Source: an uncultured Chloroflexia bacterium
GTDB lineage: Bacteria > Chloroflexota > Anaerolineae > Anaerolineales > Anaerolineaceae
Assembly: GCA_963704755.1 (NCBI GenBank)
Contig: OY969938.1
Span: 4,650,001-4,682,000 of the forward strand
DNA: 32,000 nt
Direction of reading: 5' to 3'
The position numbers were made by a program, and so were the translations under genes. Positions 1-32,000 of this stretch are shown here, in pieces. How positions within the stretch are numbered: position 1 is the stretch's first letter; each line of letters opens with the position of its first letter. The notes under the pieces are model-generated. The model saw only the letters and a list, made by a program, of their open reading frames with translations, was not told the origin of the DNA and did no database searches.

Positions 1-300
1 GAGATGAACACAGCAGTAGAGAGACACCATGAAATACCATTTATAGACCCAACTTCTCAAAAAGGTACAAGATGGGGATTCATGGATTGCTTATATCGCA
101 CAGCAGCCGGTTGGGTCTTAGTCGATTTTAAGACAGATGAATTGCGCAGCCAGGCAGCACTAGAAGAAGCTGTGAATATGTATTCTTCACAACTACTGCG
201 TTACAGTCAGGCTGCCACCGCGTTGTTGGGTAAAAAGCCCCTTTCGCTTATGTGTTTTTTGAACGCCAATCGGGCGGTTGAGGTGCGTGAGGTTGTGTGA
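1..300 (+). CDS. 3' end of a helicase-nuclease gene: RecB-like PD-(D/E)XK nuclease domain (5' partial, runs off the window)
   Basis: The frame of ORF 4..300 is open from nt 1. GWVLVDFKTDE followed by YSSQLLRYSQA matches the hhhD-[FY]-K-T and QLxxY core of RecB/AddA-type C-terminal nuclease domains. Confidence 0.55.
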   Translation, partial: EMNTAVERHHEIPFIDPTSQKGTRWGFMDCLYRTAAGWVLVDFKTDELRSQAALEEAVNMYSSQLLRYSQAATALLGKKPLSLMCFLNANRAVEVREVV

Positions 301-470
301 ACCAATCAGTTTCATTCATTCCTGAAAGATAACCAAGTAAAAATAGGACCGGTAGTTTAGAAACCTGGGAAGTGGAATATCGCAATTGGATCATCTTTAT
401 CAGCTATTTCAAGAATTGATAAATATCGGCGGATCTGCTCTGGCTGTTTCCGCTGCAAGCTGACGGGATA

Positions 471-851
471 TTACGCCTTCGCAGGAACGTCACCCGCCTC
501 TAAATGCATCGAACCATCGGGGCCTTGATGAAAGATCAGCTGCTGAGTTGTGGTGTGGACGCACTTATATTCCATTGGTCCCGGATAACCAATACAGGAA
601 GCATCTGCGCAGTAACTATCTTCAATAAGTTTGCCGATGATTTCCAGCATGGCTGGGCTGAGGGTCGGCACACAGATACCTTTGTATTCCTCATATTCTG
701 ATTGATATGCAACCTCAGCAGCCTCGCGATTTTCAAAGGATTTATATTAAGCGCCGTTGAAGCCCGTTACCTGCGCAGAGCATTCCTGCCAGTTGGAAAA
801 CACTCCGGTTTGTCTACCTTTCCAAACGACATAATATTTTTGTTTTGGCAT
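471..851 (-). pseudogene. RNase H1-like gene remnant: N-terminal hybrid-binding (viroplasmin-type) domain plus only the start of the RNase H fold
   Basis: My own minus-strand translation from ATG 851..849 gives MPKQKYYVVWKGRQTGVFSNWQECSAQVTGFNGA, then an in-frame TAA (nt 747-749), then YKSFENREAAEVAY...DASCIGYPGPMEY. The first part fits the YYxVxxGRxxGIxxxWxE HBD pattern and the last part fits the DxSCxGNPGP first catalytic strand. The ORF stops about 45 aa into the catalytic domain. Confidence 0.6.
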
Positions 852-928
852 ACTTCCCCTTTGTATATTTCCAAAAATACTCTAGAAGTAGTAGAGATTA
901 ATCTGCAGCCCAGCGATATTCGAAACTT

Positions 929-2662
929 TCACGAGATAAGGTTAGTGTACCTTTTAATTGAAGACTTTAATTCTTTTGCTCCTTGCATTGGCAATGTGGG
1001 TAACATGCTGAAATACTGACGTATTGCGGCATTAATCGCTGCCAGACATGTCTTTGTTTTTACCCAGTTTTGTGGGCTAAAAACTCGATTTGGTGGCTGA
1101 GGCTCGTTGGCGGCGGCTTCTAATGCTGTGTTTAAGCAACTACCTGCAATCTTTATTATTTGCTCAACTTGATTCCGAGTTTGAGCTTGATCCCAAGCTG
1201 CCTTAGGGCTTGCAACCATCTCGGGTAGATTACTCGCGATTGAATAGCACATGGATACTGCATACAACTGGTGGTAGGGAGCATAAGATTTCATAGCTAA
1301 GAGGGTTTCATTCAATCCGAGAGTATTCTCCGATGTCCATCCTTTCATAATTTCCTGCATCCAATAATTTAAAGCTTGGGCATCATTTGGTGAGTAATCC
1401 CTTTTAAATAATTGCTCGAAATACTTATCGAAAATCTTGGTCTCACTATAAGCAATATTTGGTCTTTGTGAATGCCAAGAGATTAAATATTTTCCAAGAT
1501 CGGATAGGTCCAAGATCATGGTTTTATCTTTCGATGGAGGAGCTGCCTCTCCACGTTTTGAAATAAAATAACCGTTTGTGAAGGTTTGTTCAAACGAGTG
1601 TTTTAAGTTTAGTACCCGTTTATCATTGCTCCTTAGATCACGAGGTTTCACCACACTTTGTGAATTTGTCGAGATACTGATTCGGTCAGCTCGTTCAATT
1701 TGCGGAATTTCATAAAAACGGAACATGATATAGGCATCTTGAATTTGTTTGGTACGCTCACTGCAAGATAAGATTGTATTTAACGATTGACAGCCATTGA
1801 CAACACTTAAACCGTTGAGCTGCAAAACCCCGCTCTCAGAGAGGTGCATATGGTTGCATATTGCAGTAATGCCATTATGGAAAAAGTAGAAGTCTCGATA
1901 TTTATCACTGTAAATCGTAGATCGAATCGCTTTATTGACTGGATTATTCAAACCGAGCGATTGTCGCACATTCTTCCGAAATAATGTACCATCCTTAATT
2001 CCAGGGAAAGTAATGCAATCTTTTAATTGAATAGCTGCCACCACAGCTTCAGTTCCAGCTATTTCCATCCTTATGTACTTATCAGGTTCTAATTGAATAG
2101 TATGACGCAGGGAAGGATTATCTTTCTCTAAGGCCATATCATATCGTCGTTTTAACTCTTCTTGATCAATCAAGTTGATGGAACAGGTTAAATCATCAGG
2201 TTTTGCAATAGTCTCCTGAAAAATGGCAAGGTCATGTGTCGCAGCTTGCGTTAATTGAGCAGTTGTTATCAATTCAAAGATAATTTCGTAATCATCTTCG
2301 AGAGCGACAGCCACTTCGGATAATTTCTGTTGTAGTTTTTGGTTGCAGTTTTCTTGTAATTTGATCATGTTTTTTAATTGAGCCCAGGATGATAATACTT
2401 CTCTCAGCGGCTCTGCATCTACAAGAGTGACCCCGATGAACTTACCCTGAATTACATAAATTGCACTATTTTCTTCATCAATGTAGATGGCGTCGATTTG
2501 TTTGTCATTCGCGCCATCAGTAATGTTATATTTCGTTTCATCCAGACTACAAAGATGGATATTACGCAGATACCAAGCTACAAATCTTTGCCCATCATTT
2601 GAAAAATTTTGAGTGTAGTAAAGCTGTTTAATTTCGGTTTTAATTTGCTCGTAGATATTCAT
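929..2662 (-). CDS. AIPR-family (abortive infection phage resistance) protein, paralogue 1
   Basis: 577 aa. The N-terminus has DGANDKQIDAIYID...VIQGKF (Mrr-like D..D-x-K/QxK pattern). The central part has FFHNGITAICN and VVNGCQSLN, which match the NG-h-T-h-h and h-h-NG-x-Q-[ST] hallmarks I recognise for AIPR proteins. A GGAG lies 7 nt upstream of the ATG. Confidence 0.75.
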   Translation of the reverse strand: MNIYEQIKTEIKQLYYTQNFSNDGQRFVAWYLRNIHLCSLDETKYNITDGANDKQIDAIYIDEENSAIYVIQGKFIGVTLVDAEPLREVLSSWAQLKNMIKLQENCNQKLQQKLSEVAVALEDDYEIIFELITTAQLTQAATHDLAIFQETIAKPDDLTCSINLIDQEELKRRYDMALEKDNPSLRHTIQLEPDKYIRMEIAGTEAVVAAIQLKDCITFPGIKDGTLFRKNVRQSLGLNNPVNKAIRSTIYSDKYRDFYFFHNGITAICNHMHLSESGVLQLNGLSVVNGCQSLNTILSCSERTKQIQDAYIMFRFYEIPQIERADRISISTNSQSVVKPRDLRSNDKRVLNLKHSFEQTFTNGYFISKRGEAAPPSKDKTMILDLSDLGKYLISWHSQRPNIAYSETKIFDKYFEQLFKRDYSPNDAQALNYWMQEIMKGWTSENTLGLNETLLAMKSYAPYHQLYAVSMCYSIASNLPEMVASPKAAWDQAQTRNQVEQIIKIAGSCLNTALEAAANEPQPPNRVFSPQNWVKTKTCLAAINAAIRQYFSMLPTLPMQGAKELKSSIKRYTNLIS

Positions 2663-2900
2663 AGATGGCTCCTAAAATGGCAAGTAGTAGTACGAATCTG
2701 ATTCACCGGAAAAGTTGATTTAAATTATTTTTATAGCTCTCTGCATAGCAGATTATCCCCTCCATTATGAGGTTCCTGTTTTATCTAGATTGCTACAGAA
2801 GGATTAATTGGCATATCAATCTCTTCTATCACCTGCTCAACATTATCAAACCAGTAATTCCGATATCCATCCACAAGAAATATTTTGACCGTTCTGCCAC

Positions 2901-5602
2901 TCATTGGTGGCAATCCTTAGTATTTTGCTTTATTGAGTATTGGGCAATCAATCCCTCTAGCGTCATATTTTCAGTAATTGCATCATGAGGGATGAGTGCA
3001 TATTGCCACGGTTTGCCACCGTATTCGAGGGCATGATCGGTTGCGCGCTTGCACCAGGTTACAGCCGCATCGCGCTTTGCCTGTACAATAGGTGTATCCA
3101 CCTCTCTGCTTGCTTTCGGTTCAAGCATGTAAATACATTTGGTCACCTCGGCAACGAAGTCGGGTTGATATTCCAGTTGTTCAACGCCTGCGGCATAATA
3201 GATTTGGAATTGCCCTAGTGCTGGTTTAAACCATTTTTCTGCATAGTGATCCAAAATAATAGCCAGTTTTCTTTCTGTATCCGATTGAAATTTTTGGACC
3301 GGATAGAGGCACCGGGTAAACCCACCAAATATGATTTGATTGATTTTGTTTTTGTCAGCGGGCGGTACATGAAAATCCTGAATGGGCTGTGCAGCATAAG
3401 AAGTAAAAGCGCTCTCTTTTAATGCCATAAAACCACGCGTTACATTTACTTCGTAACCACTGTTTTTTTCCCACCGATGAGCCTGCATTTGGCTATGGAT
3501 GAGGTTAGCTAATTGGCGTTGATAATAAACAACCACATTGAGCACTTCATCTTGACTAACCAGATAACTTTCTAGGTGACGTACCATTTGACCAGCCAGT
3601 TCATAAAGTAAATCAGCTTGGTTGTCATAGGAGATATCGGAGAAATCAATCAACTGCCGCACGATGTAATCTTCAAGTCTTGTTTCAGACGCAACCCGAT
3701 TGCCAGTGCTGAGGGATTCCTGCTCGTTGTTTTGTAAGCTGCGAATCAACAGATCTCGATCAACCGGCTGAAAATGAACATTGGTTGTATCGATCTGAAA
3801 ATTGTCGAAACCACTACTGACCACTCCGGTAGGAACGACCACGATCCGCGGGATATCAATAGTTAGTTTTTGTAATTGGATAACCGCCTGTTTTACGATT
3901 GCTTTAATGTCTGGTGCTGGCTGAGGCTCAAGCCCAGGTAATTCCGTTTGAGCGGGCGGTATATATTGCCTTTGAATCTCTTGCACGATTTCGTTCATCA
4001 CATTGGGTTGCTGTAAATGGGTCGATGTGGGCAAAAACTCACGTCTCTGAATGGCTTGATATGCAAGTTGGGCAACCTGTTGTTCTGCAGGGGTTTTAAA
4101 AATTGAAGATGGAATGATCCGAGTGCCCCCACTTAAAGAAGCTGTTAGTGTTACCCCGGCTAGTTTGACTCGCAATTGTTGGCGTTGCTAAGACGGTAGT
4201 CATCCGCGAATTATCGTCCGGCGGTTCTAGAATAAGTTGTTCTAACCGAATAACAGAATCGGGACGGTTGGCTTCATCCACAATCTCCTGGAATTTATCA
4301 TGGGCAACGATACTCAACCTGTCAACCGCTTTTATACCAGTTCTTTTGCCGAATGGTAGACGTAAACCACGACCAATAGATTGTTCAATCAAGATCCTTG
4401 CATTTGCGGCTCGTAAGGGAACAATTGTATAGAGATTGGTAACATCCCAACCCTCTTTGAGCATATTCACATGAATGACGATTTCAGTTGGTTCGTTAGG
4501 GTTTTCCACTTCTAGAAGCCGTGCGACAACTTCATCTTCTTTTGTGGTGGAATCAACTTGAATGACTTTTGTTTTGTAGCGTCCCTCAAAAAATTCATCA
4601 GATTGAATCAGGTTTAATAACGACCGAGCATGAGTTGTGTCCCGCGCAATAACCAACATAAATGGTTTGACAAAGGGTTTGCCCGTCTGCAGAGCATAAG
4701 TTTCCAATTCCACTTTAACGTTTTCGTGCAGACGAATGCCGTCTTGTAATTTGATTTGCTCAATCTCAGCAGGGGAGTGATTTTGAGGTTGAAAATTCTT
4801 TTGGGTCACGACCGCAGGCTCTTTAACAAAGCCATCTTGTAAGGCTTTTGCGAGCGGATAATCAAAAATTACATTTTTGAATGGAATGGCTCCTCGTCCT
4901 GTTTCGGTAAATGGGGTCGCGGTTAATTCCAACCCCAGAACTGGCTTGAGCTCATTAATCGCCCGTGCACCAGCGCTGGCTCGGTAACGGTGTGATTCGT
5001 CCATCAGCATCACCAGATCCGGTAAACCGGCCAGATAATCAAAGTAACTTTGCCCAATATACTCTGAAAGGCGTTTGATTCGAGGGGAATTTCCACCGCG
5101 AACCTCGGAGTTTATCTTTGATATATTAAAAATCATTAATTTTACATCGCAGAATACTGTCAAATAAGGTGCCGGCTGAATTTTCGTAAGTGTCTCCCGT
5201 AATAATTTCTGGGGGATTGGTAGCAAATTCAGCGATGCCTCTAAAAACGTATTTGGGTGTGTTGGGCGTAAAATCAGTAATCAGTTTATTGTAGATGGTT
5301 AGATTAGGCGCAAGTACAAAGAAATTATTCAGCCCATAAGCCAGATGCAAATAACTGATAAAAGCCCCCATCAGCCGGGTTTTTCCAACGCCAGTTGCCA
5401 GAGCAAAACAAAGCGAAGGAAAATCTCGTTCAAAATCAGTGACCGTAGGAAATTCTGAGTGAATGGTTCCCAGAACTGCTTGTAAATCAGGCTTTTTATT
5501 GGGCGGAGTAATTTCCATTACTCGGTCTAGAATTTCAAGTGAGCGTCGCTGCGGTGGACGCAGACTGAGTCGGCCGCTAATTGCGTTGACTAATCGATGC
5601 AT
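2901..5602 (-). pseudogene. res: Type III restriction enzyme Res subunit (SF2 helicase + PD-(D/E)xK endonuclease), read across three frames
   Basis: ORF 5126..5602 carries motif I (ALATGVGKTR). ORF 4096..5226 carries motif II (LMDESHRYRA) and later helicase motifs (VNMLKEGWDVTNL, QSIGRGLRL). ORF 2901..4175 carries a nuclease-type motif (YQPDF...MLEPKA). Frame breaks lie at about nt 5140-5165 and 4170-4185. The ATG overlaps the mod stop (TAATG) and AGGAGGGG lies upstream. Confidence 0.85.
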
Positions 5603-7371
5603 TAGTTTTCCCCTCCTAAATTAAAACCCAGTTGGCGCTCTACCGATTTTGAATCGATTAAATCTTCTTCATCTTGTTGGGTTAGAGGCGGAGTCAAGGG
5701 TAAGTTAGCTACTTGCAGACTATAATCGTCGTGACCGTATTCACAGCGGGAAAGCACCGCCTGAGGAATCTTTTTGATTGTCAGGTTGGGAATAGCATCT
5801 CCACTGGCGGAACGGAAGGCCGAGCACAATACCAAGAGCGTCCGTTGAGTTCCCACTTCTTCGCTGAGCGCAAGTAGTTGTTCATGGGTCAGGGTTTGTG
5901 TTGTGATATAGATAAAGTCCTGCTCTGTGGAATATCCGTGCATCCAATAGTGTTCGTCGCTGGGTGCATAAATAAACCCTTCCAGTTTACAAACAGCTTC
6001 TGTCAACATACCGGGGTTATATTGTTTGTTAATGACCCAGTTGCCCCAGTGGTCTTTCTCCAAAAGAGAAGGTGCTAACTGATAATAGCGGAATCCCCCA
6101 CCACCCCGCCACTTAAAAGCTTCGGTAATTCCGCTTAAATCTTCTCCATCAATCACTCTTTTCATCCGTGGAATGATATGTGTTTGGCAATGATCTCCTA
6201 ATTCCACCATGATCCAGCGTCTCCCCATCTTGTGAGCAACAGCACCTGTTGTGCCTGAGCCTGCAAAGGAGTCAAGAACAACGTCTCCCGCTGATGTAGC
6301 TAGTTCTAGGCAGCGGCGAATTAGTCTTTCAGGTTTTTTTCCCTTCCTAAAAGTAACTCCTCCTTCATTCGCTATGCCCTCCCAAGCGATATCAGTCCAA
6401 ATATTCGTCATGATCGCGCTAGCGGAAAGGACGCCATCAATTTCCACAACATTCTTTGAATAAAATAGTAGTTGTTGTCCATCGAGAATATAAACGGTAT
6501 CTAATCCACGATCTCGTTCAAGTTGAAATACTTTTCCGGGATTTAATTGAGACACTTTTTTTAGTCCGATAATAGCCTCTCCAGCACCAGTATCACTGAT
6601 TGATGCCAAGCGACAAACTCTACTTGCATTATCTACAATAAACTGATGAAAATGCTCTAAAGCAGAATCTGGTCTACGTGAGCGGGGAGGTGACGCTTTT
6701 TCATATCCATCCATAAGCGGGATTAATTTCCACTGATCGAATGGTTCACTGGGGTTATTTAACCATTTATTATAGGCATAATCTGGTGTGCGTCGAACTC
6801 TACCTGAGTTTTCAACGAAATTATTTTTATCATATGCATACCAAAGAATGTATTCAGATGCTTTAAAAACCCCCGGATTAACTGTGCTAAATGCAGAGGG
6901 TGAACGCGAAGAAACAGTGATCCTATTAACGAAGTTTGAGCGCCCGAACACTTCATCTAGCAATACCTTACAGTAATCCAGCTCATCATCATTTAGATGA
7001 ACAAACAATGACCCTTCCTTACATAGTAACTGACGTAGAACTACAAAACGCTCTCGCATCAGACCAAGCCAAATTGAATGTTCCAATCCATCATCGTAGT
7101 TTTCAAACATTTCACCTGTATTGAAAGGTGGATCAATATATATACATTTTACTTTTCCTAAAAATTCTGACGATAGAGCTTTTAAAGCCAATAAATTATC
7201 GCCAAATATCAAACGGTTATCGAAAATGTCATTATCCGTCACTCGATGGTTGGCATGAAAGCTTAATTCCGGATCTTCCAATAAAATGCGCGGTTCTAAG
7301 CGCGGTCGATTATCTTTGCCGATCCAGGTTAATTCCAATTTTTGTTTGTGATCAGTCATATTGAATTCCAA
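5602..7371 (-). CDS. mod: Type III R-M Mod subunit (beta-class N6-adenine/N4-cytosine DNA methyltransferase)
   Basis: 589 aa. Motif IV (CIYIDPPFNTG) lies N-terminal to motif I (VLDSFAGSGTTGAVAHKMGRRWIMVE), and the N-terminus KLELTWIGKD is typical. This IV-TRD-I order, followed directly by res, fits Type III. The track start at 7371 is a TTG; the first ATG is at 7359. Confidence 0.85.
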   Translation of the reverse strand: MEFNMTDHKQKLELTWIGKDNRPRLEPRILLEDPELSFHANHRVTDNDIFDNRLIFGDNLLALKALSSEFLGKVKCIYIDPPFNTGEMFENYDDGLEHSIWLGLMRERFVVLRQLLCKEGSLFVHLNDDELDYCKVLLDEVFGRSNFVNRITVSSRSPSAFSTVNPGVFKASEYILWYAYDKNNFVENSGRVRRTPDYAYNKWLNNPSEPFDQWKLIPLMDGYEKASPPRSRRPDSALEHFHQFIVDNASRVCRLASISDTGAGEAIIGLKKVSQLNPGKVFQLERDRGLDTVYILDGQQLLFYSKNVVEIDGVLSASAIMTNIWTDIAWEGIANEGGVTFRKGKKPERLIRRCLELATSAGDVVLDSFAGSGTTGAVAHKMGRRWIMVELGDHCQTHIIPRMKRVIDGEDLSGITEAFKWRGGGGFRYYQLAPSLLEKDHWGNWVINKQYNPGMLTEAVCKLEGFIYAPSDEHYWMHGYSTEQDFIYITTQTLTHEQLLALSEEVGTQRTLLVLCSAFRSASGDAIPNLTIKKIPQAVLSRCEYGHDDYSLQVANLPLTPPLTQQDEEDLIDSKSVERQLGFNLGGEN

Positions 7372-7375
7372 TCTT

Positions 7376-9013
7376 CTATGCCGCTTCAGGCTGATTGATA
7401 TGTGCCATAACAGTTTGGGCTAACGGTTCTGCATCAGTCATGGTCCTGAATATCTTTAAATACCCTTTTTGGTCAGCCGCAAACATAGGTTCAGCAATGG
7501 AATAAATTTGTTCTGCCAATTCCAATATTTGGCGAGATATTTCAAGTTTATCATTGTCAGAAAGAATGAGCTCGACTTTATTCAGTATTGCTTGATTGAG
7601 CCTGCCCCAAATATGCATAATGAAATACCGTCCATGCCGGAAAAACATTTGCCGGCGCCCCGTCTCAGCATTCTCCGCATGTTCAAATAAATTATCTATA
7701 TAACGAAAGATTTGCACTGCATGGTAAAGTTGCGTACCTGTCAGACCAGCCCGGAAAAGTCTTGAATAATAAGTGCCATTCCGATCACTAATCAAACTAA
7801 TTTCCCTTTTTGCGACAACGATTATCTGCGTCTCCCCTGAAAAACAAGCTAATGCTCGGGCAGCTTCTGACAAAGAGAATTGGTTTTCCTTACTGGACAA
7901 TGATTCTGCAGAAGGTCGATAATTATAAATAACTTCGGATATCGCAAGCTCCTGCCGCAATCGTTCTTGATTGGGATCAAGTGCCGCAAAATCCTCTCGG
8001 TTCACTGAGGTTTGTGTATTGCGTGCATGGGTTATTCGACGACCAAGCTCGATTGAATTCTCGTCAACTCCAATTTCCAATATCGTTACCATTATTCTTG
8101 CTTCGGCTGAAAGCTCACCAATTTGACTTGCTTGACCTATAGAACCAACTGTTTGTGCACCATTTACAATCGAAAAATTATTGAGAGTAAATGTGGCGCG
8201 ATCTTGATTGTTTGGAGCAAAATTATATTCCGAGCAAATGACTGTCAAACCATTATTTAGATAAAATAATTCATTAGGGTTTGCCTGAACCGTTTCGGAA
8301 ATTGCAACGTTTACAGCCTGATTGCCCAGGTAGTGCCGAATATTTTTCTGGAACAACGCATTTCCATATTGTTGATAAATTTCATTCAAATGAGATGCAC
8401 GAACAAACCCATAGACTGCTCTTCTGGGCTCAGTAAAATAATTCCAGTGCTCAACGGATATTTCCACGTTGATTGTCTCTATAGCTTGCTCTTCGGTAAG
8501 CCACCTGTGAATTACAGGTAGGCCAATATCGCGCCAGTCAAACCAATTTTTTAGTGCGTTCTGGCCTATTTTAAAAGCTTCTAGATCACTAATTGCATGC
8601 GGTCCTAATGGATTACCCAAATAGACAATACCTATTAAAATCTTGGTGTTTGGCATTCCAAGTGCTTCTTCAACCTCAGATTGAACACGTTCAAATTCTG
8701 GGTTGCGACCAGATTGGAAAAAACGTTCGTATCTCTCTGCTAATAGATCAGAGACCCCAGAAATAAAGGTAAGAGTAGAGGCACGATCTGGAGCATCACC
8801 AAATTTCGATTGAGCTAAACAAAGTATATTTTGTCTGCGATCATAATAAATTGCGTCAATCCCATTATCATCGCCACAATCTACGACTGAGGCAACAGAA
8901 TCGATATCACTACAACCGGAAAGCTTTTGAATGGAGAAAGCAGCTAATGCACGACTAAACTGATCCTTTCTTTGGTCTTCCTGAGGCCGATTAGGAAAAC
9001 GAGATGGCAACAT
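7376..9013 (-). CDS. AIPR-family protein, paralogue 2
   Basis: 545 aa with CGDDNGIDAIYYD...CLAQSKF at the N-terminus, and YLNNGLTVICS and IVNGAQTVGS centrally. The motif set and order match 929..2662, but the sequence is otherwise strongly diverged. Its stop lies 4-16 nt upstream of the mod start. Confidence 0.75.
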   Translation of the reverse strand: MLPSRFPNRPQEDQRKDQFSRALAAFSIQKLSGCSDIDSVASVVDCGDDNGIDAIYYDRRQNILCLAQSKFGDAPDRASTLTFISGVSDLLAERYERFFQSGRNPEFERVQSEVEEALGMPNTKILIGIVYLGNPLGPHAISDLEAFKIGQNALKNWFDWRDIGLPVIHRWLTEEQAIETINVEISVEHWNYFTEPRRAVYGFVRASHLNEIYQQYGNALFQKNIRHYLGNQAVNVAISETVQANPNELFYLNNGLTVICSEYNFAPNNQDRATFTLNNFSIVNGAQTVGSIGQASQIGELSAEARIMVTILEIGVDENSIELGRRITHARNTQTSVNREDFAALDPNQERLRQELAISEVIYNYRPSAESLSSKENQFSLSEAARALACFSGETQIIVVAKREISLISDRNGTYYSRLFRAGLTGTQLYHAVQIFRYIDNLFEHAENAETGRRQMFFRHGRYFIMHIWGRLNQAILNKVELILSDNDKLEISRQILELAEQIYSIAEPMFAADQKGYLKIFRTMTDAEPLAQTVMAHINQPEAA

Positions 9014-9149
9014 ATTGAAAAACCTTGCTTCTAGAATAGTTAAAACCTGTTTTTCTGTTTAATTCTGCACCAGCATTTGCTCTAAGCATAAAAATTATCC
9101 TGATTTATCAAAATATCTTATTCTGACATCTCTATTCGACATATATTGT

Positions 9150-11444
9150 TTAAGGTGCAACCATAGGGTATAAACGAATTTTTCCGCAACCCCCGCCGCA
9201 TTCCCAATAACTACCGCTTTTATTTTTAGTAGGAAGTTGATGACATTTTTCACATAAGATGGCATCTGCAAAAGCGAGCACATTTTCTCCAAAGGTTCGA
9301 ACCATATTATCAGAAATTCCTGCCGAATCAGGGCTAAAATGCGCTCCTACCTGGTTACGAATCCATGTATCTGCTGTCACCGACTTAATCAAGGGAATTA
9401 AATCAATCGACTTTGTAATGATACCTGCATCATCCAGATGCTCCACCCGTAGCAATTTTTGTAGATTTTTGTCAATGCAATCCGCTAATTCTCCTAAAGT
9501 GTACCGCGCCAGTTGTTTGCGTGGCAACCTGCATTGATAACGAAGGGTTAACTCGTCTAATAATTGCTCTAACAAAATTCCGGCTCGAGAAGCAATCGCT
9601 TGCCTGTCAACCTTCGGGGCAGCAACAACATTGCGCAATTCATTGACAGCTAACGGTGCATGACTATGTTTAATGCCACTTTGCAAATCCCAGCCATATA
9701 ATTCGATCAATTCCGCTGGCATTCCCTTCCCCTGTCGAACACGGTCAAACCAGGCTCGTGAATGAGTTGTGATGATCACATGGCCAAAGTTTGGTGCCTC
9801 ATCGTTAATAAGCTCAATCACCCGGTCAAGGTGCGGGTCATCCACAGACATTAGCACGTCATCTAATACAACAAGAGCATTTTCAGATTGTTTGGCTAGC
9901 GCCAGATAAACGCACAGACCCAATGTATCCAAATGAGCTTCACTATAATAGGCGACAGGAGAAATATCATTGTTGGTGCCAAATTTTCCCTTCATGGTGA
10001 GGGATCCTATTGTATTGGGTTTCATACCAAAACTAGGCTCACCAAGAGGCTCATTAGGATGGATACGAGCATAAAGTGCACTGACAGTTCCGCTAATTCC
10101 ATCAACAATATTTTGAACATGCTGCTTACGTTCCTGTTCGACAACAGCTAGTATTGCTCCCAACCGTTGGGAAACGGCATGTTTCATGGCTAATGATTGA
10201 TTTAGATCATCGATTGTTGCCAGATGAGTGCTAATTGCATTATGTTGCGCGATTTTTTGATCCCCAGAAACTATATCAAGTTCCAAATCAGATCGATTCG
10301 CAGACATTTTTTGAATTAATTGACGAAATTCATCTGATGCTGGCGAACTTGGAATTGCAGATAACCCCTTTGTTAATTTTGTTTTGGCAGGAAATAGCAA
10401 TTTGTGTAATTCATTCGCTGCGGATTGCCACTTTAGGTTAGCGACACTCCTTGCACCTTCTGATTGCTGAATTGTTGATTTATATTGCTCTATTTGATTT
10501 ACTATGGATTGAATTGTTTTTAGTTGAGTTAATTGATAAGTTATTTGAGATAGTAAGGAATCGTGCGGTTCTGGTTTTGAACAAACCGGGCAACTATTCA
10601 TTTCTGAATGTTTCTCCAAATAGGTTTGTGCACTTTGAAGCGTTGAGACTAAATCTGCATTTGTTTGCTTTAAACTAGCTTCTTCTAGTTGTTTTAATAA
10701 TGTCGTTTGTTTCAATAAGTTAGTATTATATTTAGCTTCTTCTATGACTAATTCATTCTCTGATCGCACAGCAGTATCAAATAAATCTCTCAATTCTTTG
10801 TCTTTGGCTAATTGAGTTTTCAAATCCTCAATAGATAGTTGAATAGCTCCTCGTGCCCAGAATAAACAATCACCAACAGGTTTTCCTTCAGCCTCCCAAA
10901 ATTGCTGTAAAGTTGTTTCAGCGGTATCTTTTTGAGTAATAGAACGTGTTACATCCTCTGAGGCGGTTTTATTTGCTGCACGCAATGAAGTCTCAGCACT
11001 TTCGATTTGAGGAAAGACAATAAATTCCTTAAGGTTTTTATATCGATCTCCATCATTAACTTCCATTATGCGGGTGATATCAGCTCGCCGAAGAATAAAT
11101 GCACGGGGTTGAGAAGATGGAGTTGTTACTGGTCTCGCGCCCTGCAATTTTGCATTCCAGGTCTGACCTCCATATATCATTTCTATTTGCAAGTCCTTTG
11201 GTTGCCCCAATGAAGAAACTATGTGAGTATGATATGGGGTTGTTCCATTACGGAGCTGAAGAGAACCAAATTCATTATTGCAAATAAAATCCAGCGCATC
11301 GGCAACAGAAGATTTTCCTGACCCATTTTCACCAAAAATAAGGGCTATTGAATGTTGTTGTTGGAACTCGAATACCACTGGTAAAGTTGCCCCCCGGAAA
11401 GAAGAAATCTGCAATCTTTCAATGCGTTTCTTACCTGTGGCCAT
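9150..11444 (-). CDS. SMC/Rad50-like ABC ATPase with a coiled-coil CxxC hook and a C-terminal HEPN-like + Cys4 module (RloC-like candidate anticodon nuclease)
   Basis: Walker A is FGENGSGKSS. A ~330-aa heptad-rich insert has CPVC (nt 10581-10592) near its midpoint. The signature-like segment is YSEAHLDTLGLCVYLALA, Walker B is ALVVLDDV and the H-loop is IITTHS. A ~170-aa tail carries RNQVGAH (nt 9339-9359) and CEKC...CGGGC (nt 9186-9254). The ATG at 11444 is preceded by GGGAGG; the track start at 11471 is a TTG. Confidence 0.7.
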   Translation of the reverse strand: MATGKKRIERLQISSFRGATLPVVFEFQQQHSIALIFGENGSGKSSVADALDFICNNEFGSLQLRNGTTPYHTHIVSSLGQPKDLQIEMIYGGQTWNAKLQGARPVTTPSSQPRAFILRRADITRIMEVNDGDRYKNLKEFIVFPQIESAETSLRAANKTASEDVTRSITQKDTAETTLQQFWEAEGKPVGDCLFWARGAIQLSIEDLKTQLAKDKELRDLFDTAVRSENELVIEEAKYNTNLLKQTTLLKQLEEASLKQTNADLVSTLQSAQTYLEKHSEMNSCPVCSKPEPHDSLLSQITYQLTQLKTIQSIVNQIEQYKSTIQQSEGARSVANLKWQSAANELHKLLFPAKTKLTKGLSAIPSSPASDEFRQLIQKMSANRSDLELDIVSGDQKIAQHNAISTHLATIDDLNQSLAMKHAVSQRLGAILAVVEQERKQHVQNIVDGISGTVSALYARIHPNEPLGEPSFGMKPNTIGSLTMKGKFGTNNDISPVAYYSEAHLDTLGLCVYLALAKQSENALVVLDDVLMSVDDPHLDRVIELINDEAPNFGHVIITTHSRAWFDRVRQGKGMPAELIELYGWDLQSGIKHSHAPLAVNELRNVVAAPKVDRQAIASRAGILLEQLLDELTLRYQCRLPRKQLARYTLGELADCIDKNLQKLLRVEHLDDAGIITKSIDLIPLIKSVTADTWIRNQVGAHFSPDSAGISDNMVRTFGENVLAFADAILCEKCHQLPTKNKSGSYWECGGGCGKIRLYPMVAP

Positions 11445-11643
11445 CAAGTCCTCCCGTTTCTTCGATTTCAATTGTTTTTTCTATCAATAATTGCCAATCC
11501 TCTGGTTTGGATACGCCTCCTACCAATATTTTTATTGCTTCGGGACCATATATCGCAGGTAGTAACCCTTCACTAACTAACCGGGTCACAGTCTTTTTTG
11601 CTAACAACTCGCAAGGTGTCGTGTACGGAATTTCATCTATCAT
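11431..11643 (-). CDS. Small (70 aa) acidic-tailed protein of unknown function, translationally coupled to the ABC ATPase
   Basis: A strong SD (GGAGGA) lies 6 nt upstream of the ATG at 11643. Its last 14 nt overlap the ATPase ATG (GATGGCCACAGGTAA). I recognise no family. Confidence 0.6.
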   Translation of the reverse strand: MIDEIPYTTPCELLAKKTVTRLVSEGLLPAIYGPEAIKILVGGVSKPEDWQLLIEKTIEIEETGGLDGHR

Positions 11644-11708
11644 TTTTTATCCTCCACTAATTGCAAATCCCCACCAATTAGAAAACGTCCATTGTTACAA
11701 AAGATTTG

Positions 11709-14561
11709 CTAAATAATCTCCCAACGGATGCAAAACAATTTTGAAAGCGATTGCTGTTGAGTCATTCGGCTCTCAGTATCCCTAATTATTTCATCTCTTT
11801 GAGTGTCTATTTCGTCTTGCGCTTGGAAAAGAGCCCGACGTTTCTCCGTTCTTTCTTTTTCAAGAGATTTCACTTCTTTTTGAGCCGCAAGTTTTTCTTC
11901 TAAAGTCAAAGCAGCGATGGCATAACGCCGGGCTTCTTTGATTCTTCGATCATATTCTTTAATTTCCCGCTCCAACATGACTTTGCGATCATCCGACCAG
12001 GCTTCTAATTTACTAATTTCGGCCTCGAAGATTTTTGCATTCCTCAGACTAATTTCTAACAGAATGGTTTTTTGAACATCCGCTGTTTGACCATCAAGGG
12101 TAGGGGGTGGTTCGATCAGTTCGGTTCTACCATTAACTTGTGCAGGCAGTTGAAACAATCTTCGAGCTATGTCTTCTTCTAATAATTTCCCATCATCGCT
12201 GAATGCAGTCCAAATCAGCCTATCTTCAATTTGAGAAAGTGACTCAACAGATAATTGAGATAATTGACACCACCCTTGTTTTACTGGCAAGTTTTCAAGA
12301 ATGGTAACTTTATTGGGGGCACTGGAATAATCAAAAATCAATTCAGCGAGCACTAGAGAACGCTTTTTCGCCTGTTCAATTACTTGTTGCGCCAGAGGAT
12401 GAGATAAACGATAAAAATATGCATCGCCTGAACGGCGCGGCAACTCATAAAGACCGGTCGGTATATCCTCATGCCCATAACGGCCATCATTCAGAACAAA
12501 CGAAGAATCGCTAATAAAATTGGCATGGCCATCTAATTCAAAAGCGGTCAGCTGCATTAACATCTGCTCATACCGATTAAGATTTTGTCGTGTATCGATT
12601 GCTCGAATACGCAACTTCTCTTTTACTTCATCATCAAAATGTTCTAGCAAAGATTGGCGAGCATAAGTCATAGCTTCTTGGATTTGGTCACTTAATTCTT
12701 CTTGCAATTGATCAAAAGAGGCGTTTATTTCTTCTGAGGTTCGACAATTCTGGTAAATATCAGCAATGCGCGTCTCAAAGGCAACACCTGATTCAATTGC
12801 ACCTAAAACTTCATCACTGGCACCAAAGACTCCAGCAAAAAGTTGAAATTTTTGGTCCAGAAGTTCATAAACTCGTTGATCAGCAGCGTTCTTTTTGTTT
12901 AGAAAATTAACCACAACAACGTCGTATTGCTGACCATAACGATGACAACGGCCAATTCGCTGTTCCACCCTTTGTGGGTTCCATGGAAGATCATAATTTA
13001 CAACCAAAGAACAAAATTGCAAATTAATACCTTCCGCTCCCGCTTCTGTAGCGATCATAATCTGACCTTCATCATGAAAGTAATCTACCAGCGCGGAACG
13101 CATATCAGCTGTTCGGGATCCGGTTACCCGGTCTGTACCTTTGAATCGGGTTATCCAATCGTTATAAATTTGTTTCGATTTAGCATCATTGTTGGAACCA
13201 TTAAACAAAACGACACCATCTTGATATGGGCTGTCTATCAATAATTTTAAAAGGTACTCCTGGGTTCGGCGAGATTCAGTAAAAATAAGTGCTTTGGGGG
13301 CTGAACCGACTTCAGCTGCTTTGGTAAAAGCTGTCTCTAAGGCTTTCAGTAAGGCTTTCCCTTTAGCGTTTTCGGTAATCGATATTGCCAGGGTGTAAAA
13401 CCCCCTTAGTTCAATAATCTCCGCTTCCAGGGCTTTTCGCTCGGTTTGTGTCAGATCAGGAGGTTCATCCTGCTGATCCCACTCCTCGGCTATTTCATCC
13501 AAAGCTTCATAATCCTCATCCAAAGTATCTTCAAGCGATTTGAGAGATGATTCGGCTTCATCGAGTTTTTTTTGCAGGCGTTTAGCCATTTTATCGAGGG
13601 CACTTGCAATAGCAAAGGAAGAACTTGCAAGCAATTTTCTAAGGACCAAAGTAAGCAATTGGCGTTGACTCGAAGGCAAAGCATGCAATTCTGGTTTACG
13701 CAGATATTCGGAAACCAGGTCATAAAGGATTAATTCGTCATTGCCGGGGGTAAATTCCTGTAAAATGGGCAAGCGTTTGGTGTACTTAATGTAAGGCAGG
13801 ACTTGGCTGCGTAAAGTGCGCTGGCATATAGGTTTTAACCTTGCCTTGAGGGTTAGAAAAGTACTTGGATCATTTAGATCACTGAATTGCTCTCGAAAAC
13901 TTCTAAGATCACCAAAGGTATACTCGTCAATAAAACTGACTAAACCAAATAATTCAAGCAGCGAATTTTGCAAGGGTGTAGCGGTTAGTAATAATTTATT
14001 AAACCCTTTAAGTGTGTCGCGAAGTTCATTTGCAATTTTATTGGATTTTTTGTACACATTACGGAGGCGATGAGCTTCATCAATCACAACCAGATCCCAT
14101 GGAATGCGCATAACCTCAGAAGATTTATTGCGGGCAAAATGATAAGAGCAGATGGTTATATTATCCCCTTCAAAGGGATTGCGTTTACTTTCTTTATAAA
14201 TATGATTGAATGATTTTGTTTCCAGAATTTGACATGGTAAAAAGAATTTTTCTTGCAATTCCTGAAACCATTGTTTGCGTAAATTTGAGGGGGTAATAAC
14301 TAAAATATGTCGTTTTCGTTCTGCCCAACATTGTGAAATGACAAGTCCAGCCTCAATGGTTTTTCCCAGCCCTACCTCATCGGCTAACAAAGCCCCTTTT
14401 GAAAGTGGCGATCCAAAGGCAAATAAGGCGGCATCAACTTGATGCGGGTTCAGATCCACTTGTGCATCCACCAGAGTTCCAGCAAGTTTTTCAGGATCAT
14501 CAGCTGAATGTCGCTTGGTTAATTCGTAGGCAAAGTATTTAGCGTGATATGCAGTAAGCAT
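11709..14561 (-). CDS. SNF2/RAD54-family SF2 helicase with a ~400-aa C-terminal extension ending in a coiled coil
   Basis: 950 aa. Motif I is LADEVGLGKTIEAG, motif II is VVIDEAHRLRN, motif III is LLLTATPLQNSLLELF, and motifs V/VI are ATEAGAEGINLQ...NPQRVEQRIGRCHRYGQ. The N-terminal YHAKYFAYELT and the charged heptad-rich tail (aa ~850-930) lie outside the helicase core. Confidence 0.9.
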   Translation of the reverse strand: MLTAYHAKYFAYELTKRHSADDPEKLAGTLVDAQVDLNPHQVDAALFAFGSPLSKGALLADEVGLGKTIEAGLVISQCWAERKRHILVITPSNLRKQWFQELQEKFFLPCQILETKSFNHIYKESKRNPFEGDNITICSYHFARNKSSEVMRIPWDLVVIDEAHRLRNVYKKSNKIANELRDTLKGFNKLLLTATPLQNSLLELFGLVSFIDEYTFGDLRSFREQFSDLNDPSTFLTLKARLKPICQRTLRSQVLPYIKYTKRLPILQEFTPGNDELILYDLVSEYLRKPELHALPSSQRQLLTLVLRKLLASSSFAIASALDKMAKRLQKKLDEAESSLKSLEDTLDEDYEALDEIAEEWDQQDEPPDLTQTERKALEAEIIELRGFYTLAISITENAKGKALLKALETAFTKAAEVGSAPKALIFTESRRTQEYLLKLLIDSPYQDGVVLFNGSNNDAKSKQIYNDWITRFKGTDRVTGSRTADMRSALVDYFHDEGQIMIATEAGAEGINLQFCSLVVNYDLPWNPQRVEQRIGRCHRYGQQYDVVVVNFLNKKNAADQRVYELLDQKFQLFAGVFGASDEVLGAIESGVAFETRIADIYQNCRTSEEINASFDQLQEELSDQIQEAMTYARQSLLEHFDDEVKEKLRIRAIDTRQNLNRYEQMLMQLTAFELDGHANFISDSSFVLNDGRYGHEDIPTGLYELPRRSGDAYFYRLSHPLAQQVIEQAKKRSLVLAELIFDYSSAPNKVTILENLPVKQGWCQLSQLSVESLSQIEDRLIWTAFSDDGKLLEEDIARRLFQLPAQVNGRTELIEPPPTLDGQTADVQKTILLEISLRNAKIFEAEISKLEAWSDDRKVMLEREIKEYDRRIKEARRYAIAALTLEEKLAAQKEVKSLEKERTEKRRALFQAQDEIDTQRDEIIRDTESRMTQQQSLSKLFCIRWEII

Positions 14562-14600
14562 TTTTTTCTCAGTTTAATAAGTGGTATTTTTGCATGAAGA

Positions 14601-14843
14601 TTATGCTAAAGGAGAAATCTTTTCGTAAACTAAAAGATCCCCCACTTGGCAATCAAAATATTCACACAAAGCCTTAATCACGGGTGCGTCATAGCGGGAT
14701 ACTTGATTGTTCGCCCAGGAGTTGAGTGTAGACCAGGCAATGCCGGTCTCGCGCTGCACATCCATCAAAGCAATGTTTTGCTGCTGTATGGTCGCTTTTT
14801 GAGCCAACAAAATGCGAAAGTGATTGACAATTTTTCCGGTCAT
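14601..14843 (-). CDS. XRE/Cro-C1-type helix-turn-helix transcriptional regulator
   Basis: 80 aa. NIALMDVQRETGIAWSTLNSWANN fits the XRE HTH pattern and ALCEYFDCQVGDLL is the typical C-terminal helix. GAGG lies upstream of the ATG. Confidence 0.8.
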   Translation of the reverse strand: MTGKIVNHFRILLAQKATIQQQNIALMDVQRETGIAWSTLNSWANNQVSRYDAPVIKALCEYFDCQVGDLLVYEKISPLA

Positions 14844-14871
14844 ATGTGACCTCGCGTAGCATCTTTCTTAA

Positions 14872-14900
14872 ATCATAGGTGAGGACACACAATTTGTCAA
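14872..14900 (-). promoter_or_regulatory. Near-consensus sigma-70-type promoter for the XRE gene (and possibly the whole minus-strand train)
   Basis: On the minus strand: TTGACA (14900..14895), a 17-nt spacer, then TATGAT (14877..14872), about 28 nt upstream of the XRE ATG. Confidence 0.5.
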
Positions 14901-14949
14901 CGAAAATAGAGCACAAGTCGATTATGATCCATGTTTTTCAAATAATGAT

Positions 14950-14973
14950 AAAATAGAATATAAATTCTATTTT
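14950..14973. promoter_or_regulatory. Perfect palindrome AAAATAGAAT-ataa-ATTCTATTTT in the divergent intergenic region (candidate operator)
   Basis: Perfect 10-bp arms at 14950-14959 and 14964-14973, lying between the minus-strand XRE gene and the plus-strand module. Confidence 0.4.
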
Positions 14974-15197
14974 TAAAAGTCCAATAATAAAATCACCGGT
15001 AAAAAAAGACATGATCAACCTAAGTACCTATCAACTCTTCTTTCAGCCAGTTCATTCGCCTCCACAACGTTGGATAGTAACCATAGTGGCTTGCTTCGGT
15101 TCTGTCTATGAGCCAGGGTTATTCACATACCAAGTTTTAACAACAAATGCTCTGCAGATTTTCTGTGGCAAATGGGGAAATATTGGGAGGATTGTTT

Positions 15198-16121
15198 ATG
15201 AGGAGATCAAACCAGGTAAAAGCCAAATTCGCTTTGAGCCGCTACAAGCCATCAATTCTGATGAGTTACCTAAATATGAAATACTTATTCGCGAGGAGGC
15301 AGTTGGTCCTAGAGGAAGAACTCGCTGAAATTTTAGGTCAAGAAGACATTGTCAAATTAAACCTAATGGAAGCACTTTACGAAAAACGTACTGAACGTCG
15401 ACAAGAATTTATCGCTTGGTTAATCGGCCGGCTTCAGATCTTTGGGTATCATAATCTTCCACCGGATATGAAACCAAATCCTACTGAAAAAATTGAAGAA
15501 CATTTTGATTTTCCCATTAAAGGTACACCAGCTGAGTTTGGCGTCATGCTCCGGCAGTTTACCCAGATACTACATTCTCAAACTGAACATCACCAATTAG
15601 TATGCCAAACCCTTAATCCGGGCAACCATAAAGATATTAGTAGCATTCCTTCAGATGCTAACCCTGTTGAGGTAAAGCTTACTGCTGGAAAAAACCTGCT
15701 ATCAATTCATGCCCATGTTCTTCCCTCAACAGGATCGTTATTGCGTATACATTTGAATGGGGATAGAACCCTATGGCTCCTATGGGATAAAATTCGAGAT
15801 GAACTTGAAAAATTGGGGTGGTTTTCATTACCTGATATTCCAGAAGAACCTGCTCGTAATGAAATTAAACCAGAACCCCAACCTCAAGAAAAATTACCTC
15901 CTTCTGAAGTATGGATGGGCATTCCAGATGTGGGTGCTAACCGGGAGATACTCCGTTTCTGGTATCAGGGATTTACTTGCGGGCAGATTGCTGTTCGAGT
16001 AGGTCTGAATGGAAAAACGGTCCTCAATCGGATCAATAAATTAAGAAATGAATTTGGTATCCAGATAGTTCCTTATCGAAAGTCAAATTTCATCAAGAAA
16101 CCGAAAGATAAACCCTCCTGA
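15198..16121 (+). CDS. Hypothetical protein with a C-terminal sigma-70 region 4/LuxR-like HTH. It may be the 3' part of a longer gene beginning at 15011.
   Basis: GGGAGG lies 7 nt upstream of the ATG at 15198. The C-terminus is ILRFWYQGFTCGQIAVRVGLNGKTVLNRINKLRNEFG. ORF 15011..15328 overlaps it in the -1-relative frame and reads like genuine protein. Confidence 0.55.
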   Translation: MRRSNQVKAKFALSRYKPSILMSYLNMKYLFARRQLVLEEELAEILGQEDIVKLNLMEALYEKRTERRQEFIAWLIGRLQIFGYHNLPPDMKPNPTEKIEEHFDFPIKGTPAEFGVMLRQFTQILHSQTEHHQLVCQTLNPGNHKDISSIPSDANPVEVKLTAGKNLLSIHAHVLPSTGSLLRIHLNGDRTLWLLWDKIRDELEKLGWFSLPDIPEEPARNEIKPEPQPQEKLPPSEVWMGIPDVGANREILRFWYQGFTCGQIAVRVGLNGKTVLNRINKLRNEFGIQIVPYRKSNFIKKPKDKPS

Positions 16122-16131
16122 CTTATTATTT

Positions 16132-16192
16132 GGGATAAAAAGGGATATTCAAGGGATAAAGAGGGATATGCAGGGCACTTGAACAAGGGATA
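16132..16192. repeat. Iteron-like array: five GGGATA repeats plus one degenerate GGGCA, at roughly one helical turn spacing
   Basis: GGGATA starts at 16132, 16142, 16153, 16163 and 16187; GGGCA starts at 16173. Spacings are 10, 11, 10, 10 and 14 nt. The array begins 11 nt after the HTH gene stop. Confidence 0.7.
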
Positions 16193-16210
16193 TTCCAAAT
16201 GGCAGAATGG

Positions 16211-16241
16211 CGACGTTGAATCAAACGTCGTCATTTTTTTT
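16211..16241 (+). terminator. Rho-independent terminator/attenuator between the iteron array and the replication operon
   Basis: CGACGTT (16211-16217) pairs with AACGTCG (16224-16230) around a 6-nt loop. TCA and then eight T (16234-16241) follow. The AAAGGAG RBS of the next gene starts 5 nt later. Confidence 0.55.
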
Positions 16242-16256
16242 GCCAAAAGGAGTTCT

Positions 16257-16460
16257 ATGCTCAATTGTCTCAAAGTTTTGTTTGAACAGCCGGAGTTTTC
16301 AGCCCTGATCCATCTCTCTGAACGTGAGATGCGCACGCCGGCTGACCAGGTGCGCCTCATCGTCCGACTGGAACTTGTCCGGCGGGGATTGCTGCAGGAT
16401 ACCCTACCCAACCTCAATCATCCACAGGAGGATAGCCTCAAACATGAATCAACCTGCTGA
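16257..16460 (+). CDS. Small ribbon-helix-helix (CopG/Arc-like) protein, candidate
   Basis: AAAGGAG lies 5 nt upstream of the ATG at 16257. LKVLFEQPEFSALIHLSEREMRTPADQVRLIVRLELVRRG fits a beta-strand/helix/helix RHH pattern. The upstream part of the track ORF (16179-) lacks an RBS. Confidence 0.45.
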   Translation: MLNCLKVLFEQPEFSALIHLSEREMRTPADQVRLIVRLELVRRGLLQDTLPNLNHPQEDSLKHESTC

Positions 16461-16668
16461 AACCCTCCAATTGTCACAGGAGGAGCAGGGCAGGTTGTTA
16501 GCGCGCGTCTACGCTTTCATCCTCAGCGATCAATTTACAGGAACACAAAAAGAAATTAATGCGGTCGAAACAGACCAGAAAATCTCAAAGAATAGCAAGA
16601 ACAATAAACACGTAATCTCACAAGAAATAGACGCTCAATTTGTCCAAAACCAGGAGCCATTGCCATGA
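16444..16668 (+). CDS. Small hypothetical protein (74 aa)
   Basis: The ATG at 16444 overlaps the end of the RHH gene. Its stop overlaps the next gene's start (ATGA at 16665-16668), which suggests operon-style coupling. Confidence 0.4.
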   Translation: MNQPAETLQLSQEEQGRLLARVYAFILSDQFTGTQKEINAVETDQKISKNSKNNKHVISQEIDAQFVQNQEPLP

Positions 16669-19313
16669 GTATCCAATATTCGACACTCTCTGAAAATCAT
16701 CTCAAGATGTTATCCATAGAATCGGGTATCTCGGATCAGATGATAAAAGAGCGTGGCTATCGCACGATCACAAGCGAAGGCGACCTGGTACAGTTCGGTT
16801 TTTCGCCGGCACAGCGTCGCGTACCCGGACTGTTAATTCCTCTCCACACCACCGATGGCAAGATCGGCCTGCACGTTTACCGTCCGGATAACCCCCGAAC
16901 CTACGAGGATCGCAGCAAGCGGGAAGCAGATGGGCTACGCCCAGTCAAAGTGTTGAAGTACGAGATACCGAAAGGAGCCGGCGTAAGGGTGGACTGCCCG
17001 CCGGCCTGCCTGAAAACGCTGAAAAATCCAACCATTCCGCTCTTTATCACCGAAGGGCAGAAGAAAGCGGATTCATTGGCATCCCAGGGTGCTTGCGCCA
17101 TTGATTTGCTGGGTGTTTGGAACTTCAAAGGCCGCAACGAATTCGGTGGAACAACTATTCTGGCTGACTTTGATTTCATCGCCTGGGAGAATCGTTTGGT
17201 GCGGATCGTCTTCGACTCAGATGTGATGTACAAGCCCTCGGTACGCATGGCGTTGGAACGCCTGACCGAGATCCTGCAGCGCAAAGGAGCTATCGTCTCA
17301 GCTATCTACCTTCCTAACCATCCTAGCGGGATCAAATGGGGTGTGGATGACTGGTTGGCTGACGGACATACCTTGCAAGACCTGGAAGCATTAACCGAAC
17401 AGCCGCGACCGGTTCCCCAGCCAGCACAGCCTACCATCGAATTGTTGGATGAACCTTCACCTACTATCACACGCCCGCTGAGCCTGGTAGGCAAACAAGC
17501 CTATGCAGCCACTTGGCTTCCAGTACGTACTACTCGACGAGAAGTTCTGGATAAAGAGGGCAACCTGCAGGTTCATAATCCGCCACTGGTTGAAGAAAGA
17601 TTGTGCCTTTTTATTATCCGTAATGATGGACAGGTGTTCAGTGAAATTAGCGATGGCCAAACCACTCGGTTAATGAGTGAGTTAGGTTTATCTACTAATT
17701 TTCATGAGATTGTACCGGTTGAGAAACGTTGGTCTACACGCGGCGTACGAGCCTATGTCCAGGGTCAACGTCCCAATCCAGTTGATACCTTCACTAAGAT
17801 CGTAGCAGTCATCAATCGTTTCCTAGACTTTGACCGTTCACTGGGTGATCAGCAATCCATGGCTGAACTCATTGGTTGCTATATCATGGGGACTTACTTG
17901 TTGGATGCCTTCAATGTGATCGGTTTCCTCTGGCCGAATGGAGAAGCAGGATCAGGAAAAACCAACCTGCTGATCGTGGTAACCGAAATGGCTTATCTGG
18001 GTCAACTGATCCTGGCCGGCGGCAGCTTTGCCAGCTTACGCGACCTGGCTGATTACGGAGCTACCCTGGCCTTCGATGATGCTGAAAACATTTCCGATCC
18101 CAAACAGACGGACCCAGATAAACGTGCCCTGCTGCTAGCCGGCAACCGGCGCGGATCGAGTGTTCCGCTCAAAGAAGCAGATGGACCAGGAAAGTGGAAG
18201 CTGCGTTATGTGAATGCCTACTGTCCACGGTTATTCTCTGCCATCCGTATGCCGGACGCGGTGTTGGCGTCCCGTACGATTGTCATTCCTCTCATTCGCA
18301 CCGCAGACCGCAATAAAGCCAATTTCGACCCGTTGGATTATGCTCTTTGGCCACATGATCGTAAGGCACTGCAGGATGAATTATGGGCAATTGGATTGGC
18401 TAACCTGCCAATGCTGCATGGTTATGAAAATAAAGTAGCTCAAAATTCCCGTTTACGCGGACGCAGCCTTCAGCCCTGGAAAGCCATCCTTTCTGTAGCT
18501 GCCTGGTTGGATGATGTTGATCAAAACCATTGTCTCTTACGAAGTTTCATCCAGGGAAAAGACCAGGTGGTGATTGGCGGATTGTGGCAACGATTAGAAG
18601 AAATGTCATGGCGTTACCAGCAGGAAGAGACTAGTGATTTGCAATCCAGTGATCTGACCCTGTTAGTTCTTCAAGGGATGTGCAAATTAGCTGCTGACAA
18701 GAGTGACATTAAAGACATTAGTGACGTTGCTGCTTCCACTTGGACTTTCTCTACTTCACAAATCAGCGAAGCGGCGCAGACTATTGCTGAAAGTAACGAA
18801 GCTGATATTGACAAGGAGTCCATAACATCCCGAAAGGTTGGCCGACTGCTTGGCAAGCTGCGTCTGCGTAAAACACGCGAAGCCGGCAAAGGCACCCGCC
18901 AATGGCAAATCACTCTAGCTGAGTTGGAACGTTGGGCAAGGGTGTACGGGATTCATTTCCCCGTTGAGCTTATCCGGGAAACCAATGTCACTGATGTCAC
19001 CAATGGCATAACGTCACAGGACGATGCTCCCCCATGGCAGAATTGCGAAATTGCTCTTCGATTACCAGCCGATAACAAGCTACCTACGATTGGTGGCTTT
19101 TGGCGCCGGCTGCCGGACGGTCGCTTGGAAGCTGGTTATAGCTCGGAGGAATTAGCCCTGGCCTTGACTCTCTTCCTCGATAAGGATGTGGACGCTGAAA
19201 GATTCGTAAAAACGTCCGCTCAACAGTTAAGAAAACGGCTCATTGAGGTCACGGGTGGAGAGGTACTGCATATTCAATTGAAGGAAATTGTAAAAGAGAA
19301 AAGGGATGAATGA
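16665..19313 (+). CDS. Replication protein: N-terminal Toprim-like (DUF3854-type) domain + central P-loop NTPase
   Basis: 882 aa. LFITEGQKKADSLASQGACAIDLLGVWNF...RIVFDSDV resembles a Toprim E...DxD arrangement. Walker A is PNGEAGSGKTNLL and Walker B-like is TLAFDDAE. This architecture is typical of primase/helicase-type proteins of plasmids, satellites and integrative elements. Confidence 0.65.
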   Translation: MSIQYSTLSENHLKMLSIESGISDQMIKERGYRTITSEGDLVQFGFSPAQRRVPGLLIPLHTTDGKIGLHVYRPDNPRTYEDRSKREADGLRPVKVLKYEIPKGAGVRVDCPPACLKTLKNPTIPLFITEGQKKADSLASQGACAIDLLGVWNFKGRNEFGGTTILADFDFIAWENRLVRIVFDSDVMYKPSVRMALERLTEILQRKGAIVSAIYLPNHPSGIKWGVDDWLADGHTLQDLEALTEQPRPVPQPAQPTIELLDEPSPTITRPLSLVGKQAYAATWLPVRTTRREVLDKEGNLQVHNPPLVEERLCLFIIRNDGQVFSEISDGQTTRLMSELGLSTNFHEIVPVEKRWSTRGVRAYVQGQRPNPVDTFTKIVAVINRFLDFDRSLGDQQSMAELIGCYIMGTYLLDAFNVIGFLWPNGEAGSGKTNLLIVVTEMAYLGQLILAGGSFASLRDLADYGATLAFDDAENISDPKQTDPDKRALLLAGNRRGSSVPLKEADGPGKWKLRYVNAYCPRLFSAIRMPDAVLASRTIVIPLIRTADRNKANFDPLDYALWPHDRKALQDELWAIGLANLPMLHGYENKVAQNSRLRGRSLQPWKAILSVAAWLDDVDQNHCLLRSFIQGKDQVVIGGLWQRLEEMSWRYQQEETSDLQSSDLTLLVLQGMCKLAADKSDIKDISDVAASTWTFSTSQISEAAQTIAESNEADIDKESITSRKVGRLLGKLRLRKTREAGKGTRQWQITLAELERWARVYGIHFPVELIRETNVTDVTNGITSQDDAPPWQNCEIALRLPADNKLPTIGGFWRRLPDGRLEAGYSSEELALALTLFLDKDVDAERFVKTSAQQLRKRLIEVTGGEVLHIQLKEIVKEKRDE

Positions 19314-19542
19314 AGAATTTATTAGTGATCCCTATGCGGTGCTTGCCCTGGCAGTTGTGTTCAAAGCTGCCTTGGATCTCAAGAGTAAGAATCCGACCTG
19401 TGTTTTGGAAGCTCGGACCTGGCTGCAATTCGTGGGTTTGAGCTGGTGCCAAATGCTGGGAATTTCAGAAAAGGAGATATCCAAATGGGTTGCTGGGAAC
19501 TATTCTCTTCCACCCAATGCTCACCGTAACTGGCGTTATTAA
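19306..19542 (+). CDS. Hypothetical protein (78 aa)
   Basis: The ATG overlaps the end of the replication gene by 8 nt. No recognisable motif. Confidence 0.4.
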   Translation: MNEEFISDPYAVLALAVVFKAALDLKSKNPTCVLEARTWLQFVGLSWCQMLGISEKEISKWVAGNYSLPPNAHRNWRY

Positions 19543-19604
19543 AGACTTTCCAGGTTGGCTCGCTACAACCGGAGCAATTCTTTGCAATTTCGAATACTCG
19601 CTTA

Positions 19605-19636
19605 TTTGTTCTATGGTATATAATAGATAGAACAAA
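19605..19636. promoter_or_regulatory. 10-bp inverted repeat enclosing a TATAAT box (candidate promoter/operator for the membrane-HTH/integrase operon)
   Basis: TTTGTTCTAT (19605-19614) and ATAGAACAAA (19627-19636) are perfect inverted repeats. The 12-nt spacer contains TATAAT (19619-19624). Confidence 0.35.
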
Positions 19637-19807
19637 ATAATAAGACGGTTCGTGCAGATGTAGCGAGCACCTACACGAACCTGACCCCAACCACCGTTCA
19701 AGCCGGCAGTAGGGGCTGATCATATTATAGCCGATCAGCCAGGATTCGCCCTCGGTGGGAGTTTATCACCGGGGGCATTCTATTGCCCCCTAATAAGGAG
19801 GCAATTT

Positions 19808-20593
19808 TTGGCTCTATTCTCTTTCGTCAACAAAATTCGAAATTCATTTTCGGAGATCGAAACCAATTTGGTTGATGGAATTGCAGCGATTGGTCCCTGG
19901 ATCACGCCACTCCCTAGTGCGGTGTTGGTAGCCAATGCAGTTGTGAAAGATTTGCATTGGATCCCTGCTTTAGGCTGGGTAACAGCCGCCATCATCGAAA
20001 GTCTAGGTCTGACCACTGTCAGTACCAGCTTATTGTTGTGGGATTACAACGCCGGTAAGCGCAAAACCGATCCAGGTGCTCCATTCTTATTGGCAGCATC
20101 TCTGGTAGGTGTCTACTTAGTCTCGACAATTGGTTTAACTGTTTTTCTGGATATCTTTCCTGAACTCGGAAGATATGCACCGGCTCTCTTCCCGTTGTTA
20201 GCTCTAGTGGGAGCGGTCAATCTGGCGTTGCGTTCTGGACACCGCCGGCGTCTATCTGGAATTGCTCAGGATCGAGCAGATCGTAAAGCTGAACGTCAAT
20301 CTTCCCGTCAAACTTTTACACAACCAGGCAATCCCCTGATGTCTAATTTAACGTCTAGTATTGTCAAAACTGACACTTCACTGGACAAAGCTCATGCGGC
20401 TCGAAAAGCCAATCTTACTGCCCGAATGGATAGTCTATTGACACTTTATCTTGACAATCCCCTTGTGGGCGCGACCGAAGCAGCTAGAGCATTAAATATT
20501 TCCAGACAGACAGTTTATACCTATCTAGATCAATTGGAAGCATCTGGAAGAATCCATCGAAATGGGCATGGCGTTGAAGTGATAGCAGAATAG
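19808..20593 (+). CDS. Membrane protein (about 4 TM segments) with a C-terminal HTH domain
   Basis: A TTG start lies 7 nt after AAGGAGG. There are four hydrophobic stretches in aa ~25-150, then a basic linker, then GATEAARALNISRQTVYTYLDQLEASGRI. It ends 10 nt before the recombinase gene. Confidence 0.55.
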   Translation: MALFSFVNKIRNSFSEIETNLVDGIAAIGPWITPLPSAVLVANAVVKDLHWIPALGWVTAAIIESLGLTTVSTSLLLWDYNAGKRKTDPGAPFLLAASLVGVYLVSTIGLTVFLDIFPELGRYAPALFPLLALVGAVNLALRSGHRRRLSGIAQDRADRKAERQSSRQTFTQPGNPLMSNLTSSIVKTDTSLDKAHAARKANLTARMDSLLTLYLDNPLVGATEAARALNISRQTVYTYLDQLEASGRIHRNGHGVEVIAE

Positions 20594-20603
20594 GAGGTTT
20601 TCA

Positions 20604-22284
20604 ATGGTAGCAACAAAACGCGCAATTATTTATTCCCGTGTTTCAACAGACGATCAGCGCTCCAACTATAGCGTTCCTACTCAAATAGCAGAATGTATGA
20701 AGTATTGCCAGAAGAATGGTTACACCTTGGTTGGGAATGCTTATGTTGATAAAAAAACAGGATTAGACTCTGAAAAAAACGAAAATTCTATTCCTGCGTA
20801 TGTAGATGATTACACTTCTCGGGAAATAAATCGTCCTAGTTTGGATGCGGCACTTACTTATCTGGAAGAATATGGATTCGACATAGTTGTGGTACTTTCC
20901 ATAGATCGCTTAGCAAGGGATCCATATATTCGTCAGACACTGGAACGCGAATTTTCCCGCCGAGGTGCAAATATTGAATTTGCTTTAGGGAATTACGAAG
21001 ACTCTCCGGAAGGGGAAGTTCGTAAAGATATGGATGCAACATTTGCCAAATGGGAAAATGCTAAACGTGTAGAGCGATGCAATCGTGGAAAACGCGGAAA
21101 GGCCGAGAAGGGATTATATGTGGGGGGAAGAACCCCTTATGGGTACGTTTTAGATTCCAAAGGAAAAGGAGGACTTTCAATTCATCCGGAACAATCTAAA
21201 GTCGTCCGCTTGATTTATTCACTTTATGGTGAGCAGAATTATTCAATGCATGGTATTCGTATGGACTTAGAAAAACGTGGGATTCCTTCGTATACTGGAA
21301 AACCTAATTGGCATTTATCGGCTATTCGAAATATTCTCATTAATACGGCGTATAAAGGATATGTCCATTACAACAAATCGGTTTGCAAGAGTAATTCGAA
21401 TCGCAAACCTCGTGAAAAGCATGAATGGATAAAGATCACAATTTCCCCTTTGGTTGATGAAATATTATTTGATCTTGTTCAAATCAGGATTAAAGATCAT
21501 CGAGAAGCATTACGCCGGCAAGCTCATCATTTTTACCTTTTATCTGGCATGATTCGTTGTTCAGAGTGTGGAAAACCATATAGGGCCAATTTTCAAAATG
21601 ACCGTCCCAAGCAAAATCGCAAAGCATACCGATCCTATCGTCACCGTAGGCAAGAAGGACAATGTATGGATAGGGAAATTACAGCAGTCCGTTTGGAAGA
21701 CAATGTATGGAATGAGGTTACGGATATGTTGATGAACACCGAAAAATTACAACAAGCCTATCACCAGGCGCAAATAGTAGATCAGGAAAATCGCTCCCGC
21801 TCACGGATTCACTTAGATGGTTATTATCATTCAGTGGAAAAATTTGAGCAGCAATTAAATAACTTAAATCGAGCTTATACTGATCCAGATATCCAAATGA
21901 CAAAAACCGAATATCTCTCTCAGAGGGTGCAGTTGGAGCACGAGTTGGTAGAAATTCACGACAAAATTAAAGAGATTGAAATCGGCTTCTACTGCGTTGC
22001 CATCCCAAGGTCAATTTGAGGATTTAGAGAATTTTGCTAAAAGCGTACGCGAACGGATTGCAAATGATGATTGGGATCCCTCTCCAGAGAGTAAGCGGCA
22101 GGTATTGGAGTTGTTGCACGCAAAGGTTATGCTCTCAAAAGATGGAACAGGCAAAGTGACTGGATGGTTTGGAGAAACGTCAGGGTTTTCGTACATACGC
22201 CGTTCACGTTCTGCCCGCCCGGCCCGGCCGAGCGGATATAGTCATATTGCAGCTCGCTGTCGTCGAGGGATAAGGAGGGGGTGA
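20604..22284 (+). pseudogene. Large serine recombinase (integrase), frame break near its 3' end
   Basis: The resolvase catalytic N-terminus is AIIYSRVSTDDQ...LSIDRLARD. The recombinase domain has GGRTPYGY. A zinc ribbon CSECGKPY and a coiled coil follow. The reading frame moves from 20604..22019 to 21976..22284 at about nt 21965-21980 (KIKEIE / KSASTALPSQGQFEDLENF). Confidence 0.85.
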
Positions 22285-22334
22285 TGTCGATCATATAGTG
22301 AGTATACCAAGCAAGTAGCGTCTGGGTATTGTAG

Positions 22335-22819
22335 AAAGCGATGAAATTGTCTCGAAATATGTTTTTCTTTCGTAGGGGCGAAGCCGCCGGCAGGCAGGCT
22401 TGGAAAGCGGATATGTATTGGCTCCGGCAGCTTCGTCCGCAACGCCGATCCGGGGGAAGGCCTGGCCAATTAACGGTGAACGATGTGGGATGTGCATTAC
22501 CAGGCTTTCAGTCCCTATACCCGATTGGCATTGAAGAGCGGCCTCGGTCTGGAGACCGGGCCGAACAATGGCTGCATATCGATTCAAAAAGAAACTTTGC
22601 TTTGAAAAATAGTGTTTTTCGGTAGGGGCGAAGCCGCCGGCAGGTGGGCTTGGAAAGCAGATATGCATTGGCTCCGGCAGCTACGCCCGCAACGCCGATC
22701 CGGGGGGAAGGCCTGGCCAATTAACGGTGAACGATGTGGGATGCGCATTACCAGGCTTTCAGGCCCTATACCCGATTGGCGCTGAAGAACGGCCTCGGTC
22801 TGGAGACCGGGCCGAACAA
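22335..22819. repeat. Tandem repeat, about 1.9 copies of a 250-bp GC-rich structured unit
   Basis: TAGGGGCGAAGCCGCCGGCAGG starts at 22373 and again at 22623, giving a 250-nt period. The units align along their length with scattered substitutions. Each ends with ATTGGC..TGAAGA.CGGCCTCGGTCTGGAGACCGGGCCGAACAA. Confidence 0.85.
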
Positions 22820-22971
22820 AGGGTTGGCAAGGACAAAAGCGTGTAAACCCCCAGGAATCTGGTGGGATGGGTTGGAAAGTCTGACCTGGACGATGTTCGC
22901 AGGACGAATCTCTTTGGTGTGGCGGTTCTGACCAATAGCCAATAATTAACCCCCTTGTAATTCGAACTTAT

Positions 22972-23010
22972 ATATAGGATAATAGACAGAAAGTGTCTAT
23001 TATCCTATAT
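22972..23010. promoter_or_regulatory. Perfect 17-bp inverted repeat abutting or overlapping the abiEi start codon (candidate AbiEi operator)
   Basis: ATATAGGATAATAGACA (22972-22988), gaaag, TGTCTATTATCCTATAT (22994-23010). The abiEi ATG is at 23009. Confidence 0.55.
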
Positions 23011-23674
23011 GAAAAAAACTGTTCTTGCCTCTCTTGATTCCTTTCCATACTTCACCATCGAAGCGATCAAACAGCTTCTGGACGATGAATCCGTGGCTGC
23101 CGGCACAATCCAAACTGGTTTGTATCGCTGGATGAAAGCCGGGCAGATTGTCCAGCTTAAAAAAGGCGTTTATATGTCGCGCCGCTTTTTCGAGCTTCAT
23201 CGCGCGGACGCCGAATTTGCGCCCATGGTCAGCGCAATTTTGATCCCCCAGTCCTATCTATCTTTGGAATATATTCTACAGCGTAACGCCATTCTCACCG
23301 AAATAACGTACCCGGTTACCGCAATCACGCTCAAGCAGACCCGTGTATTCGAAAACAAACTGGGGGCTTTTACTTACCGTAATATCAAAACAGATCTCTA
23401 TCAAGGGTTTAAATTTTCCGAATATATGGGCATCCCCATAGCCCAGGCCACGGTGGCAAAGGCGTTGTTTGATTTTCTCTATTTCCGTCCCTGGAAGGGC
23501 GGCCGGCGATTGGCCGGCTATGACCTGGCAGAAGATTTGCGGCTTAACCTGGAGGACTTCTCAGAAAATGACCGGATTGAATTTGGGTCCTTCGTTGAGA
23601 TCAGTAAAAGTAAAAAGATGAACCAAATTATGGAAAACCTGAGGAAAACCGTATGGCCACATTACTCCAATTGA
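23009..23674 (+). CDS. abiEi: AbiEi-family type IV toxin-antitoxin antitoxin / transcriptional regulator
   Basis: 221 aa. The N-terminal wHTH region has WMKAGQIVQLKKGVYM (typical G-x-h-x-x-h-x-x-G-h-Y). SYLSLEYILQRNAILTE and ITLKQTRVFENKLGAFTYRNIK match AbiEi patterns. It is followed by an overlapping AbiEii-type gene. Confidence 0.75.
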   Translation: MKKTVLASLDSFPYFTIEAIKQLLDDESVAAGTIQTGLYRWMKAGQIVQLKKGVYMSRRFFELHRADAEFAPMVSAILIPQSYLSLEYILQRNAILTEITYPVTAITLKQTRVFENKLGAFTYRNIKTDLYQGFKFSEYMGIPIAQATVAKALFDFLYFRPWKGGRRLAGYDLAEDLRLNLEDFSENDRIEFGSFVEISKSKKMNQIMENLRKTVWPHYSN

Positions 23675-24484
23675 TGCAAAACGTTCTGTCTCAAAAGGAC
23701 CCATTGTTGCCCAATGAGACCAGGCGGGTGATCCTCAAGGAATTTCTGCAGGCCAATACGCTTGACTTCCTTTATAATCACCCGGCCTATCGCAAACTTT
23801 AATTTCTATGGCGGCACCTGCCTACACGTGATCTACGGCCTCAACCGGCTTTCGGAAGATATTGACCTGGATAACAGCAGCAGGATTGATTTGAGTAATC
23901 TCGCAAACGACCTGCTGACTTTCTACCGTTCTAACGTCGGGTATGCCGATGTGACTGCCAAAACCCAGATCGGGGAGTGGGGTGTCCGCCGTACCACATT
24001 GAAGTTCCCCATTCTCTATGCTTTGGGCTTGACCTCGCATGCCAACGAACCACTGCATCTAAAAGTGGAAGTCAGCCTGCACAAGCAAACTGCTATCTTG
24101 CGCCGGACGCCTGTATTGCTGTTTGGCAAAAGTTTTGTGGCCGCGCATTTTTCGCTGGAAACGATGATGGCCGGGAAGATGTTGGCTTGCCTGGAACGAG
24201 ACTTTCAGAAGGGCGAAGGAGCTACGATCAAAGGCCGCGATTTTTATGACCTGCTGTGGTTTATGCAGCAGAAAATTATGCCGCTGGAGGAAAAGCTTGC
24301 AAATGACGGTCGCCAGCCTTATACGGTTCGATCTGCAATGGAATTGCTGGGGGAGAAGATCGCAGAATTGAAAATCTCTGACCTGGCAGAAGATTTGCTG
24401 CCCTTTTTTGAACAGAGGTCTTTCATCGAAGCCTGGCTGGAAGGGTTTCAGGAGAATTTTTTGGAGTATGTGAAGAATTATTAA
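23653..24484 (+). pseudogene. abiEii: AbiEii/AbiGii-family nucleotidyltransferase toxin, frame break about 49 codons in
   Basis: GAGGAA plus ATG at 23653 overlaps abiEi by 22 nt and reads MATLLQLMQNVLSQKDPL...HPAYRKL, then TAA at 23800. The next frame continues NFYGGTCLHVIYGLNRLSEDIDLD (the FxGGTxL...R.SEDIDh NTase motif) through to 24484. Confidence 0.75.
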
Positions 24485-24596
24485 CGTCAGTGATGATTTA
24501 ATAAAGCCAAACGACTTAAAAGCTGAGAGCTTACGCTTTTATACCAATATTCTTTTCAATTGCAAATTGTCCCGCCACTTACCCATTTTACAGTCT

Positions 24597-25065
24597 CGAC
24601 TAGCCGGTGAACAGCGTCATGAGGATATTAAAAAAAGAGAAATAGAAGCTCCTTTGTCTGGGGGAAGACCGGTGTTGAAGAGCTGCCTCGGCTTGGAAAC
24701 CGGGCCGAACAATGGCTGCATATCGATTCAAAAAGAAACTTTGCTTTGAAAAATATTGTTCTTCGGTAGGGGCGAAGCCGCCGGCAGGCAGGCTTGGAAA
24801 GCAGATATGCATTCGCTCCGGCCGCTTCGCCCGTAGCGCCGGCAGGCATAAGAATAGGAAAATTACAACGGGTGCTTGCTTTTTCCTGCCGGATCCCAGG
24901 GAATTTTTTTCGCTGCAGCGGGCAAAGCAGCCGGTAGATGGGCTCAGGTTGGTAGAATGGAGCTTGGCCCGGCGGCTTCGCCCCTACAGTGGATAAGGAA
25001 AGAACAGAAGCCAGGGTATGATTGGCATTGAAGAGCGGCCCCGGTCTGGAGACCGGGCCGAACAA
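24597..25065. repeat. Dispersed, rearranged copy of the 250-bp repeat family. It contains a perfect 19-bp inverted repeat pair 184 nt apart.
   Basis: 24690-24830 aligns closely with the unit junction at 22540-22690. GTAGGGGCGAAGCCGCCGG (24766-24784) is the exact reverse complement of 24969-24987. The terminal ATTGGCATTGAAGAGCGGCCCCGGTCTGGAGACCGGGCCGAACAA lies at 25021-25065. Confidence 0.8.
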
Positions 25066-25226
25066 AAAAGCGTTGCGTGGTTGATTATCTATGGATGTTT
25101 CAGGTGGACCTTCTTGGTTTTCCAGGGCGAGCGACCATACCTTCTCGCTTCACCCAACCAAGGTGGAACGGGTTACAATCGAGAGAACGCGGGCTTATCT
25201 ATACCGGTGCAGGGTAAGAGGGCTTT

Positions 25227-27071
25227 ATGATCAACAAGATTAAGCAGGTCTTCATCGGTTCTCCACTGCCGAATTCTTCTTTTGGCCAAAGGCGCTTGAA
25301 CAAACTAAAAGCCCTGGCGGATTTTTCGCCGGACGCGCTTTCTTCGGTGGCGTATGCCAATCAGGAAATCTACCTGGGGCTGATGATCGCCGGATCGGCC
25401 GGCCTGTCTTTGCAATTCCCGGTCGCGATTGCGATCGTCGGGCTGCTGGTGGTCGTGGCGCTGTCGTACACCCAAACCATCTACGGCTATCCCTCCGGCG
25501 GGGGATCTTATGTCGTGGCGCGTGAAAACCTGGGTACCCTGCCCGGTTTGATCGCCGGCGCAGCCTTGATGGTCAGCTACATCTTGACCGCGGCGGTCAG
25601 CCTGACGGCCGGCGTCGCCGCGATCAGTTCGGCTTTTCCGCAACTGTATCCATTCCGGGTGAGTATCGCCCTGGTTTTCTTGCTGGTGATCACGTTGTTG
25701 AACCTGCGCGGTTTGCAGGAATCCGGCACGGTCATGACCATTCCGGTTTATGGTTTTGTGTTTTTCTTCATCTTGATGATCCTGGTTGGCGGGGTCAAGG
25801 CTGCGTTTGGCGGCGTAGCGCCGGTCGCCGGTGCAGTACCGGTCCCGGCTGCCGTGCAGCCACTGTCGCTTTTTCTGGTGCTGCACGCATTCGCCTCGGG
25901 CTGTACCGCCTTGACCGGGATCGAGGCGATCAGCAACAATGTCCCGGTTTTCAAGTCCCCAGAATCTTCGAACGCGGCTAAAACCCTGATTATTATGGCG
26001 GCCTTGATGGGAGTGCTCTTCCTGGGCAGTATCGGCCTGACCCAGCTTTTGGGGGTGGTGGCCCGGCAGGACGAGACCATCCTTTCAGCTTTGAGCCGGA
26101 CGATCTTCGGCGGTGGGATTGGCTATTTTTTGGTCCAATTTACGACCATGGCCATACTGGCCGTGGCGGCGAATACCAGTTTTGCCGGTTTTCCCCGCGT
26201 GGCGGCCATCCTGGCCCAGGACCGTTTTGTACCGCGCCAGTTAGCCCACCTGGGCGACCGGCTGGTATTTACCAATGGCATCCTGCTGCTGGCCGGTGTG
26301 ACCGCTTTGCTGATCGTAGTCTTTAATGGTGATTCGCATGCCCTGGTGCCTTTGTTCGCGGTCGGGGCGTTTTCGGCCTTTACCCTGTCACAGTCGGGCA
26401 TGGTGAGGCACTGGCTGCGTTCGCGTGAAAAGGGCTGGCGCTACAAATCTTTCCTTAACGGCCTGGGCGCCACGATCACAGGTTCCACGGTGGTCATCAT
26501 CGGAATTAGCAAATTCCTGGAAGGGGCCTGGATTTCTATTTTTGTGATTTCAATGATCGTGGTGCTCTTTTATCGCATCCGTAAACATTATGATAGGGTC
26601 GCTGAGCAAATTTCCTTGCATGGACTGCCACCCTCGCTGCGCCCGCTGCCCAAACCGCGGATTGTCATCCCGGTTTCGGGTGTCCATCGCGGGCTGATCA
26701 ACGCGGTCAATTTTGCCCGTTCGATCTCAAATGAGATCACGGCCGTATACGTGGATATCAACCCCGAATCACACGAGAAAGAAATGCGTGACCGCTGGAA
26801 CGAGTGGTTCCCCGATATCCACCTGGTGGTGCTGGCTTCGCCGTACCGCTCATTGGTCGGTCCGCTGCTGCAATATCTGGACCAGATTGACCGGGAGTAT
26901 AATGATGGCCGCCAGGCGGTGCTGATCTTGCCGGAGTTGATCCTCTCATCGCCCTGGGAAGGCGTCTTGCACAACCAGGCGACTGCGCAGATCCGGCGGG
27001 CTTTGCTGTACCAACGCCGGGTTCACAGCATTCATCGTGTCATTATCGACGTACCCCATCCGTTAAAATAA
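25227..27071 (+). CDS. APC-superfamily amino acid/polyamine permease with a C-terminal cytoplasmic domain
   Basis: 614 aa. It has about 12 hydrophobic segments. The N-terminus LNKLKALADFSPDALSSVAYANQEI and the segment YPSGGGSYVVARENLG are typical of APC permeases. Confidence 0.8.
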   Translation: MINKIKQVFIGSPLPNSSFGQRRLNKLKALADFSPDALSSVAYANQEIYLGLMIAGSAGLSLQFPVAIAIVGLLVVVALSYTQTIYGYPSGGGSYVVARENLGTLPGLIAGAALMVSYILTAAVSLTAGVAAISSAFPQLYPFRVSIALVFLLVITLLNLRGLQESGTVMTIPVYGFVFFFILMILVGGVKAAFGGVAPVAGAVPVPAAVQPLSLFLVLHAFASGCTALTGIEAISNNVPVFKSPESSNAAKTLIIMAALMGVLFLGSIGLTQLLGVVARQDETILSALSRTIFGGGIGYFLVQFTTMAILAVAANTSFAGFPRVAAILAQDRFVPRQLAHLGDRLVFTNGILLLAGVTALLIVVFNGDSHALVPLFAVGAFSAFTLSQSGMVRHWLRSREKGWRYKSFLNGLGATITGSTVVIIGISKFLEGAWISIFVISMIVVLFYRIRKHYDRVAEQISLHGLPPSLRPLPKPRIVIPVSGVHRGLINAVNFARSISNEITAVYVDINPESHEKEMRDRWNEWFPDIHLVVLASPYRSLVGPLLQYLDQIDREYNDGRQAVLILPELILSSPWEGVLHNQATAQIRRALLYQRRVHSIHRVIIDVPHPLK

Positions 27072-27175
27072 ATCACGCGAACCGGGCATGCACACGCATA
27101 CCGCCGTAAATTCGAGGCCTGCTTGCACAAGCCTGGGTAGTTACATAAAATCATCATTGATCGGATTCGCCTTTC

Positions 27176-27850
27176 ATGCCCCGGACCACTTACCACGGAA
27201 TACAGCTCCCAAAATTAGAGCGTTTGCCTACCGCCACAGTCATCGAACGGTTGGACCCGGAGACTGGCCTGGCCGATATGCGCATAGCCAATTGTGATTT
27301 AAGCGGCCAGAAAGCCGACCGTCTGGTCATCGAAAGGACAACTTTTCAACGGGTATTGTTCAACCAGACCCAGTTGACCTATTCACGCGATGTTGATGTC
27401 CAGTTCGAAGTTTGCGATCTGTCCGGGTCGAATTGGGAAAAGGCTCATTTCCAACGGGTGGTATTTACAGGCTGCAAAATATTCAACGCCCAGTTTCTCG
27501 AGGCGATTGTCGAGCAGGTGATTTTTAAAGAGTGCACCGGTCACCGCTCGGTGTTCGCGCTTTCTAAATTGAAAAAGACCCGGTTCGAGAAATGCGACTT
27601 GAAGGAGGCATCATTCGTCGAAGCTGACTTGCGCAAAACGGTTTTTCAGGAGTGTGACCTGACCAAAGCAGATTTGCGTGGGGCAAAGCTCGCCGGGGCG
27701 GATTTTCGCAGTTCTACCATCGACCGCTTGCAGGCCAACCCTGCTGACCTGGCCGGCATCCTGATCGAGCCGACCCAGGCGATCCAGGTTGTGGGGATGC
27801 TGGGCATCAAAGTCCTTTCGATCGGCGAGAGCGAAGAAGAAAACCAATAA
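27176..27850 (+). CDS. Pentapeptide-repeat protein
   Basis: Runs of A(D/N)LxX-type pentads, for example CDLKEASFVEADLRKTVFQECDLTKADLRGAKLAGADFRSS. Confidence 0.8.
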   Translation: MPRTTYHGIQLPKLERLPTATVIERLDPETGLADMRIANCDLSGQKADRLVIERTTFQRVLFNQTQLTYSRDVDVQFEVCDLSGSNWEKAHFQRVVFTGCKIFNAQFLEAIVEQVIFKECTGHRSVFALSKLKKTRFEKCDLKEASFVEADLRKTVFQECDLTKADLRGAKLAGADFRSSTIDRLQANPADLAGILIEPTQAIQVVGMLGIKVLSIGESEEENQ

Positions 27851-28039
27851 TCTTTTTGCGTTTCGGTGAAATGCCTGCTAAAAACACAAAAAATTTATCG
27901 GTTTAGCGTTGTTTCTGATAAACTTGAGAGGTGACTTGCGCAAATCGCGAGTTCGCGGGATACATCACATTTGGGTATCCTGGGGATACCCGGAATAATT
28001 GTGGTCAATTGGACGTATTTGCCTTCGAGGGAGACCAAA

Positions 28040-28570
28040 ATGGATATGGACCAGTACCGTACGAGAGTAACCAGCAGCGTCTGGCAGGGAATTTCCCAAA
28101 GCGGCGTCGATCTTTCTCAATTTCCGGCCGAAAAGCAGGCCAAGATGGTCGAATCGATTTCTGACCAGGTTTTATTGACCTTCAACGATCTCCTGGATGA
28201 TACGCCCCAGGCGAAAATTGCGATCAACGATATGAAGGATGAAGAAACCGAGTTGTGGCAGGGCCGGCCGTTCCTTTCGCTGGTGGAGAAATATGCCATC
28301 ACCAACGAACGTTTGATTGTTTCCACCGGTTTGCTGGGTAAGGATTACGAACATTACGAATTGATCCGCATCCAGGATATCGACATCAAGCAGAACCTGG
28401 GCGAGCGAATTCTCAACCTGGGCGATATCGAAATCACCGGCGCAGATCCAAGCAGTCCGAAAGTCAGCCTTCGTAATATCAAACAACCCCAGGAAGTGTA
28501 TGAGCTGTTACGTAAAGCCTGGTTAGCAGCCCGGCGAAAATACGGACTGCTTTTCAGGGAAGAGATGTAA
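28040..28570 (+). CDS. Bacterial PH-like (bPH_2/DUF304-type) domain protein
   Basis: GAGGGAG lies upstream of the ATG at 28040. WQGRPFLSL...YAITNERLIVSTGLLGKDYEHYELIRIQDIDIKQNLGERILNLGDIEI matches the YdbS/YdbT-type PH pattern. Confidence 0.55.
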   Translation: MDMDQYRTRVTSSVWQGISQSGVDLSQFPAEKQAKMVESISDQVLLTFNDLLDDTPQAKIAINDMKDEETELWQGRPFLSLVEKYAITNERLIVSTGLLGKDYEHYELIRIQDIDIKQNLGERILNLGDIEITGADPSSPKVSLRNIKQPQEVYELLRKAWLAARRKYGLLFREEM

Positions 28571-28611
28571 TCTGGCGGAATTTTTTAACGGCTCAACTTT
28601 TGTAAAAGAGA

Positions 28612-28668
28612 GGGGTGTTTTTATTGTATTTCGGGTGCTTCGCTCGTGAAATACAATAAAAACACCCC
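28612..28668. repeat. Perfect 21-bp-arm palindrome (15-nt loop) in an intergenic region
   Basis: GGGGTGTTTTTATTGTATTTC (28612-28632) is the exact reverse complement of 28648-28668. Confidence 0.9.
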
Positions 28669-28893
28669 AAAATTATGTAATAACCTGGGCAATACCGAGA
28701 TATTAACACTTTCACCTTTCTAAAAAGGTCCTAGAGACTTCTACAGTAATCAGTGCTCAGTGTTATAATCTTACGTATCGAGCCATTTTTATCAGACGAC
28801 CTGCGTGAAAACTGGAGAATTTCGACCTCGCGTGTCATAGGGTGGACATTTCCTACCGGGCGGATCAGAGGGTTGTCAAACGAAAGGGAAAAA

Positions 28894-29283
28894 ATGAATA
28901 TCTATGTAGGAAATCTGTCTTACGACGCCACCGAGGACGAAATTAGGACTTTGTTTGCAGCTCACGGTGAAGTCTCATCCGTTGCAATCATCAAGGACAA
29001 ATTCACCGGCCAGTCTCGTGGATTTGCTTTTGTCGAGATGCCGAATGCAACCGAAGCGCAGAATGCGATCCAGGCTACCAATGGATACGGCTTGCGCAAT
29101 CGCAACCTGTCTGTTAACGAAGCCCGCCCGCGTGAAGAGCGCCCACCCCGCAGTGGTTCAGGCGGCGGCTTTGATCGTCGTGGGGGCGGCGGTGGCGGCG
29201 GCGGATTCGACCGGCGCGGTGGCGGCGGCGGACGCCAGAACGACCGCGGTGGTCATAGCGGTGGCGGCAAGCGCGGCTGGTAA
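28894..29283 (+). CDS. RRM-type RNA-binding protein with a Gly/Arg-rich tail
   Basis: RNP2 is IYVGNL and RNP1 is RGFAFVEM. The tail has GGGFDRRGGGGGGGGFDRRGGGG. GAAAGGGA lies upstream of the ATG at 28894; the longer track ORF start (28753) is unlikely. Confidence 0.9.
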   Translation: MNIYVGNLSYDATEDEIRTLFAAHGEVSSVAIIKDKFTGQSRGFAFVEMPNATEAQNAIQATNGYGLRNRNLSVNEARPREERPPRSGSGGGFDRRGGGGGGGGFDRRGGGGGRQNDRGGHSGGGKRGW

Positions 29284-29305
29284 AAAACTCATTCCGCGAT
29301 ATAAG

Positions 29306-29336
29306 AAAACGTGGCAGGTTAACTGCCACGTTTTTT
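29306..29336 (+). terminator. Rho-independent terminator of the RRM gene
   Basis: AAAACGTGGCAG (29306-29317), loop gttaa, CTGCCACGTTTT (29323-29334), running into a six-T run (29331-29336). Confidence 0.8.
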
Positions 29337-29423
29337 ATTTACGGGATAACCAAAGCTTGACCCTTTTGATTTTCAGCTTGCCTGGCAGGTCCTTATAACT
29401 GTTTTTCTCCTGGCCCGGGTCGA

Positions 29424-29963
29424 TTATTGATTGAGGGCTTTGCGGATAAAATCCGCTTTGGCTTTTATATATTCAGAAGGAGCAGCCTTACCTGATTTAG
29501 CCATCGCCCGTTTTTGGTCGACATAATTCGTTTGTAAGGTTAAATCATATCTCAACCGATCGCGAAAGCCGCGCATCTGGTAGATAGCCGGGTCATTTTC
29601 CCCCAAAATATGGACGTGGATATCGTAAACCGACCCCAGGTATTCATACGAACCCACCAGGATCGAATGGTTTTGCGCTACAAGCATAAGGTTAGTGACT
29701 GGCTGGAACCCCAGGTTGGCCAAAACGGAATTTACGGCCTGGGTCTGCCTGGCCGGGACGATAACTAAAAGATCGACGATGCCATTGCTGGCCAGTTGGG
29801 GCACCGCAGTACTGCCAATGTGTTCGATGGTCAGTTCGGGAAGCTGCAGGTTGATCAAATCGATCACATCCACCGCGACCAGTACGACGGTCGGATCGTA
29901 GGGCTTGACTTCCAGTATGTGTAAATGATATTCACCGATAGGTTTAACATTTTCGATAATCAT
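29424..29963 (-). CDS. GrpB-family (UPF0157) protein
   Basis: YDPTVV near the N-terminus and the IEHIGSTAVP motif. AAGGA lies upstream of the ATG at 29963. The upstream extension to 30020 lacks support. Confidence 0.7.
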   Translation of the reverse strand: MIIENVKPIGEYHLHILEVKPYDPTVVLVAVDVIDLINLQLPELTIEHIGSTAVPQLASNGIVDLLVIVPARQTQAVNSVLANLGFQPVTNLMLVAQNHSILVGSYEYLGSVYDIHVHILGENDPAIYQMRGFRDRLRYDLTLQTNYVDQKRAMAKSGKAAPSEYIKAKADFIRKALNQ

Positions 29964-30047
29964 CAAATAATCCTTTTTGTGCAACTGCTCAGCCTGGTTT
30001 GTACAGGGCAATCGCATCATGCCAATTTAGCCCCAACAGAGAGATAA

Positions 30048-30092
30048 TTTTGAGTGTTATTGTGGGGCGTAGCCCCACAATAACACTCAAAA
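30048..30092. repeat. Perfect 21-bp-arm palindrome (3-nt loop) in an intergenic region
   Basis: TTTTGAGTGTTATTGTGGGGC (30048-30068) is the exact reverse complement of 30072-30092. Confidence 0.9.
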
Positions 30093-30366
30093 ACCCATTC
30101 ATTGGGGAATTGCCCTCGAAAAGCAGGCAGGTTGCAATCGCCTTGCTGGTTTGTAGGGACCTCGAATTTGGGATGTTTGCGGACCTTTGCCCGTGCAAAC
30201 ATTAAAAATTCGCGCTATTTTTCGATGGTCTGCGTAGTTTACTTTTCTTCCTCGTTAGCCTCAATGGAACATTCATGATAAGGCCCGCAGGGGTAATCGC
30301 GGGCAGCCCCCTAAAAGGTAAATCCTCACGACGACGGAGATCAAATCCGCCATGGGATGAGTGGGC

Positions 30367-31002
30367 TTAGAAAGTAATTTCTTCTTTCCCCGCTAACTTG
30401 TCCTGGATCCGCTGGACGACACTATCCAGGTGCTGCGGCTGGTGGACGAAATCTAGGTCGTCGGTGTGAATGGTTAGCACCGGGCACAGGTCGAAAGTTT
30501 GCATCCAATCTTCGTAATATGAATCCAACAGTTGCAAATAGTCGGCCGAAATGTTGTTTTCGATCTCGCGTCCACGCTGCTGGATGCGATCGAGCAGCAC
30601 CGATACGGGTGCTTTTAAGTAGATCAGCAGCGAGGGCGGGGGCAGGGTTTTGATCACCAACTCGAACAGGCTGCGGTAGGTCACAAAATCTCGTTCGGAG
30701 ATGTTGCCTAAATGGTTGAGCGCTCGAGCGAAAATAGCGGCGTCTTCATAAATACTGCGATCGATGATCGCTGAACGCGGATCTTCCCACATTTCCAGGT
30801 GCTGGTTGGCGCGATGACTGAGAAAGTAAACCTGCAAATGAAACGACCAGACCTGCATGTTGGCGTAGAAATCCGGCAAATAGGGGTTATCCACTACGGA
30901 CTCATAGGCAGTACGCCAGCCCAAACGTGAGCCAATCCGTTCGGTGAGTGAGGTTTTACCAGAGCCGATGTTTCCGGCGACCAGGATCAATCGTTTGGGC
31001 AT
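30367..31002 (-). CDS. Deoxynucleoside kinase (dAK/dGK/dCK family)
   Basis: P-loop is VAGNIGSGKTSL. YESVVDNPYLPDFY and DRSIYED (DRS motif) are present. GAGGAA lies upstream of the ATG at 31002; an alternative start is at 31032. Confidence 0.8.
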   Translation of the reverse strand: MPKRLILVAGNIGSGKTSLTERIGSRLGWRTAYESVVDNPYLPDFYANMQVWSFHLQVYFLSHRANQHLEMWEDPRSAIIDRSIYEDAAIFARALNHLGNISERDFVTYRSLFELVIKTLPPPSLLIYLKAPVSVLLDRIQQRGREIENNISADYLQLLDSYYEDWMQTFDLCPVLTIHTDDLDFVHQPQHLDSVVQRIQDKLAGKEEITF

Positions 31003-31158
31003 TTTTGTTCCTCTTGAAGGTGATGTGGGCACGGGTACTGTAGGATTCCTGTTCTCAGCCCGATTTTACCCCCGAAAGGGTTTAAATTAACAGATCGATT
31101 GGGCCATTTGGGATGGTTAAAAAAAAATTTGTAACTGCACAGCCTAACAAGGAAGAAA

Positions 31159-31213
31159 TCCGGGATTGAGGTGTATGCGGGGGCTTCACCTCCGCATACA
31201 CCTCAATCCCGGA
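31159..31213. repeat. Perfect 22-bp-arm palindrome in the divergent intergenic region
   Basis: TCCGGGATTGAGGTGTATGCGG (31159-31180) is the exact reverse complement of 31192-31213. Confidence 0.9.
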
Positions 31214-31488
31214 GACATTTTAACAGAGGCCTGAGTAGTTACTAAAACTTGATAATCGGGCAGGAAATTTCAAATCGTGGTTGCCAGGAGATAATCAATG
31301 GATTGCGTATCTTTTGTAGATCCACCAGGGTTATTAAAGGAAGCGAGGGTGATCCTGCAATGGGATGCGCTTGATTTACACTCGTGATGTCTATATTGTC
31401 AAACATGTGATAAACTTGCAAATGGATAACCCAATCCTGATTTTTATAAAAAACTCCCCCGAAAACCTAAATTTATCCGAGGTGAAAT

Positions 31489-32000
31489 ATGGAACTTGCT
31501 CTTGAAAAGGCGAAAGGGCGTGCCCGCCGCAAGAGGATCCCTGCTACTCGCCGAGAGCGATGGGCCTGGTATTTGTATGATTTTGGCAACTCTGCGTATG
31601 CAGCGGTTGTCCTGTTGGCGGTGTACTCCGCTTACTTCAAGGGGCAGGTAGTTGGCGGCTCGGAAGGGACGCGGTTATGGGGTATTTCGGTGGGGATTGC
31701 CATGTTGGTGGTGGCCGTTTTATCTCCGATCCTGGGTGCTCTCTCTGATTTTGCGGGTTCGAAGAAAAAATTTCTTTTCTTCTTTACGGGTCTATCGATC
31801 GTCTTCACGGCGGCATTGTTTTTCGTCAAGCCCGGTGACATCTTTACCGGGATGCTCTTTTTCATCCTGGCGGAGATCGGTTATCGCGCTGCGCAGGTGT
31901 TCTATAACGCGCTGCTGCCGGAAATTACGACTCCCGAAGATATCGGCAAGGTTTCAGGGAATGGTTGGGCTATTGGCTCCTTCGGCGGGATTATTTGCCT
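31489..32000 (+). CDS. MFS transporter, UMF1/Atg22-like family (3' partial, runs off the window)
   Basis: My own translation from the ATG at 31489 gives MELALEKAKG...RERWAWYLYDFGNSAYAAVVLLAVYSAYF...LSPILGALSDFAGSKKKF, the characteristic WxxYDxxNSxY N-terminus. The frame is open to the window end. The track's antisense ORF 31632..31865 is spurious. Confidence 0.7.
   Translation, partial: MELALEKAKGRARRKRIPATRRERWAWYLYDFGNSAYAAVVLLAVYSAYFKGQVVGGSEGTRLWGISVGIAMLVVAVLSPILGALSDFAGSKKKFLFFFTGLSIVFTAALFFVKPGDIFTGMLFFILAEIGYRAAQVFYNALLPEITTPEDIGKVSGNGWAIGSFGGIIC

Follow-up and report, generated by a model that had tools for sequence, protein, structure and literature searches.

Eight genes that follow one another on the minus strand of the 32,000-nt window (the whole stretch of DNA analysed here) raise the question of whether they form a layered defence island or a single integrated super-system, the two options left by the initial annotation. 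ORF calls returned the gene order and strand given there, namely XRE, SNF2, a 70-aa ORF, an ABC ATPase, AIPR-2, mod, res and AIPR-1, and all the junctions proved correct when remeasured: gaps of 39 nt between XRE and SNF2 and of 65 nt between SNF2 and the 70-aa ORF, a 14-nt overlap between the stop of the latter and the ABC start (ATG at 11444), a 136-nt gap from ABC to AIPR-2, 4 nt (TTG start) or 16 nt (ATG start) from AIPR-2 to mod, a 1-nt overlap of mod with res (TAATG) and a 238-nt gap from res to AIPR-1. The family assignments were upheld by Pfam and PADLOC profiles (Table 1). The train nevertheless consists of seven intact genes and a broken one, since res is divided into three ORFs. Genes for AbiEi/AbiEii and a serine recombinase are also present in the wider window.

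Table 1. Features of the gene train and its promoter, in the numbering of the window.
Feature	Coordinates	Strand	Profile matches and remarks
Sigma-70-like promoter, TTGACA-17-TATGAT	14872..14900	-	Best match, 11/12, in a 16.7-kb scan
XRE/Cro-type HTH protein, 80 aa	14601..14843	-	Pfam HTH_26, E 1.3e-14
RapA/BrxHII/DrmD-like SNF2 ATPase, 950 aa	11709..14561	-	Pfam SNF2-rel_dom and Helicase_C
Small acidic (EDW) protein, 70 aa, pI 4.7	11431..11643	-	Conserved '...G...aEDW.L..E' motif
Rad50/SMC-like ABC ATPase, 764 aa	9150..11444	-	Pfam SMC_N and AAA_23
AIPR-2 cassette (AIPR gene 7376-9013, 545 aa, with flanks)	7362..9152	-	Pfam AIPR, E 5e-39
Type III Mod methyltransferase, 585-589 aa	5602..7371	-	PADLOC MTase_III, E 7e-194; Pfam N6_N4_Mtase
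Type III Res, disrupted	2901..5602	-	Pfam ResIII, PADLOC REase_III; three ORFs in three frames
AIPR-1, 577 aa	929..2662	-	Pfam AIPR, E 4e-34

About 170 related loci were compared; each scan took the best 80 loci by match, and the fractions given here are indicative rather than census values. With the ABC gene as anchor, SNF2 homologues (48-81% identity) were located upstream of it in 55/62 loci and mod and res downstream in 46/58, while SNF2, mod and res were all present in 42/52. The four genes kept the same order and strand in 47 of 82 ABC-anchored loci, which belong to many lineages, and the ABC-mod and mod-res gaps were each ≤60 nt in 25 of the 44 analysable loci. When Res was used as anchor, mod was adjacent in 57 of 59 metagenome loci and SNF2 was found upstream of mod-res in 25 of 35; an ABC gene (7/35) or an AIPR gene (9/35) also occurred upstream of res, never both together among these 35 loci. 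The ABC gene is missing from the arrangements HTH-SNF2-mod-DUF262-res on a Rhizobium plasmid, HTH-SNF2-IS256-Abi-hypothetical gene-mod-res on a Salmonella IncFIB plasmid and SNF2-AIPR-HTH-hypothetical gene-VapC-mod-res on a Deinococcus plasmid. Slot cargo elsewhere comprised OLD ABC-TOPRIM, HerA, AIPR, DUF1016/YhcG nuclease, AAA_15/21, Fic, Schlafen, GHKL ATPases, IrrE and subtilase. These comparisons show a conserved backbone, SNF2 followed by type III Mod and type III Res, which is headed by the SNF2 ATPase and shared by many lineages and plasmids. The intervals between SNF2 and mod, between mod and res and after res are slots for interchangeable second-line defence cargo, and the first of them holds two cargo units in the window, the EDW-ABC pair and the AIPR-2 cassette.

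The SNF2 protein carries a Walker A motif (GLGKT) at residue 64 and a DEAH box at 161, and its best solved relatives are RapA. Most of its length is covered by matches to the DrmD, BrxH and RapA models (685 bits with PADLOC DrmD), which recalls the SNF2 motors attached to methylation-based defence in class 1 DISARM (DrmD) and type 3 BREX (BrxHII). In contrast to these, it remains under the curated NCBIfam cut-off for DISARM_DrmD_b (693.6 vs 950 bits), it is partnered with type III Mod and Res, and no DrmA/B/C or BrxC/PglZ genes were found within the gene train.

The 70-aa EDW protein has no family in Pfam or NCBIfam. In 79 of 84 sources, an HMM built from 43 copies located its gene immediately before the ABC gene, also in loci without SNF2 or R-M genes; a Hymenobacter plasmid carries the pair by itself, and about 10 genome loci have it with no R-M genes nearby. 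This adjacency marks the EDW protein as the obligate partner of the ABC ATPase. The latter combines an ATPase head (Walker A at residue 38, Walker B at 524), an antiparallel coiled coil with an invariant CPVC (CPxC, residues 285-288) at its apex, a C-terminal helical domain with an invariant RNQVGAH (RNxxxxH motif, 696-702) and a four-cysteine zinc ribbon at 731-753. The Walker motifs, CPxC, R696/H702 and the four C-terminal cysteines were all invariant across alignment A1. In the full-length AF2 model (pLDDT 81.8), residues 279-293 form a loop between long helices, and the fold search returned Rad50 on top (E 9e-14), with SMC/JetC/LmuB also matched. The C-terminal domain (model pLDDT 90.4) was present in 466 clusters and, in the best 150 listed of these, lay at the C-terminal end of proteins mostly of ~760-790 aa, the rest being shorter. 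No Foldseek match at E ≤ 1e-3 was obtained for this domain; its weak matches include 1wwp_A (probability 0.90) and, at rank 44, the HEPN toxin SO_3166. The 'HEPN' label previously attached to the protein, which neither Pfam nor NCBIfam supports, is thus unproven.

The description of this ATPase as RloC-like is fair for the architecture, with a Rad50-like ABC head and a C-terminal helical domain bearing R-x5-H as in RloC and PrrC and a CxxC-tipped coiled coil like that of RloC, but does not extend to family membership (Pfam AAA_13, 30.5 bits vs a cut-off of 36). PrrC is likewise encoded inside an R-M operon, being embedded in the EcoprrI type Ic locus, and a second-line defensive role has been suggested for ABC-HEPN proteins in such operons (PMC3710099). 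Unlike these anticodon nucleases, the protein studied here matches no HEPN model in its C-terminal domain, has an extra zinc ribbon and an obligate small partner, and is associated with a type III rather than a type I R-M system; unlike in the PrrC model, the pair also persists without R-M genes. The best match in the defence library was PADLOC LmuB (E 2e-21), and the fold search finds LmuACB, in keeping with the Lamassu arrangement of an SMC-like sensor (LmuB) controlling an effector (LmuA), together with LmuC. The differences are that the effector-like domain is fused to the ABC protein here whereas LmuA is separate, that the EDW partner is unrelated in sequence, that the ABC gene lies within an R-M operon and that no LmuC homologue was recognised.

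The two AIPR genes both pass Pfam AIPR and PADLOC AbiU, and their products are only 24% identical. DNA homology to the closest relatives, L081 and L082 (83% DNA identity), ends at 9153-9165 and restarts at 7359-7361, on either side of a 1.8-kb AIPR-2 cassette which fills precisely the interval from the ABC stop to the mod start and is missing from both relatives. Contig L087 (97% identical) shares this cassette, and the slot is taken by an AIPR gene in L023, L027 and L064 as well as in 9/35 Res-anchored loci. On the AIPR-1 side, 2867 is where homology to L081 and L082 ends, and both of these have a DUF4357 gene after res in the place of AIPR-1. AIPR-1 belongs to an abundant subfamily (>3,500 homologues), and its homologues at 69-85% identity adjoin type I, IIG and II R-M genes. 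The two AIPR genes are therefore optional add-ons, neither being carried by L081 or L082, and AIPR-1 is the third unit, an R-M companion that moves independently. A link between AIPR and R-M, type III included, has been reported (PMC3506569, PMC2292703); what departs from the AbiU1/AIPR abortive-infection proteins already described is the presence of two divergent copies in one locus, one inside the operon and one after it.

Upstream of the train, the promoter listed in Table 1 was indeed the sole near-consensus match. Its -10 hexamer ends 28 nt ahead of the XRE ATG, and both hexamers are identical in L081, with a diverged spacer. Promoter-like sites are not enriched in the region (42 vs 38.3 ± 6.6 in shuffled sequence), so that the presence of 'only one promoter' says little by itself on transcription units. 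The XRE protein is a possible operon controller, and L081 has an 80-aa HTH_26 gene at the same position; XRE and promoter are kept only in L081, the one close relative whose contig spans that region. An XRE-like or other HTH gene was found upstream of SNF2 in 4 of 85 loci, and the upstream regulator is unconserved among distant loci.

The Mod and Res subunits resemble the EcoP15I/EcoP1I class of type III R-M in the beta-class N6_N4 methyltransferase with DPPF and FxGxG (DPPF at residue 76, FAGSG at 365), the SF2 helicase with a C-terminal PD...ExK nuclease and the overlap at TAATG. They differ from that class in the conserved upstream SNF2 partner, the cargo genes between subunit genes and the double frameshift in Res. 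While mod is apparently intact, a break in DNA homology shows that the target-recognition region at its centre (about 6279-6953) has no relation to the one in close relatives. The reading of res as one intact gene had overlooked two single-base insertions. The ORFs at 5126-5602, 4096-5226 and 2901-4175 match REase_III profile positions 2-69, 88-396 and 524-865, respectively, retain the GVGKT, DESH and PD...EPK motifs and are 82-94% identical to the intact Res of L081 (899 aa) and L082 (903 aa), for which EcoP15I Res is the best solved relative. Relative to these genes, res is interrupted by one additional G (5134) and one additional A (within 4164-4166), and the first of these ends the reading frame 158 codons in, with a stop at 5126-5128. 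The gene is free of simple-sequence repeats, and 41/44 comparable loci encode Res in a single intact ORF. Because res is frameshifted twice, what had been called a first-line R-M system is probably non-restricting here. It is doubtful, if conceivable, that the frameshifts are assembly errors and that R-M is fully functional in the living organism. The retained catalytic motifs and the high identity to intact homologues would fit such errors, as would the source (a single 4.87-Mb contig, possibly long-read), a further one-base discrepancy with the 97% contig, located in an A-run at 9054, and the fact that the insertions were seen in one assembly and one contig. However, the G at 5134 is outside any homopolymer and the second insertion is in a run of only three A. 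Against the 97% contig, no net frameshift was seen in SNF2, the 70-aa ORF, ABC or the portions of AIPR-2 and mod that it covers, and all train genes other than res are full-length ORFs, so that both frame-breaking changes fall in res; with about 10 kb of adjoining coding sequence free of frameshifts, two random errors in one 2.7-kb gene are unlikely.

Altogether, the data back a hybrid between the two options of the initial annotation: across homologous islands, SNF2-mod-res and EDW-ABC travel together, whereas the AIPR genes are optional and XRE is not conserved in distant loci. With moderate confidence, we read the locus as an SNF2-linked type III R-M operon on a mobile island, acting as a scaffold that takes in abortive-infection-type genes. 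We consider it unlikely that it is a plain defence island, where a type III R-M system, an ABC-effector pair, two AIPRs and SNF2 gather independently at a hot spot without functional interaction and share their direction by chance or insertion bias. Each cargo does occur without the others, as the solitary EDW-ABC pairs and the AIPR-1 relatives beside other R-M types illustrate, SNF2-mod-res is found without the ABC gene, slot cargo is very varied, and AbiEi/AbiEii and a recombinase lie nearby; cargo without backbone and backbone without cargo would also fit hot-spot accretion without functional coupling. Independent arrival nevertheless agrees poorly with the order and strand kept across many lineages, the short ABC-mod and mod-res gaps, the recurrence of SNF2 upstream of Res and the position of the cargo inside the operon, between SNF2 and mod, instead of alongside. 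An obligate eight-gene super-system requiring every gene, both AIPRs and XRE included, is highly improbable and was largely refuted by the locus comparison, even though all eight genes lie on one strand, with short gaps, behind one strong conserved promoter, and MADS, an eight-gene methylation-linked operon, offers a precedent (bioRxiv 10.1101/2023.03.30.534895). The closest relatives do without both AIPRs, which are themselves dissimilar, a similar HTH gene is rare upstream of SNF2, res is broken here, and matches to MADS models were weak and limited to mad3 and mad8. A further reading, which we regard as quite improbable, makes the ABC ATPase mainly a mechanical subunit of the restriction machine, looping or bridging DNA, and not an abortive-infection guard. 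DNA looping was proposed for the MORC/paraMORC ATPases of R-M operons (Iyer, Abhiman, Aravind 2008; PMC2292703), which join a methylase, a helicase-nuclease and an accessory ATPase, often with AIPR; GHKL and other ABC ATPases fill the slot between SNF2 and mod in sister loci, and the Rad50/SMC-like fold with its zinc-hook apex would suit this role. The ATPase here, unlike the GHKL proteins, is of the SMC/Rad50 type, is fused to an effector-like domain and has a small partner. Against a mechanical role, the pair is found without R-M genes nearby, the C-terminal domain with its invariant RNxxxxH looks effector-like, and the pair is intact here despite the broken res.

R-M operons with SF2 or SNF2 helicases and accessory ATPases have been described (PMC2292703), and the general theme of an R-M operon with added defence genes is already published; no description of the exact module was found in the searchable literature. 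Under the scaffold reading, the XRE protein and the conserved promoter would drive one long transcript. The SNF2 motor, judged from co-location only, probably helps the R-M part to track or remodel DNA, which is the least supported step. The ABC protein would be an autonomous sensor-effector, like RloC or Lamassu: its ATPase head, together with the zinc-hook coiled coil, would detect stalled complexes or DNA ends, and this would free the C-terminal RNxxxxH domain, likely an RNase, to stop translation. The EDW protein would be its regulator or antidote, and the AIPR proteins separate suicide nucleases. Mod would methylate a short asymmetric site, which probably differs from that of close relatives given the exchange of the target-recognition region. 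Unmodified DNA would normally be cleaved by Res; as Res ends here after 158 codons, restriction has probably been lost, while methylation would continue. As the EDW-ABC pair is found alone on plasmids and intact here beside a broken res, the module is probably kept silent without any need for Res.

ORF calling over 929-14843 recovered the gene order and the minus-strand orientation that the initial annotation had read from the sequence, from XRE to AIPR-1, and all seven of its junction lengths were reproduced exactly. Its family labels were consistent with the domain searches; the HEPN assignment is taken up with the ABC protein below.

Coordinates of the gene train, of the res reading frames and of the right-flank genes in the window
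Feature	Position	Strand	Remark
XRE	14601-14843	-	ORF call
SNF2	11709-14561	-	ORF call
70-aa ORF (EDW protein)	11431-11643	-	ORF call
ABC ATPase	9150-11444	-	ORF call
AIPR-2	7376-9013	-	ORF call
mod	5602-7359/7371	-	ORF call
res, three frames	2901-5602	-	ORF call
res frame	5126-5602	-	matches positions 2-69 of PADLOC type III nuclease model
res frame	4096-5226	-	matches positions 88-396 of the same model
res frame	2901-4175	-	matches positions 524-865 of the same model
AIPR-1	929-2662	-	ORF call
324-aa protein	15147-16121		right flank, unassigned
DUF3854 protein, 882 aa	16665-19313		right flank
HTH protein	19808-20593		right flank
Large serine recombinase	20604-22019		right flank
AbiEi/AbiEii pair	23009-24484		right flank

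To learn which blocks travel together, loci were collected by a genome-wide scan anchored on the ABC protein, of which 80 were kept, and two metagenome contigs carrying its closest homologues (L081 and L082, ~83% DNA identity) were added. The eight genes had been described as one train; on comparison of homologous islands SNF2, mod and res keep their order and strand, but the AIPR genes vary and are absent from L081 and L082. Among loci whose ABC protein has the C-terminal domain, a SNF2 homologue (48-81% identical) lies upstream in 55/62, mod and res lie downstream in 46/58, and SNF2, mod and res are all present in 42/52. The order SNF2-ABC-mod-res and the strand are identical throughout this sample; in the 44 analysable loci the ABC-mod gap is ≤ 60 nt in 25, the mod-res gap is ≤ 60 nt in 25, and res is intact in 41. 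According to record titles, these loci come from Chloroflexota, Binatia, Nitrospirota, Acidobacteriota, Elusimicrobiota, Spirochaetota, Bacteroidota, Cloacimonadota, Armatimonadota, Synergistia, Bdellovibrionales, several proteobacterial classes, Deinococcota, Phycisphaerales, Heliomicrobium, Verrucomicrobiota and one cyanobacterium.

In a metagenome scan anchored on Res, mod adjoins res in 57 of the 59 loci. In the 35 loci with 7.5 kb or more of sequence upstream, SNF2 was found in 25, an ABC gene in 7 and an AIPR gene in 9, and in none of them did ABC and AIPR occur together. Plasmids provided backbones devoid of the ABC gene, namely HTH-SNF2-mod-DUF262-res in Rhizobium, HTH-SNF2-IS256-Abi family protein-hypothetical gene-mod-res on a Salmonella IncFIB plasmid, and SNF2-AIPR-HTH-hypothetical gene-VapC-mod-res in Deinococcus. 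Judged from gene order, the conserved frame is SNF2-Mod-Res, with the gaps between SNF2 and mod, between mod and res and after res as cargo slots. Elsewhere these slots hold OLD-type ABC-TOPRIM proteins, HerA-like ATPases, AIPR, DUF1016/YhcG nucleases and AAA_15/21 ATPases, as well as Fic, Schlafen, GHKL ATPases, an IrrE-type peptidase and a subtilase. Downstream of the intact operon of L081, further defence-type genes were noticed at 13700-18121, a 1224-aa HEPN_Swt1-SNF2 fusion and a SACS-family gene.

Both AIPR genes of the window are well supported by Pfam PF10592 (119.2 bits for AIPR-1 and 135.1 bits for AIPR-2, cut-off 25) and match PADLOC AbiU (E 1.5e-34 and 4.8e-31, respectively), with only 24% identity between them. 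At the DNA level, homology with L081 and L082 extends from 14921 down to about 9153, where it ends at the ABC stop codon; it restarts at the mod start (7359-7361), is broken across the central target-recognition part of mod (6953-6279) and ends at 2867, just past res. The break between the ABC stop and the mod start indicates that AIPR-2 is a 1.8-kb cassette in place of a spacer of ~80 nt. This cassette is shared with L087, a 97%-identical contig of partial cover, and an AIPR gene also follows the ABC gene in the unrelated loci L023, L027 and L064. The position of AIPR-1 is occupied by a DUF4357 gene in L081 and L082. AIPR-1 belongs to a very large subfamily (> 3,500 matches), and its relatives at 69-85% identity adjoin R-M genes of types I, IIG and II, in agreement with the published association of AIPR/AbiU1 genes, which are common companions of R-M operons, type III included (PMC2292703, PMC3506569). 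In L171-L174 (1-17758), AIPR-1 homologues of 69% identity adjoin an XhoI-type type II R-M pair, within long same-strand arrays of small ORFs spaced by ~200 nt that resemble an integron cassette array. In L087 the AIPR-2 ORF is 25 codons longer at its 5' end, beginning with an ATG 61 nt past the ABC stop; the A-run of the window at 9054 (9040-9090) has one extra A relative to L087, which puts this upstream ATG out of frame, so that the annotated start of AIPR-2, and with it the gap length of 136 nt, is provisional. At 9115-9142 the ABC/AIPR-2 spacer contains 2.2 copies of a 13-nt unit, ATCTCTATTCGAC, at the border of the AIPR-2 cassette.

The 70-aa ORF encodes an acidic protein (pI 4.7), hereafter the EDW protein, with a conserved G...aEDW.L..E motif. 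With a profile built from 43 copies, its gene was located directly before ABC in 79 of 84 sources, in most cases overlapping the ABC start. This adjacency was also seen in loci containing neither SNF2 nor R-M genes, including a Hymenobacter plasmid. The 70-aa ORF is evidently a real gene; its product belongs to no Pfam or NCBIfam family, and a Pfam search at E ≤ 10 returned nothing useful. A shorter ABC variant, matching about residues 6-610 and lacking the RNxxxxH domain, occurs in L003, L011, L058, L060-L062, L071 and L072; these loci keep the EDW partner, and SNF2 and mod-res are mostly missing nearby.

The ABC protein has a Rad50/SMC-type architecture with Walker A and Walker B, and fold searches placed Rad50 best, followed by SMC heads, JetC and LmuB. 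A CPxC motif at 285-288 is invariant in the alignment and lies, in the full-length AlphaFold model (pLDDT 81.8), in a loop between long antiparallel helices. The last 195 residues are modelled with high confidence (pLDDT 90.4) as a helical bundle with a small beta ribbon. R696 and H702 of the sequence RNQVGAH are invariant in 16/16 and 66/66 aligned ABC sequences; of the four cysteines in the ribbon, C731 never varies in either alignment, and C734, C749 and C753 each show ≥ 90% conservation. A search of 1.84 billion representative proteins placed the domain in 466 clusters; in the best 150 of these 466 it occupies the C-terminal end, mostly of proteins of ~760-790 aa and otherwise of shorter entries. 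No HEPN family matched it in Pfam at E ≤ 10, and Foldseek searches of PDB and of viral libraries yielded nothing at E ≤ 1e-3; the weak matches include 1wwp_A and the HEPN toxin SO_3166 (5yep_B).

This bears on the earlier label of the protein as RloC-like. The anticodon nucleases RloC and PrrC share with it the Rad50-like ABC domain, the coiled-coil insert and the CxxC zinc hook; as a candidate for their catalytic HEPN Rx4-6H motif, the window protein has the invariant RNQVGAH in a helical bundle, without a HEPN Pfam match. Since Pfam AAA_13 remained under threshold (30.5 bits vs a cut-off of 36, with profile positions 515-579 alone matched), the label holds for the architecture but not for family membership.

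Mod was recognized by Pfam N6_N4_Mtase (E 2.5e-36) and PADLOC MTase_III (E 7e-194), and carries the catalytic DPPF at residue 76 and the AdoMet motif FAGSG at 365, as defines a type III Mod. As in type III operons, it is followed directly by res, through a TAATG overlap at 5602. The centre of mod (6279-6953) has no DNA similarity to L081 or L082, with both flanks about 73-80% identical, which fits a swapped target-recognition domain and a probably different methylation site. Type III Mod proteins are able to methylate without Res.

The initial annotation had counted res as one gene. Type III Res matches are indeed present, but they are split over three frames, which had been missed, so that the SF2 helicase and C-terminal PD-(D/E)xK nuclease of a type III Res are not encoded as a single polypeptide. 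In the closest relatives Res is intact, with a length of 899 aa in L081 and 903 aa in L082, and the three frames are 82-94% identical to these proteins. DNA alignment to these relatives located two +1 insertions: an additional G at 5134, which cuts the reading frame to 158 codons through a new stop, and an additional A in 4164-4166. All helicase and nuclease motifs (GVGKT, DESH, PD...EPK) are retained, implying that the damage is either recent or an assembly artefact. The remaining genes of the train are full-length ORFs, and in the comparison with L087 (13226-7024) SNF2, the 70-aa ORF and ABC, as well as those parts of AIPR-2 and mod that L087 covers, were free of net frameshifts. That both frame-breaking changes fall in res fits real decay better than random error, as far as such small numbers go. 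The Res-anchored metagenome scan contained no near-identical contig spanning the frameshifts. Phase variation was rejected as their source because neither mod nor res contains simple-sequence repeats. With Res truncated, restriction is presumably lost or impaired.

The annotation had also proposed a single near-consensus promoter. TTGACA-17-TATGAT at 14900-14872 ranks first (11/12), but the absence of other strong matches is weak evidence alone, because the promoter-like sites of the region (42) show no excess over shuffled sequence (38.3 ± 6.6). Both hexamers are identical in L081 despite a diverged spacer, which argues that the promoter is real. With respect to C-protein-type control, in which a small HTH protein acts on an operator at its own promoter, L081 keeps this promoter and an 80-aa HTH_26 gene upstream of SNF2; the sole palindrome, a perfect 10-nt inverted repeat, AAAATAGAAT-4-ATTCTATTTT, at 14950-14973 and ~50 nt upstream of the -35 hexamer, is not kept there. 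The Salmonella and Rhizobium plasmids have an HTH gene before SNF2, but an unrelated one, and a similar HTH gene precedes SNF2 in only 4/85 loci, by a mixed HTH model too heterogeneous to inform.

Beyond the train, the right flank (15147-24484) looks like a mobile element, and the G+C content climbs from about 0.40 and reaches 0.57 at 25-27 kb of the window. At the left edge (4-300), a 98-aa ORF with a weak PD-(D/E)xK nuclease match (E 0.007, under the cut-off) may be a gene fragment. Megablast against plasmids yielded no homologue of the 16.7-kb region, and the window has no tRNA gene that could mark an integration site.

Several known systems were compared with the locus. The SNF2 protein is RapA-like among solved structures and matches DrmD and BrxH models; its DrmD_b score of 693.6 is below the NCBI curated cut-off of 950, and nothing useful was found for its C-terminus in Pfam at E ≤ 10. 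DISARM was rejected, as no DrmA, DrmB (DUF1998) or DrmC match was present, and no further DISARM, BREX or Hma component was found among the train and right-flank proteins. Lamassu was rejected despite an LmuB-like match of the ABC protein (E 1.9e-21), no LmuA or LmuC match being found among the neighbours. Hma and DUF499 BREX-related systems combine a DUF499 AAA+ ATPase, a methyltransferase and a SNF2-nuclease (PMC8565338, PMC12839542); they were rejected, since the window ATPase is of the ABC/SMC type and HmaA gave a generic SNF2 match only. MADS, in which MAD6, MAD7 and MAD8 are mandatory (bioRxiv 10.1101/2023.03.30.534895), was rejected as well, being represented by weak matches of the ABC protein only, to mad3 (E 1.5e-9) and mad8 (E 2.6e-4). 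A full-text literature search found no description of the SNF2-EDW-ABC-Mod-Res module or of the EDW protein; the 2020 ABC-ATPase classification, which may already cover the ABC clade, is outside its scope. Accessory ATPases, SF2/SNF2 helicases and AIPR have already been described as parts of R-M operons (PMC2292703), and toxin-like and HEPN domains embedded in R-M operons have been regarded as a second line of defence (PMC3506569, PMC3710099).

The architecture comes from comparison of loci; how its parts would work together we infer as follows. The genes would be expressed as a single transcript from the conserved promoter. Mod would methylate host DNA, with its target-recognition region swapped, and a role for SNF2 is inferred from co-location only. 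Like RloC or Lamassu, the ABC protein may work as an autonomous sensor-effector, and the EDW protein would be its putative regulator; the AIPR proteins would act independently. Autonomy of the ABC pair is supported by its occurrence in loci that lack R-M genes and by its intact state here, next to a broken res. The broken res among intact accessory genes is a natural experiment, which suggests that these modules can function independently of the nuclease. It seems to us improbable that the ABC ATPase would instead serve the restriction machine as a mechanical subunit, as has been proposed for MORC/paraMORC ATPases in the same slot (PMC2292703).

Tentative, and in our view rather unlikely, is the idea that SNF2, the EDW protein, the Rad50-like ABC protein with its fused RNxxxxH effector, type III Mod and Res would form a distinct, unnamed five-component system, with an SMC-like sensor and a SNF2 motor coupled to a restriction enzyme. 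The ABC protein might, for example, detect DNA ends, or Res/SNF2 complexes that have stalled, and set off an RNase upon failure of restriction. In such a five-component system, the EDW protein would represent a novel type of regulator acting on SMC-like immune ATPases.

Defence finders now in use would report this locus in pieces, as a type III R-M system, AbiU and a stray DrmD-like helicase, and the module would go unnoticed. The comparison replaces a vague "defence island" by a defined recurring architecture with clear borders, made of a backbone, three cargo slots and an obligate pair of sensor and partner, and makes the EDW protein a testable candidate regulator of SMC-like immune ATPases. 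It offers a concrete way to study the wiring between first-line restriction and suicide-type defences.

Follow-up and report, generated by a model that had tools for sequence, protein, structure and literature searches.

The window analysed here is a stretch of 32,000 nucleotides from an uncultured Chloroflexia bacterium (GCA_963704755.1 OY969938.1:4650001-4682000). All genes of the locus lie on its minus strand. Four of them (HTH, SNF2, Mod and Res) are referred to below as the backbone, and the small-protein and ATPase genes as the pair or cassette. The features are, in the order of transcription:

14872..14900, minus strand: promoter-like site TTGACA-17-TATGAT (11/12) 5′ of the XRE gene, a match to the sigma-70-like consensus only
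14601..14843, minus strand: XRE/HTH_26 regulator, backbone gene 1 (Pfam HTH_26, 1.3e-14)
11709..14561, minus strand: SNF2 helicase, 950 aa, backbone gene, DrmD/BrxHII/RapA-like family
11431..11643, minus strand: acidic 70-aa protein (pI 4.7), the ATPase's obligate partner
9150..11444, minus strand: Rad50/SMC-like ABC ATPase, 764 aa: a coiled coil that bears a zinc hook, and a HEPN-like C-terminal domain that includes a zinc ribbon
11310..11333, minus strand: Walker A motif GENGSGKS of the ATPase, aa 38-45 (GENGxGK pattern)
10581..10592, minus strand: CPVC, the zinc-hook motif (aa 285-288), at the tip of the coiled coil
9153..9659, minus strand: C-terminal domain, aa 596-764, helical and HEPN-compatible; contains a beta hairpin and ends in a Cys4 zinc ribbon
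9339..9359, minus strand: RNQVGAH, aa 696-702, Rx5H HEPN-type motif (from the alignment)
9186..9254, minus strand: Cys4 zinc ribbon, C731, C734, C749 and C753 (from the alignment)
7376..9013, minus strand: AIPR/AbiU-like (Abi-alpha-like) gene (Pfam AIPR, 5.4e-39; PADLOC AbiU, 4.8e-31)
5602..7371, minus strand: type III Mod methyltransferase, 589 aa, backbone gene (PADLOC MTase_III PDLC03636, 7.2e-194)
2901..5602, minus strand: type III Res helicase-nuclease, backbone gene, in three frames (PADLOC REase_III PDLC03648)
929..2662, minus strand: second AIPR/AbiU-like gene, 3′ of Res (PADLOC AbiU, 1.5e-34)

The promoter-like site has the top sigma-70-like score in a scan of positions 700-15200 and, judged by its consensus match, is likely to be the promoter of the operon. 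The minus-strand intergenic gaps of the locus contain no terminator-like site, and no tRNA gene that might have served as an integration site was found within the window. A sequence-only reading of this DNA had described the SNF2, 70-aa and 764-aa genes as co-directional and placed them just 3′ of an XRE regulator, and their presence, orientation and exact coordinates agree with ours; it overlooked the AIPR, Mod, Res and second AIPR genes, which follow downstream in the same orientation.

The SNF2 helicase carries the Pfam domains SNF2-rel_dom (aa 54-254) and Helicase_C (aa 436-543); its last ~350 residues hold no Pfam domain. It matches the PADLOC model DrmD PDLC02619 at 2.5e-206, and the BrxHI/BrxHII model PDLC02500 covers aa 480-916. 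The alignment with NCBIfam DrmD spans aa 34-927, while DrmD_b aligns over aa 29-666 only, the helicase core, and scores 693.6 bits, under its cut-off of 950. The top match among PDB sequences is RapA, and SNF2 homologues from different phyla share 44-69% identity.

Mod (Pfam N6_N4_Mtase, 2.5e-36) and Res lie together in one operon in the manner of a type III restriction-modification (R-M) system. Each of the three Res fragments matches the REase_III model, with E-values of 9.9e-19, 2.1e-115 and 1.3e-80. Relative to the intact 909-aa orthologue of locus L003, which aligns with the window in tblastn at 75-86% identity in frames -2, -3 and -1, the Res frame is broken by two frameshifts, the result of either pseudogenisation or faulty assembly; the proposed first line of defence may therefore be dead here, with the cassette intact. 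The AIPR gene at 7376..9013 matches the PHROG 'Abi alpha-like' at 6.8e-79, and AIPR genes are found between SNF2 and Mod in further backbones, with the ATPase present or absent.

The small ORF is preceded by GGAGGATAAAAAATG, a strong Shine-Dalgarno (SD) sequence, and its end is overlapped by the ATPase ATG (11444) by 14 nt (11444-11431). The longest ATPase ORF would start at a TTG (11471) and encode 773 aa; the form that starts at the ATG, with GGGAGGA 5 nt ahead of it, encodes 764 aa. In 73 of 80 independent loci, some without SNF2 among them, an HMM-detectable homologue of the small ORF lies directly 5′ of the ATPase, and family members are 60-75 aa long with W50 (95%), G43 (89%) and D49 (88%) as the most conserved positions named here. 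The small ORF is a genuine, conserved and translationally coupled partner of the ATPase; the coupling had been read from the overlap before. It has no match in Pfam, PADLOC, NCBIfam or PHROGs, and against PADLOC none even at E <= 10. The protein is retained in the one HEPN-less version of the ATPase examined (L007) and also beside a partial match (L020), which makes it something other than a simple antitoxin of the putative RNase domain.

The AF2 model of the ATPase (pLDDT 88.4) has a Rad50/SMC-like fold and an RloC-like architecture. Its best Foldseek matches are Rad50 (7zr1, 1e-13), SMC, JetC and LmuB, with LmuACB 9uxh_F among the structural matches. Walker A, signature, Walker B/D-loop and H-loop motifs are all present. 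In a 41-sequence alignment, which underlies all residue conservation given here for the ATPase, E39, N40, G41, G43 and K44 of Walker A are invariant and G38 and S45 are conserved at >=90%; S501, D528, D529 and H561 are further invariant residues of the head. The model places an antiparallel coiled coil at aa 145-461, with the CPVC loop joining helices 265-278 and 294-307; C285, P286 and C288 are invariant (CPxC), which together with the Rad50 match bears out the zinc-hook ATPase of the sequence-only reading. Two PADLOC LmuB models match the protein, PDLC03859 (1.8e-21), which spans coiled coil and head, and PDLC03865 (5.1e-20); this indicates similarity, from which orthology to LmuB does not necessarily follow.

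The C-terminal domain is modelled (pLDDT 91.8) as a helical domain with an inserted beta hairpin. Its conserved residues are R614, G622, E626, R696, N697, G700 and H702. Within RNQVGAH, R696 and H702 are invariant and N697 and G700 are conserved at >=90% in the 41 sequences, and the motif has the Rx4-6H form with a polar residue after the arginine by which HEPN domains are recognised. In the zinc ribbon C731 is invariant and C734, C749 and C753 reach >=90%; there is a weak profile resemblance to zinc ribbons of the L37a/eL43 kind. The best meaningful Foldseek matches, 1wwp_A (prob 0.93, TMt 0.56, E 0.16) and the SO_3166-SO_3165 chain 5yep_B (E 0.54), are both weak and below significance. We take these chains to be HEPN domains, SO_3166-SO_3165 presumably being a HEPN-MNT pair. 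The motif and the model's Foldseek matches (E >= 0.1) are compatible with a HEPN assignment; the HEPN-like tail proposed earlier thus stands as regards its invariant R696/H702 motif, whereas the fold matches are weak.

Profile searches gave no match of the C-terminal domain in Pfam (HEPN families included), PADLOC, NCBIfam, PHROGs or PDB sequences, and Foldseek against a viral library returned nothing meaningful. Neither this domain nor the small protein leads to a named system in PADLOC-DB v2, Pfam, NCBIfam or PHROGs, as had been anticipated. A profile search of 1.84 billion representatives recovered 927 representative clusters. Among the best 150, the domain is C-terminal in proteins of the same architecture or in shorter, probably partial ones, with a single repetitive exception (P0260); because these matches are almost all of the same architecture or partial, they offer no bridge to RloC or PrrC.

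Gene neighbourhoods were compared in an ATPase-anchored set of 80 genome loci from >15 phyla and an SNF2-anchored set of 80 metagenome loci. SNF2 lies 5′ of the ATPase in 53 of the 64 loci with enough flank (83%), Mod and Res lie 3′ of it in 40 of 55, and SNF2, the pair and Mod/Res are all present in 38 of 51. The adjacency of the ATPase with the small ORF and SNF2 far exceeds chance, and the three genes singled out by the sequence-only reading do recur side by side across phyla; the pair strongly prefers the SNF2-Mod-Res backbone. In 20 loci the gap between ATPase and Mod is 12-43 nt, and at least two distinct type III lineages occur in ATPase-carrying loci. SNF2 is missing from 11 of the 64 loci, and at several others inserted genes split it from the pair. 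Four loci (L018, L055, L077 and L080) hold SNF2, small ORF and ATPase with no nearby Mod/Res homologue of the lineages searched.

Seen from SNF2, the picture is a different one: Mod comes after it in 37 of 40 loci and the ATPase in only 5 of 57, and 23 of 40 loci have Mod and Res without the ATPase. Enterobacterial, Rhizobium and Klebsiella plasmids carry the order HTH-SNF2-(Abi, DUF262 or nothing)-Mod-Res with the ATPase pair missing, and SNF2 is encoded in cis with 20 of the 21 full-length Mod homologues found on plasmids. In L003 and L004 the HTH gene is found just 5′ of SNF2; in L091, L092 and L093 it adjoins the SNF2 start or overlaps with it. HTH, SNF2, Mod and Res make up a widespread SNF2-linked restriction-modification variant. 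The pair itself is solitary or in other contexts in L007, L010, L016, L020, L021, L046, L058 and L089; it lies between hsdM and hsdS/hsdR of a type I R-M operon in L071 (ATPase), and distant versions are found between pglX and pglZ of an archaeal BREX-5 locus (L090) and, as a small protein and a zinc-hook ATPase, beside an SNF2-containing system on a Rhizobium plasmid (L092). Because of these counts from both anchors, the plasmids and the other contexts of the pair, HTH, SNF2, Mod and Res are regarded as the backbone and the small protein and ATPase as an embedded cassette.

The backbone slots are cargo sites for defence genes, and the same slots hold Schlafen-like, DUF2130, RmuC, GajA-like OLD, HerA, AIPR and DUF3800 genes. 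Mantel correlations are 0.86 for Mod-Res, 0.29 for SNF2-ATPase and 0.20 for SNF2-Mod, and the evolution of the locus appears, from these comparisons, to have been modular. The cassette ATPase is represented by ~640 clusters at 50% identity (E <= 1e-10) in >15 phyla; no homologue was found in a phage collection.

An ABC ATPase-HEPN fusion linked to R-M has a precedent in PrrC and RloC (PMC2610378, PMC3710099), which the sequence-only reading did not mention. In RloC, too, a long coiled coil bearing a CxxC hook interrupts the ABC head, and a metal-independent domain of RNase type (HEPN class) forms the C-terminal part. The sizes are comparable (658-897 aa for RloC, PMC2610378; 764 aa here), as are the hook positions: the hook Cys of this protein is residue 285, and C291 is one of the hook residues of G. 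kaustophilus RloC. RloC is sometimes or rarely tied to type I or III R-M, whereas the family described here is R-M-linked in ~75% of loci. The RloC triad R-x3-E-x36-52-H (PMC2610378), compared by its published description, is not among the invariant or nearly invariant columns; instead, RNxxGxH is accompanied by a conserved E626 ~70 residues upstream. A terminal Cys4 zinc ribbon is an addition relative to RloC, as is the obligate small partner encoded 5′, which is undescribed for RloC. Pfam AAA_13 scores 30.6 bits on the ATPase, below the cut-off of 36, and over 57 residues only (aa 515-571). We take AAA_13 (PF13166) to be the Pfam family of PrrC and RloC. PrrC-EcoprrI, an anticodon nuclease, is similarly an ABC-ATPase-HEPN protein within an R-M (type Ic) operon, and the arrangement in L071 is that of prrC; in the window the ATPase gene is contiguous with the R-M genes, between SNF2 and Mod/Res. 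PrrC, at roughly half the size, lacks the coiled coil and zinc hook of the ATPase described here; the host system here is mostly SNF2-linked type III-like R-M, and there is a small partner.

Lamassu resembles the cassette in that an SMC-like sensor is paired with a small accessory subunit and with an effector nuclease. Here, however, the effector is fused to the ATPase, LmuA being a separate protein, the ATPase has a zinc hook, the cassette is embedded in R-M, and no LmuC HMM matches the small protein. Among the neighbouring proteins scanned, neither LmuA nor LmuC was matched, and Lamassu was rejected on the ground that LmuB-like similarity alone is present. SNF2 is a full-length, RapA-like relative of DrmD of DISARM class 1 and BrxHII of BREX types 3 and 5 and, like these, adjoins an N6/N4 methyltransferase and a second helicase. 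DISARM was rejected in turn, as there is no DrmA, DrmB (DUF1998) or DrmC (PLD) among the scanned ORFs of the window. BREX differs in that BrxC, PglX and PglZ are missing here, the partners being type III Mod and Res. HMMs and gene content thus agree with the earlier statement that the locus differs from Lamassu, DISARM and Zorya.

The same reading had named Hma as the closest concept, and HMMs and gene content speak against it. Hma does share the combination of helicase, methylase and ATPase, and frequently contains embedded defence genes. HmaA combines SNF2 with a NOV_C/DUF3883 nuclease, HmaB is an m5C/DUF1156 methylase and HmaC a DUF499 ATPase (PMC8565338, PMC11232893, PMC12839542). SNF2 matches HmaA only at 3.7e-49, via the generic SNF2 core, and NOV_C is missing; no HmaC model is among the best 25 of 35 ATPase matches or among those of separately scanned ATPase fragments. 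Hma was rejected because the methyltransferase is an N6_N4 type III Mod and the ATPase is ABC/SMC-like and not DUF499. Mod and Res resemble those of classical type III R-M (EcoP15I-like Mod2Res1), whose REBASE-derived PADLOC models match very strongly (7e-194 and 2e-115); here, in contrast, SNF2 and HTH are constant associates and the intergenic slots carry cargo. No type III R-M system with an SNF2 partner is described in the searchable literature.

Overall, the locus is probably a composite defence operon, in which an SNF2-linked R-M backbone carries embedded small protein-ATPase and AIPR units, the cassette being PrrC/RloC-like. Alternatively, SNF2, small protein, ATPase, Mod and Res could form one BREX/DISARM-like machine with the ATPase as a core subunit, for instance a DNA clamp or loader. 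The identical gene order with all partners in 38 of 51 loci, across >15 phyla and at least two Mod/Res lineages, and the tight spacing of ATPase and Mod point in this direction, and dedicated ATPases are known in modification-based BREX and in Hma (PMC12839542). However, the backbone is common without the pair in metagenomes and on plasmids, its slot holds other cargo, the pair is found alone as well as in type I R-M and BREX-5 loci, and its co-phylogeny with Mod/Res is weak; a single machine is hence unlikely. Slightly less probable again is the model of the sequence-only reading, a self-contained module of SNF2, small protein and ATPase in which a DNA-sensing SNF2 would license the RNase, with the small protein as adaptor or inhibitor. 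SNF2 is indeed the usual 5′ neighbour of the ATPase, four loci hold the trio without detectable Mod/Res, and distant pairs adjoin SNF2-containing systems (L090, BREX-5, with a helicase-related gene 3′, and the Rhizobium plasmid L092). Against this model, Mod, and rarely the ATPase, follows SNF2, the pair does without SNF2 in 11 of 64 loci, inserted genes part the two in several more, and the co-phylogeny of SNF2 and ATPase is weak (r=0.29). Since the constant partner of SNF2 is Mod/Res and the pair occurs without SNF2, the supposed three-gene module resolves into one backbone gene and a two-gene cassette. The logic of an SNF2 sensor that licenses an RNase is conceivable but unsupported. The co-occurrence of 83%, together with the four loci that have no Mod/Res, could nevertheless reflect a direct SNF2-ATPase partnership beyond mere embedding.

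It is very improbable that the ATPase serves as a housekeeping DNA-repair protein of the SbcC/Rad50 type and lies beside the helicase by accident. Its sequence and fold do resemble Rad50, SMC and SbcC, and RefSeq attaches the GO term 'double-strand break repair'; yet the Mre11/SbcD partner is missing, the C-terminal nuclease-like domain is conserved, the gene is embedded in R-M and BREX operons, its distribution is patchy (239 relatives among ~186,000 species genomes), and it is found in islands, on plasmids and beside conjugation genes. A tentative extension of the composite-operon reading is that HTH, SNF2, Mod and Res constitute a distinct, unnamed SNF2-dependent restriction class, for which the small protein and ATPase would be a co-adapted guard that senses the SNF2/Res complex or its DNA ends and fires its RNase when this is blocked.

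The comparisons above show the gene architecture, its conservation and modularity, the ATPase fold and the invariance of the ATPase, hook and RNxxGxH residues; from the composite-operon reading we infer an RNase activity with an RNA target, a trigger, contact with SNF2, Mod or Res, and a role for the small protein. The backbone would presumably act as the first line of defence and restrict unmethylated DNA, with the small protein, ATPase and AIPR/Abi gene as accessory units between SNF2 and Mod. Head and coiled coil, with the small protein bound, may hold the predicted C-terminal RNase silent. Inhibition or overload of the adjacent restriction machinery or, alternatively, a build-up of DNA ends would release it, and RNA cleavage by the released predicted RNase would then abort the infection. 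The cassette would probably be a back-up suicide defence, modelled on PrrC and RloC.

[quoted passage not shown] If the guard is truly co-adapted to an SNF2-dependent class, this would add a new sensor-effector pairing, an RNase domain family not known before and a small Rad50-binding subunit of a new kind. The SNF2-linked type III-like backbone is a neglected docking site for defence genes, frequent on IncF plasmids of clinical relevance, and both backbone and cassette are directly testable in E. coli. The combination of HTH, SNF2, Mod and Res comprises at least three Mod/Res lineages in many phyla, enterobacterial conjugative plasmids included.

The evidence separates three modules at this locus: a backbone of HTH, SNF2, Mod and Res genes, a two-gene cassette embedded in it (the small ORF and the zinc-hook ABC ATPase), and other embedded genes, here of the AIPR type. 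The coordinates given in the sequence-only reading are exact, and the XRE regulator, SNF2 helicase, small ORF and ATPase all lie on the minus strand. Its module boundary was drawn too narrowly, however, and missed four further genes on the same strand (AIPR, Mod, Res and a second AIPR).

Genes of the locus in the window
14843-14601, minus: XRE/HTH_26 gene
14561-11709, minus: SNF2 helicase, 950 aa (Pfam SNF2-rel_dom aa 54-254, Helicase_C aa 436-543)
11643-11431, minus: small ORF, 70 aa
11444 (ATG) to 9150 (stop), minus: ABC ATPase, 764 aa
9013-7376, minus: AIPR/AbiU-like gene, Abi-alpha-like, between ATPase and Mod
7371-5602, minus: type III Mod methyltransferase (PADLOC MTase_III 7e-194)
5602-2901, minus: type III Res (REase_III), in three reading frames
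2662-929, minus: second AIPR/AbiU-like (Abi-alpha-like) gene, after Res

The Pfam scan found no domain in the last ~350 residues of the SNF2 helicase, and the Pfam matches of the ATPase are to P-loop/SMC-type families only. The small ORF is preceded by GGAGGATAAAAAATG; GGGAGGA stands ahead of the ATPase ATG, from which the ATPase gene overlaps the end of the small ORF by 14 nt. A promoter-like consensus match (TTGACA-17-TATGAT) is located upstream of the XRE gene and no terminator-like site was detected in the minus-strand intergenic gaps of the locus, both of which are consistent with one long operon.

Seen from the cassette, the association with the backbone is strong (~75-83%). Six single look-ups returned the order HTH, SNF2, small ORF, ATPase, an optional extra gene, N6_N4 methyltransferase and ResIII, and ATPase homologues of 760-790 aa are numerous. 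The ATPase-anchored sample comprised 80 loci from GTDB species genomes in more than 15 phyla (239 relatives in all). SNF2 lies upstream of the ATPase in 53/64 of these loci and Mod plus Res downstream in 40/55; SNF2, small ORF, ATPase, Mod and Res occur all together in 38/51, and in some loci a second, classical type III lineage, in which Res carries RE_endonuc, replaces the first. The pair is found without an upstream SNF2 in 11/64 loci. Hymenobacter plasmids also carry it without SNF2, and in locus L071 the ATPase is flanked by hsdM on one side and hsdS/hsdR on the other, as PrrC is. Four loci (L018, L055, L077, L080) combine SNF2 with the pair but have no Mod or Res homologue of the searched lineages nearby.

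Seen from the backbone, a reciprocal comparison that we regard as decisive, the cassette is optional (~10%). In 80 metagenome loci picked by SNF2 similarity (43-68% identity), Mod follows SNF2 in 37 of the 40 with at least 8.5 kb downstream, and 23 of these 40 encode Mod and Res without the ATPase. The proposal of an undescribed three-gene system is therefore overstated, since SNF2 loci mostly carry Mod, and the ATPase is present in only 5 of the 57 SNF2-anchored metagenome loci whose downstream flank reaches 3 kb or more; the conserved cassette of small ORF and ATPase is nonetheless real. Plasmids frequently carry full-length SNF2 homologues (44-55% identity), examples being conjugative plasmids of Salmonella (IncFIB) and Klebsiella (IncFII), and SNF2 occurs in cis with 20/21 full-length plasmid Mod homologues. 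The gene order is HTH-SNF2-IS256-Abi-hypothetical-Mod-Res in the Salmonella locus, HTH-SNF2-Mod-DUF262-Res on a Rhizobium plasmid and HTH-SNF2-Mod-Res in Klebsiella, and none of these plasmid records contains an ATPase match at E <= 1e-5. A third backbone lineage (L159 8552-18096; L102 9989-19463; L146) consists of SNF2 followed by an N6_N4 methyltransferase of ~1040-1130 aa and a ResIII helicase of ~1070-1130 aa; DUF1998 and PLD are absent from these two large downstream proteins as scanned in L159 and L102. For 40 complete loci, Mantel tests gave r=0.86 for Mod-Res but only 0.29 for SNF2-ATPase, 0.20 for SNF2-Mod and 0.27 for ATPase-Mod.

Conjugative IncF plasmids from Salmonella and Klebsiella commonly carry the HTH-SNF2-Mod-Res arrangement (L091 and L093 are among the plasmid matches), and similar SNF2 matches also occur on E. 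coli plasmids. The Klebsiella backbone adjoins the ssb/psiB/psiA leading region. Plasmid backbones are annotated only as 'SNF2-related protein', 'site-specific DNA-methyltransferase' and 'DEAD/DEAH box helicase'.

Genes other than the cassette use the same slots. Unrelated backbones (L003, L034, L039, L100, L109, L110, L119, L169, L172) repeatedly have an AIPR gene between SNF2 and Mod, whether the ATPase pair is present or not, and further slot cargo includes genes for a Schlafen-like ATPase, DUF2130, RmuC, GajA-like OLD (OLD-TOPRIM), HerA and DUF3800. This further cargo, of known or candidate defence function, lies at L005 8816-9580, L017 7033-9794, L026 12336-14312, L029 11791-13563 and L054 8079-9767. 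Like Hma, BREX and DISARM, for which this has been reported, the backbone acts as a docking site for defence genes.

The AlphaFold2 model of the ATPase (pLDDT 88.4) predicts a Rad50/SMC head and a long antiparallel coiled coil with CPVC at its apex, and its top PDB matches in Foldseek are Rad50 (1e-13), SMC, JetC and LmuB. In an alignment of 41 ATPases (numbering of the window's protein), invariant residues comprise E39, N40, G41, G43 and K44 of Walker A, C285, P286 and C288 of CPxC, S501 and H504-L505-D506 of the signature-like SExHLDTLG, D528 and D529 of Walker B, H561 of the H-loop, and R614, G622 and E626. Within RNxxGxH, R696 and H702 are invariant and N697 and G700 at least 90% conserved; a Cys4 set (C731, C734, C749, C753) is invariant or at least 90% conserved at each position.

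The last 169 residues are confidently predicted (AlphaFold2, pLDDT 91.8) to form a helical domain that includes a beta hairpin and ends in a zinc ribbon; Pfam, PDB sequences, PADLOC and PHROGs returned no match for it. The label 'HEPN-like' has support from the invariant Rx5H motif and from a predicted fold compatible with it, yet it is not proven, because the Foldseek matches are weak; the leading meaningful matches are 1wwp_A (prob 0.93) and 5yep_B, which belongs to the SO_3166-SO_3165 (HEPN-MNT) entry, both of which we take to be HEPN domains. Searching 1.84 billion proteins with a profile of the domain gave 927 representative clusters. Among the 150 listed, the domain is C-terminal in proteins of the same architecture (~700-820 aa) or in shorter ones, which are probably partial. 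The one exception, P0260 (2635 aa), matches profile positions 74-113 in 44 separate stretches, which may reflect either a repetitive protein or an artefact of composition.

With a median pI of 5.1, the small protein is acidic, and it has an almost invariant D-W motif. The HMM places its ORF immediately ahead of the ATPase in 73/80 loci, and three of the seven misses are truncated where the contig ends. The HEPN/zinc-ribbon domain is missing from a subclade of ATPases of ~604-619 aa (P0056, P0059, P0066, P0069, P0113-P0119). The HEPN-less relative L007 (608-aa ATPase, 9802-11827), a pair standing alone among housekeeping genes, keeps the small upstream gene, which argues that the small protein may bind the ATPase module, with the head or the coiled-coil base as the predicted site, rather than being only an antitoxin of the RNase domain. 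In L020, a small gene likewise adjoins an ATPase match spanning only aa 7-610.

More distant pairs are also found. On Rhizobium plasmid p7 (L092, 19196-21918, minus), a 74-aa ORF and an 832-aa zinc-hook (CPVC) ABC ATPase stand directly after, and convergent to, HTH-SNF2-Mod-DUF262-Res. The similarity of this ATPase to that of the window is remote (BLASTP 6e-4), and the existence of such a pair suggests a wider superfamily of small-ORF and hook-ATPase cassettes with differing C-terminal domains. In a BREX-5 locus on the archaeal Halorhabdus tiamatea plasmid pHTIA (L090, 6887-9551), a distant relative of the pair, with a 68-aa ORF and an 822-aa ATPase, separates pglX from pglZ, and a helicase-related gene lies downstream; the ATPase of this relative aligns over the full length (hhalign probability 100%) and retains CPLC, and the Arg of RNxxGxH is apparently missing.

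Several named systems were compared with the locus. DISARM was rejected because DrmA, DrmB and DrmC are absent, and the SNF2 scores under the NCBIfam DrmD_b cut-off. Lamassu was set aside for want of LmuA or LmuC, the similarity being LmuB-like only. Hma, put forward by the sequence-only reading as the closest concept for explicit testing, does not fit either: the HmaA HMM match is limited to the generic SNF2 core, and the Hma definitions differ, with NOV_C in HmaA, an m5C/DUF1156 methyltransferase as HmaB and DUF499 as HmaC (PMC8565338, PMC11232893, PMC12839542). In its predicted anatomy the ATPase matches RloC, in which an ABC ATPase with a Rad50-like coiled coil and CxxC hook is joined at its C-terminus to a nuclease of the HEPN class (PMC2610378, PMC3710099). 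However, the published R-x3-E...H triad is absent from the window's ATPase family and its Pfam AAA_13 match is partial and below threshold, so that on these two features the protein does not qualify as RloC. ABC-ATPase-HEPN guards linked to R-M are an already known kind; new in this family are the C-terminal domain unmatched in the searched libraries, the extra zinc ribbon and the obligate small subunit. SNF2-linked type III-like R-M, the host that the cassette prefers, was not found as a described system in searchable papers or HMM libraries, and the wider literature, in particular the 2020 ABC ATPase classification, might cover it.

Of the pattern of a cassette strongly tied to a backbone that can do without it, PrrC represents the cassette-side half, since its linkage to an R-M locus is described as invariable (PMC3458546). 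By analogy, we infer that the cassette may work like RloC/PrrC, and the RloC-like anatomy together with the cassette/backbone pattern leads us to propose a second-line-effector scheme. The backbone would restrict unmethylated DNA and the cassette would act as a second-line effector with an RNase-like tail; the ATPase and hook module, complexed with the small protein, would sense restriction failure or DNA damage, upon which the putative RNase would be released and the infection aborted. Cassette and backbone each merit experiments.

The window's Res aligns with the intact 909-aa orthologue of L003 at 75-86% identity only if two frameshifts are introduced (near 5160-5200 and 4140-4200), which makes it either a pseudogene or an assembly error. 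Were it a pseudogene, restriction would be lost, with Mod and the embedded genes still intact. The operon lies in an island, because DUF3854, serine recombinase and AbiEii genes are situated upstream and GC content rises from ~40% to ~50% near 16.5 kb; no tRNA gene was found in the window.

Genes upstream of the operon
15147-16121, plus: 324-aa ORF, no family match
16665-19313, plus: DUF3854 protein, 882 aa
20604-22019, plus: large serine recombinase
23762-24484, plus: AbiEii toxin

An HTH protein is also encoded on the plus strand within 15147-24484.

Follow-up and report, generated by a model that had tools for sequence, protein, structure and literature searches.

The locus considered here, part of a stretch of 32,000 nucleotides from an uncultured Chloroflexia bacterium that was analyzed as a whole (the window), raises the question of whether an ABC ATPase with an apical CxxC hook and a C-terminal Arg/His motif, encoded in the vicinity of a restriction-modification (R-M) system, belongs with the nucleases RloC and PrrC or represents a different lineage. 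A previous reading of the sequence alone had described the architecture as RloC-like while allowing for a distinct lineage. The architectural part of that description stands, given that the ABC head is split, a CxxC motif is located at the apex of a coiled coil and an Rx5H motif is present in the C-terminal region; membership in the RloC/PrrC family does not. The likeness to RloC is one of architecture only, and the lineage is separate. In the reading that we favor, with about even confidence once its mechanism is included, the protein is a member of a large, widespread and unnamed family of Rad50/LmuB-like SMC-type ABC ATPases with a HEPN-like tail, which, by analogy, would work like RloC without belonging to the RloC/PrrC family.

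Gene model and architecture of the ATPase

The ATPase gene is located on the minus strand, where a stop-to-stop open reading frame, 9150..11471, yields 773 amino acids with a TTG start. The alignment of the homologs begins at the ATG at 11444, which gives a protein of 764 amino acids, and the upstream 70-aa ORF overlaps that ATG; residue numbers in the 773-aa frame, which the sequence-only reading used, are therefore those of the ATG numbering adopted here plus 9. The motifs listed in that reading are all present in their places and, in a set consisting of the query and 120 homologs (121 sequences, down to 28% identity, with a mean column identity of 42%), are conserved far above chance. An AlphaFold2 model of the full-length protein (mean pLDDT 90.6), together with the motifs, delineates the following parts:

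11013..11444, minus strand: N-terminal lobe of the ABC/Rad50-type head, residues 1-144, with Walker A at G38-S45 (Pfam SMC_N, 6e-13)
10611..11012, minus strand: ascending coiled-coil arm, residues 145-278 (AlphaFold2 helices 145-185, 193-202, 206-259 and 263-278)
10566..10610, minus strand: apical hook loop, residues 279-293, with C285-P-V-C288 at nt 10581-10592
10062..10565, minus strand: descending coiled-coil arm, residues 294-461 (AlphaFold2 helices 294-307, 309-350, 371-381 and 384-461)
9660..10061, minus strand: C-terminal lobe of the ATPase head, residues 462-595, with the signature-like YSEAHLDTL, Walker B LVVLDD, D-loop and H-loop (H561)
9258..9659, minus strand: HEPN-like helical domain, residues 596-729, with R696-N-Q-V-G-A-H702 at nt 9339-9359 and the invariant E626
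9153..9257, minus strand: C-terminal Cys4 zinc ribbon, residues 730-764, with C731, C734, C749 and C753

The fold matches of the whole protein (Foldseek) include Rad50, SMC, JetC and LmuB (chain 9uxh_F); Rad50 is also the best PDB match by sequence (1.3e-8), and the best match in the defense library PADLOC is Lamassu LmuB. All the features of Rad50/SMC-type ABC ATPases are found, namely Walker A (GENGSGKS, at 47 in the 773-aa numbering), the signature, Walker B (LVVLDD, at 533 in the same numbering), the D-loop and H-loop, the two lobes, the antiparallel coiled coil and the zinc hook. The Walker A lysine, K44, is kept in 119 of the 121 sequences, S501, D528, D529 and H561 are invariant (121/121), and D535 is invariant in the 118-sequence alignment A2. 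The signature departs from the standard form (YSE[AS]HLD), and Walker B ends in DD instead of the usual DE in 121/121 sequences, which suggests that ATP turnover may be slow or atypical.

The insert that had been proposed to split the ABC head is about 317-320 amino acids long and is modeled by AlphaFold2 as two long antiparallel helical arms. The motif C285-P-V-C288 (C294-P-V-C297 in the 773-aa numbering) is the sole CxxC between Walker A and Walker B and, as had been supposed, is located at the coiled-coil apex, in the connecting loop 279-293 of the model. C285, P286 and C288 are present in 121/121 sequences, and the third position of the hook is occupied by Val, Leu or Ile, except for Ala in two sequences and Thr in one. 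The Pfam model Rad50_zn_hook is matched by 3 of 37 members of the family. By sequence conservation and the model, CPVC is a predicted Rad50-type zinc hook.

The HEPN-like tail and the Cys4 ribbon

The tail contains the RNQVGAH motif at 705-711 of the 773-aa numbering, in the form Rx5H with Asn after Arg in 102 of 113 sequences; among the sequences with a residue at the respective position, R696 (R705 in the earlier numbering) is conserved in 111/112 and H702 (H711) in 113/113. A second match to such a pattern in the ATPase, the Rx6H segment RNGTTPYH at 74, is not conserved and is attributable to chance. The cysteine-rich terminus is likewise as described, with CEKC at 740, 14 intervening residues and CGGGC at 758 (773-aa numbering). 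Its four cysteines are kept in approximately 102-109 of 109 sequences and lost in a few members (e.g., P0095 and P0099), and profiles of the eL43/L37Ae zinc ribbons (E 0.2-0.8), as well as Pfam families of zinc ribbons, match this terminus weakly.

The classification of the helical tail as a HEPN domain, a fold with an all-alpha, up-down core of four helices, is supported in part: the best structural matches are HEPN proteins, but they are weak. None of the outcomes that would have contradicted the sequence-only reading was observed, given that the R/H pair and the apical CPVC are conserved and that the tail resembles HEPN domains most, albeit at E 0.1-0.45. With the tail modeled at a pLDDT of 94.4, the best informative Foldseek matches in the PDB are 1wwp_A (E 0.1, probability 0.97, TM 0.42/0.56) and 5yep_B (E 0.45); no match reaches E<1e-3, TM scores range from 0.4 to 0.56, and helical bundles of unrelated proteins, RSV M2-1 among them, come close in score. 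In HEPN domains, of which 1wwp is a listed example, the motif spans the end of a helix and the start of the next loop (PMC3710099); the Rx5H motif of the tail is placed in the same way in the model, with a helix at 693-700 followed by a loop. Fusions of ABC ATPases with HEPN domains are a recognized defense architecture, and non-catalytic HEPN domains exist as well (PMC3710099). In profile searches, the tail of the window protein has no Pfam match at E<=10, its helical part has no PADLOC or PDB sequence-profile match, and none of the Pfam HEPN families is matched at E<=1 by any of 25 diverse tails.

The conserved positions of the tail are R614, G622, E626, R696, N697, G700 and H702. Neither tail alignment shows any variation at G622, E626, R696 or H702, and R614 and G700 do not vary in the 25-tail alignment A5. 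The invariant E626 is located in the first long helix, and the residue at +4 is Asp, as opposed to the Lys/Arg of the typical HEPN E-x3-[KR] motif. More distant relatives (L010 and L012-L014) keep N-x-x-[SG]-H and have lost the Arg, and the canonical HEPN dyad is therefore not universal across the wider clade. Furthermore, seven members of about 608 amino acids are devoid of the tail and keep the hook, and the small partner gene is kept in all three such loci examined. The tail is a separable module, and it is probably RNA-cutting.

The operon of the window and its relatives

In the window, the ATPase gene is part of an operon with the following other genes:

14601..14843, minus strand: putative XRE-type HTH regulator, 80 aa, at the operon head (weak NCBIfam match, VanU-type HTH, E 0.006)
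11709..14561, minus strand: SNF2-family helicase, 950 aa, DrmD/BrxHII-like (Pfam SNF2-rel_dom 3e-34, Helicase_C 3e-19; PADLOC DrmD 2.5e-206)
11431..11643, minus strand: small partner ORF, 70 aa, with a 14-nt overlap between its stop region and the ATPase ATG
7376..9013, minus strand: AIPR/AbiU-like gene between ATPase and Mod, an optional component (Pfam AIPR 5e-39, PADLOC AbiU 5e-31)
5602..7371, minus strand: Type III R-M methyltransferase (Mod), intact (Pfam N6_N4_Mtase 2.5e-36, PADLOC MTase_III 7e-194)
2901..5602, minus strand: Type III R-M restriction subunit (Res), split over three frames (PADLOC REase_III on three consecutive ORFs)
929..2662, minus strand: AIPR/AbiU-like gene, the second of the cluster, at its distal end (Pfam AIPR 4e-34, PADLOC AbiU 1.5e-34)

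The cluster is located in a low-GC island with a serine recombinase. Just upstream of the HTH gene, at 14900-14872, is the best promoter-like site of the region (11/12 matches), in a scan whose total number of sites was not above chance; an 80-aa HTH_26 gene occupies the equivalent position in L003 and L004. The first AIPR gene has its equivalent in the same two loci, is found upstream of SNF2 in L021 and is absent from L001, L005 and L007. The Type III neighbor noted previously is there, with both Mod and Res, but the AIPR gene intervenes between the ATPase and Mod, and Res is split. A tblastn search with the intact 909-aa Res of L003 detects homology over the full length, in pieces in frames -2, -3 and -1 with junctions near 5162-5196 and 4141-4196; with Res out of frame in this genome, the locus may be partly decayed, although phase variation or an assembly error could produce such a split as well as a pseudogene. 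Five copies of the small ORF can be aligned, with P10, L27, D49-W50 and E55 invariant, and no Pfam or PADLOC model, those of LmuC included, matches it. Neither this ORF nor the SNF2 helicase figured as a partner of the ATPase in the sequence-only reading.

Across related loci, the gene order in the clade of the window is SNF2, small ORF, ATPase, (AIPR), Type III Mod and Res. Directly upstream of the ATPase, 13 of 16 loci (the window and 12 of 15 others), tail-less and plasmid loci included, have a called, annotated or detected ORF of 54-80 aa; neither L007 nor L025 yielded one by call or detection, and L002, which is closely related to L001, was left uncounted. SNF2 is encoded upstream of the ATPase in 9 of the 13 tail-bearing loci, and Mod-Res downstream in 6; the pair is absent from the remaining 7, one of which ends before that position. 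On Bacteroidota plasmids, only a two-gene core is found, the small ORF and the tailed ATPase without SNF2 or Res, and other defense genes adjoin it. Related operons carry inserted Abi/TA genes, and in L021 an SbcD-like and SbcC-like pair (Metallophos and an 877-aa SMC-type ATPase) follows the operon. The ATPase is the fastest-evolving component, with pairwise identities of 30-62% as against 46-83% for SNF2, and its divergence tracks that of SNF2 and not that of Mod or Res. Judging from these sequence comparisons, the Mod-Res pair is an exchangeable component.

These observations bear on the suggestion of a PrrC-style toxin kept latent by the adjacent R-M enzyme. PrrC is an anticodon nuclease guarded by a Type Ic R-M enzyme, and PrrC/EcoprrI resembles the present locus in placing an ABC ATPase-HEPN fusion inside an R-M operon, an arrangement that fits an RNase as a second line behind restriction. 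Nevertheless, PrrC is compact and lacks a coiled coil or hook, in contrast to the coiled coil of about 317 aa here, and is always tied to a silencing Type Ic hsd locus, whereas the R-M module here is of Type III and exchangeable. Latency of the PrrC kind is weakened as an explanation by the 7 tail-bearing loci, out of 13, that lack the Type III module; the small ORF, and SNF2 in the clade of the window, recur instead.

Two further systems share components with the operon. The DISARM class 1 set consists of DrmD with DrmMI, DrmA, DrmB (DUF1998) and DrmC (PLD). The helicase of the window matches DrmD strongly over the motor domain, but its NCBIfam DISARM_DrmD_b score of 693.6 bits is under the cut-off of 950, the methyltransferase is a Type III Mod, and no DrmA, DrmB or DrmC was found in the window with Pfam, PADLOC and NCBIfam. 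Hma and Type-1 BREX-related systems combine a HEPN-DUF499 ATPase, an N6-MTase and an SNF2-REase helicase (PMC12839542, PMC11232893) and thus resemble this operon in possessing an SNF2 helicase, an adenine methyltransferase and a large ATPase with HEPN as the presumed back-up effector. In those systems, however, the ATPase is a STAND/ORC-like AAA+ protein (DUF499), often with an N-terminal HEPN domain, as opposed to a coiled-coil ABC/SMC ATPase with a C-terminal HEPN-like tail, and the nuclease is fused to the helicase, as opposed to a separate Type III Res; HmaA matches the helicase of the window only (3.7e-49).

Alternative interpretations

Could the ATPase be a true but divergent RloC ortholog, that is, a wobble-nucleotide-excising tRNA anticodon nuclease under the control of its own zinc hook? 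The work on RloC is reportedly that of Davidov and Kaufmann in 2008 and of Klaiman and colleagues in 2012. The Pfam family AAA_13 (PF13166), which we take to be the home of the PrrC/RloC family, is detected in 28 of 37 members at E<=0.001, with a best value of 1e-11, but the ATPase of the window reaches 30.6 bits, short of the gathering score of 36, and only in the Walker B segment (residues 515-571; profile positions 515-579, 65 of 713). Generic families match better: SMC_N, AAA_21 and AAA_23 are above threshold for the ATPase, and SMC_N, AAA_21 and AAA_29 match 37/37 members and AAA_23 36/37. The domain order is the same, with a split ABC head, a long coiled coil, a conserved apical CxxC zinc hook and a C-terminal domain, HEPN-class in RloC and HEPN-like here, with Arg and His, residues that are essential in RloC, and a few RloC genes are also found in Type I or Type III R-M loci (PMC2610378). 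The hooks of RloC, in contrast, are of the type C-x-F-C, with CAFC, CKFC, CHFC, CGFC, CEFC, CRFC, CLFC and CPFC in the published alignment (Fig. S1 of PMC2610378, text machine-read from the PDF), whereas those of the present family are CP[VLI]C. The RloC nuclease triad, Arg-x3-Glu with a His about 40 residues on (R692/E696/H737 in G. kaustophilus RloC; PMC2610378), has no apparent counterpart in the tail, where a comparison of patterns only finds no R-x3-E about 40 residues upstream of the His, the invariants being R614, E626, R696 and H702; moreover, no sequence family shows detectable similarity to the tail, which terminates in a Cys4 ribbon. In RloC, the zinc hook and a DNA-dependent ATPase switch the nuclease (PMC3458546; PMC2610378), and the gene is described as stand-alone, with an internal switch (PMC3458546), as opposed to the small partner gene kept by the present family and, in the clade of the window, SNF2 and Type III Mod-Res. 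Orthology with RloC is therefore very unlikely, and the earlier caution about a distinct lineage was justified. The tail, for its part, might be a nucleic-acid- or protein-binding module instead of a nuclease, with the ATPase sensing, tethering or loading DNA for SNF2 and the Type III Res and defense relying on DNA restriction alone. Such a role would accord with the weak fold evidence and unmatched HEPN profiles, the loss of the Arg in distant relatives, the existence of non-catalytic HEPN domains (PMC3710099), the resemblance of the zinc ribbon to ribosomal RNA-binding ribbons, the tight co-inheritance of SNF2 with the ATPase and the presence of the DNA endonuclease Res in most loci of the clade. 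We nonetheless regard it as unlikely: conservation in the tail is highest at the R, N, G and H of R-N-x-x-G-x-H and at E626, as would be expected of a catalytic site; the part lost by some members is the zinc ribbon and not the R/H motif; and the Bacteroidota plasmid core has the tail but no SNF2 or Res, so that the tail is the only candidate effector there.

The zinc-hook ATPase and the small protein encoded alongside it also invite comparison with Lamassu systems, which Krishnan and colleagues are said to have named ABC-3C in 2020. The ATPase would then be LmuB with an effector fused in cis and the small ORF LmuC, and activation would proceed by effector release and higher-order oligomerization after binding of DNA ends by non-engaged heads, rather than by ATP-driven head engagement. 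The best PADLOC matches are indeed the LmuB models PDLC03859 (1.8e-21) and PDLC03865 (5e-20), over residues 120-567 and in a table without a curated cut-off, with further weak LmuB matches on the coiled coil alone, and the fold search also retrieves a solved LmuB chain (9uxh_F). In Lamassu, the SMC-like LmuB has a zinc hook, binds DNA ends and is partnered by the small single-domain LmuC (bioRxiv 10.1101/2025.03.14.643221), a pair that the tail-less members with their small partner resemble, and both systems would place a toxic effector, here a candidate one, under control. However, the candidate effector is fused to the C-terminus of the ATPase and cannot leave the complex as does the separate LmuA with its C-terminal oligomerization domain; neither the window nor those related loci of which the genes were inspected contain a separate LmuA-like gene; and the small ORF of 54-80 aa, as noted, matches no LmuC model. 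Linkage to SNF2 and Type III R-M is not a Lamassu feature, and we know of no Lamassu system with such a partnership, nor did a literature search give one. We consider a Lamassu-type system with its effector in cis distinctly unlikely. Even more remote, to the point of being highly improbable, is a housekeeping SbcC/Rad50-like DNA-repair protein located beside an R-M system by chance. Rad50 is the best PDB match by both sequence and fold, with an identical CPVC-type hook and the same head-coil-hook layout, and RefSeq attaches GO:0006302 (double-strand break repair) to the plasmid homologs. Against this, the locus does not encode an Mre11/SbcD partner, and the protein differs from Rad50 in its much shorter coiled coil, in the DD at the end of Walker B and in its additional HEPN-like and zinc-ribbon domains; the context is that of a defense island, with the gene in a low-GC mobile island, homologs on plasmids beside other defense genes and Abi/TA genes inserted within related operons; L021 has its separate SbcD-like/SbcC-like pair; and the family is patchily distributed and fast-evolving.

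Proposed function and mechanism

Returning to the family of Rad50/LmuB-like ATPases with a HEPN-like tail, we propose, by analogy with RloC and Lamassu, that the protein would most likely function as a switch in which the ATPase senses DNA and activates a suicidal RNase, as a second line behind restriction. The small protein of about 70 aa and the ATPase would form an autonomous sensor-effector core, which in the clade of the window appears to share a single operon with an SNF2 helicase dedicated to it and with a Type III Mod-Res pair that is exchangeable. Under this scheme, a hook-linked dimer would be held in the off state, with the small protein possibly acting as the latch. Foreign DNA, most plausibly in the form of DNA ends, would, together with ATP, drive head engagement; such ends could come from the cleavage of unmodified phage DNA by Res or appear once restriction is overwhelmed. 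The engaged heads would then join two HEPN domains into a composite RNase site, and cleavage of RNA, either tRNA or mRNA, would stop translation and abort the infection.

More tentatively, and as a possibility that we put forward with some doubt, the small protein, the ATPase with its HEPN-like tail, SNF2 and the Type III Mod-Res could constitute one integrated, unnamed defense system, in which a Rad50/LmuB-like sensor reads DNA ends that restriction has produced, or has failed to produce, and translates this signal into RNase-mediated abortive infection. The protein of 54-80 aa would then be a minimal latch on the coiled coil, similar to LmuC or to the Mre11 RBD, and the two-gene form found on plasmids would represent the ancestral minimal system.

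Organization of the locus and its genomic context

The zinc-hook ATPase analyzed here lies within a series of genes that are all encoded on the minus strand, in the following order (window coordinates):

Genes of the SNF2/Type III/ATPase operon
14601-14843, minus strand, putative HTH regulator (1st)
11709-14561, minus strand, SNF2 helicase (2nd)
11431-11643, minus strand, small ORF of 70 aa (3rd)
9150-11444, minus strand, ATPase (4th)
7376-9013, minus strand, AIPR/AbiU-like gene (5th)
5602-7371, minus strand, Type III methyltransferase subunit, Mod (6th)
2901-5602, minus strand, Type III restriction subunit, Res (7th)
929-2662, minus strand, second AIPR gene (8th)

The sequence-only reading had pointed to a neighboring Type III R-M system, and both Mod and Res are present; the SNF2 helicase and the small ORF had escaped it. 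Along its entire length, Res is homologous to its intact 909-aa counterpart in a related locus, L003 (75-86% identity), but it is split over frames -2, -3 and -1, with junctions near 5162-5196 and 4141-4196, both near short homopolymer runs (CCCCC, GGGGG, TTTTTAAAACCCC). These splits could represent a pseudogene or decay, phase variation, or a long-read assembly error. The two paralogous AIPR/AbiU-like genes (7376-9013 and 929-2662) flank the Mod-Res pair. In the loci of ATPase relatives, the AIPR gene occupies the same position in L003 and L004, is located upstream of SNF2 in L021 and is absent in L001, L005 and L007; across these operons, it is an insert that is both mobile and optional.

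The defence cluster (window 1-16000) has a GC content of 39-44%, and the right flank (22000-32000) of 49-54%. Between the two lie genes for a DUF3854 protein (882 aa; 16665-19313) and a large serine recombinase with Resolvase, Recombinase and Zn_ribbon_recom domains (20604-22019). Taken together, the GC contrast and these two genes suggest an integrated mobile island as the location of the cluster. Beside the island, an AbiEii-family nucleotidyltransferase toxin gene (23762-24484) marks a further defence or TA module; it is preceded by an unannotated 221-aa ORF (23009-23674) that could encode an AbiEi partner. The higher-GC flank also encodes a pentapeptide-repeat protein (27176-27850) and an RRM_1 RNA-binding protein (28753-29283), two genes that were read as a hint of a cyanobacterial host. 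No Rfam family reached its gathering score in the window, no tRNA genes were found there, and a search among plasmids returned no near-identical DNA.

Sequence motifs of the ATPase and their conservation

The ATPase reading frame extends from stop to stop over 9150..11471, which corresponds to the 773-aa track of the sequence-only reading. Given that all homologues align from the ATG at 11444 and that the upstream 70-aa ORF ends 14 nt inside the ATPase gene, this ATG is the likely start, yielding a protein of 764 aa; residue numbers used here therefore equal those of the longer track minus 9. All the motifs recognized on that track were recovered. In its numbering, these are GENGSGKS at 47 (Walker A); LVVLDD at 533 (Walker B); C294-P-V-C297 (nt 10581-10592), the only CxxC to occur between the two; RNQVGAH at 705-711 in the tail; and a terminal Cys4 ribbon consisting of CEKC at 740, 14 residues, and CGGGC at 758.

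A protein search retrieved 129 relatives, mostly full-length, with identity down to 28%, and conservation was counted after aligning 120 of these with the query (n=121). The hook motif, CP[VLI]C, is present in 121/121 sequences; among the tail-bearing sequences, 111/112 have the Arg and 113/113 have the His. About 102-109 of 109 sequences retain the four ribbon cysteines, the ribbon having been lost in a few members (P0095, P0099), and K44, S501, D528, D529 and H561 are essentially invariant across the 121 sequences. Judging from the alignment, this conservation is beyond chance; a second Rx6H motif, located at 74 (RNGTTPYH), shows no such conservation. In all 121 members, Walker B ends in DD (D528-D529, nt about 9858-9863) instead of the usual DE, and the ABC signature reads YSE[AS]HLD in place of LSGGQ. 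These two departures from the canonical motifs suggest that the ATPase cycle may be unusually slow or regulatory.

Relationship to RloC, Rad50 and Lamassu

The protein had been described as RloC-like, with a comparison to the Pfam family AAA_13, which we take to be the PrrC/RloC family, as the natural check. AAA_13 reaches 30.6 bits, below its gathering score of 36, and aligns with residues 515-571 only, which span Walker B and the D-loop; the thresholds of SMC_N, AAA_21 and AAA_23 are all exceeded. Among 37 members of the family, AAA_13 matches 28 and the generic families match 36-37. Membership in the RloC/PrrC family is thus not borne out by this subthreshold, partial match. Moreover, NCBIfam yields only fragments of RecF and Rad50, the best PADLOC matches are LmuB models (1.8e-21 and 5e-20), and among PDB sequences archaeal Rad50 matches best (1.3e-8), in a match confined to the N-terminal lobe; Pfam Rad50_zn_hook matches 3/37 members. 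The hook itself differs as well: the published RloC alignment shows C-x-F-C (PMC2610378, supplement, machine-read), whereas the hook of the present family is CP[VLI]C, of the Rad50 type. For RloC, a triad of R692, E696 and H737 has been published (PMC2610378), and no R-x3-E was found upstream of the tail His in the ATPase, in a comparison of patterns rather than of aligned RloC sequences. Thus, the resemblance to RloC is one of architecture, and it is in this respect that the original description stands, but not one of family membership. Neither Pfam nor PADLOC nor NCBIfam has a name for the ATPase family, whose members carry no label in the source databases beyond 'AAA family ATPase' or 'hypothetical protein'.

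Predicted structure and the HEPN-like tail

The full-length AlphaFold2 model (118 sequences; mean pLDDT 90.6) places CPVC in a loop (279-293) between helices that leave the head (145-278) and helices that return to it (294-461). In the model, the CxxC therefore forms the apex of an antiparallel coiled coil, in agreement with the zinc-hook position originally proposed for it. A Foldseek search of the PDB with the full-length model retrieved Rad50 first (7zr1, 3e-13), followed by SMC heads, JetC and LmuB (9uxh_F).

The tail, which had been interpreted as a HEPN domain, is predicted with high confidence when modelled alone (pLDDT 94.4). Its best fold match in the PDB is 1wwp_A (Foldseek probability 0.97, E 0.1, TM 0.42/0.56), a structure listed as classical HEPN (PMC3710099), and the third-ranked match is 5yep_B (E 0.45), which belongs to the HEPN-MNT pair SO_3166-SO_3165. 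Both fold matches score weakly, with unrelated helical bundles close behind. Furthermore, neither the helical tail encoded in the window nor 25 diverse tails showed a Pfam, PADLOC or PDB sequence-profile match, and a Foldseek search of a viral structure library with the tail gave nothing informative. On the other side, the conserved Rx5H is placed as expected: in the model, R696...H702 falls where a helix (693-700) gives way to a loop, the position described for the HEPN motif (PMC3710099). The motif and the identity of the best folds thus speak for the HEPN interpretation, and the low fold scores and missing profile matches speak against it; on balance, the tail is predicted to be a HEPN-type RNase, an assignment that we consider likely rather than established. 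The Cys4 end alone weakly resembles known zinc ribbons (eL43/L37Ae, E 0.2-0.8; Pfam zinc-ribbon families).

Three configurations of the family

A scan of genome contigs gave at least nine loci, of which L007, L009 and L010 cover nearly the whole query. We read 13 independent tail-bearing loci and, in all, 16 family loci with context. SNF2 is located upstream in 9 of the 13 tail-bearing loci, and Mod-Res downstream in 6, plus one remnant; a two-gene form accounts for 4/13. The small ORF was called or detected in 13/16 loci and was not found in L007 or L025 (L002, a close relative of L001, was not counted separately). Five aligned copies of the small ORF have P10, L27, D49-W50 and E55 in common.

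The order SNF2, small ORF, ATPase, (AIPR), Mod, Res recurs at ATPase identities of only 30-37%, in L001, L005, L007 (a Nitrospira MAG) and L021, and also in L003, where the ATPase is 62% identical. Elsewhere, the operon has been interrupted between SNF2 and the small ORF or ATPase: L019 keeps SNF2, small ORF and ATPase, has PIN and Exo_endo_phos genes inserted (7359-8782) and lacks R-M genes, and in L020, AbiEi/AbiEii are inserted (7162-9008) and a 140-aa remnant of Mod only follows the ATPase. The small-ORF homology in L020 lies in the same reading frame as the AbiEii end. Directly downstream of Res in L021 (15766-19535), a Metallophos (SbcD/Mre11-like) gene and a gene for an 877-aa SMC_N/AAA_23/AAA_27 (SbcC-like) protein make up another pair of the Rad50 type, adjacent to the operon with the zinc-hook ATPase.

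Four Hymenobacter or Fibrella plasmids encode a full-length ATPase with hook, R-N-x-V-G-A-H and ribbon, and have neither SNF2 nor R-M genes; an 80-aa upstream ORF is annotated in 3/4 of these loci, with none annotated or detected in L025, and all four sit among other defence genes. The notion that tail and SNF2 always occur together was dropped on account of these Bacteroidota plasmid loci. Seven shorter members (about 608 aa) have no tail at all and, in three independent loci, are paired only with the small ORF:

Tail-less members (604-609 aa) paired with the small ORF, without SNF2, Mod or Res
L006, 9802-11827
L016, 7793-9815
L017, 7555-9560

A convergent SLFN_AlbA_2 gene adjoins L017 and L018, and a 244-aa gene of no assigned family is located downstream of the tail-less ATPase in L016.

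Evolution and spread

In pairwise comparisons of the components, the ATPase evolves fastest (30-62% identity) and SNF2 most slowly (46-83%). The divergence of the ATPase follows that of SNF2 (Spearman 0.44, p 0.02, the pairs not being independent) but not that of Mod or Res. From these sequence comparisons, the R-M module appears to be exchangeable and SNF2 to be a dedicated partner of the ATPase.

The family is abundant: with a cut-off of E<=1e-3, the tail profile matches 893 cluster representatives (50% identity), and at E<=1e-10 it matches 629. The best 150 matches have the same architecture or are fragments thereof, bar one spurious repeat protein, P0151 (2635 aa, 44 near-identical repeats of ~60 aa, 5e-54 to the tail profile), which owes its score to the 'VIRNRIGSSW' contained in each repeat; almost certainly, it is no relative but the translation of a tandem DNA repeat.

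More distant relatives, among them a Methanoperedens protein and one from Chloroflexia that carries an additional extension at its C terminus, are also found near SNF2 helicases, and some of them keep N-x-x-S-H and lose the Arg. Distant short forms from Bacteroidota adjoin PLD-SNF2, Eco57I-like methylase and McrBC genes. In L014 (1011-14616, Chitinophagaceae), a PLD-SNF2 helicase, a YhcG PD-(D/E)xK nuclease, an Eco57I/TaqI_C-type methylase, a short ABC ATPase (607 aa) with N-P-L-S-H in its tail, and McrBC follow one another in this order and make up what looks like a helicase-methylase-ATPase system with a distant ATPase relative in place of DUF499. A search of phages with the ATPase protein gave no match.

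Proposed mechanism

HEPN RNases function as dimers with a composite active site. In RloC, a zinc hook and a DNA-dependent ATPase switch the nuclease (PMC3458546), and LmuB, a zinc-hook SMC-like protein, binds DNA ends together with the small LmuC and controls a toxic effector (bioRxiv 10.1101/2025.03.14.643221). Combining these three precedents, we propose an activation sequence for the ATPase. A dimer linked through the predicted zinc-binding hook would be kept off, with the small protein as a possible latch; DNA ends, which the protein is predicted to sense, together with ATP would cause the heads to engage; head engagement would bring the two C-terminal HEPN domains together; and the predicted RNase would then cleave RNA, aborting the infection. 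In the clade with SNF2 and Type III genes, the natural trigger might be Res cleavage products or stalled translocation. The domain layout, its conservation, the linkage of the genes and the low-GC island setting are observations, and RNase activity, DNA-end sensing, zinc binding and every contact between the proteins belong to the prediction.

Several known systems share elements of this scheme. RloC has the same architecture and probably the same logic, but belongs to a different lineage. The ATPase of Lamassu comes closest, but there the effector is a protein of its own. In PrrC with EcoprrI, the shared element is the idea of an RNase standing behind restriction. The Hma/Type-1 BREX-related systems combine SNF2, a methylase and a HEPN-bearing ATPase, but that ATPase is of the AAA+ class (PMC12839542). 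The only analogues of the SNF2/Type III/zinc-hook/HEPN-like cassette found in the literature were the Hma/BR systems and ARMADA; the cassette itself is not described in the literature searched, which is no proof of absence, and an earlier description may exist.

Significance

Fusions of ABC ATPase and HEPN domains, as in PrrC and RloC, are the classic suicidal RNases wired to DNA restriction, and Lamassu has zinc-hook SMC proteins able to sense phage DNA. The family analyzed here unites the two ideas in one polypeptide. Its three natural configurations, namely the tail-less pair of small ORF and ATPase, the two-gene core with tail, and the full operon with SNF2 and Type III R-M, would allow one to take apart the control that a hook-bearing ATPase exerts over a fused effector, and the coupling of that control to restriction. 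If the predicted RNase activity is real, the family would give SMC-controlled effectors a tractable model in a single chain, and the catalogues of defence systems would gain a sizeable group.

Follow-up and report, generated by a model that had tools for sequence, protein, structure and literature searches.

The window (the whole stretch of 32,000 nucleotides that we analysed) contains a block of seven plus-strand genes at 15011-22200, which we will term the backbone: an HTH protein, two small proteins, a replicase with a DUF3854/Toprim domain and a P-loop, a 78-aa protein, a membrane-HTH protein, and a large serine recombinase, along with iterons and a hairpin. More than 20 Anaerolineae genomes from several genera share this backbone, and its gene order is kept in L001-L027 and L058 (such labels denote related loci that we compared with the window), with replicases that are 72-93% identical. 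This conservation rules out chance ORFs. All of the parts listed by a first-pass annotation of this DNA are present, in an order that is conserved across the family, although some of the boundaries and labels needed correction.

The first backbone gene (15011-16121, plus strand) is conserved in all backbones and encodes about 365 aa in the relatives, with a weak LuxR/GerE-type HTH at the C-terminus (GerE E = 1e-4 in the L007 orthologue, which falls short of the Pfam threshold). In the window, a +1 frameshift near 15318 breaks it into two frames. A palindrome (AAAATAGAAT-ATAA-ATTCTATTTT, 14950-14973) lies 5' of this gene. The first-pass annotation tied this palindrome to an XRE-type gene on its other side (discussed below). 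The full palindrome is found only in the window and in L007; the other XRE contexts that we compared lack it, and AGAAT-N2/N7-ATTCT variants precede the first backbone gene in L001, L006, and L009, which have no XRE gene. Thus, the palindrome belongs to the backbone promoter instead. Downstream of the gene is an iteron array (16132-16193, plus strand) of five GGGATAW repeats (at 16132, 16142, 16153, 16163, and 16187, with 10-11 bp spacing), which are putative origin or regulator binding sites. The iterons are conserved family-wide except in L021, which has a diverged first gene and GTGATAT repeats. They are followed by an A-tract, a 14-bp hairpin, and a T-tract (16204-16238, plus strand), also conserved across the family. 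Three of the hairpin's 14 pairs show compensatory changes (RNAalifold, 14 sequences), and it could be a terminator-like element acting in both directions or the hairpin of an origin.

Of the two small proteins, the first (16257-16460, plus strand) is called as a 67-aa gene in the relatives, with a conserved RBS and ATG. It had been labelled an RHH protein: the gene is conserved, but it has no Pfam family match, so the label is unverified. The second (74 aa, 16444-16668, plus strand) is also conserved, and the end of its gene overlaps the start of the replicase gene. The replicase-type protein (882 aa, 16665-19313, plus strand) has a Toprim-like DUF3854 domain at residues 119-232 (Pfam, E = 2e-19), a P-loop (GSGKT, 429-433), and a DDxE motif (471-474). 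The Walker A motif and DDxE are invariant across 16 homologues. The earlier description of a Toprim and P-loop replication protein holds up. There are over 1000 homologues in Anaerolineae, and relatives at about 50-55% identity are found in true tailed-phage contigs, beside terminase, portal, scaffold, and capsid genes. The protein matched no solved structure and no NCBIfam model, and a Foldseek search with a predicted model of mediocre quality (pLDDT 68) gave nothing significant. The CyRepA plasmid replication proteins of cyanobacteria, which support autonomous replication (PMC10079941), are built similarly, with an N-terminal DUF3854 domain (Toprim-related) followed by an NTPase/helicase-type domain. 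However, only the DUF3854 part aligns (about 30% identity), and the island gene is chromosomally integrated beside a recombinase, while CyRepA is on a plasmid. From the DUF3854 domain, the invariant Walker motifs, the iterons, the covarying hairpin, the CyRepA precedent, and the phage relatives, we infer a role in replication, and the element probably replicates autonomously.

The next gene encodes a conserved 78-aa protein (19306-19542, plus strand). An orthologue gives a faint MerR/HTH_17 (excisionase-type) signal (E = 0.012-0.057, which is weak), and we consider this protein a candidate directionality factor. A 261-aa protein (19808-20593, plus strand) has hydrophobic N-terminal segments and a C-terminal HTH, which several HTH models match at E of about 4e-5, below threshold. 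Its gene always adjoins the recombinase gene, and in L187, which has an unrelated backbone, a 41% identical homologue also lies beside a serine recombinase. The large serine recombinase (20604-22200, plus strand) has the Pfam domains Resolvase, Recombinase, and Zn_ribbon_recom and matches a PHROG integrase family (E = 7e-83). The ORFs at 20604-22019 and 21976-22284 are one gene (543-569 aa in relatives), split by a +1 A frameshift near 21975 (GAAA in the window, GAA in L001). Its best solved relative is the SPbeta integrase, and its second NCBIfam match is XisF. Like SPbeta SprA and XisF of the Anabaena fdxN element, it is a three-domain recombinase whose insertion splits a coding sequence. 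It differs in its low identity and in scores below the family cut-offs, the island is not a prophage, and we saw no sign of the developmentally programmed excision of XisF-type elements.

The recombinase gene is the extreme right end of the island, and at its 3' end it meets the first 31 codons of the host's arfB (MIDITPSLSLDDSELQYDYIRSAGPGGQNVN; 22202-22294, minus strand; Pfam RF-1 positions 5-33, E = 1e-6), a ribosome-rescue gene. Thus, the island lies within arfB, at the codons for GGQNVN: the gene is cut right after this motif, while intact ArfB genes elsewhere encode 137-141 aa and read on as ...GGQNVNKV(S/A)TAV. (The final ~85 bp of the interval first annotated, 22202-22284, are host DNA, antisense of the truncated arfB.) We aligned five independent arfB junctions (the window, L001, L015, L026, and L027), in each of which an RF-1 fragment adjoins the 3' end of the recombinase gene. 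Within the attR crossover region (22195-22204), all five have the same element side (...TTTTCGTACATACGCCG), and the differences on the host side (TTCACGTTCTGCCC) are synonymous, at third codon positions. A second recombinase type, only ~30% identical but with the same backbone, has as its target the 5' end of the gene for mevalonate diphosphate decarboxylase (MVD). That type of island rebuilds the MVD N-terminus: the element supplies the codons for MSTSTATAVSHPNIA, and beyond ...AACATCGCATT the host sequence diverges. The right flanks of the MVD insertions are syntenic (Peptidase_M50, HEAT, UvrB) and the left flanks are not.

As one backbone occupies two chromosomal targets in several genera, it is not conserved chromosomal backbone, which the first-pass annotation had named as the alternative to its integrative element. 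The backbone, with its replication module and large serine recombinase, is the right-hand part of a site-specific integrative island. The window, the 10-kb flanks of the relatives, and 10 kb further out in L180 yielded neither attL nor the 3' part of arfB, and the sequence search recovered neither a circular (attP) form nor an empty site from the same species. Hence both ends of the island, its size, and its competence for excision are unproven. As attL lies beyond the window, the island exceeds 22 kb here, and it exceeds 26 kb in the closest relative. Domain searches of the window agree with the earlier statement that there are no virion or conjugation genes. The proposal of a minimal satellite layout is unproven, given this size and since no helper-exploitation genes were seen in the window, 14 cargo regions, or L180.

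To the left of the backbone lies a hotspot for cargo, with different, mostly defence, genes in every relative, as the first-pass annotation had supposed. In the window, the cargo (929-14561, minus strand, on the element side of attR) encodes a DrmD-like SNF2 helicase, an SMC/LmuB-like ATPase, an AIPR/AbiU-like protein, type III Mod, type III Res (in three ORF pieces), and a second AIPR/AbiU-like protein. Its GC content is 0.37-0.44, versus 0.47-0.51 for the backbone. An RNase H pseudogene lies at the left edge. Across 14 elements, the cargo includes type I R-M (4), type III-like systems (3), BrxL, Z1/DUF4420, a KAP NTPase, and AAA_21 with DUF4276. The next 10 kb out in L180 again has defence-type and mobile genes but no virion or transfer genes, and the L180 cargo holds further insertions (an IS256-type transposase and a tyrosine integrase). 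Some left flanks also contain non-defence genes (glycosyltransferases, FTR1, YkuD). Because backbones that are more than 90% identical carry wholly different cargo, the 15-22 kb genes and the window's defence train are not inherited as a unit, which in part refutes the first-pass annotation by a test that it had set for itself.

At the junction of cargo and backbone is a gene for an 80-aa XRE/HTH_26 regulator (14601-14843, minus strand; Pfam HTH_26, E = 1.3e-14), which heads the defence operon. As first described, the defence genes are directly downstream of this repressor-type gene and co-oriented with it: the gap to the DrmD-like gene (11709-14561) is 39 bp, with no terminator between, and the operon is placed for co-transcription with XRE. 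The promoter (14872-14921, minus strand; -35 TTGACA at 14900-14895, -10 TATGAT at 14877-14872, 11/12 consensus match) has a CGACTTGT box upstream (14913-14921), and we predict that this is an autoregulatory region. The -35, the -10, and the box are invariant or nearly so across six independent contexts, in all of which XRE lies directly upstream of a defence operon, and these operons are unrelated. The cassette lies beside four kinds of mobile backbone and once, in L185, beside chromosomal-looking genes. Homology among contexts covers ~95 bp upstream and the gene and stops at the XRE stop codon, which gives a portable cassette of ~340 bp (a CGACTWGT box, a strong sigma-70-type promoter, and the 80-aa XRE gene). 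XRE homologues form 142 clusters at 68-95% identity.

The first-pass annotation took XRE to be the element's own repressor, like cI or Stl, shutting the plus-strand module, with the defence genes riding its transcript as rexAB rides that of lambda cI. XRE is indeed divergent from the backbone, adjoins and usually faces a mobile replication/recombination module in five of the six contexts, and has a strong conserved promoter with an uninterrupted run into the DrmD-like gene. However, only 2 of the 17 backbones of the window's family have XRE, so the other 15 manage without it; the genes that the cassette faces in L185 look chromosomal, a response-regulator gene among them; and the palindrome lies outside the short region of homology. 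A maintenance repressor is therefore unlikely. As the cassette heads unrelated defence operons elsewhere, it behaves as a defence-operon leader rather than as a cI-like repressor, and XRE is part of the defence load and not a backbone gene. Restriction-modification controller (C) proteins and defence-associated regulators such as BrxR are similar, in that they are small HTH regulators upstream of, and co-oriented with, diverse defence operons and have their own conserved promoter/operator region. XRE differs in being of the HTH_26 type, with putative DNA binding, and not a WYL protein. Also, at least five unrelated types of system use its cassette (75-95% conserved), which sits at a junction of mobile backbone and cargo.

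Could the island be a true phage satellite, with a replication and integration module of phage origin, induced and packaged by an Anaerolineae helper phage? Its replicase family is used by real tailed phages, its backbone has no virion genes, and it shares with P4-like satellites and PICIs a compact backbone of regulator, ori, primase/replicase, and integrase, and a variable hotspot of anti-phage systems. But it has a serine recombinase and not a tyrosine integrase, the hotspot is outside the backbone (towards attL), the island is above typical satellite size, and no helper phage is known. The window, the 14 cargo regions, and L180 showed no capsid-redirecting, small terminase (terS), cos/pac, or head-tail genes, so we doubt this explanation. 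Somewhat less doubtful, but still improbable, is a decayed prophage remnant or fixed genomic island that has lost mobility and alongside which defence genes merely accumulated. The window copy may have lost mobility through the frameshifts in its recombinase and first backbone gene; the broken type III Res, the RNase H pseudogene, the missing attL, and the insertions in the L180 cargo also fit decay. On the other hand, about 25 kb of sequence contains five frameshifts, including one in a host-side AbiEii gene outside the element, and this pattern may reflect either decay or assembly error. The virion-less backbone of seven genes is intact in more than 20 genomes, at two targets and with exchanged recombinases, which argues for a maintained lineage and not independent decay. 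Finally, an integrated plasmid or integrative mobilisable element moved by conjugation would account for the iterons, which are typical of plasmid origins, and for DUF3854, which occurs with helicase-type domains in cyanobacterial plasmid Rep proteins (PMC10079941) and in MobF relaxase genes on plasmids. This is very unlikely: the window and the sampled cargo have no relaxase, coupling protein, or type IV secretion domain, and plasmid records gave no DNA-level match and, at the protein level, a match to the DUF3854 domain only.

Staphylococcal cassette chromosome (SCC) elements follow a general plan similar to that of the island. In SCC, too, a large serine recombinase directs site-specific insertion into a housekeeping gene that is conserved, and the element has its own replication proteins and variable cargo but no virion or conjugation genes. 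Yet SCC targets rlmH and not arfB or MVD, carries resistance genes and not defence genes, and uses an MCM-like helicase (Cch) where the island has a DUF3854/Toprim and P-loop protein; also, the island's host phylum is Chloroflexota. CcrB is the best NCBIfam match of the island recombinase, but with 99.5 bits, where the cut-off is 900, the protein is not a Ccr recombinase.

Overall, it is likely that 15011-22200 is the conserved replication and integration backbone of a mobile island, not described before, of Anaerolineae (Chloroflexota), which has inserted into arfB and carries a swappable anti-phage load that includes XRE. The recombinase would be helped or controlled by the 78-aa and 261-aa proteins. 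After excision, the circle would be copied from the iteron-plus-hairpin region by the DUF3854/Toprim and P-loop protein, while the ~365-aa HTH protein would bind either the iterons or the palindrome in its own promoter. Most likely, the XRE protein autoregulates its promoter and so would set the expression level of whichever defence genes lie downstream, much as a restriction-modification controller protein does.

More than 20 genomes, including those of the isolates Levilinea saccharolytica, Bellilinea caldifistulae, and Ornatilinea apprima, share one gene order in the replication and integration part of the island (the backbone, 15011-22200). (The comparison covered the neighbourhoods of close homologues and 80 loci from species-representative genomes.) The seven genes encode, in order, a ~365-aa protein, a 67-aa protein, a 74-aa protein, a replicase of ~882 aa, a 78-aa protein, a 261-aa membrane-HTH protein, and a serine recombinase of 543-569 aa. 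Five GGGATAW repeats (iterons) with a spacing of 10-11 bp lie at 16132-16193, and a hairpin lies next to them at 16204-16238. Iterons and hairpin are kept across relatives, and the hairpin shows compensatory changes at three positions. One element, L021, has a diverged first gene and different repeats. The MAG that contains L021 also contains L022, and it thus has two copies of the backbone or the replicase, as does the MAG with L020 and L024. L021 and L022 each abut the start of a mevalonate diphosphate decarboxylase (MVD) gene, which suggests either strain mixtures or two MVD loci.

The first-pass annotation had described 14601-22284 as a satellite-like element, and gene calls and domain searches bear out its parts list: all of the genes that it named exist. 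However, the last 85 bp of that interval are host DNA. Also, a 67-aa gene is present where an RHH protein was proposed, but the RHH label is unconfirmed because Pfam gives no usable match at E ≤ 1 for either the 67-aa or the 74-aa protein.

The recombinase of the window is a large serine recombinase (integrase), with Resolvase catalytic, Recombinase, and zinc-ribbon domains (Pfam, E = 6.6e-23, 1.9e-18, and 2.2e-9), a match to a PHROG integrase family (E = 6.6e-83), and an N-terminal YSRVST motif. In the window and in the related loci L001-L004, L015, L026, and L027, the 3′ end of the recombinase gene continues into the start of another gene in antisense orientation. This start encodes M-I-[DE]-I-T...GPGGQNVN, corresponding to positions 5-33 of the RF-1 domain (Pfam), and then breaks off. 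Intact ArfB genes from metagenomes encode 137-141 aa and continue with GGQNVNKV(S/A)TAVQLRF. When five arfB junctions are aligned, the element side is invariant (...TTTTCGTACAYACGCCG), while the host side (TTNACRTTYTGNCC) differs at third codon positions only; the right-end sequence of the element at this junction is ...TTTTCGTACATACGCCG. The aligned junctions and the continuation of intact ArfB place the island inside arfB, directly past the codons of the GGQ motif, at about 22195-22204 of the window. We found no paper that names arfB as an integrase target and none that connects DUF3854, the domain found in the replicase, to serine recombinases. No empty site from the same species was recovered (among 80 metagenome loci that carry an intact arfB, none was syntenic with the flanks of the window), and attB can be derived in generic form only.

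In a second lineage (L005-L012, L014, L016, L017, L019, L021-L023, L025, and L058), the recombinase is only ~30% identical and the remaining backbone is 70-93% identical. In these elements, the 3′ end of the recombinase gene overlaps the start of the MVD gene. The sequence ATG...CCTAACATCGCATT is common to five near-identical MVD-site elements and divergence begins after it, so the first 15 codons of MVD come from the element. The genomes with MVD-site elements are syntenic on their right flanks and show no synteny on their left flanks. Insertion is site-specific at both targets: on the attR side, which is the only side seen, the element ends at the same nucleotide positions in five arfB junctions and in 14 MVD junctions, with the recombinase gene adjoining the att junction. 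Since the same backbone occurs at two targets, with its recombinase exchanged, it is mobile and modular.

The left end of the island lies beyond the sequence at hand. The 3′ part of arfB, which would mark attL, is absent from the window and from 88 element loci (with 10-kb left flanks for the relatives). We extended the closest relative by 10 kb further to the left, via a look-up of its leftmost gene, and the 3′ part of arfB is absent from those 10 kb as well. They encode an HhH-GPD glycosylase, a Dcm methylase, an ORC/Cdc6-like protein with an HD-CE protein, an IS256-type transposase, a tyrosine integrase, and a PLD nuclease. Similarly, the left flanks of relatives contain no remnant of the N-terminus of MVD. 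Given the lack of either remnant, the estimated size of the island is a lower bound: more than 22 kb in the window and more than 26 kb in the closest relative.

What kind of element is this? The replicase contains a DUF3854 (Toprim-like) domain, and its Walker A motif (GSGKT) and a DDxE motif are invariant in 16 homologues. Searching the PDB with a profile of the replicase gave no match, and neither did Foldseek of its AlphaFold model (pLDDT 68, with a poor P-loop region) against the PDB at E below 0.1. CyRepA, the Rep protein of cyanobacterial plasmids, has a DUF3854 domain followed by an NTPase domain (PMC10079941), and the replicase shares this plan. It has no full-length similarity to CyRepA, however: alignments to plasmid proteins span only 12-25% of its length, and no NCBIfam model matches it at E ≤ 0.01. 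A plasmid collection contains no DNA match to the window and, at the protein level, matches the DUF3854 domain only. A cyanobacterial plasmid replicon was our first idea and was dropped, as the replicase has more than 1000 homologues and those with names are from Anaerolineae. Relatives at ~50-55% identity are found in IMG/VR contigs (L170, 15396-20940; L172; L169; and L081), a few kb from genes for the large terminase, portal, head morphogenesis, scaffold, and capsid or major head proteins. The replication module of the backbone is therefore related to that of tailed phages. No virion genes occur near any member of the window's own backbone family.

This relationship bears on the proposal that the island has the minimal layout of a phage satellite (PICI, P4-like, or PLE). 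The compact module of integrase, regulator, replicase, and origin is present, and that part of the proposal stands. However, genes or sites for exploiting a helper virion (small terminase, capsid redirection, cos/pac, or head-tail connectors) were not found in the window by Pfam, PHROGs, NCBIfam, or PADLOC, nor in 84 cargo ORFs of 14 relatives, in the additional 10 kb of the closest relative (L180), or by tblastn with phage structural proteins; these searches cover the part of the island that was seen, and the island exceeds 22 kb. The minimal satellite layout is thus not established. The same four resources agree with the first reading that the window has no virion or conjugation genes. An integrative mobilisable or conjugative element is improbable, as neither the window nor the sampled cargo encodes a relaxase, coupling protein, or type IV secretion domain. 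An SCC element would have a Ccr-type recombinase and insert in rlmH; here the recombinase is not of the Ccr type (99.5 bits for CcrB against a cut-off of 900) and the target is arfB, so this was rejected. We found no description of this island family in the literature searched; it belongs among the defence-carrying integrative islands.

The defence genes lie to the left of the backbone, in a minus-strand train (929-14561) identified by PADLOC and domain searches. It contains a DrmD-like SNF2 helicase (11709-14561; PADLOC, E = 2.5e-206), an SMC/LmuB-like ATPase, and a type III Mod/Res pair that is flanked by AIPR/AbiU-like genes (929-2662 and 7376-9013). Mod is intact, and Res, beside it, is in three overlapping ORF pieces (2901-5602). 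We rejected DISARM, as only the DrmD-like helicase scores: no DrmA, DrmB, DrmC, or methylase partner was found with it, and its neighbours are the LmuB/SMC-like ATPase and an AIPR protein. Near the left edge, a remnant of an RNase H gene (420-830, minus strand; RNase H1 N-terminal (Cauli_VI) domain, E = 4.6e-20) is interrupted by an in-frame stop codon and truncated in its catalytic part, and the C-terminal end of a PD-(D/E)XK nuclease-type protein crosses the edge (1-300, plus strand) and could be cargo or host. The GC content of the cargo is 0.37-0.44, and that of the backbone is 0.47-0.51, near the value for the right flank. The window contains no tRNA genes (tRNA scan) and no Rfam matches.

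In relatives, the cargo is variable and mostly defence-related. We examined 84 ORFs to the left of the backbone in 14 distinct elements and found type I R-M in 4 elements, type III-like methylase/helicase pairs in 3, and also BrxL, Z1/DUF4420/DUF6339, a KAP NTPase, and AAA_21 with DUF4276, along with some non-defence genes (glycosyltransferases, YkuD, and FTR1). Backbones that are more than 90% identical to that of the window carry entirely different cargo. Thus, the backbone and this defence train are not one inherited unit, as had been supposed, and a cargo hotspot is the better description. The readings as an integrative element and as a defence hotspot are supported, with a conserved backbone at two targets and variable cargo.

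To the right of the island are AbiEi/AbiEii and then ordinary-looking genes (for an amino-acid permease, a pentapeptide protein, bPH, RRM, GrpB, and a deoxynucleoside kinase). The window, L001, and L015 have AbiEi/AbiEii beside the arfB start, and L026 and L027 do not. A 251-nt tandem unit (22368-22819; 1.8 copies, 93% match) has further partial copies, one of them inverted, beyond AbiEi/AbiEii (24667-25065), so these repeats bracket the module; the repeat matches nothing in Rfam and is absent from all related loci. Perfect or near-perfect inverted repeats of 21-25 nt between convergent or tandem host genes (28612-28668, 30048-30092, and 31159-31213) are likely terminators.

This copy of the island may be decaying. 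There are five frameshifts in ~25 kb: two in Res and one each in the recombinase, the first backbone gene, and AbiEii, which is outside the island. The recombinase has a +1 frameshift near 21975 (471 + 102 aa, against 543-569 aa in relatives), and the first backbone gene has one near 15318 relative to intact relatives. The AbiEii toxin gene (23653-24481) is frameshifted near 23800 relative to its 278-aa orthologue in L001. Two of the frameshifts were resolved, each to one additional A in a short run of A's, and the frameshifts may reflect either real decay or long-read assembly error.

The gene at the junction of backbone and cargo encodes an 80-aa HTH_26 (XRE) regulator (14601-14843, minus strand). 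It was taken to be the island's own repressor, which would drive the defence genes as in cI-rexAB. Yet only 2 of the 17 backbones with enough left flank have it (the window and L007). These two copies are 87% identical, while the downstream helicases are only 28% identical, with no DNA homology past the XRE stop codon. Homologues of the protein form 142 clusters (68-95% identity), and we read four contexts besides these two. In L184, it heads type I R-M, with a divergent AEP primase-helicase and a tyrosine integrase on the other side. In L185, it heads BrxA/BrxB/MmeI-type methylase/GmrSD and faces chromosomal-looking genes (response regulator, NUDIX, and ABC transporter). In L187, it heads NERD helicase/BrxC-PglY/methylase, and the other side encodes AEP and Prim-Pol proteins, an HTH_17 protein, and a serine recombinase. 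In L188-L191, it heads type I R-M with an hsdS shufflon, next to another serine-recombinase backbone. (In L188, at 10821-14642 downstream of the cassette, several hsdS pieces in both orientations around a tyrosine recombinase look like a specificity-subunit shufflon.) The L187 backbone has Prim-Pol and AEP proteins in place of the DUF3854 replicase; it also has a homologue of the 261-aa membrane-HTH protein (41% identical) that again directly adjoins the serine recombinase (both in 1-1481), and these two proteins may work as a pair.

The XRE gene directly precedes a defence operon in all six contexts; the gap is ~100 bp in L007 and 8-50 bp in the other five. Upstream, ~95 bases are conserved across the six and comprise a CGACTWGT box, TTGACA, 17 nt, and TA(T/A)GAT; the predicted promoter in the window matches at 11 of 12 positions. 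The short gaps and the conserved predicted promoter fit co-transcription with the downstream genes. The palindrome at 14950-14973 is outside this cassette and, among these contexts, is confined to the window and L007, the members of this backbone family; variants of the form AGAAT-Nx-ATTCT are upstream of the first backbone gene in elements that lack the XRE gene. The presence of the XRE gene in few backbones, and before a defence operon in every context, with the palindrome outside the cassette, indicates that this gene travels with the defence cargo. Most simply, it would be a controller of the operon that it heads rather than the island's repressor. Its layout resembles that of C proteins, with a small co-oriented HTH gene before the defence genes and its own conserved, predicted operator/promoter. 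A role as maintenance repressor of the element is hard to reconcile with its rarity in the family and with the context in L185, and a cI-rexAB-like arrangement is not established.

A more speculative and somewhat doubtful proposal is that the ~340-bp cassette (the CGACTWGT box, the strong promoter, and the HTH_26 protein; 75-95% conserved) is a universal leader of mutually unrelated anti-phage operons (BREX-like, type I R-M, and DrmD-like helicase systems), sits where backbone meets cargo in at least four different Anaerolineae mobile backbones, and would act as a common expression switch and as a homology anchor for the exchange of defence cassettes, and that the island family retargets itself between the GGQ codons of arfB and the N-terminus of MVD by swapping serine recombinases.

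To our knowledge, almost no mobile elements of Anaerolineae or of Chloroflexota have been characterised. The backbone defines a family of mobile islands in Anaerolineae, with a concrete gene content, a candidate origin, and two integration sites that are mapped precisely within genes. As potential genetic tools, it offers one replicon and two orthogonal serine integrases whose attB sequences are known. Small integrative elements outside Proteobacteria and Firmicutes also have defence hotspots, and the conserved XRE leader cassette gives a simple way to test how defence systems that are unrelated come to be controlled and exchanged.
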